Assembly (NCBI GenBank): GCA_964539515.1
Contig: CAZIJO010000001.1
Coordinates: forward strand, 33,172-97,171
Direction of reading: 5' to 3'
Length of the DNA stretch: 64,000 nt
Source: an uncultured Bifidobacterium sp.
GTDB taxonomy: Bacteria; Verrucomicrobiota; Verrucomicrobiia; Limisphaerales; JADLHS01
The notes beneath the pieces were generated by a model. The model saw nothing but the letters and a program-made list of their open reading frames with translations, was not told where the DNA came from and did no database searches. This document shows positions 1-64,000 of the stretch, one piece after another. Numbering within the stretch: the first letter of the stretch is position 1; each line of letters starts with the position of its first letter. The position numbers and the translations under genes were made by a program.

Positions 1-168
1 TTCGAGTCCGTCGTTGCCGGCGTGGAGTCCTTCCACGAAAACGGCAAGGCGTGCGGTCCGGCGGATTGCACGGCGGGCGGGCTGGACGCGGCGGTGGATG
101 CTCAAGGGCGGATTTATATCCTGGACCTGGTCACCAGCGATGTGCGCGTGATGAAACCCAAGGCATGA
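1..168 (+). CDS. 3' end of a beta-propeller (NHL-like) repeat protein, truncated by the window edge
   Basis: Frame 1 is open from nt 1 to TGA 166-168 (...DAQGRIYILDLVTSDVRVMKPKA*). GRIYILD...RV resembles a terminal NHL-type repeat. The stop overlaps the next ATG (ATGA at 165-168). Confidence 0.45.
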   Translation, partial: FESVVAGVESFHENGKACGPADCTAGGLDAAVDAQGRIYILDLVTSDVRVMKPKA

Positions 169-740
169 GCGAAAAGCAAAAATCCGATTCGCCGACCACG
201 CGCCGCACCTTCCTGCGGAACGGCGCCCGAATCGCGGCGATGACCGGGCTTGGCGCGCTGGCCGGCGTGGTGGCCAGCCGGAGTACGGCCGAGGGTTGGG
301 TCTGGCAGATTGATCCGCAGAAATGCCTCCGCTGCGGCAATTGCGCCACGAAGTGCGTGCTCGAACAGTCCGCGGTGAAGTGTGTCCATGCGTTCGCCAT
401 GTGCGGCTATTGCAATCTCTGCACTGGTTACTTCGAGCCGGAGCCGAACGCGCTCACGACCGCGGCCGAGAACCAACTCTGCCCGACGGGGGCCATCCAA
501 CGTTCGTTCGTGGAGGATCCGTATTACGAATATCGAATTGACGAAAAGCTTTGCATCGGTTGCGCCAAATGCGTCGAGGGTTGCAATCGCTTCGGCAACG
601 GTTCCCTGTTCCTGCAAATCCGTCACGACCGCTGTGTGCATTGCAACGAGTGCGCCATCGCCCGCACCTGTCCCGGCGACGCCTTCCGCCGCGTCCCGGT
701 CAGCCAGCCGTATCTGCTCAAGACCACCCACGCGCACTGA
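165..740 (+). CDS. Tat-exported multi-cluster 4Fe-4S ferredoxin (NapG-like)
   Basis: ATG 165. Twin-arginine signal SPTTRRTFLRNGARIAAMTGLGALAG. Ferredoxin Cys motifs CLRCGNCATKC, CGYCNLC..CPTGA, CIGCAKCVEGC, CVHCNECAIARTCP. The longer GTG-51 form in the ORF track is Gly/Arg-rich and overlaps the upstream CDS. Confidence 0.85.
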   Translation: MSEKQKSDSPTTRRTFLRNGARIAAMTGLGALAGVVASRSTAEGWVWQIDPQKCLRCGNCATKCVLEQSAVKCVHAFAMCGYCNLCTGYFEPEPNALTTAAENQLCPTGAIQRSFVEDPYYEYRIDEKLCIGCAKCVEGCNRFGNGSLFLQIRHDRCVHCNECAIARTCPGDAFRRVPVSQPYLLKTTHAH

Positions 741-742
741 CC

Positions 743-2161
743 ATGCATGATTTACGATTTACGATTTGTGGTTTACGCGCCGCACATCCAACCACGCGTA
801 AATCGTACATCGTAAATCGTAAACTTCTTCGGCTGCTCCTGGGTGTGGTCACGCTAGCCACGTTACCGCTGGTGAACCTGTCCTCCCTCGCGGAATCCCG
901 CTTCCCGCCGCCGGATTTCAGCGAAACGAACCATCAGCTGCCCTTCACCACCACACCGCCGGCCCGGGCAGAATGGTTGCAATACCTTGACGTTGCCGTG
1001 CTGGCCGGCGGCTTGATCGTTGCGGTCTGGTTGATCTACCAACGCCGATCGCGCCGCGGGCTCTTCTGGCTTTCGCTGTTTTCGCTCGCGTATTTCGGTT
1101 TCTGGCGATTGGGTTGCATCTGCGCCATTGGCGCGCCGCAAAACATCATTCTGGGTCTGTTCGATGCCGGCTACACGGTGCCGCTGACGGTTATCGCGTT
1201 TTTTGCCCTGCCGCTGGTCGTCGCCCTGTTCGCCGGCCGCGCGTTCTGCGCCGGCGTCTGTCCGCATGGGGCGTTGCAGGATTTGTTGCTGATCAAACCG
1301 GTCAAAGTCCCCGCCTGGTTGGAACACGCCCTTGGGGTTTTGCCGTTCATCTTTCTCGGTTTCGGTCTCTCCTTTGCCGCCACCGGCACGGGTTTTCCGA
1401 TCTGCCGCTACGATCCGATCGTGCCGGTTTTCCGGCTGAACGGTCCGGGCCTGCTCATCGCTTTGGCGGCATTCACGCTCATCCTGGGAATGTTTGTGGG
1501 GCGACCCTACTGCCGCTTCCTTTGTCCCTATGGCGCCCTGCTCAAACTCGCCGCGCTCGCCTCGAAATGGCGCGTGCGTGTCACCCCCGACCTCTGCACC
1601 CAATGCCAGCTCTGCGCGAACGCCTGTCCGTTTGGGGCGATGCGCGAGCCGTCGTCCGGCACCGTCGAACCCAAACGGCTCGGGCCCGAACGCCGCCGGC
1701 TCGGCGGGCTCGTCCTGCTGGTGCCGGTGCTGATCGCGGGCGGCGCCGGGCTGGGCAGCCAGCTGGCCGTGCCGGTTTCGAAATTGAATCCGACCGTCGA
1801 ACTCGCCGAGCGCCACCTCCGCCAGCAAGAAAAACGCATGGATTACGGCGTGATGACGCCCGAGACGCTCTCCCTTCAGCGTGCCGAAAACGATCCCGGG
1901 GCGTTGCTGAAATCCGCCACCGACCTGCGCCGTCGCTTCGGGTGGGCGTGTATCGCTTTTGGTGGCTGGGTCGGCTTGGTGTTGGGCGTGAAGCTGGTGA
2001 GTCTCTCAGTGCGGACCTTGCGCACGGATTTCGAGCCGGACCGGGGAGCCTGTTTCGCTTGCGCCCGGTGTTTTCGTTCTTGTCCGCAGGAACTGGTGCG
2101 CGCGGGACTGATGCCCGCGAATGAGCTGCCCCCGGCGACAGCGACGGGCGTGACAACATGA
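743..2161 (+). CDS. Membrane polyferredoxin of the NapH/MauN/NosR type
   Basis: Two CX3CP motifs in the hydrophobic region (FCAGVCPHGALQD, YCRFLCPYGALLK), CTQCQLCANACP, and a distal CFACARCFRSCP after two more hydrophobic helices. The start is uncertain: ATG 743 puts the heptad palindrome inside codons 3-27. Confidence 0.8.
   Translation: MHDLRFTICGLRAAHPTTRKSYIVNRKLLRLLLGVVTLATLPLVNLSSLAESRFPPPDFSETNHQLPFTTTPPARAEWLQYLDVAVLAGGLIVAVWLIYQRRSRRGLFWLSLFSLAYFGFWRLGCICAIGAPQNIILGLFDAGYTVPLTVIAFFALPLVVALFAGRAFCAGVCPHGALQDLLLIKPVKVPAWLEHALGVLPFIFLGFGLSFAATGTGFPICRYDPIVPVFRLNGPGLLIALAAFTLILGMFVGRPYCRFLCPYGALLKLAALASKWRVRVTPDLCTQCQLCANACPFGAMREPSSGTVEPKRLGPERRRLGGLVLLVPVLIAGGAGLGSQLAVPVSKLNPTVELAERHLRQQEKRMDYGVMTPETLSLQRAENDPGALLKSATDLRRRFGWACIAFGGWVGLVLGVKLVSLSVRTLRTDFEPDRGACFACARCFRSCPQELVRAGLMPANELPPATATGVTT
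749..823. repeat. Imperfect ~30-bp inverted repeat built from 7-bp units (TTTACGA x4 / TCGTAAA x4) around a 16-nt spacer
   Basis: Left arm is GATTTACGATTTACGATTTGTGGTTTACGCG. Right arm is CGCGTAAATCGTACATCGTAAATCGTAAAC. Aligning left arm against the reverse complement of the right arm by hand gives 25 of 30 matches. Confidence 0.8.
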
Positions 2162-4005
2162 CAAATCCTTCCGCCAAACTGAATCCAGCCGATTTGGACG
2201 GCGGCGGGAAGCCCAGCGCCACGCAGCCTCCAGCAAACCCGGCATCGCCCGAAAAAGTGGTGTCGTTGCTGCGCCCTGCTACCATCGTCCGAAATGTCGG
2301 CGCGCTTGCGCGTGCCGCCTGGATGGCAGCTGCCTTTTGTCTGCTGCTCTGCGCGGCGATGCTTTATCAACACCGGATCGCAGCCGAGCATGATCCGTGG
2401 AAATCGCCTCAGCTGCTGGCGCTGAAGGCGAAACTGCGGGCGGCCCCGGCGGATGAAGCCCTGCGGGATGAAATCCGTCAGCTCGATCTCAAATTTCGCC
2501 AGCGCTATTTCCGCCGTCTGGCGCTCAATGTCACCGGCGGCTGGCTGCTGGTCGCCGGGGTCGGAGTGCTGTTGGTGGCCGCAAGATCAGCCGGGCGCCT
2601 GACCCAACCGCTCCCCCGGCCGCAGCGCCGGACAGACGCCCAATCGCTTGCCTGGCTGGCGGCGTCCCGGGCGCGGTGGGGGGTGACCGGCATCGGCGCG
2701 GTCGTCGTCACGGGTTTGCTGGCACTGGCGTGTACGAGCCAATCCCCGTTGTCGGATCGCGCTGCGGACCCCAACCAGCTGCTCGCCGGCGGTGCAGGCG
2801 CGGCCGCCGATGTTCCGTCCCTGGCCGAGTTCCTGGCCAACTGGCCGAGCTTCCGGGGCGCCGACGGCGGCGGTGCGCGGAAAGCCGATTGGATCCTTAA
2901 TTTCGACGCGGCGTCCGGTGGGTCTGTCGTCTGGAAATCGCCGGTCCCCGCGCCCGGTTTCAATTCGCCGGTCGTTTGGAGTAATCGGATCTTTATTTCC
3001 GGCGGTGACGTGAAGAAGCGCGAAGTGTTTGCCTACGACGCCGGGGACGGAAAACTGCTCTGGCAACGCGCCGTCGCGAATGTGCCCGGCAGTCCGGCCA
3101 CTTTGCCCGAGATTCCCGATGCCACCGGTTACGCTGCCCCAACGATGGCCACGGATGGTCGGCGGGCCTTTGTGCTGTTTGCCAACGGCGATCTTGCGGC
3201 ATTCAAGTTCGACGGAATGCTCGCCTGGGCGAAGCACATCGGCGTGCCGAAGAACATGTATGGCCATGCCAGTTCGCTGGCCATCGCGCCGGGCAAACTC
3301 ATTGTGCAACTCGATCAGGATGAGGGCGCGCCTGGTGGTTCGAAGCTACTGGCTTTCGACTGCGCGACGGGACGCCAGCTTTGGGAACGCCCCAAGCCCA
3401 CACACGGTTCCTGGGCGTCACCCATTATCGTCGAAGCGGCGGGCAAGTCCCAGATCATCACGCTGGCGCTGCCGTTCGTAATGAGTTCGTCCCTCGCCGA
3501 CGGCAATGAGTTGTGGCGGGCGGAACTGATGGAAGGCGAAATCACGCCCTCGCCCGTTTTTGCGGGGGGATGGCTGATCGTGGTCAATCCGGGGAACAAA
3601 CTGTTCGCGCTTCGTCCGGACGGCGCCGGTGACGTCTCCAAATCCCACGTCGGGTGGACAGCCGAGGACAGCATTCCCGATGTAACCAGTCCGGTCAGCA
3701 ACGGGGAATTGGTTTTTACCGTGACGAGTGGCGGGGTGCTAACGTGTTTTGACCTCAAGGACGGAAAACTAATCTGGCAAAAGGAATTGGAGCTGGAGGT
3801 GCAATCGTCCCCGGCCATTATCGGCAGCCAGTTGTTTGTGCTCGGCACCAAGGGTCAGGCCGTCCTGATGAGCGTGGGCCGGGAATTCAAGGAAGTGGGC
3901 CGGGTCAAGTTTGACGACACGTTCCACGCCAGCCCGGCGATGGCGAACAACCACCTGTATCTGCGCGGGGCGACCAACCTGTGGTGTCTGGGGGAAAAGA
4001 AATGA
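2158..4005 (+). CDS. Membrane-anchored PQQ-like/BamB-family beta-propeller repeat protein
   Basis: ATGA overlap with the previous stop. Three hydrophobic helices lie in the first ~230 aa. Repeated propeller blades follow with ...G(K/R/N)xLW(Q/E/R)... motifs (LLWQRAV, RQLWERPK, NELWRAEL, KLIWQKEL). Confidence 0.85.
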   Translation: MTNPSAKLNPADLDGGGKPSATQPPANPASPEKVVSLLRPATIVRNVGALARAAWMAAAFCLLLCAAMLYQHRIAAEHDPWKSPQLLALKAKLRAAPADEALRDEIRQLDLKFRQRYFRRLALNVTGGWLLVAGVGVLLVAARSAGRLTQPLPRPQRRTDAQSLAWLAASRARWGVTGIGAVVVTGLLALACTSQSPLSDRAADPNQLLAGGAGAAADVPSLAEFLANWPSFRGADGGGARKADWILNFDAASGGSVVWKSPVPAPGFNSPVVWSNRIFISGGDVKKREVFAYDAGDGKLLWQRAVANVPGSPATLPEIPDATGYAAPTMATDGRRAFVLFANGDLAAFKFDGMLAWAKHIGVPKNMYGHASSLAIAPGKLIVQLDQDEGAPGGSKLLAFDCATGRQLWERPKPTHGSWASPIIVEAAGKSQIITLALPFVMSSSLADGNELWRAELMEGEITPSPVFAGGWLIVVNPGNKLFALRPDGAGDVSKSHVGWTAEDSIPDVTSPVSNGELVFTVTSGGVLTCFDLKDGKLIWQKELELEVQSSPAIIGSQLFVLGTKGQAVLMSVGREFKEVGRVKFDDTFHASPAMANNHLYLRGATNLWCLGEKK

Positions 4006-4032
4006 GCGATCCGATCCTGGTTGAATCATCAA

Positions 4033-6678
4033 ATGCCCATTGACCTGACCATTGCGGACGAGGCCGTGGCACGCATAGGCCGCAAGCCCGAAGCGTTGAT
4101 CCCGATCTTGCAAGCGTTGCAGGAGCGTTACGGCTATCTGCCGGAGGCGGCGTTGCGTCGCGTCTGCGAGACAACGCAGATCAAGCCCGCAGCGGTCATG
4201 GGCGTGGCATCGTTCTATGACATGTTCCGGATGCAGCCCACCGGCAAACATGTGGTGCGGGTGTGCCGGGGGACGGCCTGTCACGTGGCCGGCGCGGAGC
4301 GCGTGGAGGACGCGCTGCGGCGGCATCTGCAAATTCCCAATGACGCCGATACCGATCGCGACGGGCAGTTCACCATCGAACAGGTCGCGTGCCTGGGCAC
4401 ATGCACCCTCGCACCGGTGGTACGCATTGGCGAATCCACGATGGGTTATGCCACCGCCGAAAAAGTGCCCGAGCTGATGCGGGATTTTCTCGCGAGCCAG
4501 GCCATGGCAACGACCGTGAAGTCCACCGAAGGCAAGGGCGGCAATGGGGGTGCCGGCATCGCCGAAATCCACGTCGGGCTCGGCTCGTGTTGCATGGCGA
4601 AGGGGAGCGACCGTCTGTTTCATGCCCTGCGCGAGAGCGCGGCGACGGGGGGCGTAAACGTGGTGGTGAAGCGGGTGGGGTGCGTGGGGATGTGCCATCG
4701 GACGCCGATGGTTGAGGTCGCGACGCCGGGGGGCAAAGGTGAGTTTTACGCCGGGCTTTCGCCGGAGCAGGCCCGGGCGTTGGTCCAACGGCATTTCAAA
4801 CCGCGCGGTTTGGTCCAGCGCGCGAGTCGGCTTTGGACGCGCGTTTTGGATGGCTTGTTACTCGACGACACGGGCGAGCAACGCAAGGTGCAGCATTTCT
4901 CGATGAGCAAGCGCGACCCGGCGGTGCGGGCGTTTCTGGACCGGCAGGTCCACATCGCCACGGAACATTTCGGACGGCTGGACCCGTTGGATTTGGACGA
5001 GTATTTGGCGAACGATGGATTTGCCGCGTTGGCGAAATGTTTGGGTAGTGATTTGAACAACCGCCCTCACCCCAACCCTCTCCCCCAAGGGAGGGGGAAT
5101 GGTTCGCCAGCGTTTGAAAAGGCGAAAATCGGAGATGACCCAGGGGTGTTGGAGCGATCCGTAGACGGACGACTGCTGTTCCCTCTCCCTGGGGGAGAGG
5201 GTCAGGGTGAGGGCGAGCGTGGCTCGCAAAGTGAAATTGCTCAGAGCATCCTGCCATCGGCAGTTACGCGGGAAGCCATCATCTCAACGATCGAGAAATC
5301 CGGGTTGCGCGGGCGGGGTGGGGCGGGATTTCCCTCCGGACAAAAATGGCGCGTCGTTGCCCAGCAAGCCGGTGATACAAAATATGTGATCTGCAACGGC
5401 GACGAGGGCGATCCCGGGGCCTTCATGGACCGGATGATACTCGAATCATTTCCCTACCGGGTCATTGAAGGGCTGGCGATTGCGGCGGTGGCGGTCGGAG
5501 CGCGTGAAGGGATTTTCTACATCCGTCACGAGTATCCGCTGGCGGTGAAGCGGGTGCGCGCAGCCATTGCCGAATTGGAGCAACGGGGCTGGTTGGGGGA
5601 AAGACTGCTGGGGGTGGGAGCGTTCCTAACCCCATCCTCTTCCCCATCTGATGGAGAGCGGGTGGCGAAGCCGGGTGAGGGGTTGGCGGCTGGCTACCCG
5701 CTCAAGCTCTCGGTTTTCGAGGGCGCCGGCGCGTTTGTTTGCGGCGAAGAGACGGCGTTGATCGCTTCCATCGAAGGCGAGCGTGGCATGCCGAAGTTGC
5801 GCCCGCCGTTTCCAGCGCAGGAAGGACTCTGGGACAAGCCGACGCTCATCAATAATGTCGAGACGCTGGCCATGGTGCCGTGGATCCTGCGGAACGGGGC
5901 GGAGCAGTTTGCCGCCATCGGTACCGCCAAGAGCAAAGGCACGAAGGTTTTTGCCCTGGCGGGCAAGATCCGCCGCGGCGGCCTCATTGAAGTCCCGATG
6001 GGGACAACGATTCGCGAGATCGTGGAGGAAATTGGTGGCGGCGCGGCGGAGGGGCGGCGGTTCAAGGCGGTCCAGATCGGCGGGCCGAGCGGGGGCTGCG
6101 TCCCGGCGCGGCTCGCGGACACCCCGGTGGATTTTGAATCGTTGCGCGAAGTGGGTGCGATCATGGGCAGCGGCGGACTGGTGGTGCTCGACGACACCAG
6201 CTGCATGGTGGACATCGCGCGGTATTTCCTCCAGTTCACGCAGGATCAATCCTGCGGCAAATGCACGTTCTGTCGCATCGGGACCAAACGGATGCTCGAC
6301 ATCCTCGAGCGCCTTTGCACCGGCAAAGCGACCCGCTCCCACCTCGAAGAACTCGAACGGCTCGCGGCCCAGGTCGGGGCCGGCAGCTTGTGCGGGCTGG
6401 GTAAAACCGCCCCCAATCCGGTGCTGACGACGCTCCGTTATTTCCGCGAAGAGTACGAAGCGCACCTGCAAGGCCGTTGTCCCGCGCGTAAATGCACCGC
6501 GCTGATCCATTACACGATCAACGCCGATTGCACCGGTTGCACCCTCTGCGCGCAGCAGTGTCCGGTGGAAGCGATCCCGATGCTGCCGTACGCCCGGCAC
6601 GTGATTGATGACGCCAAGTGTACCCGATGCGACACATGTCGGCTGGTGTGTCCGCATAATGCCGTGGAGTTGAAATGA
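4033..6678 (+). CDS. NuoE-NuoF fusion flavoprotein (HydC/HydB- or HoxE/HoxF-like NAD(P)H dehydrogenase module) with C-terminal 2x[4Fe-4S] ferredoxin
   Basis: NuoE-type 2Fe-2S (CRGTACHVAG...CLGTCTLAPV). A second thioredoxin-like 2Fe-2S (GSCCMAKG...CVGMCHRTP). NuoF motifs GLRGRGGAGFPSGQKW, ICNGDEGDPGAFMDR, CGKCTFCRIG. Terminal CTGCTLCAQQCP / CTRCDTCRLVCP. The ORF track starts at TTG 4021; ATG 4033 is preferred but not proven. Confidence 0.9.
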   Translation: MPIDLTIADEAVARIGRKPEALIPILQALQERYGYLPEAALRRVCETTQIKPAAVMGVASFYDMFRMQPTGKHVVRVCRGTACHVAGAERVEDALRRHLQIPNDADTDRDGQFTIEQVACLGTCTLAPVVRIGESTMGYATAEKVPELMRDFLASQAMATTVKSTEGKGGNGGAGIAEIHVGLGSCCMAKGSDRLFHALRESAATGGVNVVVKRVGCVGMCHRTPMVEVATPGGKGEFYAGLSPEQARALVQRHFKPRGLVQRASRLWTRVLDGLLLDDTGEQRKVQHFSMSKRDPAVRAFLDRQVHIATEHFGRLDPLDLDEYLANDGFAALAKCLGSDLNNRPHPNPLPQGRGNGSPAFEKAKIGDDPGVLERSVDGRLLFPLPGGEGQGEGERGSQSEIAQSILPSAVTREAIISTIEKSGLRGRGGAGFPSGQKWRVVAQQAGDTKYVICNGDEGDPGAFMDRMILESFPYRVIEGLAIAAVAVGAREGIFYIRHEYPLAVKRVRAAIAELEQRGWLGERLLGVGAFLTPSSSPSDGERVAKPGEGLAAGYPLKLSVFEGAGAFVCGEETALIASIEGERGMPKLRPPFPAQEGLWDKPTLINNVETLAMVPWILRNGAEQFAAIGTAKSKGTKVFALAGKIRRGGLIEVPMGTTIREIVEEIGGGAAEGRRFKAVQIGGPSGGCVPARLADTPVDFESLREVGAIMGSGGLVVLDDTSCMVDIARYFLQFTQDQSCGKCTFCRIGTKRMLDILERLCTGKATRSHLEELERLAAQVGAGSLCGLGKTAPNPVLTTLRYFREEYEAHLQGRCPARKCTALIHYTINADCTGCTLCAQQCPVEAIPMLPYARHVIDDAKCTRCDTCRLVCPHNAVELK
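5063..5214. repeat. REP-doublet/MITE-like palindromic element lying in-frame inside the NuoEF gene
   Basis: Arms are GCCCTCACCCCAACCCTCTCCCCCAAGGGAGGGGG (5063-5097) and CCCTCTCCCTGGGGGAGAGGGTCAGGGTGAGGGC (5181-5214). They are reverse complements at ~31/35 positions. The right arm itself folds as CCCTCTCCC-TGG-GGGAGAGGG. Translated, the element gives PHPNPLPQGRGN...PLPGGEGQGEGE. Confidence 0.8.
5625..5685. repeat. Second short GC-rich palindromic repeat unit in-frame inside the NuoEF gene
   Basis: CCTAACCCC...GGGGTTGG termini pair with one bulge. There is an internal CCATCTGATGG palindrome. The element translates to LTPSSSPSDGERVAKPGEGL and interrupts the conserved segment just upstream of GAGAFVCGEETAL. 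Confidence 0.6.
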
Positions 6679-8264
6679 GCGACCCGTTCACCATCAGCAT
6701 CGATCGCCGGCCGGTTCAAGTCCGACCGGGCGAAAGCGTGTTGACCGCGGCGCGCCGGCTGGCCATTGATATTCCGACCCTCTGCTATCTGGAAAAGTGC
6801 GGGCCGCTCAACACCTGCCAGGTCTGCCTGGTGAAGCTTAACGGCAAGCTGGTGCCGTCCTGCGGGACAAAGGTCGCGCCCGGAATGGTGGTGGAGAGTG
6901 AGACGGAGGAAGTGCACGAGGCGCGGCGCACGGCGTTGGAGCTTTTGTTCAGCGATCATGTGGGCGATTGCCTGTCACCCTGTCACCGGTTGTGCCCCCT
7001 GATGCTGAACATTCCGCAAATGTTGCGGCACATTGAAGCGGAACGATTGGACGACGCGATCGCCACGGTACGGCAGGCTTTGCCGCTGGCAGGCGTGCTG
7101 GGGCGGTTGTGTCACCATCCATGTGAACAGGGCTGTCGGCGGGGCAACTGGGATTCGCCCGCCGCGATCCGCGACATGGAACGCTTTGTCACCGATCAGG
7201 ATCTCAAAAATGCCGGGCCCTACGTGCCGGGGACCAAGCCCGCCTCGGGGAAGACGGTGGTCATCATTGGCGCGGGACCGGCAGGGTTGGCGGCCGCCTA
7301 TTATCTCTCGCGCGAGGGACATGGTGTCACCGTGGTGGATCGTCAGCCGCGCGCCGGAGGCACTTTGCGGGAGGTGAGTGAAAGCCAGCTGCCCGGTTCC
7401 GTTTTGGAAGCGGAACTCGCCCTGCTTGCGCGGCAGGTCGTTGATTTCAAGCTGGGAGTGGAACTTGGCCAGCACGTCACGGTGGAGGGGCTGGCGCGCG
7501 GGTTTGGGGCGGTATTAGTGGCGACGGGAGAGCTGGGGCAGGAAGATGGTACCCGGATGGGCTTGCCGATGGCGGGGAAATTTGTCAAAGCGGATCCCAA
7601 CACCTGCCAGACTTTGATCGAGAAGGTCTTCGCTGCCGGCAGTGTGGTGCGGCCGCAGAAACAACTCGTGAAAGCCATGGCCGAAGGACGGGCGGCGGCG
7701 GAGTGCGTGCACCGGTTTTTGAGCGGCCAGCCCGTGCGGCGACCGGAAAAGCCCTTCTCCAGCATCATGGGCAAGGTGGATCCGGGCGAGCTGAAGGCGT
7801 TTCTCCGCGCGACCCACGCGGGCGGGAGCGTGTCGCCCTGCGACCGTTGTGCCGGGCACACGCGGCAGGAAGCGGCCCTGGAGTCGTCGCGTTGTCTGCA
7901 CTGCGACTGCCGTTCCTCCGGCAATTGCGTGTTGCAGCACTACGCGCAGACGTATGGGGCGAACGCGAGCCGTTTCCGCACGGAGCGCCGGGAGTTTGAC
8001 CAGCAGCTGCAACCGGGCGGCATCATTTTCGAACCGGGCAAATGCATCCTGTGCGGCATCTGCGTGAAGCTCACCGAAATGGCGGCCGAGCCGCTGGGCT
8101 TGACCTTCATCGGGCGCGGCTTTGATGTGAAGCTGAGCGCGCCATTTAGTCAGGCCATCGAGGCAGGGCTGCAGCAGGTGGCGGCGGAGTGTGTGCAGCA
8201 TTGCCCGACGGGCGCGCTGGTTTTCAAGAACGGGAAACCGAATTCCGCCGCCGGGGAAAAATGA
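6675..8264 (+). CDS. Iron-sulfur flavoprotein: NuoG-type N-terminal 2Fe-2S + GltD-like 4Fe-4S/FAD domain + C-terminal 4Fe-4S region
   Basis: ATGA overlap with the NuoEF stop. CYLEKCGPLNTCQVCLV (2Fe-2S). HHPCEQGCRRG (GltD-type cluster). A single dinucleotide fold VVIIGAGPAGLAAAYYL, then VFAAGS...AMAEGRAAA. Terminal CLHCDC..C and CILCGICVKL...CP motifs. Confidence 0.8.
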   Translation: MSDPFTISIDRRPVQVRPGESVLTAARRLAIDIPTLCYLEKCGPLNTCQVCLVKLNGKLVPSCGTKVAPGMVVESETEEVHEARRTALELLFSDHVGDCLSPCHRLCPLMLNIPQMLRHIEAERLDDAIATVRQALPLAGVLGRLCHHPCEQGCRRGNWDSPAAIRDMERFVTDQDLKNAGPYVPGTKPASGKTVVIIGAGPAGLAAAYYLSREGHGVTVVDRQPRAGGTLREVSESQLPGSVLEAELALLARQVVDFKLGVELGQHVTVEGLARGFGAVLVATGELGQEDGTRMGLPMAGKFVKADPNTCQTLIEKVFAAGSVVRPQKQLVKAMAEGRAAAECVHRFLSGQPVRRPEKPFSSIMGKVDPGELKAFLRATHAGGSVSPCDRCAGHTRQEAALESSRCLHCDCRSSGNCVLQHYAQTYGANASRFRTERREFDQQLQPGGIIFEPGKCILCGICVKLTEMAAEPLGLTFIGRGFDVKLSAPFSQAIEAGLQQVAAECVQHCPTGALVFKNGKPNSAAGEK

Positions 8265-8352
8265 GGCGGCCGGCCGGCCCGTTACGGATACCGGGGGTTC
8301 AGCCGCCGGAATCTCACTTTCCTTGTGGTGGCGAATCGTGTTAATTGCGCCC

Positions 8353-9237
8353 ATGAAAATGAACTTGAAAAATGCGGCCGTCGGGCTGGTCGCCGTGCTG
8401 CTGACCGCCGGTTGCCGTACGCCCGCCGGGCGAAGCGCGGACGCCGGCCCGCAGGGCAGTTTCACCGGAACGTTGGGCCTGCAACTCTACAGTCTGCGCG
8501 ATCAATTCGCGAAAGATGTGCCGGGGACGGTCAAATTGGTGCACGAGTTCGGCTTTCGCGAGGTGGAACTGGCCGGCACTTACGGGATGGTGCCGGAAGA
8601 ATTGCGGGCTTTGCTGGCAGTCAATCACCTGAACGCAGTTGCGGGGCATTTCAGTTACGAACGTTTTCGGGATGACCCGGCGGGCGTCGCCAAGGAAGCC
8701 CAGGCCCTCGGCTTGGATTACGCCGGAGTTGCGTGGATTCCGCACGACGGCCCCCTCACGGCGGCCAAGGTGCGCGAGACCGCGCAGGTTTTCAACCGCG
8801 CCGGCGAGGTGCTGGCCCGCCACGGCATCAAGTTTTACTACCACAATCACGGTTACGAATTCGTGCCGTATGAGGATGGCACTTTGTTCGACCTGCTGGT
8901 CCGCGAAACCAAGCCGGAGTTTGTCAGTTTTCAGATGGACGTGGTTTGGGTGGTGTTCCCCGGTCAGGATCCGGTGAAGTTGCTGGAAAAACACGGCCAC
9001 CGCTGGTCTTCGATGCACGTCAAAGATTTAAGGAAAGGGGTGGCCACTGGCTCGCTGTCCGGCAGCACGGATCCGAAAAACGACGTGGCGGTGGGCAAAG
9101 GGCAGGCGGACTGGCCGGCGCTGCTCCGCGCCGCCAAACAGGCGGGCGTAAAATACTATTTTATTGAGGACGAATCGCCTTCCGTGTTGCAACAGATTCC
9201 AGAGAGCTTGATGTATCTGGAACAGGTTCAGTTTTGA
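8353..9237 (+). CDS. Sugar phosphate isomerase/epimerase (xylose-isomerase-like TIM barrel) with lipoprotein-type signal
   Basis: ATG 8353 gives [21 protein letters not shown] (lipobox). The body (LQLYSLRD..., [28 protein letters not shown]) resembles the AP-endonuclease-2/xylose-isomerase-like TIM family. The upstream part of the track ORF overlaps the previous gene. Confidence 0.75.
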
Positions 9238-9466
9238 CCGGACCGGCCGCACCTGCACTCATTTCAATTCGTCCGCCCTATTTCATGAGTTTGCCGCCGT
9301 TCGCCCCAGCGAGGTGACTGAAACACAACGCAAAAAGCCCGCGGATCAATTCGCGTGGCGGGCGGCGTGGAAAGCGCCCGGCGCAGGATTGGTCGCGGCC
9401 CGTGCAAGCCGAGGGTCTCATGGAAAAGAGCTTTCGCGCCTCCCGCAACTCGTATTGAATCCCGCA

Positions 9467-9805
9467 ATGAATCAGACGCATCCACTGACAACCACCACGT
9501 TTGAACTGCCTGGCTACCAGGCGACGAAATCGTATGGCGTCGTGCGCGGCATCGTGGTGCGATCCCGCTCCATTATTGGCAACCTCGGCGCGAGCATTCA
9601 GAGCATCTTCGGCGGAAACATCACGCTCTACACCGAATTATGCGAACGGGCGCGCGAAGATGCGTTCAATCAGATGCTCGCACATGCCGGCAAGCTGGGC
9701 GCGAATGCCGTCCTCGGCGTGCGATACGATGCGACCGAAATTGGCAACGGCATAACGGAGGTGATTTGCTACGGCACGGCGGTGTCGGTGGAGTCGCTGC
9801 GGTGA
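9467..9805 (+). CDS. YbjQ/UPF0145 family protein
   Basis: [92 protein letters not shown] is the characteristic YbjQ pattern. Start is ATG 9467. Confidence 0.8.
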
Positions 9806-9963
9806 AGGTGCTTTCCTCCAGCGCGAAATTCCCTGCATGATTCAACTGCTTCCATTCGTGCCCGGCGGTACGGGACGCGACGCTGGCCGAACCCGGGCGG
9901 TTGGCGGCGTCGGGACGGGCAACGGCGAGGTGACGGCCAGGGTGGCCCGCGCCCGGATGTGAG

Positions 9964-12723
9964 ATGAAGACCCTGAGCAAGGAGAGTCTATTTGCACGGC
10001 TGCTGGGCCGGCTGGCGTGGGCGGTCATTCACCGGCGGCAGTGGTTTTTTTGGCCGCAGATCATCCTGTTCGGCCTCAGCGTGCTCTACACGGTCAAGTT
10101 TCTGGAGTTTCGCACCAACCGGAATGACCTCGTCGGGAGCGGCAAGAAATACCACCAGAATTTTTTGCAGTTCAAGCAGGAGTTTCCCACCCAGGACGAT
10201 CTGGTGGTGGTGGTGGAGAGCGAAAACGCCGAGAAGAACCGCCAGTTTGTCGAACGAATCGGGGCGAAACTGGAAGCGGAAACCAACCTCTTCATGCACG
10301 TCTTCTACAAGGGCGACCTGAAGATGCTCGGCTCGAAGGCGCTCCTGTTCGTGCCCGAGGCGGACCTCCTCGAGCTGCGGAAAAAGCTGAACGATTACCT
10401 GCCTTTCATCGGTCCTTTCACGCACACGACCAACCTGGTGTCGTTGTTCGACATGATCAACACCCAGTTCCGCACTGCCAAACGGGAGCGGGATGAACGG
10501 ACCGAGTCGCTCATCCGGGCCATCCCCGCCCTGGAGCGCATCGTAACGCAGGCCACCGCGAGTTTGCGGCGCGGCGGCAGTCCCCCCTCACCCGGCGTTT
10601 TTGCCTTGTTTGCCGCCGGCCCGGAAGCCGAGCGGAGCGTGTATATCACCTTTGCCCAGGGCCAGATTTATCTGGTCACCGCGCAGGCGGTGACGGAGGA
10701 AAAGAATAGTGCCGCCGTGCGGCGGCTGCGGCAGTTGGTGCAGGAAACGCAGGCCGAGGTGCCCGGCATCAACGTGGGCTTGACGGGCGAACCGGTGTTG
10801 GTCCATGACGAAATGAAGCAATCGCAAAGTGACACTTCGGTGGCCAGCGTTGTCTCGCTCATCATCTGCGCATTGATCTTCATCTACGGTTACAACGAGA
10901 CCGGCCGGCCGCTCAAAGCCACGGTTTGCCTCATCGTGGGGATCGGTTACACCATGGCCTTTACCACGGCGGTGGTGGGGCATTTGAACATCCTCACGGT
11001 CACCTTCGTTCCCATCCTGATCGGGCTGGCGATTGATTTCGGCGTGCATTTGGTGACGCGTTACGAGGAGGAATTGCATCATGGCAAGAGCGAGGCCGAG
11101 GCGATGACGAAGGCCCTGGTATTTACGGGGCAGGGAATCTTTACCGGGGCGTTTACCACCGCCGGCGCTTTTCTGGCCATGGGCTTTACGGATTTCAAGG
11201 GTATTCAGGAAATGGGGATCATTTGCGGCGGCGGCCTGCTGGTCTGTCTGGTGCCGATGCTGACCTTGCTGCCGGTGCTGCTCTTGCGGGGACGTCAGAA
11301 CGTGCTGGACCACGCCCTGGTCGGCAAAGTGGATCATCGGGCCCGGATCGAGAACCTGTGGCTGCGTCGCCCGGCCCTCGTGATCATCGTGACGTTGGTA
11401 TTATGCGCGGGGTCCGTGTGGCAGATGCGCAAGGTCATTTTCGATTACAACTTGCTCAACATGCAAAGCAAGGGTTTGCCGGCCGTGGATTTCGCCACCA
11501 AGTTGATCGACGCGACCGCGGAGGCCGGCAAGGACGACGGCACGAACGCCGCCGCCCGTTCGGTTTTGTTCGCGGCGGTCGTGACCGATTCCCTCACCCA
11601 GGCGGTGGAATTGGAAAAGCAAATCAAGCAGCTGCCGTCGGTGGCGGGGGTTGATTCCATCGCCAAGTTTCTGACCGAGAACCAGGCCGAGAAACTTCGG
11701 GTGATTGGCGAAATCAAGAAGGACCTGGCGGCGCTGCGGTTTGACGAGGCGGATCGACGTCCGGTGAATGTTCTGGAGTTAAGCCAGAGTCTTTACTCCT
11801 TGAACGGTTATATCGGGCTGGCCCGGGAGGAGGCGCAGAAAGACGATGCCGCGGTGACGGCCCGGCTGACTTCCCTTTATCGGGCGGTGGAAATTTTCCG
11901 CAAGGAAATGTTGCGGGGCGGGGCGGCGGGTCACGCGGCGGTCGCCGACCAGCTGGGAACGTATCAGCGCGCCCTCTTCGATGATTTGCGTTCCACGTTT
12001 GAAGCCCTGCAGCAGCAGGACAACCGGGAGAAGCTGCGCGTGGAGGACCTGCCGCCGGCCTTGCGGGATCGCTTTGTCGGTGTCCATGGCAAGCATTTGC
12101 TCCAGGTCTATCCCAAGGCCAACGTCTGGCAGCGGGCGCCGCAGGAAGAGTTTGTCCGCGAGTTGCGGACGATCGATCCCGATGTCACGGGCACACCGGT
12201 GCAATTGCTCGAATACACGACGCTGCTCAAGCGCAGTTACGAGGAGGCGGCACGCTATTCGCTCGCCGCGATTGCCATTCTGGTGTTCCTTCACTTCCGC
12301 TCCCTGGGTTCCGTCGTGCTGGCGTTGCTGCCCGTGGCGATTGGGTCGCTCTGGCTCGGCGGAATCATGGGCTGGTTCAGCATTCCGTTGAACCCGGCGA
12401 ATATCATGATGCTCCCGCTCATCATCGGCATCGGGGTGACGAACGGCATTCATATCCTGAATCGTTATGCCGAGGAACAGACGCCGAGCATCCTGGCCAA
12501 AAGCACCGGCAAAGCGGTGCTGGTGTCCGGCCTGACAACGATTGCGGGTTTTGGCAGCCTGGCGCTGGCCAAACATCGCGGCATTGAAAGTCTGGGATAT
12601 GTGATGGCCACCGGTGTGGCCACGTGCATGTTCGCCGGATTGACGTTCCTGCCGGCACTCCTGAACTTGATTATGAAAATTCGAAACGAGAAAAAAAACC
12701 AACCCAGTGCCAACAATGCATGA
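9964..12723 (+). CDS. MMPL/RND-superfamily exporter, HpnN-like architecture
   Basis: 919 aa with two 6-TM bundles (around aa 290-440 and 760-905) separated by large soluble loops. This is the typical MMPL/SSD organisation. The HpnN-like label is inferred from architecture only. Confidence 0.7.
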   Translation: MKTLSKESLFARLLGRLAWAVIHRRQWFFWPQIILFGLSVLYTVKFLEFRTNRNDLVGSGKKYHQNFLQFKQEFPTQDDLVVVVESENAEKNRQFVERIGAKLEAETNLFMHVFYKGDLKMLGSKALLFVPEADLLELRKKLNDYLPFIGPFTHTTNLVSLFDMINTQFRTAKRERDERTESLIRAIPALERIVTQATASLRRGGSPPSPGVFALFAAGPEAERSVYITFAQGQIYLVTAQAVTEEKNSAAVRRLRQLVQETQAEVPGINVGLTGEPVLVHDEMKQSQSDTSVASVVSLIICALIFIYGYNETGRPLKATVCLIVGIGYTMAFTTAVVGHLNILTVTFVPILIGLAIDFGVHLVTRYEEELHHGKSEAEAMTKALVFTGQGIFTGAFTTAGAFLAMGFTDFKGIQEMGIICGGGLLVCLVPMLTLLPVLLLRGRQNVLDHALVGKVDHRARIENLWLRRPALVIIVTLVLCAGSVWQMRKVIFDYNLLNMQSKGLPAVDFATKLIDATAEAGKDDGTNAAARSVLFAAVVTDSLTQAVELEKQIKQLPSVAGVDSIAKFLTENQAEKLRVIGEIKKDLAALRFDEADRRPVNVLELSQSLYSLNGYIGLAREEAQKDDAAVTARLTSLYRAVEIFRKEMLRGGAAGHAAVADQLGTYQRALFDDLRSTFEALQQQDNREKLRVEDLPPALRDRFVGVHGKHLLQVYPKANVWQRAPQEEFVRELRTIDPDVTGTPVQLLEYTTLLKRSYEEAARYSLAAIAILVFLHFRSLGSVVLALLPVAIGSLWLGGIMGWFSIPLNPANIMMLPLIIGIGVTNGIHILNRYAEEQTPSILAKSTGKAVLVSGLTTIAGFGSLALAKHRGIESLGYVMATGVATCMFAGLTFLPALLNLIMKIRNEKKNQPSANNA

Positions 12724-12802
12724 TCGGCCCTGGGTTGGGAGGAACCGAGGTAAAAACCTCACGCCGGGGAAAAATCCTCAAGCGCGAGCTCAATTTTAAA
12801 TA

Positions 12803-14431
12803 ATGCAACCGCAATGTCAATTCCCTTGCTTTAAGGGTGGTGCCGGCGGGCGGCTTCGTCCGAGCAAGCTATTGCCTGCCAATTGGAAACACCACAGCTG
12901 GTTGCTGGCTGCCTGGTTGGTGGGCGGCTGCTCCATTTTTGTTCACGGCAGCCAGGAGGCGGAGGTGGACGCCGGGTTCCTATTTTCCCGTCATCAGCTC
13001 ACCTTGGAGGCGGGCGACCGCACTGAGGCGGCGGGTCCGTTTTATTACGAGCAAGAAAGTGAAGCGGAAGAAGTTCTGGCGTTCCCGCCATTTTTTTCGC
13101 ACTCGGTCCGTCCGGACCTCGACGCCGAGGAGTACGATGTCCTGTATCCGTTGCTGAGTTTTGACCGCTTCGGCCGGGAGTATCGCTGGCACCTTTTCCA
13201 GTTGTTTAACTTTAGCGGCGGCCAGGATCAGTCCGAGGTGATGCGCCGCCAGTTCAACCTGTTCCCGGTTTACATGCAGCAACGTTCGGCCGACACAAAC
13301 CAGAACTACACGGCCATTTTTCCGATTTACGGTCACCTGAAGAAACGGATTTTTCGCAGCGAGATCGATTTCGTGCTCTGGCCGTTTTACGTGAAAACCG
13401 TCCGGCGCCCTTCCGCCAGCCCGGTGCCGCTGGGGCCGCAGGAAAATCTGCGGCGGCAATTTCTCGACGCCCGCCGGGGCGACTTCACCACCTACAACTA
13501 CGTGTACCCCTTCTATCATCTGCGTTACGGGGACGGGATGAAAGGCTGGCAGCTCTGGCCGTTCGTAGGCCACGAGCATAAGGAGATCACGACCAAGACG
13601 AATGTGTGGGGCGACCTGGAGACAACGCCGGGTTACGACAAACGCTTTGTCCTCTGGCCGTTTTATTTCAATCAGCAACGCGAAACCGGCACAACCAACG
13701 CCGAGGACCACGTGGGGGTGGTGCCGTTTTACAGTCGCCTGCGTTCCCCCATGCGCGACTCGACGAGTTACCTGACCCCGATTGGCCTGACGATCACGGA
13801 TGACCGCACGCGCAAGTACCACGAGGTGGGTGCCCCCTGGCCCTTCATCGTCTTCGCCCGGGGCGAGGGCAAAACCGCCGATCGGGTCTGGCCCTTCTTC
13901 AGTCTGGTTCACACGGACACACCGGAAAGCCGCCTGGACAGCAATTTCTATCTTTGGCCGATTTACAAATACAAGGGCATTCACTCGCCCCCGCTTGACT
14001 ATGGCCGCACGCGCATCCTGCTGTTCCTGGCATCGCACACGATCGCGAAGAGTTCCGAGACGGGCAATTTCCGGACCCGGACCGAGGTATGGCCGTTCTT
14101 CACGCACCAGCGCGATTACAACGGCAATGCGCGCCTGCAAATCCTCGCCCCGCTCGAGCCTTTGCTGCCGGCCAGCAAGAGCATCGAGCGCAATTACTCG
14201 CCGCTCTGGTCGGTGTGGCGCGCGGAAAAAAATCCCCGGACCGGCATGGCCAGCGAGTCGCTGCTCTGGAATCTGTACCGGCGCGACACCGCGCCCACGA
14301 GCAAAAAAAGCTCGCTCCTGTTCGGGCTTATCCAGTATGAATCCAGCGCCGAAACCAAACGCTGGCGGTTATTTTACCTCCCGCAGAAGAAATCACAGAG
14401 TTCTCCCGCTCATGTTTCAGAACATCGGTGA
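12803..14431 (+). CDS. Uncharacterised repeat lipoprotein ('WPFY' repeats)
   Basis: Signal-like WLLAAWLVGGC (possible lipobox). At least 13 copies of hydrophobic-(W/Y/F)-P-(F/I/L)-(Y/F): FPPFF, LYPLL, LFPVY, IFPIY, LWPFY, VYPFY, LWPFV, LWPFY, VVPFY, PWPFI, VWPFF, LWPIY, VWPFF. The 3' end overlaps mlaE by 20 nt. Confidence 0.75.
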   Translation: MQPQCQFPCFKGGAGGRLRPSKLLPANWKHHSWLLAAWLVGGCSIFVHGSQEAEVDAGFLFSRHQLTLEAGDRTEAAGPFYYEQESEAEEVLAFPPFFSHSVRPDLDAEEYDVLYPLLSFDRFGREYRWHLFQLFNFSGGQDQSEVMRRQFNLFPVYMQQRSADTNQNYTAIFPIYGHLKKRIFRSEIDFVLWPFYVKTVRRPSASPVPLGPQENLRRQFLDARRGDFTTYNYVYPFYHLRYGDGMKGWQLWPFVGHEHKEITTKTNVWGDLETTPGYDKRFVLWPFYFNQQRETGTTNAEDHVGVVPFYSRLRSPMRDSTSYLTPIGLTITDDRTRKYHEVGAPWPFIVFARGEGKTADRVWPFFSLVHTDTPESRLDSNFYLWPIYKYKGIHSPPLDYGRTRILLFLASHTIAKSSETGNFRTRTEVWPFFTHQRDYNGNARLQILAPLEPLLPASKSIERNYSPLWSVWRAEKNPRTGMASESLLWNLYRRDTAPTSKKSSLLFGLIQYESSAETKRWRLFYLPQKKSQSSPAHVSEHR

Positions 14432-15152
14432 AATGGTGCTCCTTTTTTGGAGGACGTTGTGCGCGCTGCCGCGGATCTGGTCGCAGCGCGCCAAGGTTAT
14501 GGACCAGTTCTACGAGATTGGCAATGCCAGTCTGCTCATGATCTGTGTGCTCTCGTTCTTCTTGGGCGGCGTGATTGCGCTGCAAACGGGTCCGCTCCTG
14601 GTCGAGCGGGGCTTGCACAATGCCGTGGGCGGGCTCGTCGGCATCGCCATGGCCAAGGAACTGGCGCCGATCATGATGGCCATTCTGATCTCCGGCCGCG
14701 TCGGTTCGGCGATGGCCGCCGAAATCGGCTCCATGCGCGTTTATCAGGAAATCGATGCGCTCCGGACCATGAACATTGATCCGGTCAACTACCTCGTCCT
14801 GCCCCGCCTCGCCGCGATCGCGATTGCCCTCCCCATGCTCGTCATCTTTGCCATCCTGGTCGGCTGGCTTGGCGGCGCCGTCGTCTGTACGGTCACCGGC
14901 CAGATCGATATTCCCATCCAGTCGTTCTTCACCACCATGAAGGACGTCGTGGAGGTCAAGCACGTTGCCAACGGCGTGGTCAAGAGCTTCTGCTTCGCGT
15001 GGATCGTGGGCATTGTTTCCTGTCACCAAGGCCTCATCACGCGCGGCGGTCCCCGTGGTATCGGGCGCTCCGTCACCAAAGCCGTGGTCAACTCGATCGT
15101 GTTAATCGTTATCTTCAACTTCGTCCTCACGCGCATCCTGCTCGACTGGTGA
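14412..15152 (+). CDS. mlaE: MlaE-type ABC permease (phospholipid/MCE transport)
   Basis: ATG 14412 (MFQNIGEMVLLFWRTL...). Conserved MlaE-like segments QFYEIGNASLLMICVLSFFLGGVIALQ, MAKELAPIMMAILISGRVGSAMAAEIGSMRVYQEIDALRTM, VKSFCFAWIVGIVSCHQG. Confidence 0.9.
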   Translation: MFQNIGEMVLLFWRTLCALPRIWSQRAKVMDQFYEIGNASLLMICVLSFFLGGVIALQTGPLLVERGLHNAVGGLVGIAMAKELAPIMMAILISGRVGSAMAAEIGSMRVYQEIDALRTMNIDPVNYLVLPRLAAIAIALPMLVIFAILVGWLGGAVVCTVTGQIDIPIQSFFTTMKDVVEVKHVANGVVKSFCFAWIVGIVSCHQGLITRGGPRGIGRSVTKAVVNSIVLIVIFNFVLTRILLDW

Positions 15153-15916
15153 ACGTTCCCCCCAACAATAATCACGGCGTCAGCGTTCAAATCCGCGGAT
15201 TGCGACGCAGTTTCGGCCAGCAGCCGGTGCTCAAGGGGATTGACCTCGCCGTCCGCGCCGGCGAAATCTTCGTGCTGATGGGGCCGAGCGGGAGCGGCAA
15301 GAGCGTATTGCTCCGCCATGTCATCGGCCTCGAAGTGCCCGATGCCGGCGAGATTCTCGTCGGGGGCGAGTCCATCCAGGCGGCCGGCGTCATGGACCGC
15401 TTCCGCATGGCAATGGTTTTTCAGTCCGGCGCCCTGCTCAATTCGCTCACCGTCGGCGAGAATGTGGGTCTTTATCTGAGTGAACATCAGCTCCGCCCGC
15501 CGGAGGAGATCGCCCGGGTCGTTTCCGAAAAACTGGAGGTCGTCGGCTTGAAGGGCACCGAGGAAAAATATCCCAGTGAGCTCTCCGGCGGCATGAAGAA
15601 GCGCGTCGCCATGGCCCGCGCGCTCGTCATCGAGCCGCAGTTGATTCTCTATGATGAACCGACCAGCGAATTGGACCCGATTTCCGCCGTCGTCATCGGG
15701 GAGGAAATTCTCGCGCTGAACCAGCGCATCGGCGTCACCTCGCTCGTCGTCTCGCATGACCGGGACCTCGCCTTCGGCATCGCCCATCGCATCGCCGTGA
15801 TTAACGAAGGGGAAATCCTCGCCGTCGGTTCGCCAGACGAGGTCCGGCGCAGTCATCATCCGATTATCCGTGAATTCCTCCATGCCGACTTTCGACGACC
15901 GGAACCCAACCTATGA
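15149..15916 (+). CDS. mlaF: MlaF-type ABC ATPase
   Basis: GTG 15149 overlaps the mlaE stop (GTGA). Walker A GPSGSGKS, signature LSGGMKKRVAMARAL, Walker B LILYDEPTSELD, H-loop VVSHD. Confidence 0.9.
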   Translation: MNVPPNNNHGVSVQIRGLRRSFGQQPVLKGIDLAVRAGEIFVLMGPSGSGKSVLLRHVIGLEVPDAGEILVGGESIQAAGVMDRFRMAMVFQSGALLNSLTVGENVGLYLSEHQLRPPEEIARVVSEKLEVVGLKGTEEKYPSELSGGMKKRVAMARALVIEPQLILYDEPTSELDPISAVVIGEEILALNQRIGVTSLVVSHDRDLAFGIAHRIAVINEGEILAVGSPDEVRRSHHPIIREFLHADFRRPEPNL

Positions 15917-16884
15917 AAAACACCCTTGAAACCCGCCTCGGCCTGTTCGTGTCCTTCATCGTGCTGGCCGCCTTCATCATCATGTACATTTTGGGCGGCT
16001 TTGAAAAATTCCAGCGCGGCCTCCAGGTCCATGCCTTGTTCAAAACGGCCCAGGAATTGAAACTGGGCGACCGCGTGAAAATGGCCGGCGTCGAGGTCGG
16101 CAAAGTGGATAAGATCGAACTCGCCGACGGCAAAGTGCGCGTCACCATGAGCCTCCGCGCCAACACCCCGGTCAAGACCGACACGACCGCCACGATCAAG
16201 TTCGCCGGTTTAATGGGGCAGAGTTTCGTCGCGCTCGATTTCGGCACCCCCGCCGGCCGGCCCGCCACCCCGGACAGCTTTCTGCAAACGGTCGAGCAAC
16301 CCGACCTGAGCGTGATCATGCAGAAGCTGGACAATGTGGCCACCGGGGTGGAGAACCTCACCCGCAGTTTCACCGGTGACAAAATCGAGAACCTCTTTGG
16401 CCCTCTGACGGATTTTATCAAACAGAATACCGCTCCGCTCACGGCCACCATCGCCAACCTTCGGGCCATGTCCGGCCAGATCGCCGAGGGCAAGGGCACC
16501 TTTGGCAAACTCATTTACGACGATGCGCTCTACAACTCCGCCCTGACCACGGTGACCAGCCTGCAATCCACGACGGAGGAGATCAAACTTGCCCTGGGGG
16601 ATGCCCGCAAGATCATCGATGGCGTCAATGCCGGAGAGGGCTCGCTCGGGAAACTGGTGAAGGATGAGAAGCTCTACGCCGAAACCACGGCCTCGATGAC
16701 GAACCTCAAGGAAATTCTCCAAAAGATGAACAGCGGCCAGGGCACGGTCGGCAAACTCATCAACGACCAGGAATTCTACAAGAACGCCAAGCTCACCTTG
16801 CAGAAAGTGGACAAGGCGACGGAGGGTTTGGAAGACCAGGGCCCGTTGAGTGTCCTGGGCATCCTGGTGAACAACTTGTTCTGA
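15913..16884 (+). CDS. mlaD: MlaD/MCE-domain substrate-binding protein with extended helical C-terminus
   Basis: ATGA overlap with mlaF. N-terminal TM (LGLFVSFIVLAAFIIMYIL). MCE fold region (LKLGDRVKMAGVEVGKVDKIEL...VRVTM). Three C-terminal G-x-G-(T/S)-x-GKL-x-x-D motifs. Confidence 0.9.
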   Translation: MKNTLETRLGLFVSFIVLAAFIIMYILGGFEKFQRGLQVHALFKTAQELKLGDRVKMAGVEVGKVDKIELADGKVRVTMSLRANTPVKTDTTATIKFAGLMGQSFVALDFGTPAGRPATPDSFLQTVEQPDLSVIMQKLDNVATGVENLTRSFTGDKIENLFGPLTDFIKQNTAPLTATIANLRAMSGQIAEGKGTFGKLIYDDALYNSALTTVTSLQSTTEEIKLALGDARKIIDGVNAGEGSLGKLVKDEKLYAETTASMTNLKEILQKMNSGQGTVGKLINDQEFYKNAKLTLQKVDKATEGLEDQGPLSVLGILVNNLF

Positions 16885-16895
16885 CTCGCGACAGC

Positions 16896-16928
16896 AAAAA
16901 CGGAGGGACGACCAGGATCGTCCCTCCG
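16896..16928 (-). terminator. Rho-independent terminator between convergent mlaD and the Spy-like gene
   Basis: Perfect 11-bp stem CGGAGGGACGA / TCGTCCCTCCG (16901-16911 / 16918-16928) with a 6-nt loop. On the minus strand it is followed by TTTTT (complement of AAAAA 16896-16900). Confidence 0.75.
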
Positions 16929-16953
16929 GCATGCCAACCAACCAATTCAGCGG

Positions 16954-17403
16954 CTACTCCTGCGCCGGCTTTTCCGCCCCCGGACCTCCGGGACCGCCAC
17001 GTCGGCCGGGTCGCCCGGGGCCGCCCGGGCCGCCTTCTTTCCTGAGTTTCTCCCACTTCGCATATTGTTCCGGCGTGAGAATCTCTTTCATCTTCTTTTG
17101 CATTTCCTCCCGCCCGGCTTTCATCTTTTCACGGCGTTCTTCCGGGGTGGCATCGCGCAAGCCGCGCATGGCTTCGGCTTGTTCCTTCATCACCGTCGTT
17201 ACCTTCGTCTTCTGTTCGTCGGTGAGCTTGAGTTCCTCGGCCATCTTGGCGATGCGTTCCTTGACCATCTCCCCGCGTTGCCCCTGGGGTGGCCGGCCTT
17301 CGGGCGGACCTGGCTTGTCTTCCGCCCGCCCCATGGGGCTCAACGCGATCAACGCCCCGGCGGCCAAGGCCGTCATTATTCCAACTTTTTGCATTTTCAT
17401 CAT
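16954..17403 (-). CDS. Periplasmic LTXXQ-motif protein (Spy/CpxP-like) with Gly/Pro-rich tail
   Basis: Start at MMKMQKVGIMTALAAGALIALSPMGRA (signal). LKLTDEQKTKV and LTPEQYAKW motifs. C-terminal GGPGGPGRPGRRGGPGGPG. Confidence 0.7.
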   Translation of the reverse strand: MMKMQKVGIMTALAAGALIALSPMGRAEDKPGPPEGRPPQGQRGEMVKERIAKMAEELKLTDEQKTKVTTVMKEQAEAMRGLRDATPEERREKMKAGREEMQKKMKEILTPEQYAKWEKLRKEGGPGGPGRPGRRGGPGGPGAEKPAQE

Positions 17404-17558
17404 CTGCCTCTTTCTTTCTTTTTTTGCCGCTCCTTCATGGCGCGGCGGCTGTAACGTGAGACGCCGCCGGGGCAAATTGGTTACAGGCCATCCGGCCCCA
17501 AAAGTTAAAAATCCACGCGTGACTTTGGCGGGGGAAACTGAAACATTCCGCCCGCATT

Positions 17559-18176
17559 ATGAAACTATCACTGCTGCTTTGCACCTTGGGCCTGGGGCTG
17601 GGACTGGTCGCCGCCTCCGCCGACGAGCCGAAGACCACCAAACCTGAAACCAAACCGGATAACAAAACTGTGAACACCAACGAAGTCGCTGTCCTCAAAA
17701 CCTCCGAAGGCGAAATGGTCCTCGAATTCTGGCCGGACGTCGCCCCGGGCCATGTCGAAAATTTCAAGAAGCTTGCCAAGCAGGGCTTTTACGATGGCAC
17801 CTGCTTTCACCGCGTGATCAAGGGCTTCATGATCCAGGGCGGCGACCCGCTTACCAAGGATGAGGCCAACCAGAGCCGCTGGGGTACGGGGGATCCCGGT
17901 TACAAGATCAAGGCTGAGTTCAATGACAAAGCCCATGTGCGCGGCGTGCTTTCCGCAGCGCGCTCTCAGGACCCGAATTCCGCCGGCTCGCAATTCTTCA
18001 TCTGCCATGGCGATCCGCGTTTTCTGGACCGGCAATACACCGCGTACGGCAAGTTGATCAAAGGCGATGACGTGCTGGAAAAGATCGCCACCACGCCCAC
18101 CGCGCCGGGCGACCGCCCCCTCAAGCGGATGAATCTGGAGAGCGTCAAGATCGTACCGCGCGATTCGGTTAAGTAA
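17559..18176 (+). CDS. Secreted cyclophilin-type peptidyl-prolyl cis-trans isomerase
   Basis: Signal MKLSLLLCTLGLGLGLVAASA. Cyclophilin motifs FHRVIKGFMIQGGDP, SAGSQFFIC, YTAYGKLIKG. Confidence 0.92.
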   Translation: MKLSLLLCTLGLGLGLVAASADEPKTTKPETKPDNKTVNTNEVAVLKTSEGEMVLEFWPDVAPGHVENFKKLAKQGFYDGTCFHRVIKGFMIQGGDPLTKDEANQSRWGTGDPGYKIKAEFNDKAHVRGVLSAARSQDPNSAGSQFFICHGDPRFLDRQYTAYGKLIKGDDVLEKIATTPTAPGDRPLKRMNLESVKIVPRDSVK

Positions 18177-18194
18177 CGGCGTCCGATTTGCCAG

Positions 18195-18235
18195 CCGCGA
18201 ATGAGGCCACGGCTTCATTCGCGGTTGTTTTTTTG
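18195..18235 (+). terminator. Rho-independent terminator after the PPIase gene
   Basis: Perfect 10-bp stem CCGCGAATGA (18195-18204) / TCATTCGCGG (18215-18224), followed by TTGTTTTTTTT. Confidence 0.85.
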
Positions 18236-18239
18236 GTTC

Positions 18240-18434
18240 ATGGATCAAATCGAACTCGCTGCCGGTCTCGTTGCTCTGGGCTGTCCGCCGGACAAGTCGA
18301 TGGCGATGGCGGCGCAATTGGAAAAGCGTGCGCATCAGTTGGCGGCGGAGAAGGGGCGAAGTTACGAGGAAGCCCTGGCTCATTTGCTCGGCCTGATGCG
18401 GCAGGGATGGGCGGCCAAGGAAAAGGGCTTTTAA
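18240..18434 (+). CDS. Small hypothetical helical protein (64 aa)
   Basis: ATG 18240 (MDQIELAAGLVALGCPPDKSMAMAAQLEKRAHQLAAEKGRSYEEALAHLLGLMRQGW...). Composition is protein-like, but no family was recognised. The earlier ATG 18201 lies inside the terminator. Confidence 0.4.
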   Translation: MDQIELAAGLVALGCPPDKSMAMAAQLEKRAHQLAAEKGRSYEEALAHLLGLMRQGWAAKEKGF

Positions 18435-18645
18435 TCGGCTTCGCACCGATTGCGGCGTCGGCATCGCTGCCATCTGGTGTGCTCTTAATCACCGATCGGT
18501 GCCAAGCCGATCGAGGTGCGACCTGGTCGCCACTGGGTTTGTGGCGGCCGCTTCCGCGAATGACCCTTGCGGTTCGCCCGCATCGCAGCCATAAGCACCG
18601 CGCGGCCGTCAGACCGGCAAACGGAGTGGATTTCATTGCTTGCGC

Positions 18646-18708
18646 GCTGCCTGTCCACCCGCTGCCTGTCCACCGTTTGATTGTTAATAACTTTTTTAAT
18701 AACTTTTT
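18646..18708. promoter_or_regulatory. Tandem-repeat, AT-rich putative control region upstream of the beta-helix/RHS gene pair
   Basis: GCTGCCTGTCCACC occurs twice in tandem (18646-18659, 18661-18674). AATAACTTTTT(T) then occurs twice in tandem (18686-18708) in the only strongly AT-rich stretch of a ~550-bp non-coding gap. Confidence 0.4.
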
Positions 18709-18986
18709 ATAGACTTATGCTAATCGTCCCATTCTTATCTTCGGAATAGCATCCAAAACCGCCAGCGCTTTGTTGTTACGGGCTGTATCTCGTTGGGTTT
18801 GTTTTGGGGTGGATCGGGGATTATGGCTTATTGCGACATTCGCGGGACGGGGAATAATGCCGGCGGCCGCCGCTGCTCGTTCACTCATTTATCAAGGCTT
18901 GGTTGTCACCTCGCTGCCTGCCCGGGCCCGTGCCAGGAGGTCGTGTCCCAGACCTCTTCCCCGCATGGGGACCGACCGGTTGACTT

Positions 18987-21900
18987 TTGATCTCCGTGAA
19001 ACTCATCCGGTTCATCACGTTCGGACTCGCCTGGGGCCAGACTCTTGGTTTTGGTGCAGAGTCCTCGAGACCCGCGGCCTCTATCTCCGAACGCGGCGAC
19101 CATTATCGGGTCTGGCAGCGGGTCACGGTGGAGCGGGATGAGGAAGGCAGACCCTATTCGCTGACCAACTCCGCCTACACCGAACTGGAAACGGGGATGC
19201 ACGTAAAACAACCCGATGGCACCTGGGCGGAAGCCAGCGACGAAATTGAGATCATTCATTCAGGTGGAATCGCACGAAAAACCCGGCACCGGGTGCATTT
19301 TGCCCCAAACTGCAACTCACCGGTGGCGATTGATTTGCTGAGCGCTGACGGGAGACGTCTGCGTTCACGAATCTTGGGGCTCGGTTTTTTTGACCGTAGC
19401 TCCCGGAAAAGTGTCTTGATAGCGGAGATCAAGGACTCCGAAGGTCGCCTGCTGATGGAGAACCGGAACGAAGTGGTTTATTACGATGCCTTCACCGATC
19501 TCAAAGCGGATGTGCGCTACAGAAACAGCAAGGCCGGGCTGGAACAAGACATCATCCTTCGCGAGAATCCGCCTTCCCCCGCCGAGTACGAGTTGAATCC
19601 GGCGACGACCGTCCTTGAAGTCCTGACCGAGTTTATCAGTCCGCCGGTGCCGAAGAAGCGGGTGCGGATGGTTTCCGGCGACGCCGATGAATTCTTGGAT
19701 TTCGGTGATCTCAAGATGGGAAACGGGCGGGTATTTCTTTTGGGCAAGACCGGGGGCGAAATTCCGGTAACGAAGCAGTGGGGCAATCTGGACCGACGGA
19801 CTTTCCTGATTGAGCAAATTCCTTACAAATCCATCGAGCCGGAACTGAAGTCCTTGCCGCGGAAGACGGCTGCGCGAAGGATTTCCCCGGATGGCGTGCT
19901 TCACCGGGTTTCGGCCCGGCGACTTTTGCCCGAGGTCCAACCCACAAAGCAAGTCTCGGGGTCCCTGCTGCTGGCTAGCGCACCGTTGAGCGGGCCAGGA
20001 GTCGTGTTGGATTACATCATCGCGAGCAGCGATGAAAATTACACTTTCCGCGGGGACACGACTCATTACGTCAACGGCCCCGTCCATCTCAGTGGGACCA
20101 ACACAACCATTGAGGGCGGGGCCGTAATCAAGTTTGCCCGGTCGGCTTCCGCCAGGATTGACATCACTGGTCGCATCAATTGCCAGACGGGAGCGTATCG
20201 GCCGGCAGTGTTCACCGGCGAGGATGATAACACGGTCGGGGAGACCATTGCCGGCAGCACGGGGAGTCCAACCAACCACTACGGGAATGGCTTGACCGTC
20301 ATCACGCCGGGCAACGCGCTCCACGATCTCCGTTTTCTTTACGCTGGCAGCGCGGTCAATTTGGGGTTCACGGCCGGGCTGATTCAACTGGCCAATGTGC
20401 AGTTCGTAAGATGTCAGCACCCGCTCGATTCCAGCGGACAGGACGCGAACACCATCGCGATTGAGAACAGCCTTTTTTATTCCAGTGTTCATGTGGTTCA
20501 TGGTGGACAATCCTTGACGGTGCGGGGCCTGCAGCTGACGGCCAATCACTGTTCGAGTCTTGTCGATCCGGAGTTTTTCGCCGGGGCCGGGCAGCTCTAT
20601 CTGACTAATTCCCTGATTGTGGCCGCGACCAACGGTTGGGGCCAGTCTGATGAGATGCTCGGTTCCGTGACCACCGATAGCACGGTGTTGATTACAAATT
20701 GTCCCGCGGGGGTCTTTCAAACCGTCGGGGCGGCCAGCCATTACCTAGCGGACCAGACTTACCGCAACGCGGGCACCACGAATATCCCTGCCGCGCTGGT
20801 GGAAGCTTTGAAAAGCCGGACCACGTGTCCGCCCCTCTTGCTCACCACCAATTTCACCGCCAACACGATCCTTGCCCCGCAGGCGCTCCGCGACGCGGAC
20901 CTACCGGATTTGGGGTATCATTACGATCCCCTGGATTACGTGATGAGCGGACGGACGGTGTCCGCGAATCTGACCTTGACCAACGGCGTGGCGGTGGGCA
21001 CGTACGGCCCTTCGTCTTCGTTTGGACTGGGGATGATCTCCGGGAAACTGGTGTCGGAAGGTGGGCCCACCCAATTGAACTGGATCGCCCGCTACAATGT
21101 CGTTCAGGAGCAAAGCACGACCAACTGGTCGGCGGGCAGCGTTGCCCCTTCGGTCAAACTCGGGGCGCTGACCCGGTTTGAATTCACGGCGTGGTCGCTC
21201 TTGGGGAACAATGGCAATCACGTTTACGCTTTGAAACCGGGGAGTGGCTCGTTCGGTTTCCGGAACTGTCAATTTGGCGGGGGCGGATTTTATTTTTATG
21301 GTGACCGCGACGGTGGACTGACCAACTGCCTGTGGGAGCGGGTTCGTTTTAACCTCGGGAATTGGAAGAATCAGCCGAACCACGATCTTTACAACAACTT
21401 GTTCCGGGGTGGTTCAGTGCAGGTCGCCAACTATGATGGCGGGATATCCACGATCCGGGACAATCTGTTCGACGAAACTAGCATCGACCAGGGTGGCACT
21501 CTGGTCCACAGCCACAATGCCTACGTCATGGGCTCGAGTCGTCTGACCCCGCCCAATTCCAGCGACGTGGTGCTATCGGGCGCGCCCACTTACCAGACCA
21601 GTTTTTTGGGCAATCATTATTATCCAACCAACGGAGCGTCGATGAACCTGTTGCTGAACGCTGGCAGCCGTAAGGCCGGCGACGCCGGGCTTTTTCACTA
21701 CACCACCATGTCAAATCAGGCGAAGGAAACCAACTCGACGGTGGACATTGGCTTTCACTACGTGGCAACCGATGGGCTGACCAGTCGGCCGGTTGACACC
21801 GACGGGGACGGGTTGCCCGATTATCTCGAAGATCGGAACGGCAATGGAAGTTACAACTCCGGGGACATTGCCAACTGGAACGCGGCCGATACGGACAGCG

Positions 21901-22010
21901 ATGGGGTAGAGGACGGCACCGAGCTCATCCAGGGCCGCCGCCCAACGGTTGGGGGGCTTTTGGATTCAGGCAATCTGACGAAATTGAAAGTATTCACCCC
22001 GTTAAGATAG
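18987..22010 (+). CDS. Secreted right-handed beta-helix-like protein with C-terminal DxDxDG calcium-type repeats
   Basis: Signal-like (M)KLIRFITFGLAWGQTLGFGA (TTG 18987 or GTG 18996). LGYHYDPLDY and DIGFHYVA segments typical of beta-helix proteins. C-terminal DTDGDGLPDYLEDRNGNG...DTDSDGVEDGTE. The stop TAG abuts the RHS start. Confidence 0.8.
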   Translation: MISVKLIRFITFGLAWGQTLGFGAESSRPAASISERGDHYRVWQRVTVERDEEGRPYSLTNSAYTELETGMHVKQPDGTWAEASDEIEIIHSGGIARKTRHRVHFAPNCNSPVAIDLLSADGRRLRSRILGLGFFDRSSRKSVLIAEIKDSEGRLLMENRNEVVYYDAFTDLKADVRYRNSKAGLEQDIILRENPPSPAEYELNPATTVLEVLTEFISPPVPKKRVRMVSGDADEFLDFGDLKMGNGRVFLLGKTGGEIPVTKQWGNLDRRTFLIEQIPYKSIEPELKSLPRKTAARRISPDGVLHRVSARRLLPEVQPTKQVSGSLLLASAPLSGPGVVLDYIIASSDENYTFRGDTTHYVNGPVHLSGTNTTIEGGAVIKFARSASARIDITGRINCQTGAYRPAVFTGEDDNTVGETIAGSTGSPTNHYGNGLTVITPGNALHDLRFLYAGSAVNLGFTAGLIQLANVQFVRCQHPLDSSGQDANTIAIENSLFYSSVHVVHGGQSLTVRGLQLTANHCSSLVDPEFFAGAGQLYLTNSLIVAATNGWGQSDEMLGSVTTDSTVLITNCPAGVFQTVGAASHYLADQTYRNAGTTNIPAALVEALKSRTTCPPLLLTTNFTANTILAPQALRDADLPDLGYHYDPLDYVMSGRTVSANLTLTNGVAVGTYGPSSSFGLGMISGKLVSEGGPTQLNWIARYNVVQEQSTTNWSAGSVAPSVKLGALTRFEFTAWSLLGNNGNHVYALKPGSGSFGFRNCQFGGGGFYFYGDRDGGLTNCLWERVRFNLGNWKNQPNHDLYNNLFRGGSVQVANYDGGISTIRDNLFDETSIDQGGTLVHSHNAYVMGSSRLTPPNSSDVVLSGAPTYQTSFLGNHYYPTNGASMNLLLNAGSRKAGDAGLFHYTTMSNQAKETNSTVDIGFHYVATDGLTSRPVDTDGDGLPDYLEDRNGNGSYNSGDIANWNAADTDSDGVEDGTELIQGRRPTVGGLLDSGNLTKLKVFTPLR

Positions 22011-25000
22011 TGATTACTCCTTCAATGTTGCCAAGCCGCCGAGTGAAAAATTTCTTCAAGAGACATTGGCCCGGACGGTCTGCCTGGATAGCGGGTGCGG
22101 TGGCGTTCATTCCGGCCAGACAACCGTTTGGGAGCAGGCTGGCGTTTTGGGTCATTGTCTTGGGGTTGAGCGCAGCGAGCGCTAACGGTGAGCCTTCCCC
22201 ATGCATCCAACACTCGTTCGAATACCGGAGTTGTTCCGCCAGCCGGACTTGGTGCGGGTTCGACACGTTCACCACCTCAACGCCCCGCACGAAATATCGG
22301 ACCTTGTCGCAGCAGGATACGGCCGGCGGATATACGTGGTCGGGGACTCTTTGCGGCAATGGCGCTGCCGGCGGGAAGGGCTTGTATCATTCGGCGACCG
22401 GGCAAATCACGTTTTCCGGCACCGGCAACACATGTGGCATTGGAACGAATTGGAATTTCGAATGTCGGTTTGGCATCGATTGGCCGGCTTCCATCAATTA
22501 CGCGAGCCCTGGCGATCAAGTGTTCTATAAAGACCGCGGCACGGTTCCCGCCAGCGTGCAGCAATTTGTTTCTGCCGGAGCCTCGGCCAGCATTGTTTAT
22601 GTGCCCGCGACCATGGGCTCGCAAACCATTTCATGCACTACCAATTGCACCTGGACCACGAACACCACGCCACCTTTCGTGCTGGATTCAGCCTTGGTGC
22701 TCCAAAGTCGGACGGCTACCACGGAAGCGTACGCGAATGCTTCTCTTTGGACGACGGCGACCCGCACTCGCACCCTGAGCCTGGAATACAAACGCGAAGC
22801 CGTTGAGCAGAGTATTATCGCGGAGGACTTGGCGGATTGTCCGGCGGGTGGTTGGAAGCCGGCCGCGGTGGCGGCTACCAGCACTTTGATCGGGAATTCG
22901 GTCACCGTGACGAAGGTGGGTTATCAGATCAAGATTCCCCGGACCGAACGGGGTACGACCTATCTGCTGTCGTGGAAAGTACTGGTCTATGATTCGACGG
23001 GTAATCTGGCCGGAGAGGAAACGGCCGAGGCTGCCTTGCAGGGCACCGGCGATGAAATTACCACCGGGGAAATCATTCTCCTCCCGCCCTTGAATGTCGG
23101 TGGCAGTCGAATGGTGGATAAATCCAGTTTGGTGATCAAAACTGTAAATGGCGGCGGGGATTGCTGTAATGGTGCGGTGGCGGCCGGGCAAGGCGCCGCC
23201 CGTTTGAAGAGCGTGGAGGTGGAATTCGGTCTCGGAAAAGGCCGCTTTGGACTCGGGGGCGGACAACTTTATATCAAACAGGAAGCCTTGGATGATTCCT
23301 CTGCCCGGCCGGCGGCGTTGAAATTTGCCGGTGACCCGGACCAGTTTGAAGTTCTCAACGATGCCGGGGGTATTCGGCAGGTTTTGGGGGCGCAGGCGTT
23401 GGCGGATGTGGTGGCGACCAATGATTACTGCTACGACATCAGGTTTTACGCCGTGACCAATGTGGGCGCCAAAGTCGGCGGGTTTTACCCGGTCAGCAAC
23501 ACCCCGCATACCGTCTGGACGGTGCGCAACCCGGATGGCGCCTCATTCACGAACCGGTTGCAAGTGGTGGAGACGCGGGGCAGCAAAGCGATCACCAACG
23601 AGTACCAGTGGTCCGCCACCAACCACACTTGGACTTTCATCGCCGGCAACGGACTCCGCACGGAAACCAAGACCGTCACTTGGGATGCGGCTCGCAAGCT
23701 TCGCTCGGAAATCCGCCAGACCTACAGCGGTTCGGGCGAACTGGTTTACCAGGAAGTTAAAAAATTCCAGGCTTATGCCTTTGGCGCCGGGAACGAAGCG
23801 ATGGGGATGGCGCTGAGCGAAACCCGGATTGGTTTGCCGGGGGCGGAAGTGACGACGACCAATACGTACGTAAATAGCACCACCGCGCCGCGGCTGGACA
23901 CCGTCACGCGCAGCGATGGTTCATGGGACGCGTACCTCTATGACGCGCAAGGCCGGGTATTAGTCAACTACTCTTCCAGTTTTTCCAATCAAGCGCCAAC
24001 GAAGAGCCAGAGCGTGAGCAGTTTCTCGTACCACGACTATGCAGTGCTGGCCGACAGTGGAGATGACGGATCCGCAACCAATTCCGAAGCCCGCACGGTT
24101 TACCATTCTTTCATGGGATTGCCTGTCTCCCGCCACTTTCTCGTTCGTCGGCCCGGCGAGCGCATCGAAGGGGTCGGCCAGAATGAATCGGTGACTTGGA
24201 ATACTGCCGGCAATCTTCTGACCACCAACCGTTTTTATACCAACGGCGCCTTCGGCGGTTACCCCTTGAGCAGCTACCGACCCGACGGCACCGCTTCGGT
24301 TTACTTCTACGAAACCAACGCCAGCCTTAAAATCACAACGATGTTGAATGGGCAGCCCGACCCGGTCAACCCGACCAATATTCTTGAGGGCACGAAGACC
24401 GTGACGTTCGTCGGGCTGGCGGGGCAGACTTTTTCCAACGTGGTTTGCGCTTTGCCGCAGACCAACGTCATTCTCGCCCGGGAGATTTACAGCGACTTCG
24501 ATGAACTTTTCCGCCCCGGTCGCACCACTTATCTCGACGGCACATTCCAACTATTTAGTTATGATTGCTGCGGACTGGCGTATGAGATCGAACGCGATGG
24601 CAGTCGCACGGATTATACCTACGACGACCTCAAGCGTCTGGTTACTTCAACTCGCAACGGCATCACGACCATTTACGCCTACGATGGCTTTGGTCGGGTG
24701 CTTGCCGTCGCCCGCCAGGGGACGGACGGTTCCACAATTGTAGTTGAGAGTTCCGGGTATGATACCGCGGGTCGATTGCTGGCGCGAACCAACGCCTTGG
24801 GTGCCATCACAACTTTTTCAGAAACCATCGTCAGCAATCAAACGGTGCGGGTCACCACCCGGCCGGATCGCAGCACGGTGACAAATCTTTACGCCCGGGA
24901 CGGTTCGTTGCTCGAAGTTACCGGCAGCGCGGCGCAACCCGTGCGCTACCAGTACGGCATCCTGGATGGCATCGAACGCCGCCGGTTTGTTGTGGAGTTG

Positions 25001-28000
25001 CAGCTTGACGCCAGTGGCGGCACCAACGAATGGGTCAAGACTTACACCGATCCGGTGGGCCGGGTGTTCAAGCGGGAATTTGCCGCTGCCGCCGGAACGC
25101 CCTCCGCCATGTCCTATTTCAACCACCAAGGCCAGCTCACGAATTCCCTGGATCCCGACGGCATCTCGACCATCTTCGCTTACAACGGCAAAGCTGAGCT
25201 GGCTTACAGCGTCCTGAACTCCAATCGGAACGCCACGATTGATTTCAGCGGACCGGACCGCATCACTTACGTGACCAATGATATCATCCACAATGGGGTG
25301 GCGGATGTCCGGCGCACCCGCACGTTCGTCTGGAGCAACAGCGCCAACGCGTCAAACCTGGTTTCTTCCGCTGAAGTTTCCACCGACGGTCTGCGCTCGT
25401 GGCACACGCTGTGGCACGACGGCGCGCCGGTCACGAGCCAGTCGCGCGTGGTCTATGACGCCGCCAACGGCTATCGCTTCACCACCAACATCGCGCCGGA
25501 CAACTCCTACTCCGTCGCCATCATGCGCTACGGCACCAATGTTTCCTTGGCCTCCTACGATTCCACGGGCATGCAACTCGGCAAAACCACTTACGGCTAC
25601 GATGCCCATGGACGCCGGAACACGGTTACGGATGCTCGCACCGGAACCACCACTTACACCTACAATGCCGCCGATCAGGTCACCTCGGTCACCACGCCCG
25701 ATCCCGATGGCGCCGGCCCGGGCCCGGCCCAGACCACCACGGTGGACTACGACAACATGGGGCGCGTCTGGAAAACCACCTTCCCCGACAACACCAGTGT
25801 CACCAACGAATACCACCCCACCGGTCAGCTCAAGAAAACCTACGGCTCGCGCACCTATCCGGTGGAATACACCTACGACCCTCAGGGCCGGTTGAAGACG
25901 ATGAAGACCTGGCAGGATTTTGCCGGCGGCAAAGGCGCGGCCACGACAACCTGGAATTATGACCGCTACCGCGGCTGGCTCACGAACAAGACGTACGAAG
26001 GCGGCGGGGCGGGGCCGGTTTACACTTACACGGCCGCGGGTCGGCTGGCCACGCGGACCTGGGCGCGGGGCACGAATACCACCTACTCCTATAACTGGGC
26101 GGGAGACTTGGTGCGGGTCGATTACTCGGATGGCACGCCCGACCTTGGCTACGGCTACGACCGGCTGGGCCGCCAGGTGGCGGTGACCAACGACACCACG
26201 CTGGCATGCACCTACGCCTACAATGATCTCGGGCAGCTGCTCGCGGAAACCTGGTCCGGCGGGCCGTGGAGCGGGCTGGCGGTTACCAACGGCTATGATT
26301 CGTTGATGCGTCGCTCGGCGGTTGCCCTCGACTCCCAACCGTCAAGTTTGGTTCAGTACGGCTACGACACGGCCTCGCGTCTGGCCGCCGTCACGAATGG
26401 ATCGAGCACCGTGGCCTACGGCTATCTCGCCAACTCGCCACTGCTCCATACCATCACGTTCAAGGAAAGCGGCAGCACCCGGCTGACCACCACCAAGAGT
26501 TACGACCATCTCAACCGCCTGACCTTCCTTTCCTCCGCGCCCTCGGCGGACGCCGCGGTGAGTTTCAATTACCAGCTCAATTCTTCCAACCAGCGCACGG
26601 CCATCACCCATGCCGACAGTTCCCGCTGGGTTTATGCCTACGACCACCTTGGACAGGTCGTTTCCGGCCGGAAGTATTGGAGCGACGGCACGCTGGTGGC
26701 GGGTCAACAGTTTGAATACACCTTCGATGATATTGGCAACCGCCGGAGCACGGCTGCAGGTGGCGATCAAAACGGCGCGAACTTGCGCGGTGCGGTTTAT
26801 ACGAACAATCTGCTGAATCAACTCACCCGGCGGGATGTGCCCGGCTACGTGGACATCCAGGGTTCGGCCACCAACACCGCCACGGTGACGGTCAATAATC
26901 AGCCAAGCTACCGGCACGGTGACTATTTCCGGGTTGAGTTGTCGGTAACGAATGCCGGCGTCCCGGTATTTCTTGCCGTTACCAATCTCGCGGTTCTCAA
27001 AAACGGCGCTACCGCGGATCTTGTGAGCAGTGTGACGGGAAAGGTATTCGTAGCGCAGTCCCCCGAAGCCTCGAGTTACGATAACGATGGCAACCTGACT
27101 AGCGATTGCCGATGGACGGTCACTTGGGACGCCGAGAATCGAGCGACATCTTTTACGCGCGTCAGCAACTCTGCGTCCGGGGCAAATATCCGCATCGATT
27201 GCGAGTATGACGGTGCCTTCCGGCGGGTACAGAAAATCGTGTCCGGTGGGGATGGTTCAGACAACGAGGTGCAACGCACCAACCTGTTCATCTACGATGG
27301 TTGGAACCTGGTGGCCGTCTTGAATCACACCAATGGCTTGCTTTATTCCTTCGCGTGGGGATTGGATGCCAGTCTCACGGAGCAGGGCGCGGGCGGAGTC
27401 GGGGGACTCGTGGCCATGACAGTGCACGTTGGGTTAAACGCTGGCACTTACTTCTATACCTACGACGGAAATGGCAACGTCGCGACGCTGGTGAGCGTGG
27501 CTAGCGGTGCGATTGCCGCGCACTATGAATACGGTCCCTTTGGCGAGTTGTTGCGGGCGACCGGGCCAATGGCATTGGAGAATCCGTTCCTGTTCTCGAC
27601 CAAGTATTACGACTGGGAGACTGGCTTCTGTTACTATGGGTATCGTTATTATGATCCGAGCACCGGGCGCTGGCTCGGACGTGATCCGTTGGAGGAACCC
27701 GGCGGCGCAAATCTTTTTGCATTTGTGGGGAATGATCCACTCAATGCTATTGATGTAAATGGCTTGGCTCTATATGCATTCGATGGAACAAATAATGACC
27801 GTGATCGCGATCGCATGGACAATCCAAAAGCGGCGAATGGGCCATCTAATGTGGGAATTCTCTATGGGATTTATCAGGGACGGTTTAGGTATTACCTAAA
27901 CGGGGTGGGTACGCGTGAAAGCAGCGGGATTAAGAATATGCTCGGTAATGCAGGAGGCTATGGCGGGAAGAGACGCATTGCAGAGATGCTTAAAGGTGTA

Positions 28001-28594
28001 GAGGAGTCTCTAGCTGGTGGTGACGACATTGCCGATGTTATCGGGTTCAGTCGCGGAGCGGCGATGGCGCGTGATTTTGTTAATCAGCTAAATAGGAAGT
28101 ATCCTTGTGTCAAAGTGCGCTGGCTGGGCTTATTCGATACTGTTGGTTCTTTCGGCATCGGAGGCAATGACGCGGATATAGGCTATGAACTCGGTATTCC
28201 AAGTAATGTGGAACGTGCTTTTCACATGGTCGCTGGTGACGAATCACGCTACTTCTTTCCACTTGCCTCCATATGGAGGGGACCTCACGCAAGGCCCAGT
28301 AATCGGAATTACCAAGAAATCACTCTCCGGGGTGCACATTCAGATATAGGCGGCGGTTACCGAGATCATCGCGGGTTAGCCAACGCCGCGCTGCAGAGGA
28401 TGCACAAAGATGGCATGTTTCATAAAGTTCCGTTTGGCCCTGTACCGGAAGCGTATCTAAATACAAAGGACGAAGTGATTCACGATTCTCGGTGGCTAAA
28501 CGACAAGGCTGGGCCTATTATTAACATTCCATTGTGGGGTATGGCACCAAATCCATTTTGGAGTGCCGAACGAACAGTCTATTATCATCCATGA
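22010..28594 (+). CDS. RHS/YD-repeat polymorphic toxin with C-terminal Tle1/DUF2235-like lipase domain
   Basis: Signal-like RLAFWVIVLGLSAASANG. Dozens of YD repeats (YTYDDLKRLV, YAYDGFGRVL, GYDAHGRRN, YTYNAADQV...). RHS core end YGYRYYDPSTGRWLGRDPLEEPGG...GNDPLNAIDVNGL. The tip has FDGTNN, GFSRGA, LFDTVGS, HSDIGGGY. Start is GTG 22010 or ATG 22025. Confidence 0.93.
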   Translation: MITPSMLPSRRVKNFFKRHWPGRSAWIAGAVAFIPARQPFGSRLAFWVIVLGLSAASANGEPSPCIQHSFEYRSCSASRTWCGFDTFTTSTPRTKYRTLSQQDTAGGYTWSGTLCGNGAAGGKGLYHSATGQITFSGTGNTCGIGTNWNFECRFGIDWPASINYASPGDQVFYKDRGTVPASVQQFVSAGASASIVYVPATMGSQTISCTTNCTWTTNTTPPFVLDSALVLQSRTATTEAYANASLWTTATRTRTLSLEYKREAVEQSIIAEDLADCPAGGWKPAAVAATSTLIGNSVTVTKVGYQIKIPRTERGTTYLLSWKVLVYDSTGNLAGEETAEAALQGTGDEITTGEIILLPPLNVGGSRMVDKSSLVIKTVNGGGDCCNGAVAAGQGAARLKSVEVEFGLGKGRFGLGGGQLYIKQEALDDSSARPAALKFAGDPDQFEVLNDAGGIRQVLGAQALADVVATNDYCYDIRFYAVTNVGAKVGGFYPVSNTPHTVWTVRNPDGASFTNRLQVVETRGSKAITNEYQWSATNHTWTFIAGNGLRTETKTVTWDAARKLRSEIRQTYSGSGELVYQEVKKFQAYAFGAGNEAMGMALSETRIGLPGAEVTTTNTYVNSTTAPRLDTVTRSDGSWDAYLYDAQGRVLVNYSSSFSNQAPTKSQSVSSFSYHDYAVLADSGDDGSATNSEARTVYHSFMGLPVSRHFLVRRPGERIEGVGQNESVTWNTAGNLLTTNRFYTNGAFGGYPLSSYRPDGTASVYFYETNASLKITTMLNGQPDPVNPTNILEGTKTVTFVGLAGQTFSNVVCALPQTNVILAREIYSDFDELFRPGRTTYLDGTFQLFSYDCCGLAYEIERDGSRTDYTYDDLKRLVTSTRNGITTIYAYDGFGRVLAVARQGTDGSTIVVESSGYDTAGRLLARTNALGAITTFSETIVSNQTVRVTTRPDRSTVTNLYARDGSLLEVTGSAAQPVRYQYGILDGIERRRFVVELQLDASGGTNEWVKTYTDPVGRVFKREFAAAAGTPSAMSYFNHQGQLTNSLDPDGISTIFAYNGKAELAYSVLNSNRNATIDFSGPDRITYVTNDIIHNGVADVRRTRTFVWSNSANASNLVSSAEVSTDGLRSWHTLWHDGAPVTSQSRVVYDAANGYRFTTNIAPDNSYSVAIMRYGTNVSLASYDSTGMQLGKTTYGYDAHGRRNTVTDARTGTTTYTYNAADQVTSVTTPDPDGAGPGPAQTTTVDYDNMGRVWKTTFPDNTSVTNEYHPTGQLKKTYGSRTYPVEYTYDPQGRLKTMKTWQDFAGGKGAATTTWNYDRYRGWLTNKTYEGGGAGPVYTYTAAGRLATRTWARGTNTTYSYNWAGDLVRVDYSDGTPDLGYGYDRLGRQVAVTNDTTLACTYAYNDLGQLLAETWSGGPWSGLAVTNGYDSLMRRSAVALDSQPSSLVQYGYDTASRLAAVTNGSSTVAYGYLANSPLLHTITFKESGSTRLTTTKSYDHLNRLTFLSSAPSADAAVSFNYQLNSSNQRTAITHADSSRWVYAYDHLGQVVSGRKYWSDGTLVAGQQFEYTFDDIGNRRSTAAGGDQNGANLRGAVYTNNLLNQLTRRDVPGYVDIQGSATNTATVTVNNQPSYRHGDYFRVELSVTNAGVPVFLAVTNLAVLKNGATADLVSSVTGKVFVAQSPEASSYDNDGNLTSDCRWTVTWDAENRATSFTRVSNSASGANIRIDCEYDGAFRRVQKIVSGGDGSDNEVQRTNLFIYDGWNLVAVLNHTNGLLYSFAWGLDASLTEQGAGGVGGLVAMTVHVGLNAGTYFYTYDGNGNVATLVSVASGAIAAHYEYGPFGELLRATGPMALENPFLFSTKYYDWETGFCYYGYRYYDPSTGRWLGRDPLEEPGGANLFAFVGNDPLNAIDVNGLALYAFDGTNNDRDRDRMDNPKAANGPSNVGILYGIYQGRFRYYLNGVGTRESSGIKNMLGNAGGYGGKRRIAEMLKGVEESLAGGDDIADVIGFSRGAAMARDFVNQLNRKYPCVKVRWLGLFDTVGSFGIGGNDADIGYELGIPSNVERAFHMVAGDESRYFFPLASIWRGPHARPSNRNYQEITLRGAHSDIGGGYRDHRGLANAALQRMHKDGMFHKVPFGPVPEAYLNTKDEVIHDSRWLNDKAGPIINIPLWGMAPNPFWSAERTVYYHP
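27767..28591 (+). other. C-terminal toxin module of the RHS protein (alpha/beta-hydrolase, Tle1/DUF2235-like)
   Basis: Begins immediately after DPLNAIDVNGL. Motif order is FDGTNN ... GFSRGA (GxSxG) ... LFDTVGS ... HSDIGGGY. Hand-counted GC is 54/120 (45%) for 27781-27900, against 40/60 (67%) for 26041-26100. Confidence 0.8.
28580..28594. repeat. 15-bp direct repeat, copy 1 (TATTATCATCCATGA) at the RHS stop
   Basis: Exact match to 29047-29061. Contains the last codons YYHP and the stop of the RHS gene. Confidence 0.9.
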
Positions 28595-28595
28595 G

Positions 28596-28835
28596 CGTAC
28601 GAATCTCAGTCTTACGGTTTGGTGCAGCCTCAACGATGCGGACAGCTACCTGCGCTACTGCGAGGAGGGACTGGAATTGGAGAGCGGAATGTTCAACTAC
28701 TTCGTCCGTTACAATGTGTAGCGACCGCATCAGGCTTTGGGCTACAGGACGTTCCGGGAGATGTATCGCCTCCCCGAATCGCACGGTGACAAGCCGGCAA
28801 AGTGGGAGTCGAAATCGGACCGCCTGCTGCGGTAG
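28596..28835 (+). pseudogene. Remnant of the C-terminus of an integrase-core (rve/DDE) transposase, with an internal stop
   Basis: One frame reads ...LNDADSYLRYCEEGLELESGMFNYFVRYNV*RPHQALGYRTFREMYRLPESHG... (TAG at 28719-28721). (Y/F)xxxYN..RPHxALGYxT is the conserved tail of IS3/IS481-type transposases. No upstream catalytic region is present. Confidence 0.6.
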
Positions 28836-29046
28836 GATGACGGCGACTAAGGATGACGGGAAAGAGGCGGCTCGCGAATTGCGTCGCCTTCTCTTTTCAA
28901 ATTGGTTATGTGCGCCCAGCAGACAACTGCTATTAACCAACGCTACAGGCTCAAGGAATCAGGCCTTATTTTCTGCTGTCAGCGTTTTGAATATGGGTCA
29001 ACCTCACAGAAGCACATTTTTGAACCGACACGCTGATCGAAGGAAT

Positions 29047-29061
29047 TATTATCATCCATGA
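29047..29061. repeat. 15-bp direct repeat, copy 2 (TATTATCATCCATGA) at the start of the candidate immunity gene
   Basis: Exact match to 28580-28594. The ATG of the 29058 ORF lies inside it. Confidence 0.9.
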
Positions 29062-29426
29062 ACATTCGACACTTGATTGTCTTAGCCATGTTGTTTGCTG
29101 CAGGTTGTGGCCAGAAAACCGCGTCGGAACAACGCCTTGATGTGGCGGTCAAAAACCACACGGCAATGATGTTGGACAAAGTCAATATTCGCTTTGGAAC
29201 ACACAGCTCGTACGCCGGAATTTTGTCGGTAAACGCAATTGCAGTTCACATGTTCTTCGAGCCAGATATCGGTGATTCGGCCGAGGTGACCTGGGTTGAA
29301 CCCAGTGGCGTGGTAAGAACACAGACCGTAGCCCTGGCCGGTGTTTACGACAAAAAGAAAGCTGGTCGACTCACCTTTGAAATCGGGCCGACCAACGTTG
29401 CTGTGAACTTTCAGGATTTGCATTGA
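29058..29426 (+). CDS. Small lipoprotein, candidate immunity protein for the RHS lipase tip
   Basis: MNIRHLIVLAMLFAAGC is a signal peptide plus lipobox. 122 aa in a lower-GC region, the first intact ORF downstream of the toxin on the same strand. No family recognised. Confidence 0.6.
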   Translation: MNIRHLIVLAMLFAAGCGQKTASEQRLDVAVKNHTAMMLDKVNIRFGTHSSYAGILSVNAIAVHMFFEPDIGDSAEVTWVEPSGVVRTQTVALAGVYDKKKAGRLTFEIGPTNVAVNFQDLH

Positions 29427-29475
29427 TGCTGCAACCGGGACAAAAAAGGGCTGAATCGAAAAGGGAGCGAATGGT

Positions 29476-29503
29476 TCAGTTCTTGGTATTGGCTACTCGC
29501 GGG
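29476..29503. repeat. CAGTTCTTGGTATTGGC-NN-CTCGCGGG motif, copy 1
   Basis: 25/27 identical to 31519-31545. Its first 12 nt are the reverse complement of 29861-29872. Confidence 0.8.
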
Positions 29504-29860
29504 CCTGCGCGCACCCTTGCGAGTCATGGCACGGAAACTAAGTGTGGAATTTCCCGGGGCGATTTCCCCGGGGATGGATCGGGGGACAATCGGCGCGAGC
29601 TGATCTGAAAGTGTGACTAGGCCGGGAAGCGGTTTCTGGATATGCCCGGCGAGGTTTGCATCAAAACTGGGTGACGGTCGTGTGCAGCCGCAATGTATGG
29701 TAGCGGTCGCGGGGGGCGGCTGCGGAACTAGCCGCTGGCGTCTGCCGATGAATGGGATTGCGGTACGGCTGCGGATGGGCACGCTATGGGTCGTGAACAG
29801 TCGGTGGATTGTCCTCGGTGCCGCAGGGGAAGCTAAACTGAAAACCTGTGAGTGATCAAA

Positions 29861-29872
29861 ACCAAGAACTGA
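29861..29872. repeat. Inverted copy (ACCAAGAACTGA) of the CAGTTCTTGGT motif, 20 nt upstream of the SBBP start
   Basis: The reverse complement TCAGTTCTTGGT matches 29476-29487 exactly. Confidence 0.6.
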
Positions 29873-29891
29873 CGCATTTTCGTATTTTGGT

Positions 29892-31496
29892 ATGAAACCA
29901 CAAATTCCATTCGAGGCAGCGTGCCTCGCAAAAAATCGAGCCGCGCATTGGCTGCTTCTCTCATGCTTTTGGTTGTACGCTGGCTGGACGCTCGCGGAAA
30001 CAGGCGTACCGCTCTGGACCAACCGTTACAACGGGCCAGTTAACGCAAATGATCAGGCCTTCGCCGTGGCAGTGGACGGCAGCGGCAACGTGTTCGTCAC
30101 TGGGAGTTCGCGCGGCAGCAGTTCTTACGATTACGCGACCGTCGCGTACTCAGGGGCGGGCATGCCGTTGTGGACCAACCGTTACGATGGACTGGGGAAA
30201 CATGACTACGCCGCCGCCATCGCGGTGGACGGCAACGGCAATGTGTTCGTAACCGGGTCTTCTGAGGATGATTTCAATTTTATATTCGGAGATCCGGGCG
30301 ATTACGTGACGATGGCGTATTCGGGGGCGGGTGTGCCGCTCTGGACCAACCATTACAACGGGCCCGGAAACAGCGCTGATTCCGCCTCCGCCGTGGCAGT
30401 GGACGGCGGCGGCAACGTGTTCGTAACGGGGTATTCGTATGACAGCGGAGGAGTAAGTGCTGCCTACGCGACGATCAAGTATTCGGGCATGGGTGTGCCG
30501 CTCTGGACCAACCGTTACAACGGGCCGGGGTATTACGGGGACCGCGCCAACGCCATCGCGGTGGACGGCAGCGACAACGTGTTCGTGACCGGGTCTTCGT
30601 TTGACAGCTACACTTCCTCCGGTTACGCGACGATCAAGTATTCGGGCGCGGGCGTGGCCTTGTGGACCAATCGTTACGACGCAGGGGACTATGGCAGCGC
30701 CAACGCCGTGGCGGTGGACAAAAGCGGCAACGTGTTCGTGACCGGGTATTCGGCAAACGACTTTGTGACGATCAAATATTCGTCCGCGGGCGAGCCGTTG
30801 TGGACCAACCGTTACGACGGACCAGGAATCAGCGACGACCAAGCCCAAGCGGTTGCCGTGGATGGCAACGGTAATGTCATCGTGGCGGGTTACACCGCTG
30901 ATGAAATCACCACGTCAGACTTTTTGGTCATCAAGTATTCGGGGTCGGGCGTGCCGGTTTGGACCAACCGTTACAACGGGCCGGGGAACTACGAAGATCG
31001 CGCCAAAGCCGTGGCGGTGGACAGCAGCGGCAGCGTGTTCGTGACCGGACAGTCGGCTGGCAGCGCCAGTTCTTACGATTACGCGACGATCAAGTACTCG
31101 AGTGCCGGCGTGCCGCTCTGGACCAATCGTTACAACGGGCCGGCCAATAGAGACGATTTGCCAGGGGGCAAACAATCCCTCGCGCTCGGCCCGGATGGCA
31201 GCGTGTATGTCACCGGCAGTACAGACGGAGATAGTGGCGGCAACACTTACCATGATTTTGCCACGATCAAATACATCTCCGTGCCGGTGCTGACGCTCAA
31301 GCCTGACGGCAGTGGCGGATTTTTCCTCTCTGTCAATGGCGTGTCCAACGTCACCTACCGTTTGCAGCGCGCTCCCACCGTGGCCGGCCCTTGGTCCGAC
31401 CTCGCCACCAACACAGCCCCCGCCGCCGGCCTCATCGAATTCCACGATACCAACCCGCTCCCCAGCCAGGCCTTCTACCGCACCATAGAGCCCTGA
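29892..31496 (+). CDS. SBBP (beta-propeller) repeat protein
   Basis: About nine repeats of (V/E)PLWTNRYNGPG...D.A.AVAVDGSGNVFVTG.S......YATIKYS..G, which is the SBBP repeat signature. N-terminal signal-like WLLLSCFWLYAGWTLA. Confidence 0.88.
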   Translation: MKPQIPFEAACLAKNRAAHWLLLSCFWLYAGWTLAETGVPLWTNRYNGPVNANDQAFAVAVDGSGNVFVTGSSRGSSSYDYATVAYSGAGMPLWTNRYDGLGKHDYAAAIAVDGNGNVFVTGSSEDDFNFIFGDPGDYVTMAYSGAGVPLWTNHYNGPGNSADSASAVAVDGGGNVFVTGYSYDSGGVSAAYATIKYSGMGVPLWTNRYNGPGYYGDRANAIAVDGSDNVFVTGSSFDSYTSSGYATIKYSGAGVALWTNRYDAGDYGSANAVAVDKSGNVFVTGYSANDFVTIKYSSAGEPLWTNRYDGPGISDDQAQAVAVDGNGNVIVAGYTADEITTSDFLVIKYSGSGVPVWTNRYNGPGNYEDRAKAVAVDSSGSVFVTGQSAGSASSYDYATIKYSSAGVPLWTNRYNGPANRDDLPGGKQSLALGPDGSVYVTGSTDGDSGGNTYHDFATIKYISVPVLTLKPDGSGGFFLSVNGVSNVTYRLQRAPTVAGPWSDLATNTAPAAGLIEFHDTNPLPSQAFYRTIEP

Positions 31497-31518
31497 ACTG
31501 AGGCGGAAAGGGGTCACC

Positions 31519-31545
31519 CAGTTCTTGGTATTGGCCCCTCGCGGG
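31519..31545. repeat. CAGTTCTTGGTATTGGC-NN-CTCGCGGG motif, copy 2
   Basis: Lies between the convergent SBBP and methyltransferase stops. 25/27 identical to copy 1. Confidence 0.8.
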
Positions 31546-31557
31546 GACTGCCCGCCG

Positions 31558-32910
31558 TTAGTCTGTGCGCAGGTATATCCCCTTCAAATACTCCGCTTCC
31601 GGGAAGCGTGCCGGATGATCCGGCGCGTGGCGGGTCGTTTGTAATTCGGTAAACTTCCGCCCGGATCTCGGCGCCGCGGATCGCACCGCACCGAAAAATT
31701 CCTCCGCGCTGACTTGCGCCGAGCACGAACAGGCAACCAGGATTCCTCCCGGCAACAAGTGTTGGATACCGGCGGTCGCCAGCTGTCCATACGCCCGAAC
31801 CGCGCCCGCCCGTTCGGTCGCCCGCTTGGCCAGCGAGGGCGGATCCAGGACAATGAGGTCAAACTGGCGATCCGGATTTCCCGCCAGCCATTCGAAGGCA
31901 TCCGTTTGAACGCATTCATGCCGGCAGCGGGCAATGGCCGGCTCGGTTTCGTTGAGCGCAAAATTGCGCTTTGCCGATTCCAATGCGTGCCGGCTGATGT
32001 CCAGATCGGTCACCGAGCTGGCCCCGCCCCGAGCCGCGTAAAGCGAGAACCCGCCGGAAAAACTGAACGCGTTCAAGACCGCCCGCCCGCGTGCCAGCGA
32101 TTCAACCCGTCGCCGGTTTTCCCGCTGGTCGAGAAAGAACCCGGTCTTCTGCCCGCGGAAGACGTCGGCTTCAAACCGCAGCCCTGATTCGCGGAAAACA
32201 ACTGGCGCGATCAGCCGCGCAGCCGACGCTTTCTGATACACCACGTCGCCATCATTCCAACTTCGCGTGGCCGGCGACGCGACGGGGCCGCGACTTTTAT
32301 CCCCGGCTGCCGCCCTTGGATCTGCGCCCTCAACCCGCGTCTTTCCGGCCCCGACGTCATCCGGGGCGTGTCCTTTCGCGGCGCGCTGAATATTCCGGCT
32401 GAGTCGGAGGATGATCCGTTCGGGCGTCAGTCGTTGCTGAATCAGCTCCACCACGGCTTCCAACCGCGGCAGCCACGCCGCAGTGTAAATCTTCAGCACC
32501 AGGGTTGTGTCGTAGCGATCCAGCACCAACCCGGGCCAGCCGTCGCTTTCGCCGTTGATGAGCCGGTAGCCCGTCGTGTGCGCGTCGAACAACCCGTCCC
32601 TTCGGTGAATCGTTGCATCCAATCGCGCCGTCCACCATCCCGGGTCGAGCGTCACGGGTTTGCCGGCGTGCAGCACCCGCACGCGAATCGGCGATTCGGG
32701 ATCGAACAAGCCCACGGCCAGGAATTTGTCCTGACGATCGTAAATCACTGCCAGTTCACCCGCCGTGCCGGCACGATTTTGGTCACGCACACTGTCGGCA
32801 AAAACCCAGGGATGGCCGCCGCGGACAATGGATTCTGCGGTCGCGGAGATACGAAGCCGGAGCCGGGTCGTCTGGGAACTGGCGGACTCGGAGGTTGGTT
32901 TGCGCATCAA
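31558..32910 (-). CDS. rlmI: Class I SAM-dependent rRNA methyltransferase, RlmI-like (PUA + MTase)
   Basis: N-terminal [12 protein letters not shown] (PUA-type). [18 protein letters not shown]-binding [16 protein letters not shown]...[14 protein letters not shown] (catalytic DPPxF-type region). Confidence 0.8.
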
Positions 32911-33004
32911 CGATGATTCTTTCAGCGCGAGTTGCTTTGTTGGCTGCTTTGGTTCGGCGGGCGTCCTTCGGATTGGGGTCTTCGGCCCCGTGCCGCCAGG
33001 TTCG

Positions 33005-33409
33005 TCACGTCGGTTGGGTGGGTGGCGGAGGGTTGGCGGCCGCCGAAAGGTCGCCCCATTTCCGGCGCACCAGGTAATCCAGCCCGAGCGCCAGCCCGTT
33101 GCGATGGGGCAGGGTGTAGATAAACCCGGCCAGCAGCCCGGCGGCGAGCACGCAAAACCAGGCGGAACTCGGGATGTAGAGCCGGAAGTAGATGAGAACG
33201 ATCAACGGAAAAATAAACAGGGCCCGGTCGATCGCCACCAGGTAAGCCCACAGATCGCCCTGGTCCTGCAAATACTGCAAGCCGCACTCGGAGCAGTGGT
33301 CGTGGAGTTTAACCCAGCCCCGGAAGATGCGGCCCTTGCCGCAATGGGGACAACGCCGGCGCAGCCCGCGGCCGAGGACGGTTCGTAATTGTGGGATGGG
33401 CTTGTTCAT
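33005..33409 (-). CDS. DUF983-like zinc-ribbon membrane protein
   Basis: [25 protein letters not shown] (CxxC...CxxC), followed by two hydrophobic helices. Confidence 0.7.
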
Positions 33410-33483
33410 CAGCCGACGGCGGTCAGGTTACGGGTAAGGATTCCGGTCTGTCAAATGGCGCCCGGCGGCCGGCCGCGGCGGGC

Positions 33484-34605
33484 TCACGCAATCTTCTGCC
33501 GGAACCGCAGCGCGCACAGGCTGAACAAACCCAGTCCCATTCCCGCCAGCACGGCAAAACTGGACCAGTATTCCGTCACCGACGCCCCGCGCAACATGAT
33601 GGCCCGCATCAACCCGATGAAATACGTCGCCGGAATCAGCGTGCTGATCCATTGAAAAAACCTTGGCATCGTCTCGATGGGGAAAATGAATCCCGAAAAA
33701 AACACCGCCGGCAACAGCAGCGCCATCGTCATCTGCAACGCCTGCATGTGGTTTTGGGCCCGGGACGAGATGAGGAGGCCGAGGCTGAGCATCGTAAAGA
33801 CGTACAGCAAGGTCGCGAGGAACAAGGCGCTCACGTCGCCGCGAATCGGGATGCCGAACACCCAGCGCGCCACGATGAAAATACAGGTGGCCATCGTCAT
33901 GGAAATCAAGAGATACGGGGTGAGCTTGCCGAGCATGAGCCCCCAGCGCGACAGGGGCGCCACCAGCAGGTTTTCCAGCGTGCCGCGTTCGCGTTCGCGC
34001 ACCAGCGACAGCGCGGTGGCAAACACGGTGGCGATCTGCAGCGCAATGCCCATGACGCCGGGCACAAAGAAGTTCGCGCTCTTCATGGTCGGGTTGTAAA
34101 GGATTTGCGGCCGGACTTCGATGGGCATCTCCGCCCGCCGGGCTTCGCGCATGGTCGTCTCCAGGGATTCGCGCAGCGCGAGGCCCATGGACGTTTGCAG
34201 CGCCTGCAAGGCAATCGTGGAACTCGAGCCGTCAATCAGCACCTGGACCTGCGCCCCCCGGCCCGCGAGCAGGTTGCGGCTGAAGTCCGGCGGGATTTGC
34301 AGTCCGACGTACGCCTTGCCTTCGCGGATGGCGGCGGATAGGGCGTCTGCGCTGGTGACTTCGCCCACGACCCGGAATGTCTGCGTGTTCACGAATTTTT
34401 CCACTAGCCGCCGGCTCTCCGCCGTGCGATCCTGATTCAACACCACGGTGGCCATGTGTTTCACGTCGTTGTCCAGCGCGTAACCGAACGCGATGATCTG
34501 GATCAACGGCGGGAAGAACATGAAGAACAACGTCGTTGGGTCGCGGAAGACGACCGAGAACTCCTTGATCAGGATGGCCGTGAAGCCGCGGAATGGAGTT
34601 CTCAT
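33484..34605 (-). CDS. ABC-2 type transporter permease
   Basis: Start ATG 34605 (MRTPFRGFTAILIKEFSVVFRDPTTLFFMFFPPLIQ...). A large extracytoplasmic loop is followed by 5 C-terminal TMs. The 146 extra N-terminal residues in the track ORF are Arg/Pro-rich and not protein-like. Confidence 0.85.
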   Translation of the reverse strand: MRTPFRGFTAILIKEFSVVFRDPTTLFFMFFPPLIQIIAFGYALDNDVKHMATVVLNQDRTAESRRLVEKFVNTQTFRVVGEVTSADALSAAIREGKAYVGLQIPPDFSRNLLAGRGAQVQVLIDGSSSTIALQALQTSMGLALRESLETTMREARRAEMPIEVRPQILYNPTMKSANFFVPGVMGIALQIATVFATALSLVRERERGTLENLLVAPLSRWGLMLGKLTPYLLISMTMATCIFIVARWVFGIPIRGDVSALFLATLLYVFTMLSLGLLISSRAQNHMQALQMTMALLLPAVFFSGFIFPIETMPRFFQWISTLIPATYFIGLMRAIMLRGASVTEYWSSFAVLAGMGLGLFSLCALRFRQKIA

Positions 34606-35175
34606 TTTTCGTGGGCGGCTGGCCGGCCTTGCCGGCGCCGCGTGGCCCAAGGGTGGGCGAGGGGGCTCTGCAAGACAAGCACCGGCGTCTCCGACCTGCG
34701 CCCGCTCCGCCGCCGGAGAAATGTTGGTCGTGGTTGTTTTCCCCGGCCTGAGGCGAGGTTTTGGACTCGGTCCCGGGCGCATCCAGAGCCCGGATGAAAA
34801 TCGCCGTTGCGAGGACCGCGCCCCGATTACGCTTCTGAGCGGCTTGACGGTGCGGCTGGAACGCTCAATGACCCGAGGCAAATCCCCGGGGATAATCCCC
34901 ATCCTGGTGTCCACTTCCGCAAGGATGTGCCGGTTGACCTCGAGCGTCTCGATCCCCCGCGCCTTCCTGTATCCCGCACGGAGTCGGTTGCAGCTCAGAA
35001 GATTGATGACGGATGCTGGTCGGGCATTCCGGATGGCCGGCAAATTCGTTGGCGGGCTGTCCGCATCTCAGGTTCGTTCCATCATCCAGGTCGAGCGGAG
35101 GTTATGGTCTTTTTTTTGGCCCGAACCGGGGCGGGATTGCCGCGCATACTTATTGCTTCCTGTCGCCCAGCCGAT

Positions 35176-35355
35176 ATGAGTGCCGAAAAGTTTGTGAAGT
35201 TAATCGACGAAATGGTGGATATCAAAGTCCAGCAACAGGCCGAGGTGCATCTCTACGGGAAACCGGAACTGGCCCGGATGCTGGAGGAAAAGCGCCATAC
35301 GAACCGCCACCGCCTCGAAATGATCCGGGAGGAACTCATTCGCCTGCTTTCGTAG
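35176..35355 (+). CDS. Small hypothetical protein (59 aa)
   Basis: MSAEKFVKLIDEMVDIKVQQQAEVHLYGKPELARMLEEKRHTNRHRLEMIREELIRLLS has helical, protein-like composition. No family recognised. Confidence 0.35.
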   Translation: MSAEKFVKLIDEMVDIKVQQQAEVHLYGKPELARMLEEKRHTNRHRLEMIREELIRLLS

Positions 35356-35761
35356 CCGACGGAGCGGATGGGCGCTGGGCTCCCGCCCGTTCCAGAGTCT
35401 GAAGCCGGTCACGCATCAATCGCGAATGCCCTCGTCTCCGCGAACTAACCGGCCAAGCCGGGCCCACCACGCGTCCGTTGCTCACCGCGTTTAATCTGTA
35501 AACTACCCCGGTGCCGCCCGGCCCCGGCCCCAGCTGCCATTCGCCGATGGCTTCAACGAACCTGCTGCGCTGGCGCCGCCGCGGCATTCGCCGCGGCCAG
35601 GCCGCGTTCTGCCACGGATGGACGGGCAGGCACCAGGTCTCGGTGGGGCGAGACTCCCGGCGAGCCGCCGGTGAATTCATCCGCGAATCCCGCCCATCCC
35701 AAGCCGTGGAGCTTAAAACTCTTTTGCAGCGAATCCGGTCGTTCCATGGCACAATGAAATC

Positions 35762-36418
35762 ATGATCACATTCAAATCCCGGACGTGTCGCTTTGGCTTC
35801 TGGCTCGTTGTGGCGATGGCCATTGGGACGGTCGTCACTCTCAGCGTGGGCGGAGCGGCATCGCCCCCCAAACCCGGCCCCGCCAGAATGTGGCCGGAAA
35901 CGCGCGCCAGCCAATTGGTCTTTTTCGCGGTGCTGGAAGGATTATACCGCGACGGCGTCACCAACAGCGATGTGGACCTGATGATTCCGCCCGGTGAGGG
36001 AGGTAAACCCAAATTCGACCAGGAGATCTTTGTTTATGCGTGTCCGCTCTGTCATCCGGCGTTCGAGGCCTTGCGGTTGTATCGGCAGCGGGAGCGGATT
36101 TTCGGACTGAAAGCGCGCGTGGATACCTTCGGGGCGGGCCTCGACGAAGCCGTCCGGAAGCAGTTACGCAGTCAGCAGCCCGAGGAACGCCGCCGGGCGG
36201 TGGAAGGGTTGATCCGTCGCTGGGTGAGCCAGAGATTGGAAATGATGCGCCTGACCAAAACCGAGCGCGAGGTGATCACGCTGGAGATTGAGAGCGGACG
36301 CAAGCAGGGCATGGGCGGATTGAAACAGGCAGTCGCGGCGGGCGAAGCAAGTCAAAGCCGCACCAATTGCGCGATTTGCGACGGGAGCTTCGGCGCGTGC
36401 AAATTGCCAGTCCGTTGA
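35762..36418 (+). CDS. Hypothetical membrane-anchored/secreted Cys-motif protein
   Basis: N-terminal hydrophobic FGFWLVVAMAIGTVVTL. YACPLCHPAF and C-terminal NCAICDGSFGAC motifs. Codon usage is consistent with its neighbours. Confidence 0.6.
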   Translation: MITFKSRTCRFGFWLVVAMAIGTVVTLSVGGAASPPKPGPARMWPETRASQLVFFAVLEGLYRDGVTNSDVDLMIPPGEGGKPKFDQEIFVYACPLCHPAFEALRLYRQRERIFGLKARVDTFGAGLDEAVRKQLRSQQPEERRRAVEGLIRRWVSQRLEMMRLTKTEREVITLEIESGRKQGMGGLKQAVAAGEASQSRTNCAICDGSFGACKLPVR

Positions 36419-36822
36419 CAAATCTACCGAGGCGCGAAGTTTGGGCCGAAGGCGCGAGCCGCACAGGAATTGCGGGTGGGGCATGGCCGAGGCCTCACAC
36501 CATTCCTCGCGTAGAATTCGATGGCCGCCTGGCGGCGATGTTGGGCTGGTCGGGTTCAAATCTTCCGACCGCGTTCGCCATGATGATCCGCAGAATCGAA
36601 CTGAGTGATCGACACAAGGAGCTGCGCGACGCCTTTTCCGCGAGCGTATGGATGCCTGCAAGCCAAGAAAGGGCGTGAATCTGTTGACGCCGGCCCGCCG
36701 GGGACTAAGCTCGCTCCTGATGAAGCGACCGCATTCATCTGCGCTTGCCAGCCGTTTGGATATCATGCCAAACGGCTGGATATCCAATTCTGCATGGTCA
36801 CTTATTAAGATATCACGGTTCT

Positions 36823-37197
36823 ATGCAGTACGACCAGACTAAGCAAGAGACAATCAAAGCCGTGCGCCACGGTACGAAAGACTATCTCTCACATGTCGCT
36901 TCGGATAGTCGCCTGCTTGCCCGTGCTGCTGGTCTGAATCTAGCAGCCCTTAGCGCTCCGCTTGTTGCGGACGGGCTATTCGCTTGGTGGGACGCGTTGG
37001 TGAATCCGGCAGACCCCGGGCTCGCTATGATCTTCTCAGAAGGAGAAATGGCGGCATTGGCTCGATACGATGCGGTTATTCGCGGGTTTCATGATTTCGA
37101 CCCGGACAAGGACATGCCGCTCAACCAGTTTGTGCATACAAGGACGTACCGTGACATTGCCGCTGCTGCGTGCATTTGCTATGAGTCCTTGGCTTAG
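36823..37197 (+). CDS. Hypothetical protein in a low-GC islet (124 aa)
   Basis: ATG 36823 (MQYDQTKQETIKAVRHGTKDYLSHV...). Local GC is ~40% (24/60 hand-counted for 36781-36840). No family recognised. Confidence 0.5.
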   Translation: MQYDQTKQETIKAVRHGTKDYLSHVASDSRLLARAAGLNLAALSAPLVADGLFAWWDALVNPADPGLAMIFSEGEMAALARYDAVIRGFHDFDPDKDMPLNQFVHTRTYRDIAAAACICYESLA

Positions 37198-37597
37198 CCC
37201 TCCAGCTGCAGGGGAGGCCGGAAAAAGGTCGCCCATTAAGGCGGGAGGTCAGTTCTGAAAAGGCTCGGTTCTTGTTGTTGTTTACTCTTGAGTTCTCAGT
37301 TTAGGTTTCCTCTGCGCCGGCTATTCCGCCGCATGTTTATTACATGCCACGCCTGTCGGCCCGTTGGGGCCTTGTGCCTGAATCTTCCCCGGTTCTTACG
37401 CGCCCAGATTTGAACCTGCGTGGGGCCGGGCAAGGCCGGCCTTTGCCACCTTCCGCTGGTGCGATCAGGAAATGGTTGAGGAGCAGCGTTGCGTTGCATT
37501 CCAGGCTTTGACGGTCGCAATTTGGCGCTTGGGATTAGCCGGCGTTCGTTCTAGTTATAGCCCATGGCTCAAAGGTGAGTCCCAACCCTGAACTCCC

Positions 37598-40500
37598 ATG
37601 AAGCGTCATGCCCCCGGCTCCTTGGCGGTCTGCTTGATCGCCGCCTCAGCGATGTTGTCGAGTTTCGCGTCCGCTCACGCCGCAACCAACGACCGCATCC
37701 AGTCGTTCTGCATCGATTTCAACTGGGGGGCCGGCGGCCCGAATGGATTTCCCGCGCCGGGCACTTTTGCCTCGGCCGACCCCGCGGTCCATTATCAGTT
37801 TTACAAGGATCTGGGGGTGAACGTGATTCAGACCTTCTGCGTGAGCTGCAATGGGTACGCGTGGTATCAGGGGAGTGCCATGGCGCCCGTGCAACCGGGT
37901 TTGAAACACGACTTCCTGAAGCAGATCACCGCGCTGGCCCATAAGGATGGGATCAAGGTGATGGGCTACTTCTGCGTCGGCGCGAACACATACTGGGGAC
38001 AAAAGCATCCCGACCAGAGCTATGGCATCCCCAGCGGCATTCACATTCCTTTCACCCGCGACTACCTCGATTACCTGGCGGGCTGCATCGAGGATGCACT
38101 GACCAAAACCGGCATTGACGGTTTCATGATCGATTGGGCCTTCAGCCCGCCGCTGTTGATGGACGAGAAGAACGTTCGGTGGCTGCCTTGCGAGCAAACG
38201 ATGTACGCGGAGTTGTTTGATCGACCCTTTCCGGGAAAGGACAAGGTCGATGCCCGGGAGACATTGGAGTTTCAACGCCGCGCGCTGGAACGTTGCTGGC
38301 GCCGGATTCAGCAGGCGGCCAAATCCACCAAGCCCGACTGCATCATCTGGCTGAGTTGCTTCGACCTGGCGCACCCGCAGGTCGTCGGTACGGCAATGCT
38401 GCGCGAAGTGGATTGGGTGATGAACGAGACGCCCACCCCGGAGAAACTCGACGCCACGCGGCAGATGGTTGGCCCGCACGCTAGGCTGATCCAATGTGTC
38501 TCCGGCGGCAGCACCGAATACGATGCTTCGAAGGTGCTCGACAACCCCAAGTACCAGGAGGTGGGCCTTTACGGCTTTGCACCGTGGCCGGACCCGCAGA
38601 CCACCCTGCCTCCGGATCCGCCCCAGGACGCGACCCAGAAAAATATCCGGGCCAACATCGAGAAACTGCGACGGGTCTTTCGTCCAGCCGCTGCTGCCGC
38701 TGCGCCAGCGGTTAAACTGGCACGGCCGACTCCCCAGCAATATGCCTGGCACGAGCAGGAGCGGATCATGTTTGCCTGCCTGGATCCGGCCACCTGGCAG
38801 GGGCGCGAGTATGACAATCATTCCACGCCGCTCTCCGCGATCAACCCCACCCAACTTGACACCGACCAATGGTGTCGCGCGGCCAAACTTTGGGGCGCGA
38901 AGGAAATCCTGTTTGTCGCCAAGCATACCGGCGGTTTCTGTTGGTGGCAGACGGAGACGACGAAGTACGGCATCAAAGACACCGCGTGGAAGGGCGGCAA
39001 AGGTGACGTGTTGGCGGAGTTGGCGGACGCCTGTCGCCGGCATGGATTAACCCTCGGCATCTATGTTTATCCGGGCGACGACACCTGGGGCGCGCCGATG
39101 GGCAGCGGCGGGCGCACGAAAGATCCGGCGAAGCAGGAGGCCTACAACCAGGTCTTCCGCCAGCAATTGACCGAGGTGCTCACGCGTTACGGAAAGATCA
39201 CGGAGGTGTGGTTCGATGGCAGCTGCGTGATTGATGTCCGCGACATTCTCAAGCAGCACGCCGCCGAGGCCGTGATTTTTCAGGGCCCGAGCGCGACCAT
39301 CCGCTGGCCGGGCACCGAGAGTGGCAAACTGCCGTACCCGGCTTGGAATTCGCTCCCGAGCCAGGATCTGAAGACCGGGGTCGCGACGGCGGCGCAGGGT
39401 GATCCCGATGGCGACGCCTGGGCGCCATTGGAGGCGGACACCACGCTCTACGACCACAACTGGTTCTGGGCGGCGGACAATGAGAAGAAACGCAAGAGCC
39501 TTAACGAGCTGATGGACATCTACTACAAGTCCGCTGGCCACGGCGGCGTGTTGTTGCTCAACTCAACCCCGAACACAAACGGTCTGATCCCCGACGGCGA
39601 CCTGAAGCTCTACGAAGCGTTCGGCAAGGAAATCGAGCGCCGTTTCAGCCAAGCTGTGGCCGAGGTCAACGACCAGCGTGGCCCCAGCGTCGAGTTGGGT
39701 TTGCCCCAACCCACAACGATCAACCACGCGGTCATCATGGAGGACTACCGTGAAGGCGAGCGCATTCGTGAGTACATCGTGGAAGGCTTGAGGGACGGGC
39801 AATGGAAGGAGCTTAGCCGGGGCACATCCGTTGGGCGCAAAAAGATTGATCGCTTCCGCCCGGCGGAAGTCAGCCGGGTGCGGTTGCGGGTCACCCGATT
39901 TGCTGCCGAGCCAATCATCCGCCGCCTGGCGGTATTCCAGGTCGAAGGTCTGTCGGCAGGCTCGCTTATTTCCAGCCTGCCCGCGCACGACTGGCAACGT
40001 TGTGGCGAATGGACGGCGGCGAGTTTTCGCGACGGCAAGGCGACGTTGACGCTGGACCTCAGCCCGTTCATTCCCAAGCCCGGCCAGTACGAAGTGAAGT
40101 TCGAGCAGGCCGGCGGTCAAAATCCATTTCGCATCCTGAACGCCACGCTGTTCTATGAAGGCGAAGCGGCGACTCCCGGTTTGCTCACACGCTTCGCGGC
40201 CGCGCATTCGTTCAATGTCAACCGGACCGCCCAGGTGACGAAGGAAACCAGTTCCGTGCTGAAAGTGGCAATTGCCGCCGACGGCACGGGTGATTGCGCG
40301 GGCACGGTCTGGATTCGCCCGCAAGTCGGCGATGCCCGGGCTGGTGCCGCGGTCCTGAAACCGGAGACCTTTCGGCACTATGTTGATGCCTTCAACCGCA
40401 ACGATCGCGAAACTGTGATCAACCACATTCCCAATGCGAAAGCTTGGGATTGGTTGACGCAGAACGTGCCGTTGTTTGAATGTCCCGACCCGGATCTGGA

Positions 40501-42325
40501 GGAGATTTACTATTTCCGCTGGTGGACGTATCGGAAGCACATCAAGCAGACGCCGGATGGTTTCATCGTGACGGAATTCCTGCCGCCCGTGCCTTGGAGC
40601 GGCAAGCATAATTCAATCAATTGCCCGGCGGGCCATCACTTTTACGAGGGCCGCTGGCTCCATGATCCGCGCTACCTCGATGACTACGCCGTCTTCTGGT
40701 TTCGCAAGGGCGGGGAGCCGCGCAAGTACAGTTTCTGGGCCGCCGATGCCATGGACGCGCGCTTCCAGGTTCAGGGTGACGACCGCCTGCCGAAAGAGCT
40801 GTTGCCGGATTTGATCGCCAATTACGAAGCCTGGGAGAAGGACCACCTCGATGCCTGCGGGCTGTTCTGGCAGAACGACGGCAACGATGGGATGGAGGTG
40901 GCGATCGGCGGCAGCGGCTGCCGCGCGACGATCAACAGCTACCAGTTTGGCGACGCCATGGCGATCTCCCGCATTGCCGAACGCGCCGGTCAGGCTGACC
41001 TCGCCCGGAGATGGCGGGAAAAAGCCGTCTCCCTGAAGCAGCTCATGCAGGACAAACTGTGGGACCGAGAGGCGCAGTTCTACAAAGTCCTGCCGCGCGG
41101 GAGCACCAATCTGGCGAACGTGCGCGAACTGCACGGTTACACTCCGTGGTATTTCAATCTTCCCGATCCGGACCAATCGGCGGCGTGGAAACAACTCCTC
41201 GATCCCCAGGGCTTCTTTGCTCCTTACGGTCCCACCACGGCGGAACAGCGGCATCCGGGATTCAAGGTGGCCTACGCCGGCCACGAATGTCAGTGGAACG
41301 GTCCGAGTTGGCCGCTGGCAACCGCGGTCACGTTGACGGCCATGGCGAACCTGCTGAACCATTACTCCCAAAACGTCGTTGGCAAAGCGGACTATTGGAA
41401 AACGTTTCAATGTTATTTGCGCAGCCACCGTTTCCGGCAGCTTCCCCCGGCAACGCAAGTCCCCCGCCTCACGCGCTCGTACGACAATTCGGTGCCGCGC
41501 CACACCTGGTGGGCCGAGGGGCGGCTTGGTGGTACGGAGTGGGTGCAGTATGACTTCCCAGCGCCCGTCCGGATCGAGGCCAGCGAAGTCTTTTGGTACG
41601 ATGACCCCCACGGTATCGACCCGCCGGCGGCTTGGAGGATCCTGGCCCAGGACGGAAACGAATGGCGGGAAGTGAAAGCAACGAATCCGTACGGGAACGC
41701 CATTGATTGCTACAACCGCGTCGGGTTCGAGCCCGTGACCACAAAGGCGTTGCGTTTGGAAGCCCGGACGGCCGCTGGGAAGAGTGCCGGAATTCTTGAC
41801 TGGCGCGTTTTCCAGGCGGGTACCAATGTGGCCACGGCGGCTACTCCTTCCGCCTCCTACAGCGACATCTACGCTGCGAAACTAAGCGCCTTGAACCATG
41901 TTGGCCAGCCGTTGGAGCGCATTGAATCCCGCCAGCCGTGGATCGATGAGAATCTCAATCCGTACACGGGCGACTGGATCGCCCGGACGCTGCTGAAGCA
42001 ACGCCGCCAGCCGCCCGATGAGCGCGGCAAAGATTACAATCATTCCACCTTCTGTGACCTCGTCATTTCCGGGTTGGTGGGATTGCGTCCACGGGCGGAT
42101 GACGTCGTCGAGGTCAACCCGCTGGTGCCGGACGGCACGTGGGATTATTTCTGCCTCGACCGCGTGCTTTACCACGGGCAGATGATCACGATCCTCTACG
42201 ACAAGACCGGCGAGCGTTACGGCAAGGGAAAGGGGTTGCAGGTGTTTGCGAATGGCCGGCGCGTCGCTGGCAGCGACTCGTTGCAGCGCGTGACCGGCAG
42301 CTTGAAAAGCCAATCCGATCGGTAA
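37598..42325 (+). CDS. 1575-aa multi-module glycoside hydrolase: N-terminal TIM-like module, GH29-like alpha-L-fucosidase module, discoidin-like modules, C-terminal six-hairpin (GH63/MGH1-like) module
   Basis: Signal MKRHAPGSLAVCLIAASAMLSSFASAHA. GH29-like AKLWGAKEILFVAKHTGGFCWWQT...GLTLGIYVYPGD...ITEVWFDGS. Discoidin-like GTEWVQYDFPAPVRIEASEVFWYDD...ALRLEART. Six-hairpin-like CQWNGPSWPLATAVTLTAMANLL. Confidence 0.8.
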   Translation: MKRHAPGSLAVCLIAASAMLSSFASAHAATNDRIQSFCIDFNWGAGGPNGFPAPGTFASADPAVHYQFYKDLGVNVIQTFCVSCNGYAWYQGSAMAPVQPGLKHDFLKQITALAHKDGIKVMGYFCVGANTYWGQKHPDQSYGIPSGIHIPFTRDYLDYLAGCIEDALTKTGIDGFMIDWAFSPPLLMDEKNVRWLPCEQTMYAELFDRPFPGKDKVDARETLEFQRRALERCWRRIQQAAKSTKPDCIIWLSCFDLAHPQVVGTAMLREVDWVMNETPTPEKLDATRQMVGPHARLIQCVSGGSTEYDASKVLDNPKYQEVGLYGFAPWPDPQTTLPPDPPQDATQKNIRANIEKLRRVFRPAAAAAAPAVKLARPTPQQYAWHEQERIMFACLDPATWQGREYDNHSTPLSAINPTQLDTDQWCRAAKLWGAKEILFVAKHTGGFCWWQTETTKYGIKDTAWKGGKGDVLAELADACRRHGLTLGIYVYPGDDTWGAPMGSGGRTKDPAKQEAYNQVFRQQLTEVLTRYGKITEVWFDGSCVIDVRDILKQHAAEAVIFQGPSATIRWPGTESGKLPYPAWNSLPSQDLKTGVATAAQGDPDGDAWAPLEADTTLYDHNWFWAADNEKKRKSLNELMDIYYKSAGHGGVLLLNSTPNTNGLIPDGDLKLYEAFGKEIERRFSQAVAEVNDQRGPSVELGLPQPTTINHAVIMEDYREGERIREYIVEGLRDGQWKELSRGTSVGRKKIDRFRPAEVSRVRLRVTRFAAEPIIRRLAVFQVEGLSAGSLISSLPAHDWQRCGEWTAASFRDGKATLTLDLSPFIPKPGQYEVKFEQAGGQNPFRILNATLFYEGEAATPGLLTRFAAAHSFNVNRTAQVTKETSSVLKVAIAADGTGDCAGTVWIRPQVGDARAGAAVLKPETFRHYVDAFNRNDRETVINHIPNAKAWDWLTQNVPLFECPDPDLEEIYYFRWWTYRKHIKQTPDGFIVTEFLPPVPWSGKHNSINCPAGHHFYEGRWLHDPRYLDDYAVFWFRKGGEPRKYSFWAADAMDARFQVQGDDRLPKELLPDLIANYEAWEKDHLDACGLFWQNDGNDGMEVAIGGSGCRATINSYQFGDAMAISRIAERAGQADLARRWREKAVSLKQLMQDKLWDREAQFYKVLPRGSTNLANVRELHGYTPWYFNLPDPDQSAAWKQLLDPQGFFAPYGPTTAEQRHPGFKVAYAGHECQWNGPSWPLATAVTLTAMANLLNHYSQNVVGKADYWKTFQCYLRSHRFRQLPPATQVPRLTRSYDNSVPRHTWWAEGRLGGTEWVQYDFPAPVRIEASEVFWYDDPHGIDPPAAWRILAQDGNEWREVKATNPYGNAIDCYNRVGFEPVTTKALRLEARTAAGKSAGILDWRVFQAGTNVATAATPSASYSDIYAAKLSALNHVGQPLERIESRQPWIDENLNPYTGDWIARTLLKQRRQPPDERGKDYNHSTFCDLVISGLVGLRPRADDVVEVNPLVPDGTWDYFCLDRVLYHGQMITILYDKTGERYGKGKGLQVFANGRRVAGSDSLQRVTGSLKSQSDR

Positions 42326-42359
42326 ACGGCATCCAAGCCCAACCTCAAAGCCAATTCTC

Positions 42360-43787
42360 ATGTTACGGAAAGGCCTGCCAACGTCGTCGCGGATTTCCCG
42401 CCGGGCTTTCCTTGGGCGCAGCGTGCTGACGGCGGCAGCGACGGTAACGACGCCGCTGGTTTGCATTTTCCCCCGTTCGGCGCCGGCCGCAGGAGCGGCC
42501 GTGGGGCCGATCGATCAACCATCGCTGGCGTTTCTCAAGGAACTGGCGGCCGCGACCATTGAATCCGCGCGCGTCCGGCCGAACCAATCGCGCGGCGGCA
42601 CGGGGCCAAACCGCACCGGGATTACATTGATCACCCCTGGAGGCAACTATCCTGCCCTCTGGACGCGCGACTTCGCCATGTCGCTGGATTGCGGGTTGAT
42701 CCCGGCGGCGGAGATCCAGCCGCAATTACGGTTGATCGCCCGATGCCAGAACGACGCCGAGGAGCGGCGTCTGCCCAGCGGCGCGATTATTCCGCCGTTC
42801 GCCATCGTGGATCATGTCAATCTGGCTGGTGGGGCGGTGTTTTATCCGGGCACGTACTCGGCTGGTGACGACCAGGGCGCGCCGCCCTGGGGACCGTTGC
42901 CGCCGATCGACGATCACTTTTATTTCATCCATATTGCCTATGCACTTTGGCGCGACACCGGCGATGCCAAATTCCTGGAGGAGCGGATTGGCGAATACCG
43001 ACTCCTCGACCGCCTGGCGCGTGCGTTTCATTCGCCGTCATCCGACCCGAAGACCGGCGCGGTGGTCACCAACAAAGAGCGGCGCGCCGTGGGTTTCGGT
43101 TTTCAGGATTCCGTCCAGCTGCTCGGGGCGATGTCATTCGCCACGCTGTCGCGTTATCGGGCGGCGAAGCAATTGGCCGAGTTGTGCCGGGTTCACCGGA
43201 GGGAGCTTGCGGCTGGCGAGTACACCCAAACCGCGCAGAGGATCGCCACTCACATTGTCCCCGTATTCGGCGATCCCGCCAAACGGGACGGCTGGTTGCT
43301 GGCGGCAACGGAGGTCGGCAAACAGCCGGATGTTTGGGCCACCCTCTTCGCCTTGCACTTGGGGGTGCTGCCCGCCGAAGCCGCCGATCGCGCCCGGAAA
43401 ACTGTGGCCGCGGCAGTCCGGGCTCCGGGCAATGTCATCGAGTATCAAGGCGCGGTTCGTCACGTGCCGTCCGATCGTTACTTCCGGCCGAACCAATGTT
43501 GGGAAGCCGGTGGCGGCACCGTGAATACTTATCAAAGCGGCGCGTTCTGGCACACCCCCACCGGGTGGCTGATCGAGGCACTCCAAGCGACCGACCCGGC
43601 ACTGGCCCGGGAGGTCTGTGATCGCTACCTCCGCCACTTGCGTGAGGGCGACTTCCGGAAGGGCGGTGGTCGCGGTGCGCCTTGGGAATGTTTCGGGCTC
43701 GAGATGGCCGCCGCTCAAAATCCCATCTACATGACTTCCGTCACGTTACCTCTGGCGATCCTGCAGGGGATGTCCGCCAAGCTTTGA
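42360..43787 (+). CDS. Tat-signal secreted protein, possibly an (alpha/alpha)6-type glycoside hydrolase (function uncertain)
   Basis: SRRAFLGRSVLTAAATVTT twin-arginine signal. YPALWTRDFAMSLD and FWHTPTGWLIEAL segments are reminiscent of six-hairpin GHs. Confidence 0.6.
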   Translation: MLRKGLPTSSRISRRAFLGRSVLTAAATVTTPLVCIFPRSAPAAGAAVGPIDQPSLAFLKELAAATIESARVRPNQSRGGTGPNRTGITLITPGGNYPALWTRDFAMSLDCGLIPAAEIQPQLRLIARCQNDAEERRLPSGAIIPPFAIVDHVNLAGGAVFYPGTYSAGDDQGAPPWGPLPPIDDHFYFIHIAYALWRDTGDAKFLEERIGEYRLLDRLARAFHSPSSDPKTGAVVTNKERRAVGFGFQDSVQLLGAMSFATLSRYRAAKQLAELCRVHRRELAAGEYTQTAQRIATHIVPVFGDPAKRDGWLLAATEVGKQPDVWATLFALHLGVLPAEAADRARKTVAAAVRAPGNVIEYQGAVRHVPSDRYFRPNQCWEAGGGTVNTYQSGAFWHTPTGWLIEALQATDPALAREVCDRYLRHLREGDFRKGGGRGAPWECFGLEMAAAQNPIYMTSVTLPLAILQGMSAKL

Positions 43788-43790
43788 TCC

Positions 43791-43811
43791 CTTCCGGGCC
43801 AAATCCGGAAG
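43791..43811 (+). terminator. Possible terminator hairpin (no U-tract)
   Basis: CTTCCGG-GCCAAAT-CCGGAAG is a perfect 7-bp stem located 4 nt after the stop at 43787. Confidence 0.3.
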
Positions 43812-44044
43812 CGCACTTCCCGGGGGTTATCATTTGGTTGGCCACCTCTTCGTTTTTGGAGCTTTTGCCCTTGCCAGTGCTATTTCGATAATCAAAATGG
43901 CGTAGCTCCATGGAAAGATCACGCAGCTCAGCCAGGACCGGACTGCGCCCGCACTCTGAGGTGCCGGCCGTGTGGCGACCGGCACTGCGGTCAGGCGGTT
44001 CGCGTCGATCATTGGTTTGCCGGTGCTGGCATCGATTTGTCGAG

Positions 44045-47000
44045 GTGCGCCGCCTGGGCGCGGTTGCTGCGGCCGTCCTGACGTTTTCCCAACTTGCGTG
44101 TGCCGCACCGGACTTCCTGCGCGAGGTTCGTCCGATCCTGGAACGGAGTTGTATCGCTTGTCACGGACCCGAGAAACAGAAGAGCGGTTACCGGCTTGAC
44201 GTCCGGGACATCGCGCTCCAAGGAGGCGAGAGCGGGAAGCCGGCGATTGTGCCGCATAATGCCAAGGCAAGCCCGCTAATCCGCCTGGTAAGTGGCGAGG
44301 ATCCGGACCTGGTCATGCCGCCGGAAAAGAGCAAGTCACCGCGACTGAGTGCCGCCGAGGTTCAAATACTCCGCGACTGGATTGATGCCGGGCCCGCCTG
44401 GCCGGAGGCCCTCGCGGGAGCGCCGGGCGATACGAAACCGCTTTGGTCGCTGACGCCCCTGGCAAAGCCCGCGGTGCCGAAAGGCGCGTCCAATCCGATC
44501 GACGGCTTCATCCGCGCGAAGTTGAAAGAGGCGAACCTCGCCCCATCGCCGGAGGCTGATCGCCGCACGCTCATCCGCCGCCTCAGCTACGACCTCACCG
44601 GATTGCCGCCGACACCCGAGGAGGCCGCGTTATTCAGCGCCGACGAAGACGAGCGCGGTTACGAGCAACTCGTCACGCGCCTGCTCGCTTCACCGCGTTA
44701 CGGCGAGCACTGGGCCCGGCACTGGCTCGATGTCGCCAACTACGCGGACACCCATGGCAACGACCACGACTATGTCCGTTCGAACGCGTGGCACTATCGG
44801 GATTACGTCATCCGCTCACTGAATGACGACAAACCCTACACGCGATTTGTGCAGGAGCAGGTGGCCGGCGACGCACTCTTTCCCGACGACGCCCAGGCCA
44901 CCGTCGCGCTGGGTTTCCTCGCGGCCGGACCATGGGATCACACTTTAATGGTCACGGTGCGGGAGGACACCGTGGATCATCGCTCGGCGCAAAACCTGGA
45001 TCGCGACAGCATGGTGAGCACCGCGGTGGGGACCTTTCAAAGCCTCACGGTTCACTGCGCACGCTGTCACGATCACAAATTCGACCCCATCTCGCAGCGC
45101 GAATACTACGCGCTCCAGGCGGTGTTTGCCGGGGTGGACCGGGCGAACCGGCCGTTCGACGAAGACCCCGGGACGCAGGCGGCACGGCGAAGATTGCTGG
45201 CCGAAAAGCGTGCCCTGGACTACCGCGAGCCAGCGCTGCTGGCTGCGCTTGAGACCCCGGCGGTCATCGCCAGGGTCGCGGCATGGGAGCAGGCGTGGGC
45301 GCGCCGGGAAGAGGCGTGGGCGCCGCTGGAGGTTGTGAGCATTGTTTCCATGGGCGGCGCGTCACTGACGCGGCAGACGGACGGCTCGTGGTTTGCGAGC
45401 GGTACCCGGCCCGAGCGCGATACTTACATGGTCACGGCGCATCGCCGGGCTGGAAAACTGAGCGCGGTGCGGCTGGAAGTGCTGCCCGATGACCGGCTGC
45501 CGAAAAATGGTCCCGGCCGGTGGGACAATGGCAATTTTCATCTCACCGAATTCAAGGCCTTCGCCGCGCCGGCAGGGGGGGCGGAGGGCGCCAAGCCGAT
45601 TGGGTTTGCGCGCGCCATCGCGGACTACGATGAAGGCCCGACCATTTCCGCTGCCCAGGCGATTGACGGAAAGAACGACACCCAGTGGGGGGTGCACCCG
45701 CGCTACGGTGAACCGCACGAGGCGGTCTTCGAGATCAAGGACCCGGTGGAGTTTCCGGAGGGAACGACCTTCACCTTTCTGCTCGAGAATCAAGGCGGCG
45801 CGCCGGGGCACGGTATTGGGCGTTTTCGTCTTTCTGCCAGCGATGCCGCGCCCGGTCCATCCGTTCTTGCGCCATTGCCGGTTGAACTGACGACGATTCT
45901 GCGTTTGCCGGCCGGGAATCGCACATCCGCCCAGCGTCAGGAGCTGGCCTTTGCGGTGCTCAAGCTGGAAAACCAGCGCGCCCTCGCCGCGCTCCCGGCG
46001 CCGCAATTTGTCTATGCCGTGACCCGGGATTTCCCGCCGGATGGCGAGAACTTCAAGCCCTCGCCCCAACCCCGCCCGATCCACCTGCTTGCCCGCGGCG
46101 AACTCAGCCGGCCCGGTGAACTGATTGGCCCCGGCACCCTCCGCTGCGTTCCGGGACTACCAGCCGAACTCGCGATTGCCGATGCCGCCGACGAAGCCGC
46201 CCGTCGGGCTGCGTTCGCGCGATGGCTGACCGACGAGCGCAATGTGCTCACCTGGCGCAGCATCGTGAACCGTGTCTGGGCCTGGCACTTTGGCCGCGGC
46301 CTCTGCGACACACCCAACGACTTCGGAAAAATGGGCGGCCCGCCCAGTCACCCGGAACTGCTCGACTGGCTCGCCGTCTGGTTTCGCGACGAGGCGAAGG
46401 GCTCGTTGAAGGCGCTGCACCGGCTGATCGTAACCAGTGAAACCTGGAAGCAGACAAGCCGTGCCCGCCACGGTGACGCCCGCGACAGCGACAATCGGCT
46501 GTTGTGGCGGCAGAATCGTCCGCGGCTGGCGGGCGAGCAGGTCCGGGACACACTGCTCGTCCTGGGCGGGAAACTTGATCTCACGATGGGCGGCCCTTCC
46601 GCGGTGCAATTTATTTCGCGCGGCGATGCCACCTTCATGTCCGGGGGCAATCCGGCGTTTCTCGACTACGAGCATTTTGACCCCGATGCGCCTGCGGCTC
46701 GCCGCCGGGCCATCTATCGTTTCCTGTTCCGCACCGTGCCGGACCCATTCATGGATGCGCTCGATTGTCCCGATGGCAGCACTTTTACGCCGGTGCGCAG
46801 CGTGTCCACGACGGCCCAACAAGCGTTTGCAATGCTCAACGACCCCTTCCTCATCCGGCAGTGCGAGCACATCGCCGGACGCATCGCCGCCCAAGGGGGT
46901 GCGCCGGCGGCACAGGCGGAGGCGGCTTTCCAACTCATCCTTTTGCGCGGAGCGCGGGATCCGGAACGCGCCAAATTCACTGCCTACATTGAAAACCACG

Positions 47001-47059
47001 GGCTCGCGAACGCCTGCCAATTGCTTGTCAACACCAGCGAATTTCTATATGTGGATTAA
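44045..47059 (+). CDS. PSCyt1 + DUF1549 + DUF1553 (planctomycete cytochrome-c-domain) protein, copy 1
   Basis: CIACHGPEKQKSGYRLDVR (heme-type CxxCH). RRLSYDLTGLPPTPEE...ASPRYGEHWARHWLDV (DUF1549). CARCHDHKFDPISQREYYALQAVFAG (DUF1553). GTG 44045 gives a signal peptide matching the paralog; the track start ATG 43910 would add an Arg-rich leader. Confidence 0.85.
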   Translation: MRRLGAVAAAVLTFSQLACAAPDFLREVRPILERSCIACHGPEKQKSGYRLDVRDIALQGGESGKPAIVPHNAKASPLIRLVSGEDPDLVMPPEKSKSPRLSAAEVQILRDWIDAGPAWPEALAGAPGDTKPLWSLTPLAKPAVPKGASNPIDGFIRAKLKEANLAPSPEADRRTLIRRLSYDLTGLPPTPEEAALFSADEDERGYEQLVTRLLASPRYGEHWARHWLDVANYADTHGNDHDYVRSNAWHYRDYVIRSLNDDKPYTRFVQEQVAGDALFPDDAQATVALGFLAAGPWDHTLMVTVREDTVDHRSAQNLDRDSMVSTAVGTFQSLTVHCARCHDHKFDPISQREYYALQAVFAGVDRANRPFDEDPGTQAARRRLLAEKRALDYREPALLAALETPAVIARVAAWEQAWARREEAWAPLEVVSIVSMGGASLTRQTDGSWFASGTRPERDTYMVTAHRRAGKLSAVRLEVLPDDRLPKNGPGRWDNGNFHLTEFKAFAAPAGGAEGAKPIGFARAIADYDEGPTISAAQAIDGKNDTQWGVHPRYGEPHEAVFEIKDPVEFPEGTTFTFLLENQGGAPGHGIGRFRLSASDAAPGPSVLAPLPVELTTILRLPAGNRTSAQRQELAFAVLKLENQRALAALPAPQFVYAVTRDFPPDGENFKPSPQPRPIHLLARGELSRPGELIGPGTLRCVPGLPAELAIADAADEAARRAAFARWLTDERNVLTWRSIVNRVWAWHFGRGLCDTPNDFGKMGGPPSHPELLDWLAVWFRDEAKGSLKALHRLIVTSETWKQTSRARHGDARDSDNRLLWRQNRPRLAGEQVRDTLLVLGGKLDLTMGGPSAVQFISRGDATFMSGGNPAFLDYEHFDPDAPAARRRAIYRFLFRTVPDPFMDALDCPDGSTFTPVRSVSTTAQQAFAMLNDPFLIRQCEHIAGRIAAQGGAPAAQAEAAFQLILLRGARDPERAKFTAYIENHGLANACQLLVNTSEFLYVD

Positions 47060-47422
47060 GACGGCAGAAACATCTTGCGCAGGAAAATGGAAAGAAAACC
47101 GATGGCGATTGGGCTGCGCCTTCGAATTCTCTCCGCTGCCGTCCGTTTCGTTATTTTTCAGCGCCCGAGGTTTCGGCCAAGCAGCGTTCAAACTCACGAC
47201 TTTTTCCGAGCCGCCGGCTACGTTCGCCGACCATTGCCAAAGGCTGCTGCGCCATCTCCCGCTCAGCGCAATCCAGTGGGTCAACATCGCCAATCAACGG
47301 GTGACTTTCACGACCCTCCAGAAGACGGGAACCGGGGCCAAGAGATTTGGTGCGGAAGAATTCCCGGAAGAACTGCCACCCGATCCGGAACCAGAACCTT
47401 TATCGCCATCCATTTTTCTGCC

Positions 47423-48835
47423 ATGAATATTTCTGCCCTCCAGACTCGTCGCGATTTTCTCGGCACGCTCAGCGCCGGCCTGGGTGGTATTGCCCTGACC
47501 TCGCTCATGCGGGGCGAGGCGTTCGCCGCCCTGCCGCCGCATCACGCGCCGAAGGCCAAGCGCGTCATCCAACTGTTCATGAACGGCGGGGCAAGCCAGT
47601 GCGACCTGTTCGACTACAAACCGCAGCTCATCGCGCGGCACGGTCAGAAGTTCGATCCTGGCGCCGGCCAGCGCGTCGAGGCCACCGTCAGCGTCCCGGG
47701 CGCCTTGATGAAGTGCCCGTTTGAGTGGGCGCAGCACGGGCAGTCCGGCCGCTGGGTGAGCAGCGCGTTGCCGCATCTCGCCCGGCACGTGGACGACATG
47801 GCCTTCCTCATGGCCATGCAATCGAAATCCAACGTTCATGGTCCAGCGGCGTATCTCCAAACCAGCGGTTTCCTGCTGCCGGGCTTTCCCTGTGCGGGGG
47901 CATGGATTTCCTATGCGCTGGGCAGTCTGGCCGACAATGTGCCGGCCTTCGTCGCGTTGCCTGATGCCCGCGGACTGCCTTACAACGGCCGCAGTGCGTT
48001 CACGTCGGGTTTCCTGCCGGCGAACCACCAGGGCACCATCATCAACCCCTCCGCCCCCCAGCCGATGACCCATCTGCAGCCGCCGGCGGGCGCGCCGCAC
48101 ATCACGCCGGCCAGCCGGGACGCCGGTCTCGCGCTGCTGGGCGAACTGAACGCCGCGCACGCCGCGGAGCGCCCGGACGATTCCCGGCTCACGGCGCGCA
48201 TCCAGAGTTACGAACTCGCCGCCCGGCTGCAACTTTCCGCGCCCGAATTGCTGAACCTGGCAAGCGAGACGGAAGCGACAAAAAAGCTTTATGGGATCGA
48301 CCAATCGGAAACCGCCGATTTCGGAAAACGCTGCCTGCTGGCGCGGCGCATGGTGGAGCGCGGGGTGCGTTTTGTGCAGGTGTGGAGCGGTCAGGGCGGG
48401 GGCGCGGACAATTGGGACAACCATGGCGATATCCCGAAGGAACTCACGGCGGCCGCCCGCAAAATGGACCTTCCGGCTGCCGGGTTGCTCGTGGACTTGA
48501 AGACGCGGGGACTGCTCGACGACACCCTGCTCGTGTGGACGACCGAGTTTGGCCGGATGCCGTTCACCCAGGGCAACACGCTCGGCCGCGATCACAACGG
48601 CGGCACGTTTGTCTCCTGGTTCGCCGGGGCCGGCATCAAGCCGGGAGTGGCTTTCGGCGAAAGCGATGAGTGGTCGTGGAAAGCAATTCAGGGCGTGACG
48701 ACCAGCTACGATTTTCACGCCACGATTCTTCACCTGCTCGGTATCGACCACGAGAAGCTCACTTTCCGCCATAGCGGCATCGATCGCCGGCTGACGGATG
48801 TGCGTGGCCACGTGATCAAGGAAATCCTCGCTTGA
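47423..48835 (+). CDS. DUF1501 (sulfatase-fold) protein with Tat signal, copy 1
   Basis: MNISALQTRRDFLGTLSAGLGGIALTSL. FMNGGASQCDLFDYKP. WDNHGDI. RDHNGGTF. Confidence 0.9.
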   Translation: MNISALQTRRDFLGTLSAGLGGIALTSLMRGEAFAALPPHHAPKAKRVIQLFMNGGASQCDLFDYKPQLIARHGQKFDPGAGQRVEATVSVPGALMKCPFEWAQHGQSGRWVSSALPHLARHVDDMAFLMAMQSKSNVHGPAAYLQTSGFLLPGFPCAGAWISYALGSLADNVPAFVALPDARGLPYNGRSAFTSGFLPANHQGTIINPSAPQPMTHLQPPAGAPHITPASRDAGLALLGELNAAHAAERPDDSRLTARIQSYELAARLQLSAPELLNLASETEATKKLYGIDQSETADFGKRCLLARRMVERGVRFVQVWSGQGGGADNWDNHGDIPKELTAAARKMDLPAAGLLVDLKTRGLLDDTLLVWTTEFGRMPFTQGNTLGRDHNGGTFVSWFAGAGIKPGVAFGESDEWSWKAIQGVTTSYDFHATILHLLGIDHEKLTFRHSGIDRRLTDVRGHVIKEILA

Positions 48836-51789
48836 AGCCGATTGGCCTGGCCATTTGGGCAGCGGCCCTTGCCCCCGTCGCGGGGTGGGCGACGCCGGAC
48901 TTCGTCAAGGAGGTCCGCCCAATCCTGGAGCGAAGTTGTTTTGGTTGTCACGGGCCGGAGAAGCAGAAGAACGGCTACCGCCTTGATGTCCGCGACATTG
49001 CCCTCAAAGGCGGGGACAGCGGCAACCCTGCCATCATTCCGCACAATGCGAAGGCGAGTCCGCTGATTCGTTTCGTCAGCGGCGAGGACGAAGAAATGGT
49101 CATGCCACCCAAAACGAGCCCGGCCCCACGATTGAGCGCGGCCGAGGTGCAGATGTTGCGGGAATGGATCGATGCCGGCCCCGCCTGGCCGGATGCCCTG
49201 GCTGGCGCGACGGCGGATGGCGCTCCGCACTGGTCGCTGGCGCCTTTGGTGAAGCCTGCTTTGCCGGCCGCGAAGGGAAACCCGATTGACGCCTTCATCC
49301 GCGCCCGGCTGAAGGAGAAAAACCTTGCACCTTCCGCCGAAGCGGACCGGCGCACGCTCATTCGGCGCGTCAGTTACGACCTCACCGGTTTGCCGCCCAC
49401 GCCCGAGGAGGTGGCGGCGTTTGTGGCGGACCCGGACCGGCAAGCGTACGAGAAACTTGTTGCCCGCCTGCTCGCGTCACCGCGTTATGGCGAGCGCTGG
49501 GCGCGGCACTGGCTCGACACGATTCACTTTGCGGACTCGCACGGTTACGAGCACGACCTCGGCCGGGACAACGCGTGGCGTTTCCGCGATTATGTGATTG
49601 AGGCCTTCAACCAGGACACCCCGTGGCCCCGTTTCATCCGCGAGCAGCTCGCCGCCGATGTTTTCTATCCCGACGCTCCCCGGCTCACGGCGGCGCTCGG
49701 TTATCTCGGGGCCGGCACGTTTGATCTGAGTACCTTCACCACGGGGCCGGTCACCTTCGATTATCTCGATCGCGATGACATGGTCACGCAGACGATGGCG
49801 AGCTTCGTCAGCACCACCGCAAACTGCGCGCGTTGTCATGCGCACAAGTTCGATCCCATCTCGCAGGAGGATTACTACGCATTGCAGGCGGTCTTTGCCG
49901 GCGTGCTGAAGGGGGACGTGGCTTACGATGAAGATCCCGCGGTGGCGAATGAGCGTCGCCGCTGGAAGAGCCTGCTGACCGCCGCGGACAAGAAGGACCC
50001 CGCGGTTCTTCTCGCCGCGGAACACGAGCCGCTGGTGAGTGCCTGGCTGGCGAAGCAGGGCCGGGGCGTGAACTGGCAACCGCTGGCGGTCGAAACGTTT
50101 CTTGCCACCGATGGGTCGACGTTGACCCGCATGACCAATGGCGGCTTCCTTGCGGGCGGCTCGCGGCCGGACAAGGACACCTATACCCTCACCGCCACCA
50201 CGGCGCTTTCGAACCTGACCGCACTGCGATTGGACGTGCTCGCCCACGAATCGTTGCCGATGCGCGGTCCCGGGCGGAACGAAAACGGCAACCTGCATCT
50301 CTCCGAGATCGAGCTGCGCGTTTTTGAGAGTGGGGCCACCAATTCGCAGCCGGTGAAGTTCCGGCGCGCCACGGCGGACTTCAACCAGAAGGACTGGGGG
50401 ATCGAGCGCGCGCTCGACGGTGACATCAAGACGGCCTGGGGCATTCACCCCGCGGTGGGACAATCGCATCATGCGGTTTTCGAACTCGCGGACCCTCTCG
50501 CGCCCAAAGCCGGCGACCGACTCGCCGTCATTCTCAAGCAAGCGCACGGGGGCGGCCATCTGATCGGCGCTTTCAGCCTTGCGGCGACCGCCGACAACGC
50601 TACTAATGCCGCGGCCCGTCCCCTGGAAGTCGACGCCGCCCTTGCGCTGACGCCGGCCGAGCGCACCGAGTCGCATCGGGTCGCGCTGGCGGCGTACGCC
50701 CTGCGCCTCGCCGCGAATGAAGCCCTCGCCAGGCTGCCGCCGCCCGCCGTGGTTTATGCGGCCGCCGCATCGGTTAAGATCGTCGGCGGTGAAACGCGCT
50801 CCGTGTCCGAACCCAAAGTGGTCAACGTTTTGCAGCGCGGTGAATTCGACAAACCGCGTTCCGTGGTCGAGCCCGGGGCGCTCTCGGCGCTGACGCAACT
50901 GCCGGCGCGTTTTGCGCCGAAGAATCCAAAGGACGAGGGCGAGCGGCGCGCGGCGCTGGCCGACTGGCTGGCGCACCCGGACAACGTGCTGACCTGGCGC
51001 AGCATTGTGAATCGTGTCTGGCATTACCATTTTGGCCGCGGCCTCTGCGATACGCCCAGCGACTTTGGCAAAATGGGGGGCACACCGTCGCATCCGGAAC
51101 TCATCGACTGGCTGGCGGTGTGGTTCCGCGATGAGGCGAAGGGTTCGCTCAAGGAGCTGCACCGGCTGATCGTCACCAGCGCCACGTACCGGCAATCCGC
51201 CCAGCAACGGGAAGCCCCCGCGAACGTCGATGGCGAAAACCGACTGCTCTGGCGACAGAACCGCCACCGTCTCGAGGCGGACACTTTCCGGGACTTCACC
51301 CTGGCTGCTTCGGGCGCGCTCGATCTGAAGATGGGGGGGGCGGCAATCAAACACTTCAAAGAAGGGCCGGGGCCGCAGCTCACGCCGGCGCTCGATTATG
51401 CCGTTTACGACTGGTCGCGACCGGAAGCCGCGCGCCGCAGCATTTACCGTTATGTCTGGCGCGGCATTGCCGACCCGTTCATGGAAGCGCTCGATTTTCC
51501 GGATCTCGGTTTGCTCTCGCCGGTGCGGGGATTCTCCGCGTCCTCGCTGCAAGCGCTCGTGCTTTACAACAATGACTTCGTCCTGCACCAGAGTGCGGTT
51601 CTGGCGAAGCGGGTTGAAACGGAAGCCAACACGCTGGAGTCGCAGGTCAACCGCGCCGGGCAACTGGTCTGGCTGCGGGAGTTGACGGCCGCGGAACAGC
51701 ACGAGTTCACCGGTTTTGCCCAAACCCACGGTTTGCCGGCGCTGTGCCGGCTGCTTTTCAACAGCAACGAATTCCTTTTTGTCGAATGA
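48832..51789 (+). CDS. PSCyt1 + DUF1549 + DUF1553 protein, copy 2
   Basis: TTG 48832 overlaps the preceding TGA. Signal MKPIGLAIWAAALAPVAGWA. CFGCHGPEKQKNGYRLDVR, ASPRYGERWARHWLDT, CARCHAHKFDPISQEDYYALQAVFAG. Confidence 0.9.
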   Translation: MKPIGLAIWAAALAPVAGWATPDFVKEVRPILERSCFGCHGPEKQKNGYRLDVRDIALKGGDSGNPAIIPHNAKASPLIRFVSGEDEEMVMPPKTSPAPRLSAAEVQMLREWIDAGPAWPDALAGATADGAPHWSLAPLVKPALPAAKGNPIDAFIRARLKEKNLAPSAEADRRTLIRRVSYDLTGLPPTPEEVAAFVADPDRQAYEKLVARLLASPRYGERWARHWLDTIHFADSHGYEHDLGRDNAWRFRDYVIEAFNQDTPWPRFIREQLAADVFYPDAPRLTAALGYLGAGTFDLSTFTTGPVTFDYLDRDDMVTQTMASFVSTTANCARCHAHKFDPISQEDYYALQAVFAGVLKGDVAYDEDPAVANERRRWKSLLTAADKKDPAVLLAAEHEPLVSAWLAKQGRGVNWQPLAVETFLATDGSTLTRMTNGGFLAGGSRPDKDTYTLTATTALSNLTALRLDVLAHESLPMRGPGRNENGNLHLSEIELRVFESGATNSQPVKFRRATADFNQKDWGIERALDGDIKTAWGIHPAVGQSHHAVFELADPLAPKAGDRLAVILKQAHGGGHLIGAFSLAATADNATNAAARPLEVDAALALTPAERTESHRVALAAYALRLAANEALARLPPPAVVYAAAASVKIVGGETRSVSEPKVVNVLQRGEFDKPRSVVEPGALSALTQLPARFAPKNPKDEGERRAALADWLAHPDNVLTWRSIVNRVWHYHFGRGLCDTPSDFGKMGGTPSHPELIDWLAVWFRDEAKGSLKELHRLIVTSATYRQSAQQREAPANVDGENRLLWRQNRHRLEADTFRDFTLAASGALDLKMGGAAIKHFKEGPGPQLTPALDYAVYDWSRPEAARRSIYRYVWRGIADPFMEALDFPDLGLLSPVRGFSASSLQALVLYNNDFVLHQSAVLAKRVETEANTLESQVNRAGQLVWLRELTAAEQHEFTGFAQTHGLPALCRLLFNSNEFLFVE

Positions 51790-53189
51790 GCAATAACGCC
51801 CCCATCTCGCGCCGTCATTTTCTCCGCACCATCGGCGCCGGCTTCGGCAGCCTGGCGCTGGCGGATTTGTTTGTGCGCGACGCCCTCGCCGCCGGGGTGG
51901 CGCATCATCCCGCCAAGGTCCGCCGGGTGATTCAGTTGTTCATGACCGGCGGCGCCAGCCCGATGGACACGTTCGATTACAAGCCGATGCTGGAAAAGCT
52001 GCATGGCCAGATGCTCGGGCCCAAAGTGAAGCCGGAAGGATTCACCGGCGAGGTGGGGGCGATCATGAAGAGCCCGTTCGAATTTGCGCAACACGGTCAA
52101 AGCGGCCGCTGGGTGAGCAGTGTTTTTCCTGAACAAGCCAAGCTCGTGGACGAAATGGCCTTCCTCATGGCCATGCAGTCGAAAACGAACGTCCACGGTC
52201 CGGGCACTTACATGATGAACAGCGGTTTCCTGCTGCCCGGGTTCCCGTGCATGGGCGCCTGGATTTCCTATGCCCTCGGAAATCTCACCGACAATCTGCC
52301 GACCTTTGTGGTCCTGCCGGATGCGAAAGGCCTGCCCTACAACCAGCGCGGTTGCTTTTCGTCCGGGTTCCTGCCGGCCGTGCATCAGGGCACCGTGATC
52401 AATGCTGCAAGCCCGCGGCCCGTGCCGGATTTGTTCGCGGGCGACAAGTTCGCCTTCGCCAAGCGGGACGGGGATGCCGCGAGCCTGGCGCTGTTGAACA
52501 AGATGAATCGCGCCCACGCCGAACAACACCCCGGCGATTCCCGGCTCGAAGCCCGCATCGCCAGCTACGAACTCGCCGCCAAAATGCAGCTGTCCGCACC
52601 CGAAGCGTTCGATGTGATGCGGGAGCCGGCCTCCCTGCGTGCCAGTTACGGCCTGGATGACAAAGTCACCGAGGACTTCGGACGCCGCTGTCTGCTCGCC
52701 GCCCGATTGGTCGAGCGCGGTGTGCGCTTTGTTCAAGTCTGGAGCGGACCTCAGGGCGCGACGGGCAATTGGGACAACCACGCCAGCATTCCCAAGGAAC
52801 TCCCGCCGATGGCCGCAAGCGTGGACCGGCCGATCGCCGCTTTGCTGCGCGATTTGAAATCTCGCGGTCTCGCCGACGACACGCTTGTGATCTGGACCAC
52901 TGAGTTCGGGCGGACGCCCTTTGCGCAAAGTGGCGTCGGTCGCGACCACAACGGCGGCAGTTTTGTCACCTGGCTTTGGGGCGCGGGCATCAAACCCGGC
53001 ATCGCGTACGGGCAAAGCGACGATTGGGGTTATCAAGCCGTGGAGAACAAGACGTATTGTTACGACCTCCATGCCACCGTTCTCCACCTGCTCGGCATCA
53101 ACCATGAGCGCCTGACGGTGCGGCAGAACGGCATCGACCGCCGCCTGACCGATGTGCATGGCCACGTCATCAAAGAAATATTGGCGTGA
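51786..53189 (+). CDS. DUF1501 protein with Tat signal, copy 2
   Basis: ATGA overlap at 51786-51789. SRRHFLRTIGAGFGSLALADL. FMTGGASPMDTFDYKP. WDNHASI. RDHNGGSF. Confidence 0.9.
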   Translation: MSNNAPISRRHFLRTIGAGFGSLALADLFVRDALAAGVAHHPAKVRRVIQLFMTGGASPMDTFDYKPMLEKLHGQMLGPKVKPEGFTGEVGAIMKSPFEFAQHGQSGRWVSSVFPEQAKLVDEMAFLMAMQSKTNVHGPGTYMMNSGFLLPGFPCMGAWISYALGNLTDNLPTFVVLPDAKGLPYNQRGCFSSGFLPAVHQGTVINAASPRPVPDLFAGDKFAFAKRDGDAASLALLNKMNRAHAEQHPGDSRLEARIASYELAAKMQLSAPEAFDVMREPASLRASYGLDDKVTEDFGRRCLLAARLVERGVRFVQVWSGPQGATGNWDNHASIPKELPPMAASVDRPIAALLRDLKSRGLADDTLVIWTTEFGRTPFAQSGVGRDHNGGSFVTWLWGAGIKPGIAYGQSDDWGYQAVENKTYCYDLHATVLHLLGINHERLTVRQNGIDRRLTDVHGHVIKEILA

Positions 53190-53455
53190 ACCCGAACGCG
53201 CAAGCCAAGCGGCGATACGACCTCCATGATCCACGTTTCAAGACCTCTGGCTACCAGGGCCCAAGAAATCTGTGCGGACTTGCATGCAAACGAGCATCCA
53301 GGACTCGCCGTGCCCATGAAGCCCGTCACATCAGACCCCGATCAACCTTTGATCCGCGAGCGGGGGACGCGCGACCGGAGCGTGGAGAATTGTTTGACAC
53401 CTGCGCCGGCTGGTAAGATAAGGTTCTCCCTGTCCTGCAAACCCAGATCTGGCTC

Positions 53456-53869
53456 ATGAATTTTGACGCCCACCTGTCTGATTCCGTCCGGCGCATCCGA
53501 CGACCGCCGCGATCGGGCGGCGGGTTCACCCATATCGAGTTGCTGGTGGTAATCGCCATGATCGCCCTCCTCGCGGCGATGCTGCTGCCCGCGCTCGCGC
53601 GCGCCAAATACGCGGGCAGGCGGTCCGCCTGCAGCAACAACATTCGCCAGCAATACCTCAGCCAGATCCTGTATGCGGACGACAGTGCCGGGAGGTTCCT
53701 CTTGGATGCCGACCCCAGCCCCGACTACCACCGCCGCCCCGGCACTGGCTCCCAAAGCATAGTGGATTGCCCCAAGGTGAAATACGTGGTGAACACGCGG
53801 ATGGCAGCGTGGTCATCCGTCCCAAGACCCGGTTGTGCCAGCGCGCCGTCGGTGCCGACGATGGCGTGA
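53456..53869 (+). CDS. Prepilin-type N-terminal cleavage/methylation domain protein (short, possibly truncated)
   Basis: [31 protein letters not shown] followed by CSNNIRQ. At 137 aa it is shorter than most members I recall. The C-terminal 40 aa look non-conserved. Confidence 0.65.
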
Positions 53870-53930
53870 CGCTTTACTACTATTGACTCACAGCTCGAAC
53901 GCGCAAACCGGCGGCCAAGACGAATGACTC

Positions 53931-55598
53931 ATGGCAACTGACTTCAAGCAAACCACGCCGGCGCCAAAAGGCATTTCCCGAGCGTTCACGTTCAGGAGCC
54001 CCATCCCACTTGCGTTCCTGCTGGCCCTTTCCCTCCTGCATCCGGCGCCGGCGGTGCCCGCCGCTGAGCCGGCCCGTGGCTCCCGCGTGTTGGAGCTTCA
54101 GCTCCAACGTCGGGATCCCAAGTCGGGTGCCATCACCGTCACCACCGAACGAGTGGCCTCGACAAATGTGGCCATCGTGATGATTGACTTTTGGAACTAT
54201 CACTGGTGCGCGAGTTGGGTGGGCCGTGCCGGCGTGATGATTCCGCGGATGAACCAGGCCCTGATCGAGGCGCGCCGGCTGGGCATGACCGTGGTGCATG
54301 CGCCCACCGATTGTTCGAGCGGTCACGCCGGCACGCCGCAACGCGAGATCATGGCGGGTTTGCCGCCATGTCCGTTACCTACGCCGAGCGATTTCAATCC
54401 GCCGGCGCCGTGGGGACTGGGCTTCGGCGGCGGCTGCATGTGTGGCGGGCCGTACCCGTGCGCCGCGAATTACGGCTGGACGCGCGAGGATCCGCGGTTG
54501 TTGATTGCCGAAACGGACTTTGTATCGAGCGGGCCACGCGAACTCAACAACCTCTGCGTGGCGCGCGGGATCAAGCACATCATCTACTGCGGCGGCGCCG
54601 CCAATATGTGTCTTTTGCAAAAACAGGAAGCCATGCTGGCCATGATCCGGCTCGGCTACCACGGCATCGTGGCCCGCGATATCACGGAGGCGCACAGCGA
54701 GTTCACCGCGCCGGGCTCGGCCGACCGGGCAACGGAGCAGTCGGTGGAATACATCGAAAAACTGATTGGCCCGTCCATCCATCTTGTCCAGGAATTGCGC
54801 CGGGCGGGTTGTTGGGATGAACACGCCCTCGTCGATGCGCCAATCCTCGTGCCTTGGGGATTCAAATTGCGTCCCAAGTTTTTCGACACCACGTTAGCGG
54901 TGAGCCTTTCAATCCCCCGCCTGGCTGGTGTCGAAATTCGTTACACTACCGACGGCACTGAACCGGCCCCGCAGTCGCCCCGCTACGTCAACCCGCTTAC
55001 CTTGAGCGACACCACGACGCTGCGTTGCGCGCCGTTTCGCGACGGACGCAAGGTCGGACTGGAGAGCGAAGGCTATTTTGTCCGCATGCCGCCGAAACCG
55101 CCGTTGCCGGAGGTTTTCCTCTCCGACCTCAAGCCGCTCAAGATGAACATGGCGATCTGGAGCGAGTGGTACGCCGAAGCGTCACGTCCGGACCCCCGCC
55201 CGGATCGCGCCTACGACGACGGCCCGCTGCGCCTGCGGGGCGTGGACTACAAAAGGGGGATGGGACTGCGCGCCCCCTCCCACTTGCTCTACGAAGTGAA
55301 GCCGGAGTTCGATCGCTTCGTGGCCCGGGCGGGCGTGGATGAGGGACTGCTGAAAAATGATCTGGGCCGGGAGCGGGCGATGTATCCCCACGTGGTTTTC
55401 AAAATCGTGATTGACGGACGCGTGGCGGCGGAGAGTCCGGTGATGCGCATTTCCCAAGAACCATGGCGTTTCAATGTGCCGATCCCGACGGGCAGTCGGG
55501 TGATCAGCCTGGCCGCGGCGCACGTCGGTGAATTCAACCCGGGTGAGTTGATCCAGTGGGTGGATGCGGGCTTCACCCTCAAGGCAGATGCGAAGTAG
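53931..55598 (+). CDS. Secreted isochorismatase-like (cysteine hydrolase fold) + chitobiase/hexosaminidase-C-like + NPCBM-like domain protein
   Basis: Signal ...LAFLLALSLLHPAPAVPA. VAIVMIDFWNYHW...VVHAPTD...IIYCGGAANMCLL (isochorismatase-like). IRYTTDGTEPAPQSPRY (Fn3-like/CHB_HEX_C-like). VFLSDLKPL...YKRGMGLRAPSHLLYEV...FVARAGVDE (NPCBM-like). Confidence 0.65.
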   Translation: MATDFKQTTPAPKGISRAFTFRSPIPLAFLLALSLLHPAPAVPAAEPARGSRVLELQLQRRDPKSGAITVTTERVASTNVAIVMIDFWNYHWCASWVGRAGVMIPRMNQALIEARRLGMTVVHAPTDCSSGHAGTPQREIMAGLPPCPLPTPSDFNPPAPWGLGFGGGCMCGGPYPCAANYGWTREDPRLLIAETDFVSSGPRELNNLCVARGIKHIIYCGGAANMCLLQKQEAMLAMIRLGYHGIVARDITEAHSEFTAPGSADRATEQSVEYIEKLIGPSIHLVQELRRAGCWDEHALVDAPILVPWGFKLRPKFFDTTLAVSLSIPRLAGVEIRYTTDGTEPAPQSPRYVNPLTLSDTTTLRCAPFRDGRKVGLESEGYFVRMPPKPPLPEVFLSDLKPLKMNMAIWSEWYAEASRPDPRPDRAYDDGPLRLRGVDYKRGMGLRAPSHLLYEVKPEFDRFVARAGVDEGLLKNDLGRERAMYPHVVFKIVIDGRVAAESPVMRISQEPWRFNVPIPTGSRVISLAAAHVGEFNPGELIQWVDAGFTLKADAK

Positions 55599-55626
55599 AA
55601 AACCCAGCGCGGCAGAGCCGCAACCA

Positions 55627-58560
55627 ATGAAACTCCCGCTCCTCCTGGCGCAGGCAGCGCAGCGCGGCCAAGCAAGACGGCGCGACGGGCGGCCGTCGGG
55701 TGCGCAGCCTTGCCTGGTGCTGGCGATCGTCAGCCTGGCCATCTCCGCGACGATGGGGCTGCCGGTGGCGGCCGGCGCGCGAACCGTGCGGTTGGAAAAT
55801 GCGCACATCGCCGTCGAACTGCACGCAGACACCGGCGCGCTCAGGGCCATTCGAGATCGGGAACCGCAGGTCACATATTCCTTCCAGGGCATCCCGTTCA
55901 CCATCCGTACCGATGCCGGAGCGTGGCGGCCAACGCAGGCGTCAGGCCGGGAGGGATCCGAGTCCTCCCAGGTTTTCACCTTCAATGGCGAAGGCTTTGA
56001 CGCCCGGTTGCATTATCGGCTCGGCCCCGAAGACCGGTTCGTCGAAAAGTGGGTGGAGGTCCGGCATCGCGACGGCACCCCCTATTTTCTCGAGGCGTTG
56101 GTGCTGGAGGATGTTGTTCTCGGCCCCGAATTCCGGGAGTTGCATTTCCATGACGATCAGACCAAGTGGCATTGCCCGATCAATTTGTTTCTGCGCACGG
56201 ATCGCGGCGGTTGCTTTGCCGGGCTTGAATATCCGTATTGGCAAAAAGAACTGCGCGGCGCGCGGGGATTTCGACTCGGCTACGCGCCAAATTTCCCCGT
56301 GGCCGCCAACGAAGTGTTCACCAGTGAACGATTCTTTCTTGGCGTTTATCAATACGAGGGCATCTACCGTTACTCGCACGGGCCCTTTCCCGGCGATCTG
56401 AAACCGGCGCTGCTCACCTTCAACAACACCTCGGTGAGCCACTATCGCGACACCACGGACGTACTGCCCGAAGTGCTCGACTGGGGCGAGGTCTGGGCGA
56501 TGCAAGCGTTCATGCGGGCCGTGCTGCCGCGGCATCCACTGCCCGAGGCGGGCTATTACACCTGGGTGAACTCGTGGTGGGCGTGGGCCTGGAATCAGAA
56601 ATGGAGTTTGAACGAAGGCGTCATTGACCTGCTGGCCAAGCTGGGCATCCACGATGTGATGACCCAATCCATCTGGTTCGGTCACGGCCAGCACCCGATG
56701 CCCGTTCCCTACATCTCGCGCATGGATCCCTCGCAGCCCGTGAGTTTCGCCGCCACGCCCGCGATGGAATCACTCATCGCTTATGGAAAACGGCAAGGCG
56801 TCAACGTCACGAGTTTCTGTTGTCCGGGGATGTATTTTGACAACCGGCCCGATTGGCTTTCCCTGCGGCCCGATGGCCGCCCGGCCCGCTACAATGATTG
56901 GAGCCAGGTGAGTTGTCCCGCCCGCGACGATTACACGGAGTTCATGCTCCAGTTGTATGACGAGCTTTTGACCAAATACGGCTGTCGCTGGTGGGGGTTC
57001 GATGGCCGGTGGCTGAGCTTCCGGGAGTTTCCGCAGGACGATGGTCAGCCGCTGGGCGACGACCCTTGTTGCGCCGGCAATCACGGCCATTTGCCGGGCG
57101 ACAACACCTACCGCGAATGGCGGAACATCAACCGGCTGCTTTCGGAACTTCGGCGCCGCCATCCAGGCATCTGCCTGGAGAGCTATTATGGCTTGAAGCG
57201 GGGCGGTCCGTGGATGCTCCGCCCCTTGAACGCCACCGAAAACTATTACGAGGAAAGCAGCAGCGACCAAATGCGCTTTCAGCTTTGGCACAATCACAAC
57301 GACCGGTTTTTCCCGCCGGATCGCAACATGACCACTCTCTTTGCCCGCGACTCGGCGAGTTTTCAGAACGGTTTGATCAGCATGATTGCCGGCGGGCCGT
57401 ACGGCCAGGTCGGCCCCGGACTGCACCAACTCGTCCACCAGGAGAACCAGGCGTTCTTCGAAAAGTGGCGCGCTTGGGCCAGCCAAAACATCGAGTACTT
57501 GAACGTCCGGCGGGAACTGTTCCCCTGCCCGGGTTACGGCCGCGTGGACGGCAGCGCCCACATCGTTAAAGACCGCGGCTTCCTGTTTCTCTTCCCCACC
57601 GGCCTCCAACCCAATTCCCACTCGCCCGCCAACGATGAAGGCATCCAGGCCGCCGTGCGCCAGTTTCCCAAAGTGGTGCGGGCGGCCATCCGCCTCAATC
57701 ACTGGCTGGGGTTGGAGAAGCAATCGGCGGCCGTCTTCAAAGTTGTGGAACTCTACCCGCGGGAAGGCCGCCTTCTGGGATCGTATCGCTACGACGCAAC
57801 GCTGCTCTACGATATGCCGAAAGATTCGGCGGTCGTGCTGTCGCTCATGCCCGCTCCGCCGCGCGAGCGCAGCGCCGCCAGGGGCTTTGAACCAAAGGCC
57901 GGCGAGGTCCACGAAGTGGAGGCTTTTGCGGCCCGCGCCATGAGCCCTCGCAAGTTTCTGGCGCTCGATGATTCGGCGCGAGCAGCGGCGTTCTTGCAAA
58001 AGGCCGGCTTCGAAGTTGCCAAAGAAAACGTGAACCCGGTGGACGGCGTGGCGGCCAAGGAACTGGATTTTCCTGCGCTCGAACAAGCGGCGGATGCCGC
58101 CTGCGATTTGGGCGACATCCGGTTGCGCGCCCCCGCCACCATCGCCGCCTGGGTCTGGCGCAATGACCTCACTGACGACCGGCGGCTGTTCTCCCAATTG
58201 TCCGGCCCGATCGCGCAAGGCGGCGCCCTGCGCCTGGCAAACCGGCAATTGCAGGTCTGGGATGGCCGCCAGTGGCTGGTGTTGATTTCTGATGGCGTGG
58301 AAGCCGGGACCTGGCTGCACCTCGCCGTGGTTTTTTCCGCCGATGGCCGCGCGACTGGATTTCTGAACGGCCAACCCCAACAAACGGTTGCCTGCAGTTG
58401 CGATTACCGGGGAGTGCGGGCGGGCATCGGGGCGAAGTTCCTCGGCCAACACGGTGGTCAGTTCAGCGGCCAGTTGCGCGATTTCCAAATCCGCCGTGCG
58501 GCAATCACCGTGCAGGAACTCGATCAACTTCGGCGTCGCCCGCCGGCAAATCCACGCTAA
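55627..58560 (+). CDS. Large hypothetical secreted protein (probable carbohydrate-active enzyme) with C-terminal LamG-like domain
   Basis: ATG 55627 (MKLPLLLAQAA...). The C-terminus ATIAAWVWRND...GTWLHLAVVFSADGRATGFLNGQPQ fits the concanavalin/LamG pattern. The central region was not assigned. Confidence 0.65.
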   Translation: MKLPLLLAQAAQRGQARRRDGRPSGAQPCLVLAIVSLAISATMGLPVAAGARTVRLENAHIAVELHADTGALRAIRDREPQVTYSFQGIPFTIRTDAGAWRPTQASGREGSESSQVFTFNGEGFDARLHYRLGPEDRFVEKWVEVRHRDGTPYFLEALVLEDVVLGPEFRELHFHDDQTKWHCPINLFLRTDRGGCFAGLEYPYWQKELRGARGFRLGYAPNFPVAANEVFTSERFFLGVYQYEGIYRYSHGPFPGDLKPALLTFNNTSVSHYRDTTDVLPEVLDWGEVWAMQAFMRAVLPRHPLPEAGYYTWVNSWWAWAWNQKWSLNEGVIDLLAKLGIHDVMTQSIWFGHGQHPMPVPYISRMDPSQPVSFAATPAMESLIAYGKRQGVNVTSFCCPGMYFDNRPDWLSLRPDGRPARYNDWSQVSCPARDDYTEFMLQLYDELLTKYGCRWWGFDGRWLSFREFPQDDGQPLGDDPCCAGNHGHLPGDNTYREWRNINRLLSELRRRHPGICLESYYGLKRGGPWMLRPLNATENYYEESSSDQMRFQLWHNHNDRFFPPDRNMTTLFARDSASFQNGLISMIAGGPYGQVGPGLHQLVHQENQAFFEKWRAWASQNIEYLNVRRELFPCPGYGRVDGSAHIVKDRGFLFLFPTGLQPNSHSPANDEGIQAAVRQFPKVVRAAIRLNHWLGLEKQSAAVFKVVELYPREGRLLGSYRYDATLLYDMPKDSAVVLSLMPAPPRERSAARGFEPKAGEVHEVEAFAARAMSPRKFLALDDSARAAAFLQKAGFEVAKENVNPVDGVAAKELDFPALEQAADAACDLGDIRLRAPATIAAWVWRNDLTDDRRLFSQLSGPIAQGGALRLANRQLQVWDGRQWLVLISDGVEAGTWLHLAVVFSADGRATGFLNGQPQQTVACSCDYRGVRAGIGAKFLGQHGGQFSGQLRDFQIRRAAITVQELDQLRRRPPANPR

Positions 58561-58732
58561 AGGAGACTTCGTCGGTGGAGCGTCGGCGGTTGCCCGCGGC
58601 GCGGCCATGAGCATGTTACGAACCGGTAAATAATGATAATGTGGAGGGCAACATGGACTTGTCCCAGGTCGAACAACAATTCAGGATCAGACAAAAACCT
58701 CCAAGCGAGGACCGTCAGGCCGCCCCACGTAG

Positions 58733-58954
58733 TTCGATGGCAAACCCAATGGCGGACAGTTCACCGCGACGGTCTATCCCGGCCCGCGCGGGCACTTCGT
58801 CTTCAACGCGGCGACGTGCTGGTGGGAGGACGGCTTGAGCGCGCCGCCCGGCTACGTGCGCCCGTCGGCCTCCAGCAAACCTCGAGGCCCGGATGCCCGC
58901 GCCCAGCAAATCACGCGAAACGTGCTGGGGCGGATGATTGGATCGCACGAGTAA
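58733..58954 (+). pseudogene. Start-less 73-codon open frame resembling the C-terminus of a larger enzyme (gene fragment)
   Basis: The frame opens directly after TAG 58730-58732 and reads FDGKPNGGQFTATVYPGPRGHFVFNAATCWWEDGLSAPPGYVRP...ITRNVLGRMIGSHE*. It is protein-like but has no start codon and no upstream continuation in any frame. Confidence 0.35.
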
Positions 58955-58973
58955 CATCATCTGACGAACGATT

Positions 58974-61253
58974 ATGCACGATAAGATTGTCCAAATTTTT
59001 TCTCAATTCACCGCAAGGTCAGTGGGCCGATACTCCCTCATCGCGGTTCGGTCGTCGGCCTGCTCGGTCCTCCTGATGCTGTCCGGTTTGGACGTGATGT
59101 CGGCCGCCGGCGCCGACTCGTCTTGGCGCATCGTCGCCCGGGCTGACAACAATGTCGTCCGTGTGCTGCGCGATGCCGGGGCCAGTATCGAATGCTTCGA
59201 CGATGCCGCGACCGCCGTCGCGCAGTCACCGGCGGGCGCTGGCGTGCTGGTGTTGGCGGATCACTATCCGCAGCAGACCACCCGCCTGGATCCGGAGTTG
59301 TTTGAACAGGCCCGCGACAAGAAACTCCGGCTCTACGTGGAATACCCGTCGTTTGTTCCGGCGCTGAAACTCGGTGCACCGCAGCCTCTGAAGACCGGCC
59401 ATTGGGGCAATATCCTGGAGCGCACCGTGGTGGTCAGCGACGCCTTTGGCGACGCGCTGAAGAAAATGCGCATCCTGATGATCCACGACTGCCACTACCT
59501 GCCGGTTGAGGCCAGCCAGCCGCATCTCGTGGTCGCCCGGGTCGCCGGCTACGACGACGCGCTGTACGGGCTCCCGAAAACCAATGTCCACCCGATTCTT
59601 TTCGAACCTCCCGCTGGCGGAGTGTTGGTGGCGACCACGAAACTCAGCCAGTTTGTGACGGCGCGCTATGCACCGTTGGACGCCTGGGAACCGGTGTGGC
59701 GGATGATCCTGCACTGGGTGCAACCGGACGCCGAGGTTCCGACGTTGCGCTGGACTCCAACCGTGCAGCCTTCGTTCACCCGGGATGCCGAGTTGCCGGT
59801 CGATGTCGAACGCCAGGCCCTCCAGCGCGGGGCCGCGTGGTATCGCAAGTCCGGTCTGCTGGTCCATCCGTCGTGGCAGGCACGTTACGATCGACCCTCC
59901 AATCAGGGGCCGCCCACTGCGGACTGGCCCGATGGACATCGCGCGGGACCGGCGGCGACCCGGGACGCCGCGGCGGGTGATGGCAGTCTCGGTTTGCTGG
60001 AGGGATTTCGTTCGAAGATCTATTACGACGGATCGCAGTCGGTCTTGTGGTGGCGTCGGGCGGACAATGTCGGTGAATCGGCCGGCGCGCTGGCGCTGGC
60101 GGGCTCCGTGTTGCAGCAGCCCGAATTCAGCCGCATCGGATCAAATCTCGCCGACTGGCTGACGGGCCAATCCTTGCTCTACAACGGTCCCTTCGCCGAT
60201 CCGAACCATCCGGCCTTCGGTCTGGCAGGCTGGAATGATGTGCCGCGTTACTTCGGCGGTGCGCATGGGTATCACCAGTTGTGGGGCGATGACAATGCGC
60301 GAGCCTGGCTCGGCCTGCTTCGCACCGCAGCAGCACTGCGCACCGATCGCTTCGACGAACGATTGGCGCAGCAGCTTCTCGCGATGACCCGGCTGACCGG
60401 GCGCAAGGGCTTCGCCCCACCGCACCTGGATTTGCCGTCACTGGCCAGTGGCGGATGGGAACGACACTTTAAAGGATCATCCGAAGACCTGTCGCCGCAC
60501 TACCAGGCCTACGTGCAGGCATGTCTGCTCTGGGGGGCGAAGGTCACTGGATTTCCGCTCCTCCGGGAGCGCGCCACCAAGGGCATCCGGCGAATGATGG
60601 AGGTCTATCCGCAAGGCTGGTCGGCGACCAATGATCAGTTCAACCAGGAGCGGGCTCGCATGCTGCTGGCTTTGGCCTGGCTGGTCCGGCTGGACGATAC
60701 GCCGGAACATCGGACATGGCTGCGGCGCGTGGCGACCGATCTCACGGGCGACCTGGACGCTTCCGGCGCCATTCTCACCAAGATTAAACAGGGACCGGCC
60801 AGCAACGAAGCTTATGGCACGGCGGAGACCACGCTGGTGCAAGCCAATGGCGATCCGAACACGGACCTGCTCTACACCGTGAACTTTGCCCTCGTCGGCC
60901 TGCACGAAGCCGTCGCGGCCACCGGCGAGGCCCTCTATCGCGACGCCGCCGACAAGATTGTGCGGTTTCTTTGCCGGGTGCAGGTGAAGAGCGACGCCCA
61001 ACCTCAGCTCGATGGCGGATGGTTTCGCGGTTTCGATTATCGCCGCTGGGAATACTGGGGCAGCGATGCCGACGTTGGCTGGAGTCTCTACTCCATGGAG
61101 ACGGGTTGGATTTCGGGCGAGATACTCTCCGTGCTCGCGTTGCGACAGATGAAGACCTCGCTCTGGGACCTGACCGTGACCAGCACGATTCCGCGGCACT
61201 TTGAAGTCTGGCGCGAGCGAATGTTGCCGGACGAGGTGCCCGCTGCCAAATAA
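58974..61253 (+). CDS. Hypothetical secreted protein (759 aa)
   Basis: Long ORF with codon usage matching its neighbours. N-terminal hydrophobic SACSVLLMLSGLDVMSAAGA. No family recognised. Confidence 0.65.
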   Translation: MHDKIVQIFSQFTARSVGRYSLIAVRSSACSVLLMLSGLDVMSAAGADSSWRIVARADNNVVRVLRDAGASIECFDDAATAVAQSPAGAGVLVLADHYPQQTTRLDPELFEQARDKKLRLYVEYPSFVPALKLGAPQPLKTGHWGNILERTVVVSDAFGDALKKMRILMIHDCHYLPVEASQPHLVVARVAGYDDALYGLPKTNVHPILFEPPAGGVLVATTKLSQFVTARYAPLDAWEPVWRMILHWVQPDAEVPTLRWTPTVQPSFTRDAELPVDVERQALQRGAAWYRKSGLLVHPSWQARYDRPSNQGPPTADWPDGHRAGPAATRDAAAGDGSLGLLEGFRSKIYYDGSQSVLWWRRADNVGESAGALALAGSVLQQPEFSRIGSNLADWLTGQSLLYNGPFADPNHPAFGLAGWNDVPRYFGGAHGYHQLWGDDNARAWLGLLRTAAALRTDRFDERLAQQLLAMTRLTGRKGFAPPHLDLPSLASGGWERHFKGSSEDLSPHYQAYVQACLLWGAKVTGFPLLRERATKGIRRMMEVYPQGWSATNDQFNQERARMLLALAWLVRLDDTPEHRTWLRRVATDLTGDLDASGAILTKIKQGPASNEAYGTAETTLVQANGDPNTDLLYTVNFALVGLHEAVAATGEALYRDAADKIVRFLCRVQVKSDAQPQLDGGWFRGFDYRRWEYWGSDADVGWSLYSMETGWISGEILSVLALRQMKTSLWDLTVTSTIPRHFEVWRERMLPDEVPAAK

Positions 61254-61510
61254 TCTGCCATTACAGTTTATGCTGCCTTCAGTCCCAGCCTCTGCCCGCG
61301 GTTCGGTTGCGGACCGAATTAAGCAGGGTTCAAGTGCGCCTTGGCGTGGTTAGGCGCGCAACCCCGTTCAGGGTTCCCGCTATTACTGCCGCGACCTGGA
61401 ATTGATTTGTGGTAACTGAAATGGCGCGGCACACTCAGGCTTGACGCGAGCGGATGCTGCGGATGCAGGCTCGATGCAAGCGGCGCGCGGAGCGTCAGCC
61501 CAACCATGGA

Positions 61511-63196
61511 ATGACTATGCGCAACCTCTGGAATAATCCTCCTTTTCTGACCTCGCCGAAACTGGCGGTCGCAGCCGCCTTGGCCATGCTGACTTTGCTT
61601 CCCGCCGCAACTGGCGCGGACCAGCCCAAGCCAGCTGCGGCGCAACCCACCGACGCAAGCCAGGAATCTTTTGTCGGCCTCCAGCCGGGGCTGGGCAGTC
61701 TGCCGTTGCTCGGCCGGGGTCGCACCCGGTCGATCTCCGCTGAGAATCCGACGGGCGAGAAGGGGAAGGGCGGCATGGCGATTCCCAATCCGACCGAGCC
61801 CAAGCCTGCGGCGAGCGCCCGGGCCGCCGACGACCTCGGGCAGGATTGGAAAGTCCGGCCGTTCATTCGGGTGAACGCCCGGGAGACCGCGGTCCTCATG
61901 GATGTGACCGGCTCCGGGATCATCCAGCACATCTGGCTGGTCGAGGGCCTCAATCGCGGCCTGGTCATCCGGTTCTATTGGGACGGTGAGGATACGCCGT
62001 CGGTGGAGGCGCCCGCCCCGGACTTCTTCGCGGTGGGTCACGGCCGGTTCGCGCCGGTGAACTCCCTGCCGGTCGTGGTCAATCCCGCGAACGCCCTGAA
62101 TTGTTTCTGGCCCATGCCGTTTCGGACACGCGCCCGGATCACCCTGTCCAATGAAACCGACAAGGATGTTGAGTTGGTGGCCTACCAGATCACCTACGTG
62201 GAGACCGAGGTGCCCGCCAATGCCGGGACGTTCCACGCCCAGTATCGCCGGTCGCCCACGGCCGATCGGAATCCCTACACCATCCTCGACGGCGTGAAAG
62301 GCCAGGGACGGTACGTCGGGACCTTCCTCGCCTGGACGCAAATGGAGAAAGGCTGGTTCGGCGAAGGCGAGATAAAGTTTTACATGGACGGCGATGAGCG
62401 GTTTCCGACGATCTGTGGCACGGGCACCGAGGATTACTTCCTTGGCAGCTACGGCTTCCCCAAGCCCTTCACGACGGCTTACTCGGGGACCGTGCTGCCC
62501 ACTTCCGACGGCGACGCACCGCCCAACTTCTGGAGCCTTTACCGTTGGCACATTCAGGACCCGATCAATTTTGCGCAGGACTTGCGTGTCACCATTCAGG
62601 CGTTGGGCTGGGGCCCGAACGGCAAATACAAGAAGCTCGCCGACGACATCGCCTCGGTCGCCTATTGGTACCAGGCCGAGCCGCATGCGCCGTTTCCGAA
62701 ACTCCCGTCGCTCGCCGAGCGGCTGCGCGAGGCCAAACGTCCGCCGCTCAAGCTTCCGGGCGCCATCGAATGCGAGTCGCTGGCGATCGTTGATCGGAGT
62801 CCGGGAATCACCGCGGAGGCGCAGGACCTGACCGCCTTCGGTAACGGTTGGAGCGGTGATGCCCAGTTATTCGTCCGGGCGCAGAATGTCGGTGACTTTG
62901 TGGAACTCGCGATCCCGGCGCCGGAGGCGGGCGCGAGGAAAATCGTGCTCCATGCCACGCGGGCTGTGGATTATGGAAACCTCCGGTTCACGGTGAACGG
63001 GAAAAATGCCAGCGTGAAATTCGACGGTTACGCGGCGCAGCCCGTGCCCACGGGACCGATCAACCTCGGGGTCCATGAGGCGAAGGAGGGAAAATTCATC
63101 CTGCGGATCGAGGTGGTGGGGACGAATCCCGCCGCGACCGGCGCGAAATACTTTTTCGGCCTCGACGCGGTAGTCCTGCTTGAAGGCAATTTGTAG
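61511..63196 (+). CDS. DUF2961 / GH172-family protein with C-terminal beta-sandwich
   Basis: ATG 61511 with signal LAVAAALAMLTLLPAATGA. RSISAENPTGEKGKGGMA, GSGIIQHIWL, IRFYWDGEDTPSVEAPAPDFF, GEGEIKFYMDGD, GTGTEDYF are hallmark DUF2961 segments. Confidence 0.85.
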   Translation: MTMRNLWNNPPFLTSPKLAVAAALAMLTLLPAATGADQPKPAAAQPTDASQESFVGLQPGLGSLPLLGRGRTRSISAENPTGEKGKGGMAIPNPTEPKPAASARAADDLGQDWKVRPFIRVNARETAVLMDVTGSGIIQHIWLVEGLNRGLVIRFYWDGEDTPSVEAPAPDFFAVGHGRFAPVNSLPVVVNPANALNCFWPMPFRTRARITLSNETDKDVELVAYQITYVETEVPANAGTFHAQYRRSPTADRNPYTILDGVKGQGRYVGTFLAWTQMEKGWFGEGEIKFYMDGDERFPTICGTGTEDYFLGSYGFPKPFTTAYSGTVLPTSDGDAPPNFWSLYRWHIQDPINFAQDLRVTIQALGWGPNGKYKKLADDIASVAYWYQAEPHAPFPKLPSLAERLREAKRPPLKLPGAIECESLAIVDRSPGITAEAQDLTAFGNGWSGDAQLFVRAQNVGDFVELAIPAPEAGARKIVLHATRAVDYGNLRFTVNGKNASVKFDGYAAQPVPTGPINLGVHEAKEGKFILRIEVVGTNPAATGAKYFFGLDAVVLLEGNL

Positions 63197-63272
63197 CCTC
63201 GGGCCGCTGGACTGACGTAGGGGGGCGTGCTTCTCGCCGCCCGGAATGGTGAACCTAAACTTTGAGAGGCTC

Positions 63273-63357
63273 TTCAAAACTGTAGCAGCGAACGTCAGTT
63301 CGCTCTAATTATCCAGAAGTATGAGCCGACATACGTCGGCTGCTACGGAGTTTTGAA
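63273..63357. repeat. Composite palindromic REP/BIME-like element (two inverted hairpin units)
   Basis: Outer arms TTCAAAACTGTAGCAGC / GCTGCTACGGAGTTTTGAA. Inner perfect hairpins GCGAAC-GTCA-GTTCGC (63289-63304) and GCCGAC-ATAC-GTCGGC (63325-63340). Confidence 0.8.
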
Positions 63358-63542
63358 CCCGAACCCCGAAGTAGTGGCGGGTCTCCCGGCCTGCCTTCCG
63401 TGGCTTCCAGCCCGGCAGGAAAAGCTGCACCGGGCAAAGGTGACGCGGGAATCTGGACCGGCGCATTCACATCGACGCCTCATCCGGGCAGGCAAGGATG
63501 CCCGCCGCTACCTTTCTCTGCTCACCGGTATCTGCTGAATGG

Positions 63543-64000
63543 TCACTGTACCCCGACGCGATAGAAGTAAGGCCCGGCATTGGTCGCGCTTGGGTCGGTG
63601 AAACTCTTTACACCGGCAACTCCCACAATGTTCGTGGCGATGGTTTGAAATGGCGAAGCAAGACCCAGATTGGTTGCGCGCTCCAGCCAGTAGTTGCGCG
63701 TGGAAACACTTTGCCATGTCACTTCAGCCCCTGTCGGACTGTTCGTAGCGTTGACCATTCTCAAACTGGAAAGTGAGTTGGTAGGATTCGTATCGGAACG
63801 CCACTCGCCATAGTTATTCATGCCATCGCCATCGGCATCGGTGAAATCTGCTGAGCCATCCGTTGGCAAGCCGTTCTGTTGCGCCCAGGCATACGAGAGG
63901 ATCGAAGCAGGCGCTTGAAATTCATAAGCGCCGATGTCCACCGTACCACCAGCGATTCGCGGGTTGCCGTCCAGATCAGGTCCGGCGGGCGCGGAGGTGT
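63543..64000 (-). CDS. 3' part of a large beta-helix/choice-of-anchor-type secreted protein, 5' end outside the window
   Basis: The reverse frame is open to the window edge (...[23 protein letters not shown]...). [13 protein letters not shown] calcium-type repeat. C-terminal sorting-domain-like tail ending YFYRVGVQ. Confidence 0.75.

Follow-up and report, generated by a model that had tools for sequence, protein, structure and literature searches.

The question raised by the left end of the 64,000-nt stretch of DNA analyzed here (the window) is where a ferredoxin and a membrane polyferredoxin encoded among β-propeller genes obtain their electrons, and where they send them. Low-potential electron supply to the periplasm by routes free of both haem and quinone is poorly understood, and what the cytoplasmic Fe-S domain of NapH/NosR-type proteins does has been unclear since these proteins were first described. 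The original prediction for this DNA was a string of four linked genes in which a NapG/NapH-like pair connects the quinone pool to propellers that look cofactor-less. We lean towards another answer, though with only modest confidence, namely that the operon encodes a haem-free transmembrane Fe-S conduit leading from cytoplasmic NADH to a set of periplasmic proteins. A motif scan found no CxxCH haem motif in any subunit.

The reading frames, overlaps, Cys motifs, Tat signal and TM segments on which that prediction was built are all present where it placed them, but the gene string is not limited to four genes. All genes of the cluster lie on the + strand between positions 1 and 8264, and from 165 to 8264 they are joined throughout by ATGA overlaps or by gaps of no more than 27 nt. 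An ATGA overlap (165–168) connects the upstream propeller ORF to the ferredoxin ORF, a 2-nt gap (741–742) separates the latter from the ATG of the membrane-protein ORF at 743, and a second ATGA overlap (2158–2161) leads into the ORF of a 615-aa propeller. Past 4005 two further, tightly packed genes follow, at 4021 (or an ATG at 4033) to 6678 and, via an ATGA overlap, at 6675–8264. In related loci the median gap is about 19 nt between the propeller and NuoE and about −4 nt between NuoF and BfuA. The best explanation is that 1–8264 is a single operon whose first gene is cut by the window edge and which has further upstream genes in relatives; the complete unit is seven to eight genes, and the four recognized originally are its front half. 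We found no description of this operon in the literature searched.

The 191-aa ferredoxin (165..740, + strand) is identified by its ORF, its matches to Fer4 Pfam families and its motifs. It has the Tat motif TRRTFLR and four [4Fe-4S] Cys motifs, CLRCGNCATKC (residue 54), CGYCNLC (80, with a CP at 106), CIGCAKCVEGC (130) and CVHCNECAIARTCP (157), so that the expectation of a Tat-signal ferredoxin with four Cys clusters was correct. All 17 of its Cys residues are at least 90% conserved among 78 sequences, and from its sequence it is predicted to be a periplasmic electron carrier. Its 13 NCBIfam hits at E ≤ 0.01 do not include the NapG/MauM model; the best of them are generic ferredoxin models that score below cut-off.

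The next gene (743..2161, + strand; true start codon uncertain) encodes a 472-aa membrane polyferredoxin of the NapH/NosR superfamily, as judged by alignment, hydropathy, motifs and two matches to Fer4_5 (PF12801). It carries two CX3CP motifs, CAGVCP (169) and CRFLCP (257), and two CxxCxxCxxxCP motifs, CTQCQLCANACP (285) and CFACARCFRSCP (437), and all four are invariant in 27 sequences. Two hydrophobic helices (320–338 and 403–421, from hydropathy and the AlphaFold helices) lie between the motifs at 285 and 437, and this bears out the earlier remark that the second CxxCxxCxxxCP motif follows two additional TM helices, which is atypical for NapH. The protein also has a signal or first helix and a conserved RFPPPDF peptide that is predicted to be periplasmic, and the invariant residues C125, C127 and C221 are predicted to lie on the opposite face from the Cys motifs. 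Both CX3CP and both four-Cys motifs are on the K/R-rich side of the protein, and this charge pattern together with a low-confidence model suggests that the Fe-S motifs are cytoplasmic. The AlphaFold model is poor (pLDDT 61.5) and gave no structural match, so the topology rests on hydropathy and charge.

How close is this pair to NapG/NapH? The motif arrangement of NapH, two CX3CP motifs after TM helices and two CxxCxxCxxxCP motifs, is present, and napA/napB/napC, mau and nos genes are not among the recurrent families within ±10 kb at 84 loci. The best named models are TIGR02163 NapH/MauN (44.1 bits, cut-off 213.05), PRK09477 NapH (38.5 bits, cut-off 234) and NosR NF046105 (36.3 bits, cut-off 1000). 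Scores so far below the cut-offs, along with the missing NapG/MauM match, point to distant relatives rather than NapG/NapH orthologues. What survives of the original assignment is the resemblance to NapG/NapH, MauM/MauN and NosR-type modules, while membership in those families is not supported. In NapG/NapH, MauM/MauN and clade II NosG/NosH, as here, adjacent genes encode a haem-free pair of a Tat-exported four-cluster ferredoxin and a membrane protein with two CX3CP and two CxxCxxCxxxCP motifs. Unlike those systems, the present one has the extra signal or first helix, the RFPPPDF peptide and an Fe-S domain interrupted by a two-helix hairpin, and a Bfu NADH module replaces or supplements the quinol link.

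The gene upstream of the ferredoxin enters the window only with its 3′ end (1..168, + strand; 55 codons of 337 aa), read in frame 1 to the C-terminus GRIYILDLVTSDVRVMKPKA and a stop codon. Its translation is identical to the last 55 aa of P0164, which has 337 aa and is encoded on a 108,007-bp NCBI contig. NHL repeats were found in P0164 by phmmer against the PDB, and the AlphaFold model of the protein (pLDDT 77.5), a six-bladed propeller, has NHL domains as its top Foldseek matches. It has a Tat signal and, in the part encoded upstream of the window, a GCCNP vicinal Cys pair that is invariant in 75 sequences, as is a cluster of H/E/Y/K/R residues. A small Tat-type partner protein has the Cys pattern C-x5-6-C-x2-C-x5-C, of which the C-x2-C-x5-C spacing resembles that of WhiB-type [4Fe-4S] proteins. 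The ferredoxin, the NHL protein and the small protein all carry Tat motifs, and a protein in which PQQ_2 and NHL parts are fused is known (P0322). The description of the NHL propeller as cofactor-less-looking is contradicted by its Tat signal, its invariant GCCNP pair and polar residues, and its small four-Cys partner.

Quinoproteins built of a small subunit and a propeller include methylamine dehydrogenase and quinohaemoprotein amine dehydrogenase. The order small Cys-rich Tat protein, ~337-aa propeller, Tat ferredoxin and CX3CP protein is one that we take to recall mauA/mauB with mauM/mauN and qhpC/qhpB, and it speaks for a MauM/MauN-type maturation system in which the ferredoxin and membrane protein would supply the electrons with which either the propeller or the small peptide acquires a Cys-derived cofactor or cross-link. 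We regard this as very improbable: the small protein has none of the Trp needed for TTQ and CTQ, radical-SAM, MauG-type dihaem and protease genes are not recurrent nearby, the MauM/MauN models are unmatched at the family level, and maturation systems would not usually have an NADH module of their own.

On the other side of the membrane polyferredoxin gene lies that of a 615-aa PQQ_2 (BamB-like) β-propeller (2158..4005, + strand; PQQ_2 at 97 bits) anchored by three TM segments (47–65, 122–140 and 175–193) that precede the propeller. A conserved motif occupies the TM1–TM2 loop, the N-terminal region is retained in all loci, and the conserved residues are mainly G/W/P/D; nothing in the protein suggests the active site of a PQQ dehydrogenase. 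Two identities were rejected. A PQQ-dependent dehydrogenase is excluded by TIGR03075 (32.8 bits, cut-off 480) and by PF01011, which matches only over profile positions 544–585 of 595, and BamB by TIGR03300 (67.8 against 285.2 bits) and PRK11138 (42.1 against 423); BamB is moreover a lipoprotein, unlike this protein with its three N-terminal TM helices. Because only structural conservation is seen, the PQQ_2 propellers are more likely, from their sequences, to be scaffolds or substrate binders than catalysts.

Eighty related loci, belonging to Verrucomicrobiota, Planctomycetota, Lentisphaerae and Bacteroidales, were used to examine how far the gene order is conserved. These loci were fetched by similarity to the NapH-like protein, and the following figures are therefore conditional on that subfamily: an NHL propeller gene precedes the NapH-like gene in 71/71 loci, the ferredoxin gene is adjacent in 77/78, the gene of the TM-anchored PQQ_2 propeller in 70/70, NuoEF next to this core in 58/63 and BfuA in 51/56, and the gene of the small Tat-type four-Cys protein is present in at least 61 of 71. 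The original prediction stood to lose from a canonical reductase just upstream or from a quartet that falls apart in related genomes. Neither was found, since the gene-neighborhood check shows that the quartet stays together in four phyla, and the 10 kb upstream in relatives hold, as recurrent genes, only the small Tat-type four-Cys protein and another PQQ_2 propeller, with no recurrent nap, nos or mau reductase. All-against-all clustering of ORFs within ±10 kb at 84 loci gave no further widely shared family. The system is common in these environmentally important groups; a scan with the NapH-like protein gave at least 439 species-level matches, and the NHL family comprises 907 clusters at 50% identity (E ≤ 1e-30). 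One carrier in the synteny set, Perlabentimonas gracilis, is cultured and usable for experiments.

The two genes beyond 4005 are those of a Bfu-type NADH module. The first (4021..6678, + strand; start possibly the ATG at 4033) encodes an 885-aa fusion of BfuC (NuoE-like, [2Fe-2S]) and BfuB, identified by Pfam, NCBIfam and solved relatives. BfuB consists of a thioredoxin-like [2Fe-2S] part, a NuoF-type FMN/NADH core with a [4Fe-4S] cluster and a C-terminal 2×[4Fe-4S] part; the Pfam matches on the fusion are 2Fe-2S_thioredx in two stretches, Complex1_51K, SLBB, NADH_4Fe-4S and, at 835–883, Fer4, and the fusion has all the domains that define BfuBC in the Bfu family. Its best solved relatives are NfnB 9bov_B, StnB 8oh5_B and NfnB 9n5u_B (645–661 bits), followed by bifurcating HydB.

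The second (6675..8264, + strand) encodes a truncated, NfnA/StnC-like BfuA of 529 aa, identified by Pfam, NCBIfam and alignment to 9bov_A/8oh5_C. It comprises an N-terminal [2Fe-2S] part, a GltD-type 2×[4Fe-4S] part, an FAD-binding fold and a NuoG-type His/Cys cluster with a [4Fe-4S] domain. In the alignment, query 7–286 corresponds to target 6–287 and query 281–519 to target 430–675, so that BfuA, which has a single GxGxxG, lacks the ~143-aa NADPH Rossmann subdomain (9bov_A 288–429); the Fdh-like C-terminal domain is absent as well. With the NADPH subdomain missing, BfuA was rejected as an FAD- and NADPH-binding subunit of the NfnABC/StnABC kind. Of 54 relatives, 49 lack the same subdomain (49 short and five long forms, leaving out two apparent ~894-aa forms that are translation read-throughs). 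The five loci with the full NADPH domain (L022, L031, L033, L034 and L044) thus encode a BfuA whose enzyme could act alone as a transhydrogenase, a point against the electron path proposed below. In NfnA, whose domain roles have been described, electrons normally enter through FAD/NADPH (PMC11829005).

NfnABC and StnABC (PDB 9BOV, 9BP5, 8OH5 and 9N5U) are the best solved relatives of the module overall, at 257–661 bits; no domain of BfuC or BfuB is missing, and BfuA aligns with the N-terminal domain, FAD fold and NuoG-type clusters of NfnA/StnC. Here, by contrast, BfuC and BfuB are fused, BfuA is without the NADPH-binding and Fdh-like domains, and the Bfu genes share their operon with the genes of membrane and Tat-exported proteins. 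If this module works as its relatives do, it would bifurcate or confurcate electrons with ferredoxin, and a low-potential couple would then be expected.

Taken with the front half of the operon, this module suggests the following path. In the cytoplasm NADH would bind the FMN of the NuoF-like part of the Bfu-type module, whose C-terminal 2×[4Fe-4S] domain in BfuB serves ferredoxin in solved Bfu enzymes and may do so here. Electrons would pass along the Fe-S/FAD chain of BfuA, which we infer to hand them to the cytoplasmic 2×[4Fe-4S] domain of the NapH-like polyferredoxin because BfuA itself has no substrate site. That domain would be formed by the two Cys motifs flanking the helical hairpin, beside the two CX3CP motifs, and the NapH-like protein would deliver electrons to the periplasmic face, from where the Tat-exported four-cluster ferredoxin would carry them to the Tat-exported NHL propeller with its GCCNP pair. 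We know of no cofactor in NapH-type proteins that carries electrons through the bilayer; NapH-like proteins have been proposed to be modular transmembrane electron-transfer units (PMC8238504). The observations behind this path are the gene content, the motifs, the family relationships and the synteny in four phyla; flow from NADH towards the periplasm, physical assembly of these proteins, their topology and a reductase activity in the periplasm are its predicted features. The Bfu module would be an obvious partner for the Fe-S domain of the NapH-like protein beside it, and makes the question of that domain's role testable.

The wiring to the quinone pool originally suggested fares less well, as the Bfu module downstream points to NADH instead. 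Since this module adjoins the core, NADH (with or without ferredoxin) is a better-supported partner than quinol. A NapGH-type quinol dehydrogenase could nevertheless feed the periplasmic propellers, with Bfu as a separate co-transcribed enzyme or a feeder of the quinone pool. The Fer4_5 superfamily and the best named hits (NapH/MauN, NapH and NosR) agree with such an arrangement, some NapH-like systems are thought to be quinol-fed (PMC8238504), and five of 63 loci have the core without adjacent Bfu genes (L054, L067, L071, L075 and L077). We nonetheless consider it unlikely, given 44 bits against 213, a ferredoxin without a NapG match, a Bfu module that adjoins the core, some 19 nt away, in 58 of 63 loci spanning four phyla, and the lack of any quinone site identifiable from sequence. 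In addition BfuA is without its own substrate-binding domain in most loci, and therefore needs a partner.

The path from NADH could also run backwards, with the NHL protein oxidizing a low-potential periplasmic donor, the ferredoxin and the NapH-like protein taking the electrons inwards, and Bfu bifurcating them to NAD+ and ferredoxin. Bfu enzymes are reversible, and several oxidize a third substrate while reducing NAD and ferredoxin (PMC9304861, PMC11829005); BfuB has the bifurcating-type N-terminal [2Fe-2S] and C-terminal 2×[4Fe-4S] parts, and reductases are not the only partners of NapH-like modules, which also occur with oxidases such as ExaA (PMC8238504). The computed data do not distinguish the two directions, but no dehydrogenase cofactor signature (Mo, Ni, haem, flavin or PQQ) was recognized and a periplasmic donor near −400 mV is a demanding requirement, and we think reverse flow quite unlikely.

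Returning to flow from NADH outwards, a more specific form of it is that the operon encodes a membrane-bound Bfu member with an extracytoplasmic third substrate, in which electrons from NADH (and from ferredoxin) reach a new class of Tat-exported NHL-propeller redox enzyme via the haem-free NapH-type polyferredoxin. This is a tentative proposal that we would on the whole doubt; such a class would use the vicinal Cys pair, the small Fe-S partner or both. Seventeen to 18 Bfu clades are without a known third substrate, and membrane-bound Bfu enzymes have been predicted (PMC9304861). For one of these clades the operon provides a candidate function. If the third substrate does lie outside the cytoplasm, this would be a new route for powering low-potential periplasmic chemistry in PVC bacteria and Bacteroidales.

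Two groups of known systems are informative for comparison. NapH-like extracytosolic systems, including NosR and PceC (Meheust et al. 2021, PMC8238504), also use PF12801 as a modular link from cytosolic or membrane electron pools to extracytosolic oxidoreductases, some of which are propeller enzymes (ExaA and NirS). The outer element there is an ApbE-flavinylated FMN-binding domain, whereas here the Tat ferredoxin is in that place (Pfam found no FMN-binding domain in the cluster proteins, and ApbE is not among the recurrent families), and the partner propellers here, NHL and PQQ_2, have no known cofactors. Rnf and the predicted membrane-bound enzymes Nuo-Bfu and Mbh-Bfu follow the same logic of a membrane complex whose Fe-S and flavin centers connect the NADH pool with that of ferredoxin, and a profile search gave weak RnfB and RnfC domain similarities. 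Unlike them, the present operon has no RnfA/D/E/G, Nuo or Mbh membrane subunits; no evidence points to ion translocation, and its output side appears to consist of periplasmic proteins.

Finally, two repeat elements lie within the operon. A MITE-like element (5062..5215, no strand assigned), found by inverted-repeat search and homologue comparison, has 29-nt terminal inverted repeats (5062–5090 and 5187–5215) that are 90% complementary. It sits in frame in the NuoE–NuoF linker, is missing from five homologues (L013, L017, L021, L028 and L053) and is outside the redox function; a weak Rfam whalefall-1 match at its right end (5179–5214) scores 23.9 bits, below the gathering score of 37. The second is an inverted repeat of TTTACGA heptamers (749..824, no strand assigned) recognized by motif matches and RNA folding. 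It is located where the ferredoxin and NapH-like genes join, within the stretch by which the annotated 743 ORF is extended at its N-terminus, and forms a long hairpin (−33.9 kcal/mol, z = −4.25). The heptamer repeat matches on both strands there and nowhere else in the 64 kb. The distance from the ferredoxin stop codon to the RFPPPDF codons is 158 nt here against 62–80 nt in most relatives, and 749..824 is probably an inserted repeat element.

Nucleotides 1–168 of the window (plus strand, frame 1) are the 3′ end of an NHL propeller gene, and the 55 residues that they encode are identical to the C-terminus of the full 337-residue protein P0164. On the same strand a 191-residue ferredoxin ORF starts in the ATGA overlap at 165–168, the 472-residue NapH-like ORF (100% identical to the protein record P0001) begins at ATG 743, two bases past the ferredoxin stop, and the 615-residue ORF of a TM-anchored PQQ_2 propeller begins in an ATGA overlap at 2158–2161 and ends at 4005. 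The ORFs, overlaps, Cys motifs, TRRTFLR Tat motif and hydrophobic segments of the original prediction were verified directly and are all present. Its four-gene extent ending at 4005 was too short, as the string runs on into two more plus-strand genes recognized by their Pfam/NCBIfam domains, encoding the 885-residue NuoEF (4021 or 4033 to 6678, a gap of 15–27 nt) and the 529-residue BfuA, whose start lies in an ATGA overlap at 6675. The unit is a seven-to-eight-gene operon in which an NADH module of the Bfu type is linked with the Tat/NHL module of the periplasm; the earlier interpretation is thereby supported in part, and its wiring to the quinone pool does not stand in the form proposed. A promoter and terminator scan gave no signal above background. 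The gene 3′ of the operon (8191–9237, probable start near 8353) encodes a TIM-barrel protein that resembles xylose isomerase and carries a lipoprotein-type signal; such a gene also follows the operon in the close relative L001, and wider conservation is absent.

The upstream gene order was read from four related loci, L001–L004, whose NapH-like proteins are 79–86% identical to that of the window. From 5′ to 3′ it is a PQQ_2 propeller (329–467 aa), a small Tat-type protein, the NHL protein (337 aa, with its own Tat motif SRREFFG) and the ferredoxin. The small protein (80–106 aa) combines a hydrophobic stretch and basic residues with an RRxFLR motif and the pattern C-x5-6-C-x2-C-x5-C. The earlier view of these genes as a periplasmic redox system not yet characterised stands. 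None of nap, nos, mau and ttr is encoded upstream in L001–L004. No description of the NapH-like/Bfu/NHL/PQQ_2 combination was found in the literature searched.

A scan of the NapH-like alignment against one genome per species returned at least 600 matching stretches; among the matches listed, at least 439 are confirmed relatives of the NapH-like protein, and the best 80 of these were analyzed as loci. They span Verrucomicrobiota, Planctomycetota (Pirellulales, Sedimentisphaerales, Thermoguttaceae), Lentisphaerae and Bacteroidales, and include a cultured carrier, Perlabentimonas gracilis. Ten queries were compared with all loci by tblastn, and only loci with enough flanking sequence were counted. 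The predicted quartet is indeed conserved as a unit across the four phyla, with the NHL propeller in 71 of 71 loci, the ferredoxin in 77 of 78 and the TM-anchored PQQ_2 propeller in 70 of 70. NuoEF was found in 58/63, BfuA in 51/56 and the upstream PQQ_2 propeller in 40/63, and gene spacing is operon-like throughout. A regex search located the small 4-Cys protein in at least 61 of 71 loci; its gene precedes that of the NHL protein in Verrucomicrobiota, and in the other phyla it is placed between those for the NHL protein and the ferredoxin. All-against-all clustering of ORFs of at least 110 aa gave no further family shared by more than about 20 loci, overlapping shadow frames excepted, and ABC transporter, FtsX, glycosyltransferase and sulfatase genes were rejected as cluster members, being lineage-specific and each present in at most 12 loci. 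We also note that the taxonomic labels of MAG records L008, L009, L012, L057, L076 and L081, titled Bifidobacteriaceae, Bifidobacterium, Rickettsiales or Eubacteriales, look unreliable; identity of the NapH-like gene to the Verrucomicrobiota gene of the window is 74–83% in L008, L009, L012 and L057 and only 44–48% in L076 and L081.

In the Bfu module, NuoEF fuses two [2Fe-2S] domains, one NuoE-like and a second, thioredoxin-like one, to the FMN/NADH core of NuoF and to a 2x[4Fe-4S] domain at the C-terminus. BfuA has a [2Fe-2S] domain at its N-terminus, clusters of the GltD and NuoG types, and an FAD fold. Their best solved relatives are the B and A subunits, respectively, of NfnABC (9BOV/9BP5, 9N5U) and StnABC (8OH5), with bit scores of 645–661 for NuoEF and 257–294 for BfuA. 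BfuA aligns only to NfnA residues 6–287 and 430–675, so that about 143 residues are missing; it has a single GxGxxG motif and lacks the Fdh-like C-terminal domain. The missing region is part of the NfnL-like domain, which binds NADPH next to the FAD, and electrons in NfnA follow the path FAD-A7-A6-A3-A2-A1-B1 (PMC11829005). Judged from its sequence, the module is a complete BfuBC core plus a BfuA in which the wire is kept and the substrate site lost. Nfn/Stn are the systems closest to this downstream pair, a Bfu-family member by domain content, but without an NADPH site the pair is not a transhydrogenase as they are. No function has been assigned to 17–18 of the Bfu clades, and the membrane-bound members predicted for the family all have a Nuo or Mbh membrane arm (PMC9304861).

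BfuA proteins of about 690–700 aa with the NADPH Rossmann motif VVVVGGGNTAMD occur in Verrucomicrobiota loci L022, L031, L033, L034 and L044; they are only 36–43% identical to the window BfuA and either preserve the ancestral form or were recruited independently as Nfn-type subunits. In Bacteroidales L061 and L065 an apparent BfuA of 894 aa is an artefact, the L065 reading having run past the stop into the next PQQ_2 gene. The NuoEF gene carries two in-frame insertions. The first (5062–5215) has 29-nt terminal inverted repeats that are 90% complementary, encodes ..PHPNPLPQGRGNG...PLPGGEGQGEGER.. and contains a sub-threshold match to Rfam whalefall-1 at 5179–5214; the second (about 5650–5720) encodes LTPSSSPSDGERVAKPGEGL. 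Among related genomes some carry comparable insertions, at these or different sites, and others carry none; the insertions look like a palindromic mobile element tolerated in coding DNA.

Pfam finds Fer4 families in the ferredoxin and Fer4_5 twice in the NapH-like protein. All 17 of the ferredoxin's Cys residues are conserved among relatives, sufficient for four [4Fe-4S] clusters. Among 27 NapH-like sequences both CX3CP and both CxxCxxCxxxCP motifs are invariant, as are RFPPPDF...H.LP after the first helix, GCICAIG.PQN, and C221 in ICRYDP. Hydropathy and charge distribution, together with an AlphaFold model of low confidence (pLDDT 61.5), point to one topology, with the CX3CP and 4-Cys motifs on the K/R-rich side, presumably the cytoplasmic one; Foldseek with this poor model gave no match at E ≤ 0.001. 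The two extra helices (residues 310–346 and 385–422) form a hairpin in the predicted topology, so the split 4-Cys motifs could nonetheless assemble into a single ferredoxin fold with two clusters. On the side opposite the Fe-S motifs the prediction places the RFPPPDF peptide, C125, C127 and C221. These three invariant Cys (GCICAIG and ICRYDP, about 1115–1123 and 1403–1405) could be ligands of a metal centre on the periplasmic side or be engaged in a disulfide; we know of nothing like them described for NapH.

Between the ferredoxin stop and the conserved NapH-like start lies a hairpin with a stem of about 30 bp made of TTTACGA heptamers (749–824), which a start at ATG 743 would render as ..DLRFTICGLR...RKSYIVNRK.. 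in the protein. The same element occupies this junction in L004, L006, L011 and L022 and is absent elsewhere in those loci; most relatives lack the hairpin, and their junction is shorter by about 80 nt. The hairpin probably represents a repeat element that has been inserted, which leaves the true NapH-like start codon uncertain.

The membrane/ferredoxin pair works like NapGH, MauMN and NosGH, but it scores below the cut-offs of those families and their genomic partners are missing; the label NapG/NapH pair does not hold as originally given. The pair is consistent with the wider idea of NapH-like proteins as modules for electron transfer across the membrane (PMC8238504). The flavinylated FMN domain, the defining feature of such systems, is absent here.

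The best-supported reading is that the operon encodes a single transmembrane Fe-S/flavin conduit. NADH would be oxidised at the BfuB FMN, and electrons would pass through BfuA and the NapH-like protein's cytoplasmic clusters to the Tat ferredoxin and from there to the NHL and small Cys proteins; their direction and the periplasmic substrate we can only infer. Coupling of Bfu to the NapH-like protein is indicated by the adjacency of NuoEF to the core in 58 of 63 loci from four phyla, by gene spacing of the translational-coupling type, and by loss of the BfuA substrate (NADPH) site in 49 of 54 relatives (two translation read-throughs excluded). Against it count five loci without adjacent Bfu genes, five whose BfuA retains VVVVGGGNTAMD, and the fact that, to our knowledge, NapH-type proteins have no bilayer-bridging cofactor. 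The solved relatives couple a third couple of intermediate low potential to NADH and ferredoxin (PMC9304861, PMC11829005), and by analogy a low-potential periplasmic reaction is plausible. We consider it rather unlikely that the conduit is a bifurcating complex of a truly new, periplasm-directed type.

Sequence and AlphaFold/Foldseek (pLDDT 77.5) both identify the upstream protein as a six-bladed NHL propeller, whose family has 907 representatives (50% identity, E ≤ 1e-30). Foldseek matched the model to NHL/WD40 propellers and virginiamycin B lyase and gave no functional lead. Its invariants in 75 sequences are GCCNP, N-x-G-x-H-x-x-E-x-Y and T-x-E-K-G-x-x-R-x-K; the vicinal Cys pair of GCCNP, around which the model is least confident, does not fit the earlier description of the propellers as cofactor-less-looking. 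No CxxCH haem motif occurs in any subunit of the cluster. Amine-dehydrogenase (TTQ/CTQ) maturation was rejected, as Trp is absent from the small protein and neither radical-SAM nor MauG genes are recurrent. The PQQ_2 propellers (Pfam PQQ_2 in the 615-aa protein) are conserved mainly at G/W/P/D positions and fail the model cut-offs for a true PQQ dehydrogenase or BamB. The N-terminal region of the TM-anchored propeller was discarded as a Bfu docking site, being kept also in loci without Bfu genes. The 816-aa protein P0322, from the representative library, is a predicted fusion of a PQQ_2 (about 131–382) and a cluster-type NHL domain (523–813); it hints that the upstream PQQ_2 and NHL proteins are physically associated, and could be a gene-calling artefact. 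Extra PQQ_2 paralogues form arrays of four to six upstream of the core in Bacteroidales L061, L065, L078 and L082, and one to three lie 3′ of BfuA in Planctomycetota L059, L062, L066, L072, L083 and L084.

Follow-up and report, generated by a model that had tools for sequence, protein, structure and literature searches.

The NuoE-NuoF-type flavoprotein gene in the 64,000-nucleotide stretch of DNA analyzed here (the window) carries, in frame and between two of its domains, a full-length non-autonomous polar palindromic repeat with BoxC-type ends, which was probably inserted once into the linker and tolerated as a disordered loop (a reading to which we give a probability of roughly 0.8). The element would have entered the gene in the ancestor of a verrucomicrobial clade, its landing place being one of two surface positions at which the protein structure is permissive, and it may be translated as a disordered loop that leaves the enzyme undisturbed. 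An earlier note had proposed the insertion of a mobile or recombinogenic repeat into an inter-domain linker, with tolerance as a loop, and absence of the segment from solved and many close homologs, its modelled disorder, and the status of the DNA as a full-length family member bear this out. What is added here is that the repeat is of a known kind, that the insertion is old, and that its arms show nucleotide-level conservation. The features concerned are as follows.

4021..6678, plus strand: host gene, fused NuoE-like [2Fe-2S] and NuoF/HydB-type FMN flavoprotein (ORF list, Pfam, PDB homologs)
5047..5259, plus strand: insert A, residues 343-413, 71 residues (gap in phmmer alignments to PDB chains)
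5061..5219, plus strand: polar ~150-nt MITE-like element, full-length copy (nhmmer family profile)
5064..5097, minus strand: left arm, a BoxC/TM unit whose G-rich strand is the minus strand (sequence, ortholog comparison, consensus test)
5098..5180, plus strand: spacer of the element (ortholog identity)
5181..5213, plus strand: right arm, BoxC/TM unit, CCCTCTCCC-TGG-GGGAGAGGG-TCA-GGGTGAGGG (exact match to the TM_ECO consensus)
5242..5267, plus strand: decayed single arm of a different palindromic repeat, within insert A (ortholog DNA)
5620..5688, plus strand: insert B, residues 534-556, AFLTPSSSPSDGERVAKPGEGLA, a decayed "palindromic TM" variant (5625-5682) (PDB gap, orthologs)
6675..8264, plus strand: downstream partner gene, Fer2_4/Fer4_20/Pyr_redox_2, GltD-like (ORF list; Pfam of syntenic genes, orthologous loci)

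The host ORF encodes 885 residues from a TTG start codon at 4021; the database entry for the same protein (P0001) begins four codons later and comprises 881 residues. Its domain order is a NuoE-like [2Fe-2S] domain, a second thioredoxin-like domain, the NuoF/HydB-type FMN flavoprotein, and C-terminal 4Fe-4S domains. Matches to 2Fe-2S_thioredx, Complex1_51K, SLBB, NADH_4Fe-4S, and Fer4 were obtained, every Pfam hit but Fer4_21 (34.1 bits versus 35) passing its cut-off, and the presence of the Complex1_51K FMN/NADH domain, SLBB, NADH_4Fe-4S, and an N-terminal thioredoxin-like 2Fe-2S domain places the protein in the NuoF/HydB type. A phmmer search of PDB chains identified the HydB/HoxF-like chains 9bov_B and 8oh5_B as the closest solved relatives (E ~1e-197), and homologs of the host protein carry the names of Verrucomicrobia. 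The start of the partner gene (6675) overlaps the stop of the host gene. Among orthologs, the domains that flank the insert retain 92-96% amino-acid identity at a third-position identity of just 0.5-0.7, and the host gene is, to judge from this amino-acid constraint, functional. A pseudogene was considered and rejected, given the open frame and the strong constraint in the flanking domains.

Insert A lies after the helix ...DGFAALAKCLG and before the start of the NuoF core, in the flexible linker that joins the N-terminal ferredoxin-like modules to the FMN core. In 9bov_B and 8oh5_B, residue 136 directly follows residue 135 at the place where the query spans 342 to 414, and insert A was therefore sized at ~71 residues. 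The short linker described for homologs in the earlier note is seen in solved chains, and the size of the loop, previously put at ~65 residues, is revised to about 71 by this alignment. The AlphaFold model has pLDDT values below 50 and no secondary structure at residues 357-408, and the peptide is rich in Pro, Gly, and Glu. The reading frame stays open across the whole element, inside ORF 4021-6678, and gives the peptide quoted in the earlier note; from the preserved frame, insert A is predicted to be translated as an extra segment. The insert is composite, consisting of the doublet and a remnant of another palindromic repeat. The latter (5242-5267) encodes SQSILPSAVT where orthologs have SQSLLTSAAT, with the DNA CAGAGCCTCCTGACGTCGGCTGCTAC, and in ortholog L245 this type of repeat occurs as a complete hairpin at site B, the position of insert B.

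The element consists of two inverted BoxC/TM units and an asymmetric spacer. Alignment of the unit at 5063-5097 with the reverse complement of 5181-5214 gave 31/35 matches at a separation of 83 nt, in agreement with the two inverted G/C-rich units and the ~85 bp between them reported earlier, and an inverted-repeat search returned arms at 5062-5090 and 5187-5215 (29 nt, 90% complementary). Each terminal unit is built of three 9-nt blocks, CCCTCACCC/CCCTCTCCC/GGGAGAGGG. On the plus strand, the left arm reads CCCTCACCC-CAA-CCCTCTCCC-CCAA-GGGAGGGGG and is partly decayed, with one mismatch in the hairpin block and a linker changed from CGG to CAA; the orthologs used for comparison have CCCTCACCCCGGCCCTCTCCCCCAGGAGAGGG. 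The right unit is self-folding through CCCTCTCCC-TGG-GGGAGAGGG at 5181-5201, as had been noted, and the expected number of chance occurrences in the window was 0.00 both for this pattern and for the 21-mer CCCTCACCCCAACCCTCTCCC. Elsewhere in the window, CCCTCACCC or CTCTTCCCC was encountered as a few isolated 9-mers within ordinary sequence. For the whole 168-nt stretch, the folding energy of the DNA was -50.7 kcal/mol (z = -6.6) and that of the RNA -100.7 kcal/mol (z = -7.4), with 0/200 shuffles as good in either case. A family profile of 167 positions, built from 16 unrelated metagenome copies, matched the window element on the plus strand at 87.4 bits (nhmmer, E = 3.3e-26, model positions 6-165 of 167) versus 52.5 bits on the minus strand.

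The published TM_ECO consensus is CCCTCNCCC N3-6 GGGNGAGGG N3 GGGNGAGGG (PMC4666352). The right arm (5181-5213, plus strand) is the sole exact match to this consensus in the window, and the reverse complement of the left arm (5064-5097) differs from it by one mismatch. By sequence, each arm is a copy of the known BoxC/PIT/TM triplex motif, the three-block arrangement being common to both, and the block arrangement would be compatible with the published purine-motif triplex. More than 260 bacteria besides E. coli carry TM_ECO (Holder et al. 2015, PMC4666352). The copies in E. coli MG1655 were reported as "always" intergenic, inverted ("palindromic") TM pairs were described for E. coli too, and the motif is reportedly associated with local sequence instability (PMC4666352), which fits the hypervariable insert sites described below. 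Repeats ~88% identical to the right arm over 42 nt were found in 5426/5426 E. coli genomes, at a median of 16 places per genome and with 0 beneath an annotated feature. By contrast, the window units lie within ORF 4021-6678, flanked by conserved Pfam domains, where they are presumably read through, and they form part of a defined polar element of ~150 nt whose interior is partly conserved. Intergenic location describes the E. coli copies and not the sequence definition of the motif.

The 22-nt core of the unit occurs at at least 120 genome loci, in Verrucomicrobia, Planctomycetes, Proteobacteria, Acidobacteria, and Myxococcales, and the conserved blocks are identical in every family copy across phyla. 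Single units were found in frame within IleRS, LigA, DsbD, and ABC proteins (seven genes with Pfam domains on both sides), and one lies in the annotated rbbA on a complete plasmid of the cultured Azospirillum sp. B510. Doublets were detected at 120 or more loci in metagenomes; their lengths peak at 141 and 150-152 nt, and their interior is conserved and asymmetric. Family copies occur intergenically as well as within other genes, and the 240 listed family loci (single units and doublets) included 0 nuoEF homologs. Doublets are in frame between Pfam domains in a hybrid histidine kinase, PutA, AcrB (twice), TrpE, a B12-radical SAM enzyme, and a GT21 glycosyltransferase; those with Pfam domains on both sides amount to 8-9 unrelated genes, and the in-frame copies sit mostly at domain boundaries. 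A screen for stop-free spans yields many false candidates in G+C-rich DNA, and counting was therefore restricted to cases flanked by Pfam domains on either side. The pattern scans required intact arms, making these counts lower bounds and the frequencies rough, and the sequences compared came mostly from metagenome-assembled genomes. Doublet spacers gave only small clusters with blastn-short, and polarity was set from motifs and the profile instead. An assembly artefact was rejected, the insertion being present in six independent assemblies and an in-frame case being known from the complete plasmid of a cultured isolate.

Plasmid records retrieved by BLAST matched the element through its arms only and provided no transposase context. 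No transposase partner of the element was found, and it is not known to have a parent insertion sequence or transposase. In 16 oriented copies, the flanks contained no target-site duplication, the palindrome merely running 3-6 nt further. The term mobile is grounded in distribution alone because neither a target-site duplication nor a transposase partner was found. Pattern scans, a short-motif listing, and the profile gave no further copy in the rest of the window (63.8 kb), and none was present in ~55 kb flanking three orthologs. The window also yielded no Rfam family at gathering thresholds and no tRNA or tmRNA (ARAGORN), and no match to the encoded peptide motifs was found in the literature.

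Several known repeat systems resemble the element in part. As in MITEs (Correia, ERIC, Nezha), it is small (~155 nt), dispersed, and non-coding, and lacks a transposase gene; it has long terminal inverted repeats (31/35 complementary), and in-frame intragenic copies are occasional in both. The flanking target-site duplications expected of MITEs are lacking in the oriented copies, and the terminal repeats differ from those of MITEs in being themselves self-folding three-block units. The earlier designation of a REP doublet or MITE-like palindrome accordingly holds as MITE-like, on account of small size and inverted ends, but not as REP in the strict sense, since the ends are BoxC/PIT/TM. REP/BIME sequences mobilized by RAYT share with it short G/C-rich imperfect palindromes and frequent inverted pairs. 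A terminal GTAG/CGTC tag is described in PMC3733652 as typifying most REP families, whereas the window units start CGCCCTCACCC and carry no such tag; moreover, REPs are species-specific and by definition extragenic, whereas the window unit is near-identical across phyla and intragenic.

In its behavior, the element works like the RPE of Rickettsia, palindromic repeats of ~100-150 bp that are in frame in unrelated housekeeping genes, translated, and fold-compatible (Ogata et al. 2000, 2002; PMC10969869). The window family is likewise in frame in several unrelated protein genes (PutA, AcrB, TrpE, histidine kinases, IleRS, and LigA). It differs from RPE in its BoxC-type arms, which are shared across phyla and set it apart by description from RPE families 1-10, in its hosts, which are free-living Verrucomicrobia and other environmental phyla and not an obligate intracellular genus, and in its peptide, which is low in complexity and modelled as coil.

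Inspection of 120 verrucomicrobial homologs revealed that the insertion sites of both inserts (sites A and B) are hypervariable and contain several unrelated palindromic repeat families. The linker at site A ranges from 6 to 113 residues and is long in 92/120 homologs, the base state at site B is 5 residues in most, and the content of the two sites is very patchy along the protein tree. Homologs at ~80% identity are without the doublet or have other, unrelated repeats at site A, and ortholog L244 carries a second full-length copy of the element at site B (79.4 bits). Sites A and B thus appear to be structurally permissive surface sites that have repeatedly collected palindromic repeats in related lineages. 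Survival of the element may be attributed to such a landing site and to a family that is largely stop-free (3/6 frames of the consensus are open). Conservation in distant orthologs, which the earlier note had named as the mark of a genuine domain, was not seen; a conserved domain was rejected because insert A is missing in the solved homologs and in many close ones, takes the form of coil in the model, and contains a neutral spacer.

Comparison of close relatives, suggested in that note, revealed patchy presence, with six orthologs sharing the insertion junctions, orientation, and frame; in three of these, the anchor-to-anchor length is exactly 342 nt. Spacer identity among the six was 0.45-0.81, not distinguishable from that of third positions in the conserved domains (0.52-0.69). 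Its mean was ~0.53 against a family background of 0.44, and the highest value (0.81) fell in the pair closest by third-position identity. By contrast, the arms were 85-96% identical at all codon positions (0.79-1.00 at third positions) and exceeded conserved-domain third positions in 15/15 pairs (Fisher P 4e-4 to 7e-15). As judged from these alignments, the spacer evolves at about the synonymous rate and free of amino-acid constraint, the evolution of the three-block arms is clearly not neutral, and the insertion is an old one, passed down vertically in at least six lineages. Such arm conservation is unlike what is predicted for a purely neutral, tolerated passenger.

That the arms stayed near-intact while the spacer drifted implies either direct constraint on the arm DNA or RNA or homogenization by gene conversion. 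The latter, in which the arms would be overwritten from other family copies in each genome (concerted evolution) and would have no function at the locus, is possible though somewhat unlikely. It would explain why the conserved blocks are alike in all family copies across phyla and why the spacer, variable between copies, is unconserved, and arms of ~40 nt are long enough for short-patch homologous exchange; however, donor copies were present neither in the 64-kb window nor in the flanks of three orthologs, and the left/right linker asymmetry (CGG versus TCA) has been retained. Direct constraint, with the arms kept at this position as a nucleic-acid element and an in-frame location that is adaptive beyond tolerance, is quite improbable, as are its variants, namely a very stable mRNA hairpin at a domain boundary, where slower ribosomes would allow co-translational folding or the loading of cofactors, an effect on mRNA stability, a DNA structure, or a protein-binding site. 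Arm identity well above that of third positions, the stable RNA fold, and the predominance of domain boundaries among in-frame copies all point toward it, yet simple tolerance predicts the linker location equally, and the window's own left arm and site-B repeat are decaying. Furthermore, the doublet is dispensable, since homologs at ~80% identity lack it or carry unrelated repeats in its place, and BoxC/PIT in E. coli in vivo displayed neither promoter or terminator activity nor an effect on polymerase (PMC4666352). We are similarly doubtful of the broader proposition that BoxC/TM blocks are under direct purifying selection even within ORFs and that their recurrent placement at domain boundaries is functional, as an mRNA roadblock or a DNA signal.

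Two further explanations would dispense with a single tolerated insertion. Independent acquisition at a specific insertion target, with arms alike since each insertion is recent, is suggested by the patchy content of sites A and B, by the element at site B in other lineages, and by two unrelated AcrB contigs with the element at the same position. It is very unlikely in view of the junctions, orientation, and frame common to six orthologs, the 342-nt length in three, and a spacer identity that exceeds the family background and peaks in the closest pair. Even less credible is a genuine selected protein feature, such as a length-critical tether in an electron-bifurcating complex, with the repeat-like DNA incidental. 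Length is kept in several orthologs while sequence drifts, and most of the 120 homologs have a long linker, but the range of 6-113 residues, the absence of any such linker in solved, active homologs, and a spacer with no amino-acid constraint are difficult to reconcile with it, and the conservation is at the level of nucleotides and not of peptide. The DNA, moreover, is a full-length copy belonging to a dispersed family of repeats.

On the preferred reading of a single tolerated insertion, a repeat type that is among the most widely shared short bacterial repeats, and that published E. coli work describes as strictly intergenic, is present inside a conserved gene, where synonymous sites and the element's own spacer serve as an internal neutral yardstick. 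Whether BoxC arms are constrained or homogenized becomes answerable with complete genomes, and selection on BoxC/TM blocks in ORFs, if true, would be the first functional handle on a repeat that has been enigmatic since the 1990s. The concept of selfish DNA inside protein genes now reaches beyond Rickettsia, into free-living Verrucomicrobia and other phyla. For protein engineering, two naturally insertion-tolerant sites are mapped in NuoF/HydB-type flavoproteins, and for annotation, an origin is given for the PLPxGEGxGEG and LTPALSPxERE peptides that recur in predicted proteins.

Insert B is a second repeat-derived insert in the host gene (5620-5688) that was missing from the earlier note. It occupies, in frame, a loop of the FMN-binding domain, with pLDDT values below 50 at residues 536-554, and the segment is missing in PDB homologs, 9bov_B passing from residue 254 to 258. 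The window copy of its repeat folds no better than shuffles (z = -0.1). Site B is empty in the sister orthologs P0003 and P0004, and an intact form of the repeat is found in ortholog L001, CCCCTCACCCCGTCCCTCCCCCCATCGGATGGGGAGAGGGTGGCGAAGCCGGGTGAGGGG.

The two inverted G/C-rich units reported at 5063-5097 and 5181-5214, within a fused NuoE-NuoF-type flavoprotein gene, were recovered with 31 of 35 positions aligning and 83 nt between them, and an inverted-repeat search of the window returned arms at 5062-5090 and 5187-5215 (29 nt, 90% complementary). The right unit, described in the earlier note as folding on itself, contains CCCTCTCCC-TGG-GGGAGAGGG; in the window, chance would give 0.00 occurrences of this pattern and likewise 0.00 of the left 21-mer. 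Comparison of the 168-nt stretch with shuffles gave z = -6.6 for the DNA fold and z = -7.4 (-100.7 kcal/mol) for the RNA fold. The frame stays open through the repeat, and ORF 4021-6678 translates to the peptide quoted in that note. Units, folding and frame were confirmed in all details.

A 22-nt core of the unit, searched against one genome per species, was found in at least 120 loci. Matches listed came from Verrucomicrobia, Planctomycetes, Alpha-, Gamma- and Deltaproteobacteria (including Enterobacter and Klebsiella), Acidobacteria, Myxococcales and Chloroflexi, and had in common the anatomy CCCTCACCC-N3-CCCTCTCCCC-variable loop-GGGGAGAGGG with unrelated flanks. Judged by sequence, the window units are copies of the BoxC/PIT/“TM_ECO” intrastrand triplex motif, a known family. 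The right arm (5181-5213) fits exactly, and the left arm with one mismatch, to the TM_ECO consensus CCCTCNCCC N3-6 GGGNGAGGG N3 GGGNGAGGG (Holder et al., PMC4666352). TM_ECO forms a triplex in vitro, its function not being known, and is present in >260 genomes; E. coli MG1655 has 23 copies, each of them intergenic (PMC4666352). BLAST with the right arm gave matches in 5426 of 5426 complete E. coli genomes, at a median of 16 places each; identity reached ~88% over 42 nt among the matches listed, with no annotated feature beneath. The initial reading as a REP doublet or MITE-like element holds as regards a dispersed-repeat family, but the element does not belong to the RAYT-type REPs.

Alignment to solved chains placed query residues 305-342 on 9bov_B 98-135 and residue 414 onward on 136 onward, and the gap between query 342 and 414 marks aa 343-413 as extra. 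In solved chains the linker is short, as the earlier note had it for homologs, and has no insert; the insert spans aa 343-413 and not the ~65 aa proposed. The features concerned are as follows.

5047-5259, + strand: insert A (aa 343-413), at site A, the linker before the NuoF core; gap in alignments to solved chains
5242-5267: one arm, eroded, of a different palindromic repeat (CAGAGCATCCTGCCATCGGCAGTTAC; “SQSLLTSAAT” in orthologs)
5620-5688, + strand: insert B (aa 534-556), at site B; AFLTPSSSPSDGERVAKPGEGLA; decayed G/C palindrome

Insert B derives from a palindromic TM variant, now decayed, that lies in frame in an FMN-domain loop; solved homologs have 3-4 residues there. Its repeat is intact in the ortholog L001, and the window copy folds no better than shuffles. 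A full hairpin of the “SQSLLTSAAT”-type repeat is present at site B of another ortholog, L245 (4498-4611). An AlphaFold model of the host protein, built on 120 homologs (pTM 0.78), predicted coil with pLDDT < 50 at residues 357-408 and 536-554; the other segments below 50 are four of 3-10 residues (1-3, 85-87, 587-596 and 598-601).

A metagenome search for two units arranged as in the window revealed such doublets in at least 120 loci, with total-length peaks at 141 and 150-152 nt among the matches listed. The doublet is polar, the left side having a CGG linker followed by GGGAGAAT..TTCGCCG and the right side GCTGTTCCCTCTCCCC...GGGGAGAGGG-TCA-GGGTGAGGG; no target-site duplication was visible around doublet copies, and no transposase was found with them. 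A family profile of 167 model positions, made from 16 clearly oriented metagenome copies, matched window 5061-5219 at model positions 6-165 (87.4 bits, E = 3e-26, + strand; 52.5 bits on the other strand), with no further match in the rest of the window. The 240 loci listed from the unit and doublet searches included no nuoEF homolog, and plasmid records gave arm-only matches, never a full-length doublet. The arms are thus pan-bacterial, and the ~150-nt element forms a narrower family. Three of the six frames of the family consensus are free of stop codons, which explains the common in-frame survival of the element. Both searches demanded intact arms, and the frequencies are rough.

In-frame cases were counted only when Pfam domains lay on both sides. 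Single units were in frame in 7 of 130 matches listed (ABC exporter, IleRS, DsbD of Cedecea, AMP-ligase, ABC-F protein, FAD oxidase and LigA). Eight in-frame doublets were verified among 120 matches listed, many contigs being too short to judge:

hybrid histidine kinase, between receiver and Hpt domains
PutA, between Pro_dh and Aldedh
AcrB family, two genes with the doublet at a shared position
TrpE, at the junction of its two domains
B12-radical SAM enzyme
another histidine kinase
GT21 glycosyltransferase

The AcrB-family doublets (L170 4888-5052 and L231 1435-1581) lie on unrelated metagenome contigs, both at ~aa 500, which may be another repeat-collecting site. Both doublet orientations occur in genes, the one with two open frames being commoner in these small numbers. 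In the cultured isolate Azospirillum sp. B510, two BoxC/TM units lie in frame within an annotated gene, rbbA (WP_012977670.1, plasmid pAB510d; L247 3001-3128; peptide ...LPLPPGERAGVRG...PPHPNPLPGGERG...), so that in-frame units are not an artefact of metagenome assembly. The mutual arrangement of these two units is opposite to that in the window. A verrucomicrobia-style TM doublet was also seen on a contig whose label is that of a Bifidobacterium MAG (L012 5401-5593), which may reflect bin contamination.

The window protein was aligned with 119 homologs (72-89% identity over aligned positions). Site A varied from 6 to 113 aa and exceeded 20 aa in 92 sequences. Site B was 5 aa in most, exceeded this in 43 and reached 97 aa, and a third linker was of near-constant length. 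Among the extra residues at sites A and B, the translated products of several distinct repeats can be recognised: the TM doublet (RPHPGPLPQERENRSP...LSPLPGGEGQGEGER, or frame-shifted FPLTPALSPGEREN...), the palindromic TM variant (PLTPSLSPSDGERVA..GEG), a heptamer array (SEIRNPKSEI, seen at site A in many homologs), “SQSLLTSAAT”, “GLGVRQSSGA...CRSPRRWR”, “TGFQPV...QASSLS” and others. Two of these repeat types are strong hairpins in ortholog DNA (L245: -82.5 and -61 kcal/mol). In the ortholog L003, a tandem AAATCCG array encoding the SEIRNPKSEI peptide lies in frame directly after the doublet (~9000-9040). Insert states were very patchy on a quick neighbour-joining tree made after masking the alignment; the window, P0002 and P0005 carry the site-B repeat, and their sister orthologs P0003 and P0004 lack it, having the 5-aa base state. 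The ortholog L244 has two full-length 150-nt elements in one gene (site A, 90.6 bits; site B, 79.4 bits), the latter being an independent insertion of the same element family.

The reading that we favour, with a probability of roughly 0.8, is that a palindromic element with BoxC ends, unable to move by itself, inserted into a permissive linker, where it persists and is translated to give a disordered loop, preservation of the frame pointing to translation. As part of this reading, sites A and B would be permissive sinks in which repeats accumulate and turn over, to which the local sequence instability associated with TM_ECO (PMC4666352) may add. Rickettsia palindromic elements are similar in being ~150-bp palindromes in frame in housekeeping genes (PMC10969869), but the window element falls outside that family. 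No description was found in the searchable literature of ORFs containing BoxC-type units, of the polar ~150-nt element, of this flavoprotein family having two sites that collect repeats, or of nucleotide-level arm conservation inside a gene.

Alternatives concern the history of the doublet or the conservation of its arms. Repeated independent insertion would be the rival history, and site B of L244 provides one such event. At site A, six orthologs from independent assemblies (the window, L001, L002, L003, L244 and L246) have the doublet with identical junctions, orientation and frame, and anchor-to-anchor length is identical in three of the six; on this sequence comparison, in which most sequences were from metagenome bins, these doublets read as one old insertion. 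A selected tether is a further rival. Third codon positions of the conserved domains were 0.52-0.69 identical, and the spacer, at 0.45-0.81 over all positions, was not distinguishable from this yardstick, its identity peaking (0.81) in the pair most alike at third positions. In a profile alignment of the window, L001, L002 and L003, spacer identity (0.45-0.68) was modestly above the family background mean of 0.44. The spacer reads as free to drift provided that the frame stays open.

The arms were 0.85-0.96 identical (arm third positions, 0.79-1.00), a conservation found in 15 of 15 ortholog pairs (Fisher P from 4e-4 to 7e-15), and read as kept at the nucleotide level. Such retention could arise through selection on DNA or RNA, as a local function would imply, or through gene conversion from other copies, as in concerted evolution. 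Among the six copies, that of the window shows the most erosion.

The 885-aa product of the host ORF (+ strand) contains a NuoE-type thioredoxin-like 2Fe-2S domain (in two stretches), NuoF FMN/NADH, SLBB and NuoF 4Fe-4S regions and C-terminal ferredoxin domains (Pfam). Its closest solved relatives are HydB/HoxF/NfnB-like chains (E ~1e-197), and its named homologs come from Verrucomicrobia. Gene order is conserved between window 551-8264 and the orthologous loci L001-L003 and L244-L246: polyferredoxin (Fer4_5), PQQ_2 beta-propeller, NuoE-NuoF fusion and GltD-like protein (Fer2_4/Fer4_20/Pyr_redox_2), and the flavoprotein stop overlaps the start of the next gene (ATGA, 6675-6678). Heptamer inverted arrays (TTTACGA/CGTAAAT; arms of 29 nt, 86% complementary) were observed at 740-823, in the 5' part of ORF 551-2161, and probably sit upstream of the point at which the polyferredoxin gene really begins.

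Follow-up and report, generated by a model that had tools for sequence, protein, structure and literature searches.

A secreted β-hairpin repeat protein encoded with mlaEFD is a candidate accessory subunit of a needle-type MCE transporter in Verrucomicrobiota

What does a secreted protein of no described family do as the first gene of an mlaEFD operon? The question is raised by six ORFs, all on the plus strand, in the 64-kb stretch of DNA analyzed here (the window). A YbjQ-like protein of 112 residues (9467–9805, from the ATG at 9467 in an ORF open from 9314; PF01906, YbjQ_1) is followed by a 919-residue HpnN-like MMPL/RND inner-membrane transporter (9964–12723; MMPL PF03176) and, after an 80-nt gap, by the 542-residue product of 12803–14431, a secreted protein of ~22 β-hairpins that is called REP here. 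Next are the MlaE permease (14412–15152, 246 residues; PF02405, TIGR00056), an MlaF-type ABC ATPase (15149–15916, 255 residues; PF00005) and a long MlaD (15913–16884, 323 residues) composed of a transmembrane helix, one MCE domain and a helical C-terminal region of ~190 residues. This order, the sizes of the RND and REP proteins and the gap between their genes agree with the preliminary description of the locus. Reading the junctions base by base also confirms its overlaps: mlaE starts at the ATG at 14412, 20 nt inside REP (stop codon 14429–14431), mlaE and mlaF share GTGA, and mlaF and mlaD share ATGA. A second in-frame mlaE ATG lies at 14433, and a start there would leave a 1-nt spacer after the REP stop. 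There is no terminator-like site in the 80-nt RND-REP intergenic gap. The strong terminator said to close the block is a different matter. A GC-rich hairpin with a 12-bp stem does lie between the convergent mlaD (+) and LTXXQ (−) genes (16901–16928; −25 kcal/mol, z = −4.6), but the plus strand has an A-run before the stem and lacks a U-run after it; the T-run is on the minus strand and serves the convergent LTXXQ gene.

The linkage of REP to mlaEFD was surveyed in 85 loci, with the counts restricted to loci that have enough sequence. In 78 of 79 loci the gene directly 3′ of REP, in the same orientation, is mlaE, and the complete mlaE-mlaF-mlaD set follows REP in 65 of 66; L065 has REP without mlaE downstream. 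The REP stop and the mlaE start overlap by 17–20 nt in 20 loci, and most other gaps are shorter than 100 nt. Divergent REPs that are 22–30% identical to the window protein have the same four-gene order in all seven informative contexts. The flanks of these divergent contexts are unrelated: several have rRNA methyltransferase genes beside REP, L088 has dnaB and ribosomal-protein genes, and L086 has alanine racemase. Named relatives of the divergent branch belong to the class Opitutia (Ruficoccus, Nibricoccus, Puniceicoccaceae, Opitutaceae), and REP is present in the cultured strains Ruficoccus amylovorans and Ruficoccus sp. ZRK36. The preliminary description had proposed that an unknown protein is coupled to MlaEFD and had called for a synteny survey. 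The survey identifies REP-mlaE-mlaF-mlaD as a conserved four-gene module, and the coupling extends far beyond chance, being kept in two NCBI classes and at identities as low as ~22%.

The REP family is large, with at least 2700 homologs and, at 50% identity, at least 1569 clusters. Pfam, NCBIfam and the PDB give no sequence match to REP, and 47 family members compared with Pfam at E-values up to 5 gave no match. Literature searches gave no earlier description of REP, nor of Mla in Verrucomicrobia beyond a 2023 survey. A hydrophobic, signal peptide-like N-terminal segment is found in 275 of 291 members, and the segments that were sampled mostly end in an AxA-type cleavage motif. The earlier assignment of REP as a lipoprotein does not survive this comparison. 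No more than 25 of the 291 N-termini carry a lipobox (25 by a loose pattern, 6 by a strict one), and REP is not a lipoprotein family; the window REP has a loose lipobox only (LVGG-C), and a homolog 88% identical to it has none. REP has neither the conserved lipobox nor the family membership of PqiC-like proteins. The mature protein is ~480 residues long with a GRAVY of −0.63, a pI of 9 and no cysteine, and aromatic residues make up 15.8% of REP. Thirteen aromatic-proline turn motifs, x-[WFY]-P-[FIL]-[YF], are present in the window REP, and 16 proline positions in such turns are conserved throughout the family. The residues conserved family-wide are the hairpin-turn Pro, Trp and Gly plus Y196, Y310, R361 and L488 only, and this is the pattern of a scaffold rather than of a catalytic site. 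An enzymatic role, as a lipase of the outer membrane or in modifying lipid A, was considered and rejected; no cluster of polar residues is conserved across the family.

The confident AF2 model of REP (pLDDT 82, pTM 0.67) has an N-terminal signal helix followed by 44 strands and is otherwise all-β. The strands are 4–8 residues long (mean 5.9); hydrophobic residues make up 29% of them and charged or His residues 34%, and there is no alternating pattern along their length. Hydrophobic residues are located at the turns rather than along one continuous face of the strands. After the last strand comes a disordered tail of ~15 residues, and there is no terminal β-signal. Transmembrane outer-membrane β-barrels are built from strands of about nine or more residues with alternating lipid-facing hydrophobics, and REP has neither property. 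An outer-membrane protein in the membrane-embedded sense is therefore not predicted from these short polar strands; REP is not a transmembrane barrel, and it is no evident enzyme either. The best local resemblance in Foldseek is to MORN-type or single-sheet hairpin arrays (probability 0.9–1.0). There is no global structural match by Foldseek (query-normalized TM-score ≤ 0.21), and against short targets the TM-score reaches 0.40 when normalized to the target. Mean-field DCA was performed on 395 family sequences (Meff 263) with gap-rich columns removed, and only contacts between neighboring hairpins stand out. The analysis is weak at this Meff, and long-range pairs resemble noise or repeat-register artefacts.

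The three genes that follow REP encode the core of an MCE transporter. The mlaE product is an MlaE-family permease (PF02405 at 1e-71; TIGR00056 at 221 bits, above the cutoff of 212), and the mlaF product is an ABC ATPase encoded beside the permease (PF00005 at 2e-30). Its score against the MlaF equivalog NF008809 is 189 bits, below the cutoff of 441, and it is therefore called MlaF-type by position and not as an equivalog. The mlaD product is a membrane-anchored MCE-domain protein (PF02470 at 1e-18, residues 36–111). A low-confidence AF2 monomer model, run with database homologs that are 70–96% identical, places a transmembrane helix at residues 2–26, β structure at 37–126 and helices at 132–322, with pLDDT < 50 in the helical region. 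The C-terminal tip of MlaD reads GPLSV...LF. Homologs at this same 70–96% identity carry PF28544 (Helical_needle) together with PF02470, and the needle is found on 120 of the 120 homologs listed. The nearest solved relative is the Mce1 subunit 8fed_B (E = 9e-13), which aligns with residues 7–228, through the post-MCE helical region. The window protein is thus a needle-type MCE protein by the PF28544 domain scored on its homologs rather than on itself, by the Mce1 alignment and by the AF2 helices; MlaD homologs from the divergent contexts likewise have MCE and Helical_needle domains. As described before, mlaA, mlaB and mlaC are absent from the operon and from the scanned ORFs of the window (a Pfam scan that left out some small ORFs), and the locus is not a canonical E. 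coli-type Mla system on that scope. The same composition is usual in the phylum: most Verrucomicrobia have MlaD, MlaE and MlaF and lack MlaA, MlaB and MlaC (Grasekamp et al. 2023, PMC10665443, supplementary file 3), and the sole subdivision-3 genome in that survey also lacks these three. Coraliomargarita has a second system, which is linked to MlaA and MlaC. Most MlaD proteins are long, those of the PVC and FCB groups have no outer-membrane barrel, and the survey authors allow for "as yet unidentified proteins" (PMC10665443).

The reading that we favor, with a probability of about 0.6, is that REP serves the needle-type verrucomicrobial MCE/Mla (MlaFED) ABC transporter as a dedicated accessory subunit in the periplasm. 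In this mechanism MlaE and MlaF would be the inner-membrane motor, the permease and the ATPase. By analogy with solved MCE proteins, MlaD would be anchored by its one transmembrane helix, assemble into a hexameric MCE ring and extend as a helical needle. REP would be exported by way of a cleaved type I signal peptide and fold into an elongated hydrophilic array of ~22 β-hairpins. The conserved aromatic-proline motif falls at every second turn, and one edge of the sheet is therefore proposed to be an aromatic stripe. The array would bind the MlaD assembly at its periplasmic or distal part and either link it to the outer membrane or stabilize it there, a job done elsewhere by MlaA and MlaC, PqiC, the C-terminal barrel of Veillonella MlaD or TGD4. 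The data show that REP is linked to mlaEFD, has an export signal, is repeat-built and is not of membrane character, and that MlaD is of the needle type. We infer the physical binding of REP to MlaD, its position at the outer-membrane end, the substrate and the direction of transport. The bridging or outer-membrane partner envisaged in the preliminary description is accordingly still a reasonable inference and not a result. A chaperone, an assembly factor or a transporter regulator could also occupy such a conserved place in the operon, and the favored explanation does not account for an attachment of REP to the outer membrane, since REP has no conserved lipid anchor and no membrane-spanning strands.

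It is unlikely that REP instead moves between the two membranes as a soluble lipid carrier of the periplasm, a functional replacement for MlaC and not a fixed subunit. A carrier would be secreted, as REP is, and REP is hydrophilic overall and usually has no anchor; most Verrucomicrobia have no MlaC (PMC10665443), and the putative aromatic stripe could bind acyl chains. However, the REP sequence gives no sign of an enclosed hydrophobic pocket and has its hydrophobic residues at the turns. REP is also a repeat scaffold, 2.5 times as large as MlaC, and a needle-type MlaD argues for a bridge and not for a shuttle (PMC10665443).

The accessory-subunit reading couples REP to the genes on its 3′ side; the RND and ybjQ-like genes lie on its 5′ side. 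The RND protein (MMPL PF03176 at 4e-44) has the HpnN structures 6wu0 and 5khn as its nearest solved relatives (E ~1e-51, full length). The name HpnN-like thus holds as a family resemblance and goes no further, since all HpnN cutoffs are missed: the score is 565 bits for TIGR03480 HpnN (cutoff 751.85) and 328 bits for the HpnN equivalog NF052374 (cutoff 1100). The BstA model gives 251 bits (cutoff 1400). A hopanoid substrate finds no support in these data, with the RND protein below the HpnN cutoffs, no hopanoid-synthesis genes (shc, hpn) among the scanned ORFs of the window (Pfam, some small ORFs left out) and SHC only poorly conserved in Verrucomicrobiota (PMC12324291). The RND gene adjoins REP in 57 of 69 informative loci, as in the window, but it is not an obligatory member of the block. 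It is missing beside REP in the other 12; REP-mlaEFD is found without any nearby RND gene in L010, L013, L024, L028, L033 and L036, the RND gene of L051 is not adjacent to REP, and none is present in the seven divergent contexts. The HpnN-like RND pump is a frequent neighbor in one order only and lies outside the core module. The YbjQ-like protein is a full-length member of its family (PF01906, E = 1e-31, 110 bits against a cutoff of 23, profile positions 2–103 of 103). Its gene is upstream of the RND gene in many Limisphaerales loci, or directly upstream of REP (L009, L010), and has no tblastn match in the five Opitutia-branch loci searched (L081–L085).

These distributions bear on the proposal that REP chiefly serves the HpnN-like pump, for instance as a periplasmic acceptor or an outer-membrane partner, and that its adjacency to mlaEFD is secondary. 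The frequent position of the RND gene directly upstream and the 80-nt gap free of a terminator-like site agree with this proposal, and a pairing of RND and Mla-like proteins has precedent because proteobacterial hpnN loci carry genes for the MlaC-like HpnM and the MlaA-like HpnS (PMC12324291). The proposal is nonetheless improbable given the six loci and the seven divergent contexts in which REP-mlaEFD has no RND gene nearby and the separated gene in L051, and by its gene junctions REP is coupled in translation to mlaE and not to the RND gene.

We also attach a low probability to the view that REP has nothing to do with lipid transport and is merely co-transcribed with mlaEFD, for example because it binds the cell wall or polysaccharide or is a general scaffold of the periplasm. 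Neither domain matches (Pfam, NCBIfam, PDB) nor ligand or interaction evidence ties REP to lipids, and arrays of hairpin repeats, MORN among them, serve as generic interaction modules, to which choline-binding repeats are comparable. The near-universal adjacency and overlap with mlaE, kept at 22% identity in unrelated neighborhoods, opposes this view; such linkage would hardly last if no functional link existed. An integral outer-membrane β-barrel, a separately encoded equivalent of the Veillonella MlaD barrel or of TGD4/LptD that would provide a lipid entry or exit route, is highly improbable: the all-β fold, the 15.8% aromatic content, the signal peptide, the cysteine-free mature part, the PVC MlaD proteins without a barrel of their own and weak Foldseek matches to LptD, TOM40 and VDAC fit such a protein, but those matches have TM-scores of ~0.1 and low probability, the strands (mean 5.9, maximum 8 residues) are too short, polar and non-alternating, the GRAVY is −0.63, and a disordered ~15-residue tail follows the last strand in place of a β-signal.

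The outer-membrane end of the PVC and FCB Mla systems is undefined because their MlaD proteins have no barrel (PMC10665443). REP is a concrete, phylum-wide candidate for this missing component, a candidacy that is based on at least 1569 clusters at 50% identity, no annotation in the libraries searched and a near-invariant link to mlaEFD. Because the cultured Ruficoccus strains carry REP, the hypothesis is open to genetic, pull-down and cryo-EM tests. Making the HpnN-like pump and a hopanoid substrate essential parts of the module is attractive but unsupported. A more far-reaching version is doubtful: REP might represent a new class of envelope-bridging lipid-transport component, an elongated β-hairpin ribbon whose continuous aromatic-proline edge runs along the MlaD needle or extends it to the outer membrane, replacing MlaA and MlaC in Verrucomicrobiota. 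The ribbon would have a length on the order of 150–200 Å if the ~44 strands form one extended sheet. In Limisphaerales, the ribbon might also take lipid from the HpnN-like RND pump and form one periplasmic rail for ABC and RND transporters of opposite direction.

The module has mlaE, mlaF and mlaD, the last for an MCE-domain protein, in a single operon and in the same order as the E. coli MlaFEDB-MlaC-MlaA/OmpC system. In contrast to E. coli, MlaB, MlaC and MlaA are missing from the operon and from the scanned ORFs of the window, REP is an extra first gene, and MlaD is 140 residues longer than the 183-residue E. coli protein and has a needle. Mycobacterial Mce1 has YrbE (MlaE-like) permeases and the MceG ATPase. 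Its structure (PDB 8fed) contains the closest solved sequence relative of the window MlaD, but the MCE subunits of Mce1 are of six kinds and its accessory proteins are actinobacterial, whereas the window has a single mlaD gene, presumably for a homohexamer; REP has no counterpart in Mce1. MORN and other hairpin arrays (junctophilin 9uo9, giant-virus MORN, TCP10 G-box, OspA) resemble REP locally only, in consecutive hairpins of ~20 residues that form one antiparallel sheet, and REP is not a MORN (PF02493) sequence but has its own turn motif. The HpnN, HpnM and HpnS genes of Proteobacteria are alike in placing an HpnN-family RND gene beside Mla-type lipid-trafficking genes (PMC12324291). In contrast, the window RND protein falls below the HpnN cutoffs, its neighbors are MlaEFD and REP rather than MlaC- and MlaA-like proteins, and its gene is dispensable for the REP-mlaEFD module.

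The minimal system of Veillonella parvula has the same MlaE-MlaF-MlaD core without MlaA, MlaB or MlaC, and the same long MlaD, with a transmembrane helix, an MCE domain and an α-helical extension, for which a periplasm-bridging role has been proposed (Grasekamp et al. 2023, PMC10665443). Veillonella MlaD (419 residues) ends in its own outer-membrane β-barrel, whereas the window MlaD (323 residues) has none, in line with the PVC finding of that study, and a separate 542-residue secreted repeat protein is encoded before mlaE. PqiC is reported to be an octameric toroid and an outer-membrane lipoprotein (PMC10897342, PMC12436622); unlike it, mature REP is ~480 residues long, all-β, repeat-built and usually not lipidated, and it is not PqiC-like by sequence because it has no Pfam match. 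These papers describe, for PqiABC and for the chimeric Mla-Pqi system Mpc of Brucella, a needle-bearing MCE protein with a dedicated partner that is separately encoded and faces the periplasm at the outer-membrane end, and for Mpc an MlaE/MlaF-like motor, the arrangement that MlaFED and REP would share.

Six genes occupy the forward strand in the order originally proposed: a ybjQ-like gene (9467–9805; PF01906, 1e-31), a gene encoding a 919-aa MMPL/RND protein (9964–12723; PF03176), the gene for REP, a 542-aa protein that matches no Pfam or NCBIfam family (12803–14431), mlaE (14412–15152; PF02405, 1e-71, with the TIGR00056 cutoff exceeded), an mlaF-type ABC ATPase gene (15149–15916; PF00005) and mlaD (323 aa, 15913–16884; PF02470). 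The RND and REP genes are spaced by 80 nt. Base-by-base reading places an mlaE ATG at 14412, a 20-nt overlap that takes in the REP stop codon (14429–14431), and shows that mlaE and mlaF overlap by GTGA and mlaF and mlaD by ATGA. An alternative in-frame mlaE ATG at 14433 would leave a 1-nt spacer after REP. The tblastn alignments begin 17 nt within REP, which shows that the mlaE residues ahead of 14433 are conserved in homologues and favors the start at 14412. From this arrangement, REP is predicted to be translationally coupled to mlaE. The hairpin after mlaD (16901–16928) is as strong as first described (−25 kcal/mol, z = −4.6), but its T-run is on the minus strand, and it terminates the convergent gene for an LTXXQ-family (Spy/CpxP-like) periplasmic protein (16954–17475, minus strand). 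The product of this gene has a Gly/Pro-rich C-terminus, and in the closest loci (L002, L004, L011) the gene is again found downstream of mlaD.

Elsewhere in the window, the region 18987–29426 resembles a polymorphic toxin locus that may include immunity genes. RHS repeats and a C-terminal T6SS Tle1-like phospholipase domain are encoded by a 2194-aa ORF (22010–28594). This ORF starts where a 1007-aa ORF without a Pfam match (18987–22010) ends, and it is followed by small ORFs without Pfam matches (28534–29061 and 29058–29426), with GC content falling to 0.52 at 28001–30000. Fe-S/flavoprotein genes at 551–8264 encode Fer4 domains, an 885-aa NuoE/NuoF-like fusion and a 2Fe-2S plus FAD oxidoreductase, and among them is a gene for a 615-aa PQQ/BamB-like β-propeller protein (2158–4005). 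At 43910–53189, PSCyt1/PSCyt2/PSD1 (DUF1549/DUF1553) and DUF1501 genes form two tandem pairs, a pairing characteristic of Planctomycetota and Verrucomicrobiota.

At least 2700 database proteins match REP at E-values up to 1e-3, all of them hypothetical or unnamed, and a profile search of 1.8 billion representatives places the family in 1569 clusters at 50% identity. Pfam models gave zero matches to 47 aligned REP members even at E = 5, none of the REP homologues listed carries a precomputed Pfam annotation (a set that extends to the very recent PF28544), the REP profile matches no PDB sequence, and no published description of REP was found in the literature. A hydrophobic, signal-like segment is present in 275 of the 291 family members with a called N-terminus, and the sampled segments mostly end in AxA-type signal peptidase I motifs; REP is thus predicted to be exported by a signal peptide. 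Lipid attachment, as the preliminary description supposed, is not a family property: a lipobox was found in 25 of the 291 N-termini by a loose pattern and in 6 by a strict one. The window REP has a loose LVGG-C motif, and a homologue 88% identical to it has no lipobox. REP proteins of the Limisphaerales branch carry a long N-terminal extension ahead of the hydrophobic signal segment (12803–12880 in the window) in which the motif M-x-x-x-Q-[SC]-Q recurs. A candidate REP start that would yield a more ordinary signal peptide is the in-frame TTG near 12872.

A confident AlphaFold2 model of REP was built from a 47-sequence alignment (mean pLDDT 82, pTM 0.67). The model has an N-terminal helix corresponding to the signal peptide (28–47) and ~44 short strands within residues 62–523, with disorder limited to a loop (205–225) and the tail (528–542). 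The turn motif x-[WFY]-P-[FIL]-[YF] occurs 13 times, each copy in a loop joining two strands. Comparison of 218 close with 189 distant members identified 16 prolines conserved in both groups (P79, P96, P116, P155, P174, P194, P236, P253, P286, P308, P326, P347, P364, P386, P431 and P467), together with five tryptophans preceding the prolines, eight glycines and the remaining positions Y196, Y310, R361 and L488; hardly any other position is shared in this way. This pattern is indicative of a repeat scaffold and not of an active site. A Foldseek search of the model against PDB and BFVD returned no global match (query-normalized TM-score ≤ 0.21). The high-probability local matches were to MORN-repeat proteins, the TCP10 G-box, OspA, teneurin/RHS regions and β-propellers, which, like REP, are arrays of consecutive β-hairpins, and the resemblance is only local. 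The best description of the model is a secreted, hydrophilic array of ~22 hairpins with an aromatic-Pro cluster at every second turn that would line one edge of the sheet. A secreted protein so rich in strands might be a true outer-membrane barrel. This reading is less likely. The predicted strands average 5.9 residues with a maximum of 8 and are 29% hydrophobic and 34% charged or His, and the mature protein is hydrophilic (GRAVY −0.63, pI 9.0). These values therefore speak against a transmembrane β-barrel, and the model instead supports a β-hairpin repeat scaffold with neither a catalytic signature nor membrane-spanning strands.

Scanning a single genome for each GTDB species located 353 relatives, and the best 80 of the 353 plus five further loci were mapped. 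The labels of the best 80 are almost all Verrucomicrobiota, Verrucomicrobiia or Limisphaerales. In 78 of the 79 loci with enough sequence, mlaE is the next gene after REP, on the same strand, and the complete mlaE-mlaF-mlaD set follows in 65 of 66. The REP/mlaE overlap of 17–20 nt is kept in 20 loci, and most other gaps are <100 nt. The sole locus where mlaE does not follow REP, L065 (1–6376), has opposite-strand genes there instead. Its record is labeled Candidatus Limnocylindria, and mis-binning, a chimeric contig or a genuine rearrangement could explain it. Other MAG records with the module (L002, L008, L010, L014, L019, L040, L054, L077 and others) carry implausible labels such as 'uncultured Bifidobacterium sp.', 'Akkermansia muciniphila', 'Haliangiales' and 'Methylomirabilota', and are probably mislabeled or mis-binned. 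The profile search also recovered full-length members just 22–30% identical to the window REP. Homologues of one of these come from Ruficoccus, Nibricoccus, Puniceicoccaceae and Opitutaceae, which belong to class Opitutia; Limisphaerales are in a different NCBI class. REP, mlaE, mlaF and mlaD lie on one strand in 7/7 of the divergent contexts, often with 4-nt overlaps. The neighborhoods are otherwise unrelated: rRNA methyltransferase genes adjoin REP in several, ribosomal-protein genes and dnaB flank the module in L088, and alanine racemase does so in L086. Retention of the four-gene order in these settings, without the RND gene, identifies REP-mlaE-mlaF-mlaD as a unit conserved across two classes. 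The survey thus upholds the earlier view of an undescribed protein in close and specific linkage with MlaEFD.

The RND gene behaves differently. It lies directly upstream of REP in 57 of 69 loci, which would fit REP as a partner of the pump, but in none of the seven divergent contexts, making that reading less likely and removing the pump as an integral part of the block. Together with ybjQ, the HpnN-like pump is a neighbor that the Limisphaerales branch acquired or retained. The pump's resemblance to HpnN holds at the family level, with full-length alignment to two solved HpnN structures (E ~1e-51), but not at the level of the HpnN models (565 bits against a cutoff of 751.85 for TIGR03480; 328 against 1100 for the HpnN equivalog). 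In a 2025 preprint, proteobacterial HpnN is proposed to act together with MlaC-like and MlaA-like proteins, and SHC is described as poorly conserved in Verrucomicrobiota (PMC12324291). With these scores and that distribution, the suggested hopanoid link is unsupported.

The window MlaD is assigned to the needle type from its homologues. All 120 listed homologues (70–96% identical) have PF02470 and PF28544 Helical_needle, as do the MlaDs adjoining divergent REPs. Its closest solved relative is a mycobacterial Mce1 transporter subunit, aligned through residue 228, whereas the match to Escherichia coli MlaD is limited to the MCE domain. The AlphaFold2 monomer has a transmembrane helix (2–26), an MCE β domain (37–126) and helices (132–322), predicted with the low confidence typical of a segment whose folding requires oligomerization. 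Residues 193–323 contain three copies of G-x-G-[ST]-x-G-K-L-[IV]-x-D-x-x-[LF]-Y spaced ~40 residues apart. The helical region terminates in a conserved hydrophobic tip, GPLSVLGILVNNLF, kept even in Opitutia homologues; this tip could insert into a partner or form a small multimeric barrel like the one at the tip of Mce1. Lineages seem to differ in needle length. The MlaD equivalent beside the very divergent REP of L088 (10141–11442) has 433 aa (MCE domain, 1e-19) and a C-terminal extension ~110 aa longer than that of the window MlaD; the REP homologue of L086 has 653 aa.

Grasekamp et al. 2023 (PMC10665443) showed that MlaEFD forms the ancestral, widely distributed core of the system and that MlaD is in most cases a long protein. 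In the supplementary table of that survey, with column order inferred from its content, most Verrucomicrobia, including a subdivision-3 genome, have MlaD/E/F and no MlaA/B/C; the exceptions are Coraliomargarita akajimensis, Moanabacter, DG1235 and strain 61-8. MlaA, MlaB and MlaC are likewise absent from the operon and from the scanned ORFs of the window, as first noted, and this lineage is not expected to have canonical MlaA or MlaC. Together with the strong co-conservation of REP and the mla genes, this goes against the refuting condition set in the preliminary description, as far as the window and the survey table reach. In L010 (3042–7175) and L014 (1055–2502), the REP module is preceded at a distance of a few kb by a second, divergent mlaE/mlaF pair (28–39% identical), in agreement with the two MlaD/MlaE/MlaF sets reported for a subdivision-3 genome. 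No REP copy was detected beside the second pair, which suggests that REP serves just one of the paralogous Mla systems. A soluble, MlaC-like shuttle would suit an exported hydrophilic protein in a lineage of this kind; beside a needle-type MlaD and with a repeat-scaffold fold, REP is less likely to have that role. An unrelated protein merely co-transcribed with mlaEFD is a less likely reading of an order kept across unrelated neighborhoods.

REP is probably a dedicated accessory subunit of the MlaFED-needle transporter (probability about 0.6). A specific role in outer-membrane docking or bridging is more tentative, about half as probable. The core of the preliminary description, coupling to MlaEFD in a lineage without MlaA or MlaC, stands apart from the lipoprotein, integral pump and hopanoid elements, which fall away. 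As an accessory subunit, REP would bind the periplasmic part of the MlaD assembly and would supply the outer-membrane link, or stabilize, extend or cap the needle. The obvious candidate for a contact surface is the aromatic-Pro edge, which could face the needle, a second copy of REP or the inner leaflet of the outer membrane. REP would then be a previously undescribed fourth component of an MCE/Mla transporter that is phylum-wide and testable in cultured strains. Veillonella MlaD spans the envelope via its own C-terminal barrel, and this barrel is completely missing from PVC and FCB MlaDs (PMC10665443). Among other MCE systems, PqiABC, with PqiC, and Brucella Mpc have a dedicated partner on the outer-membrane side (PMC10897342, PMC12436622).
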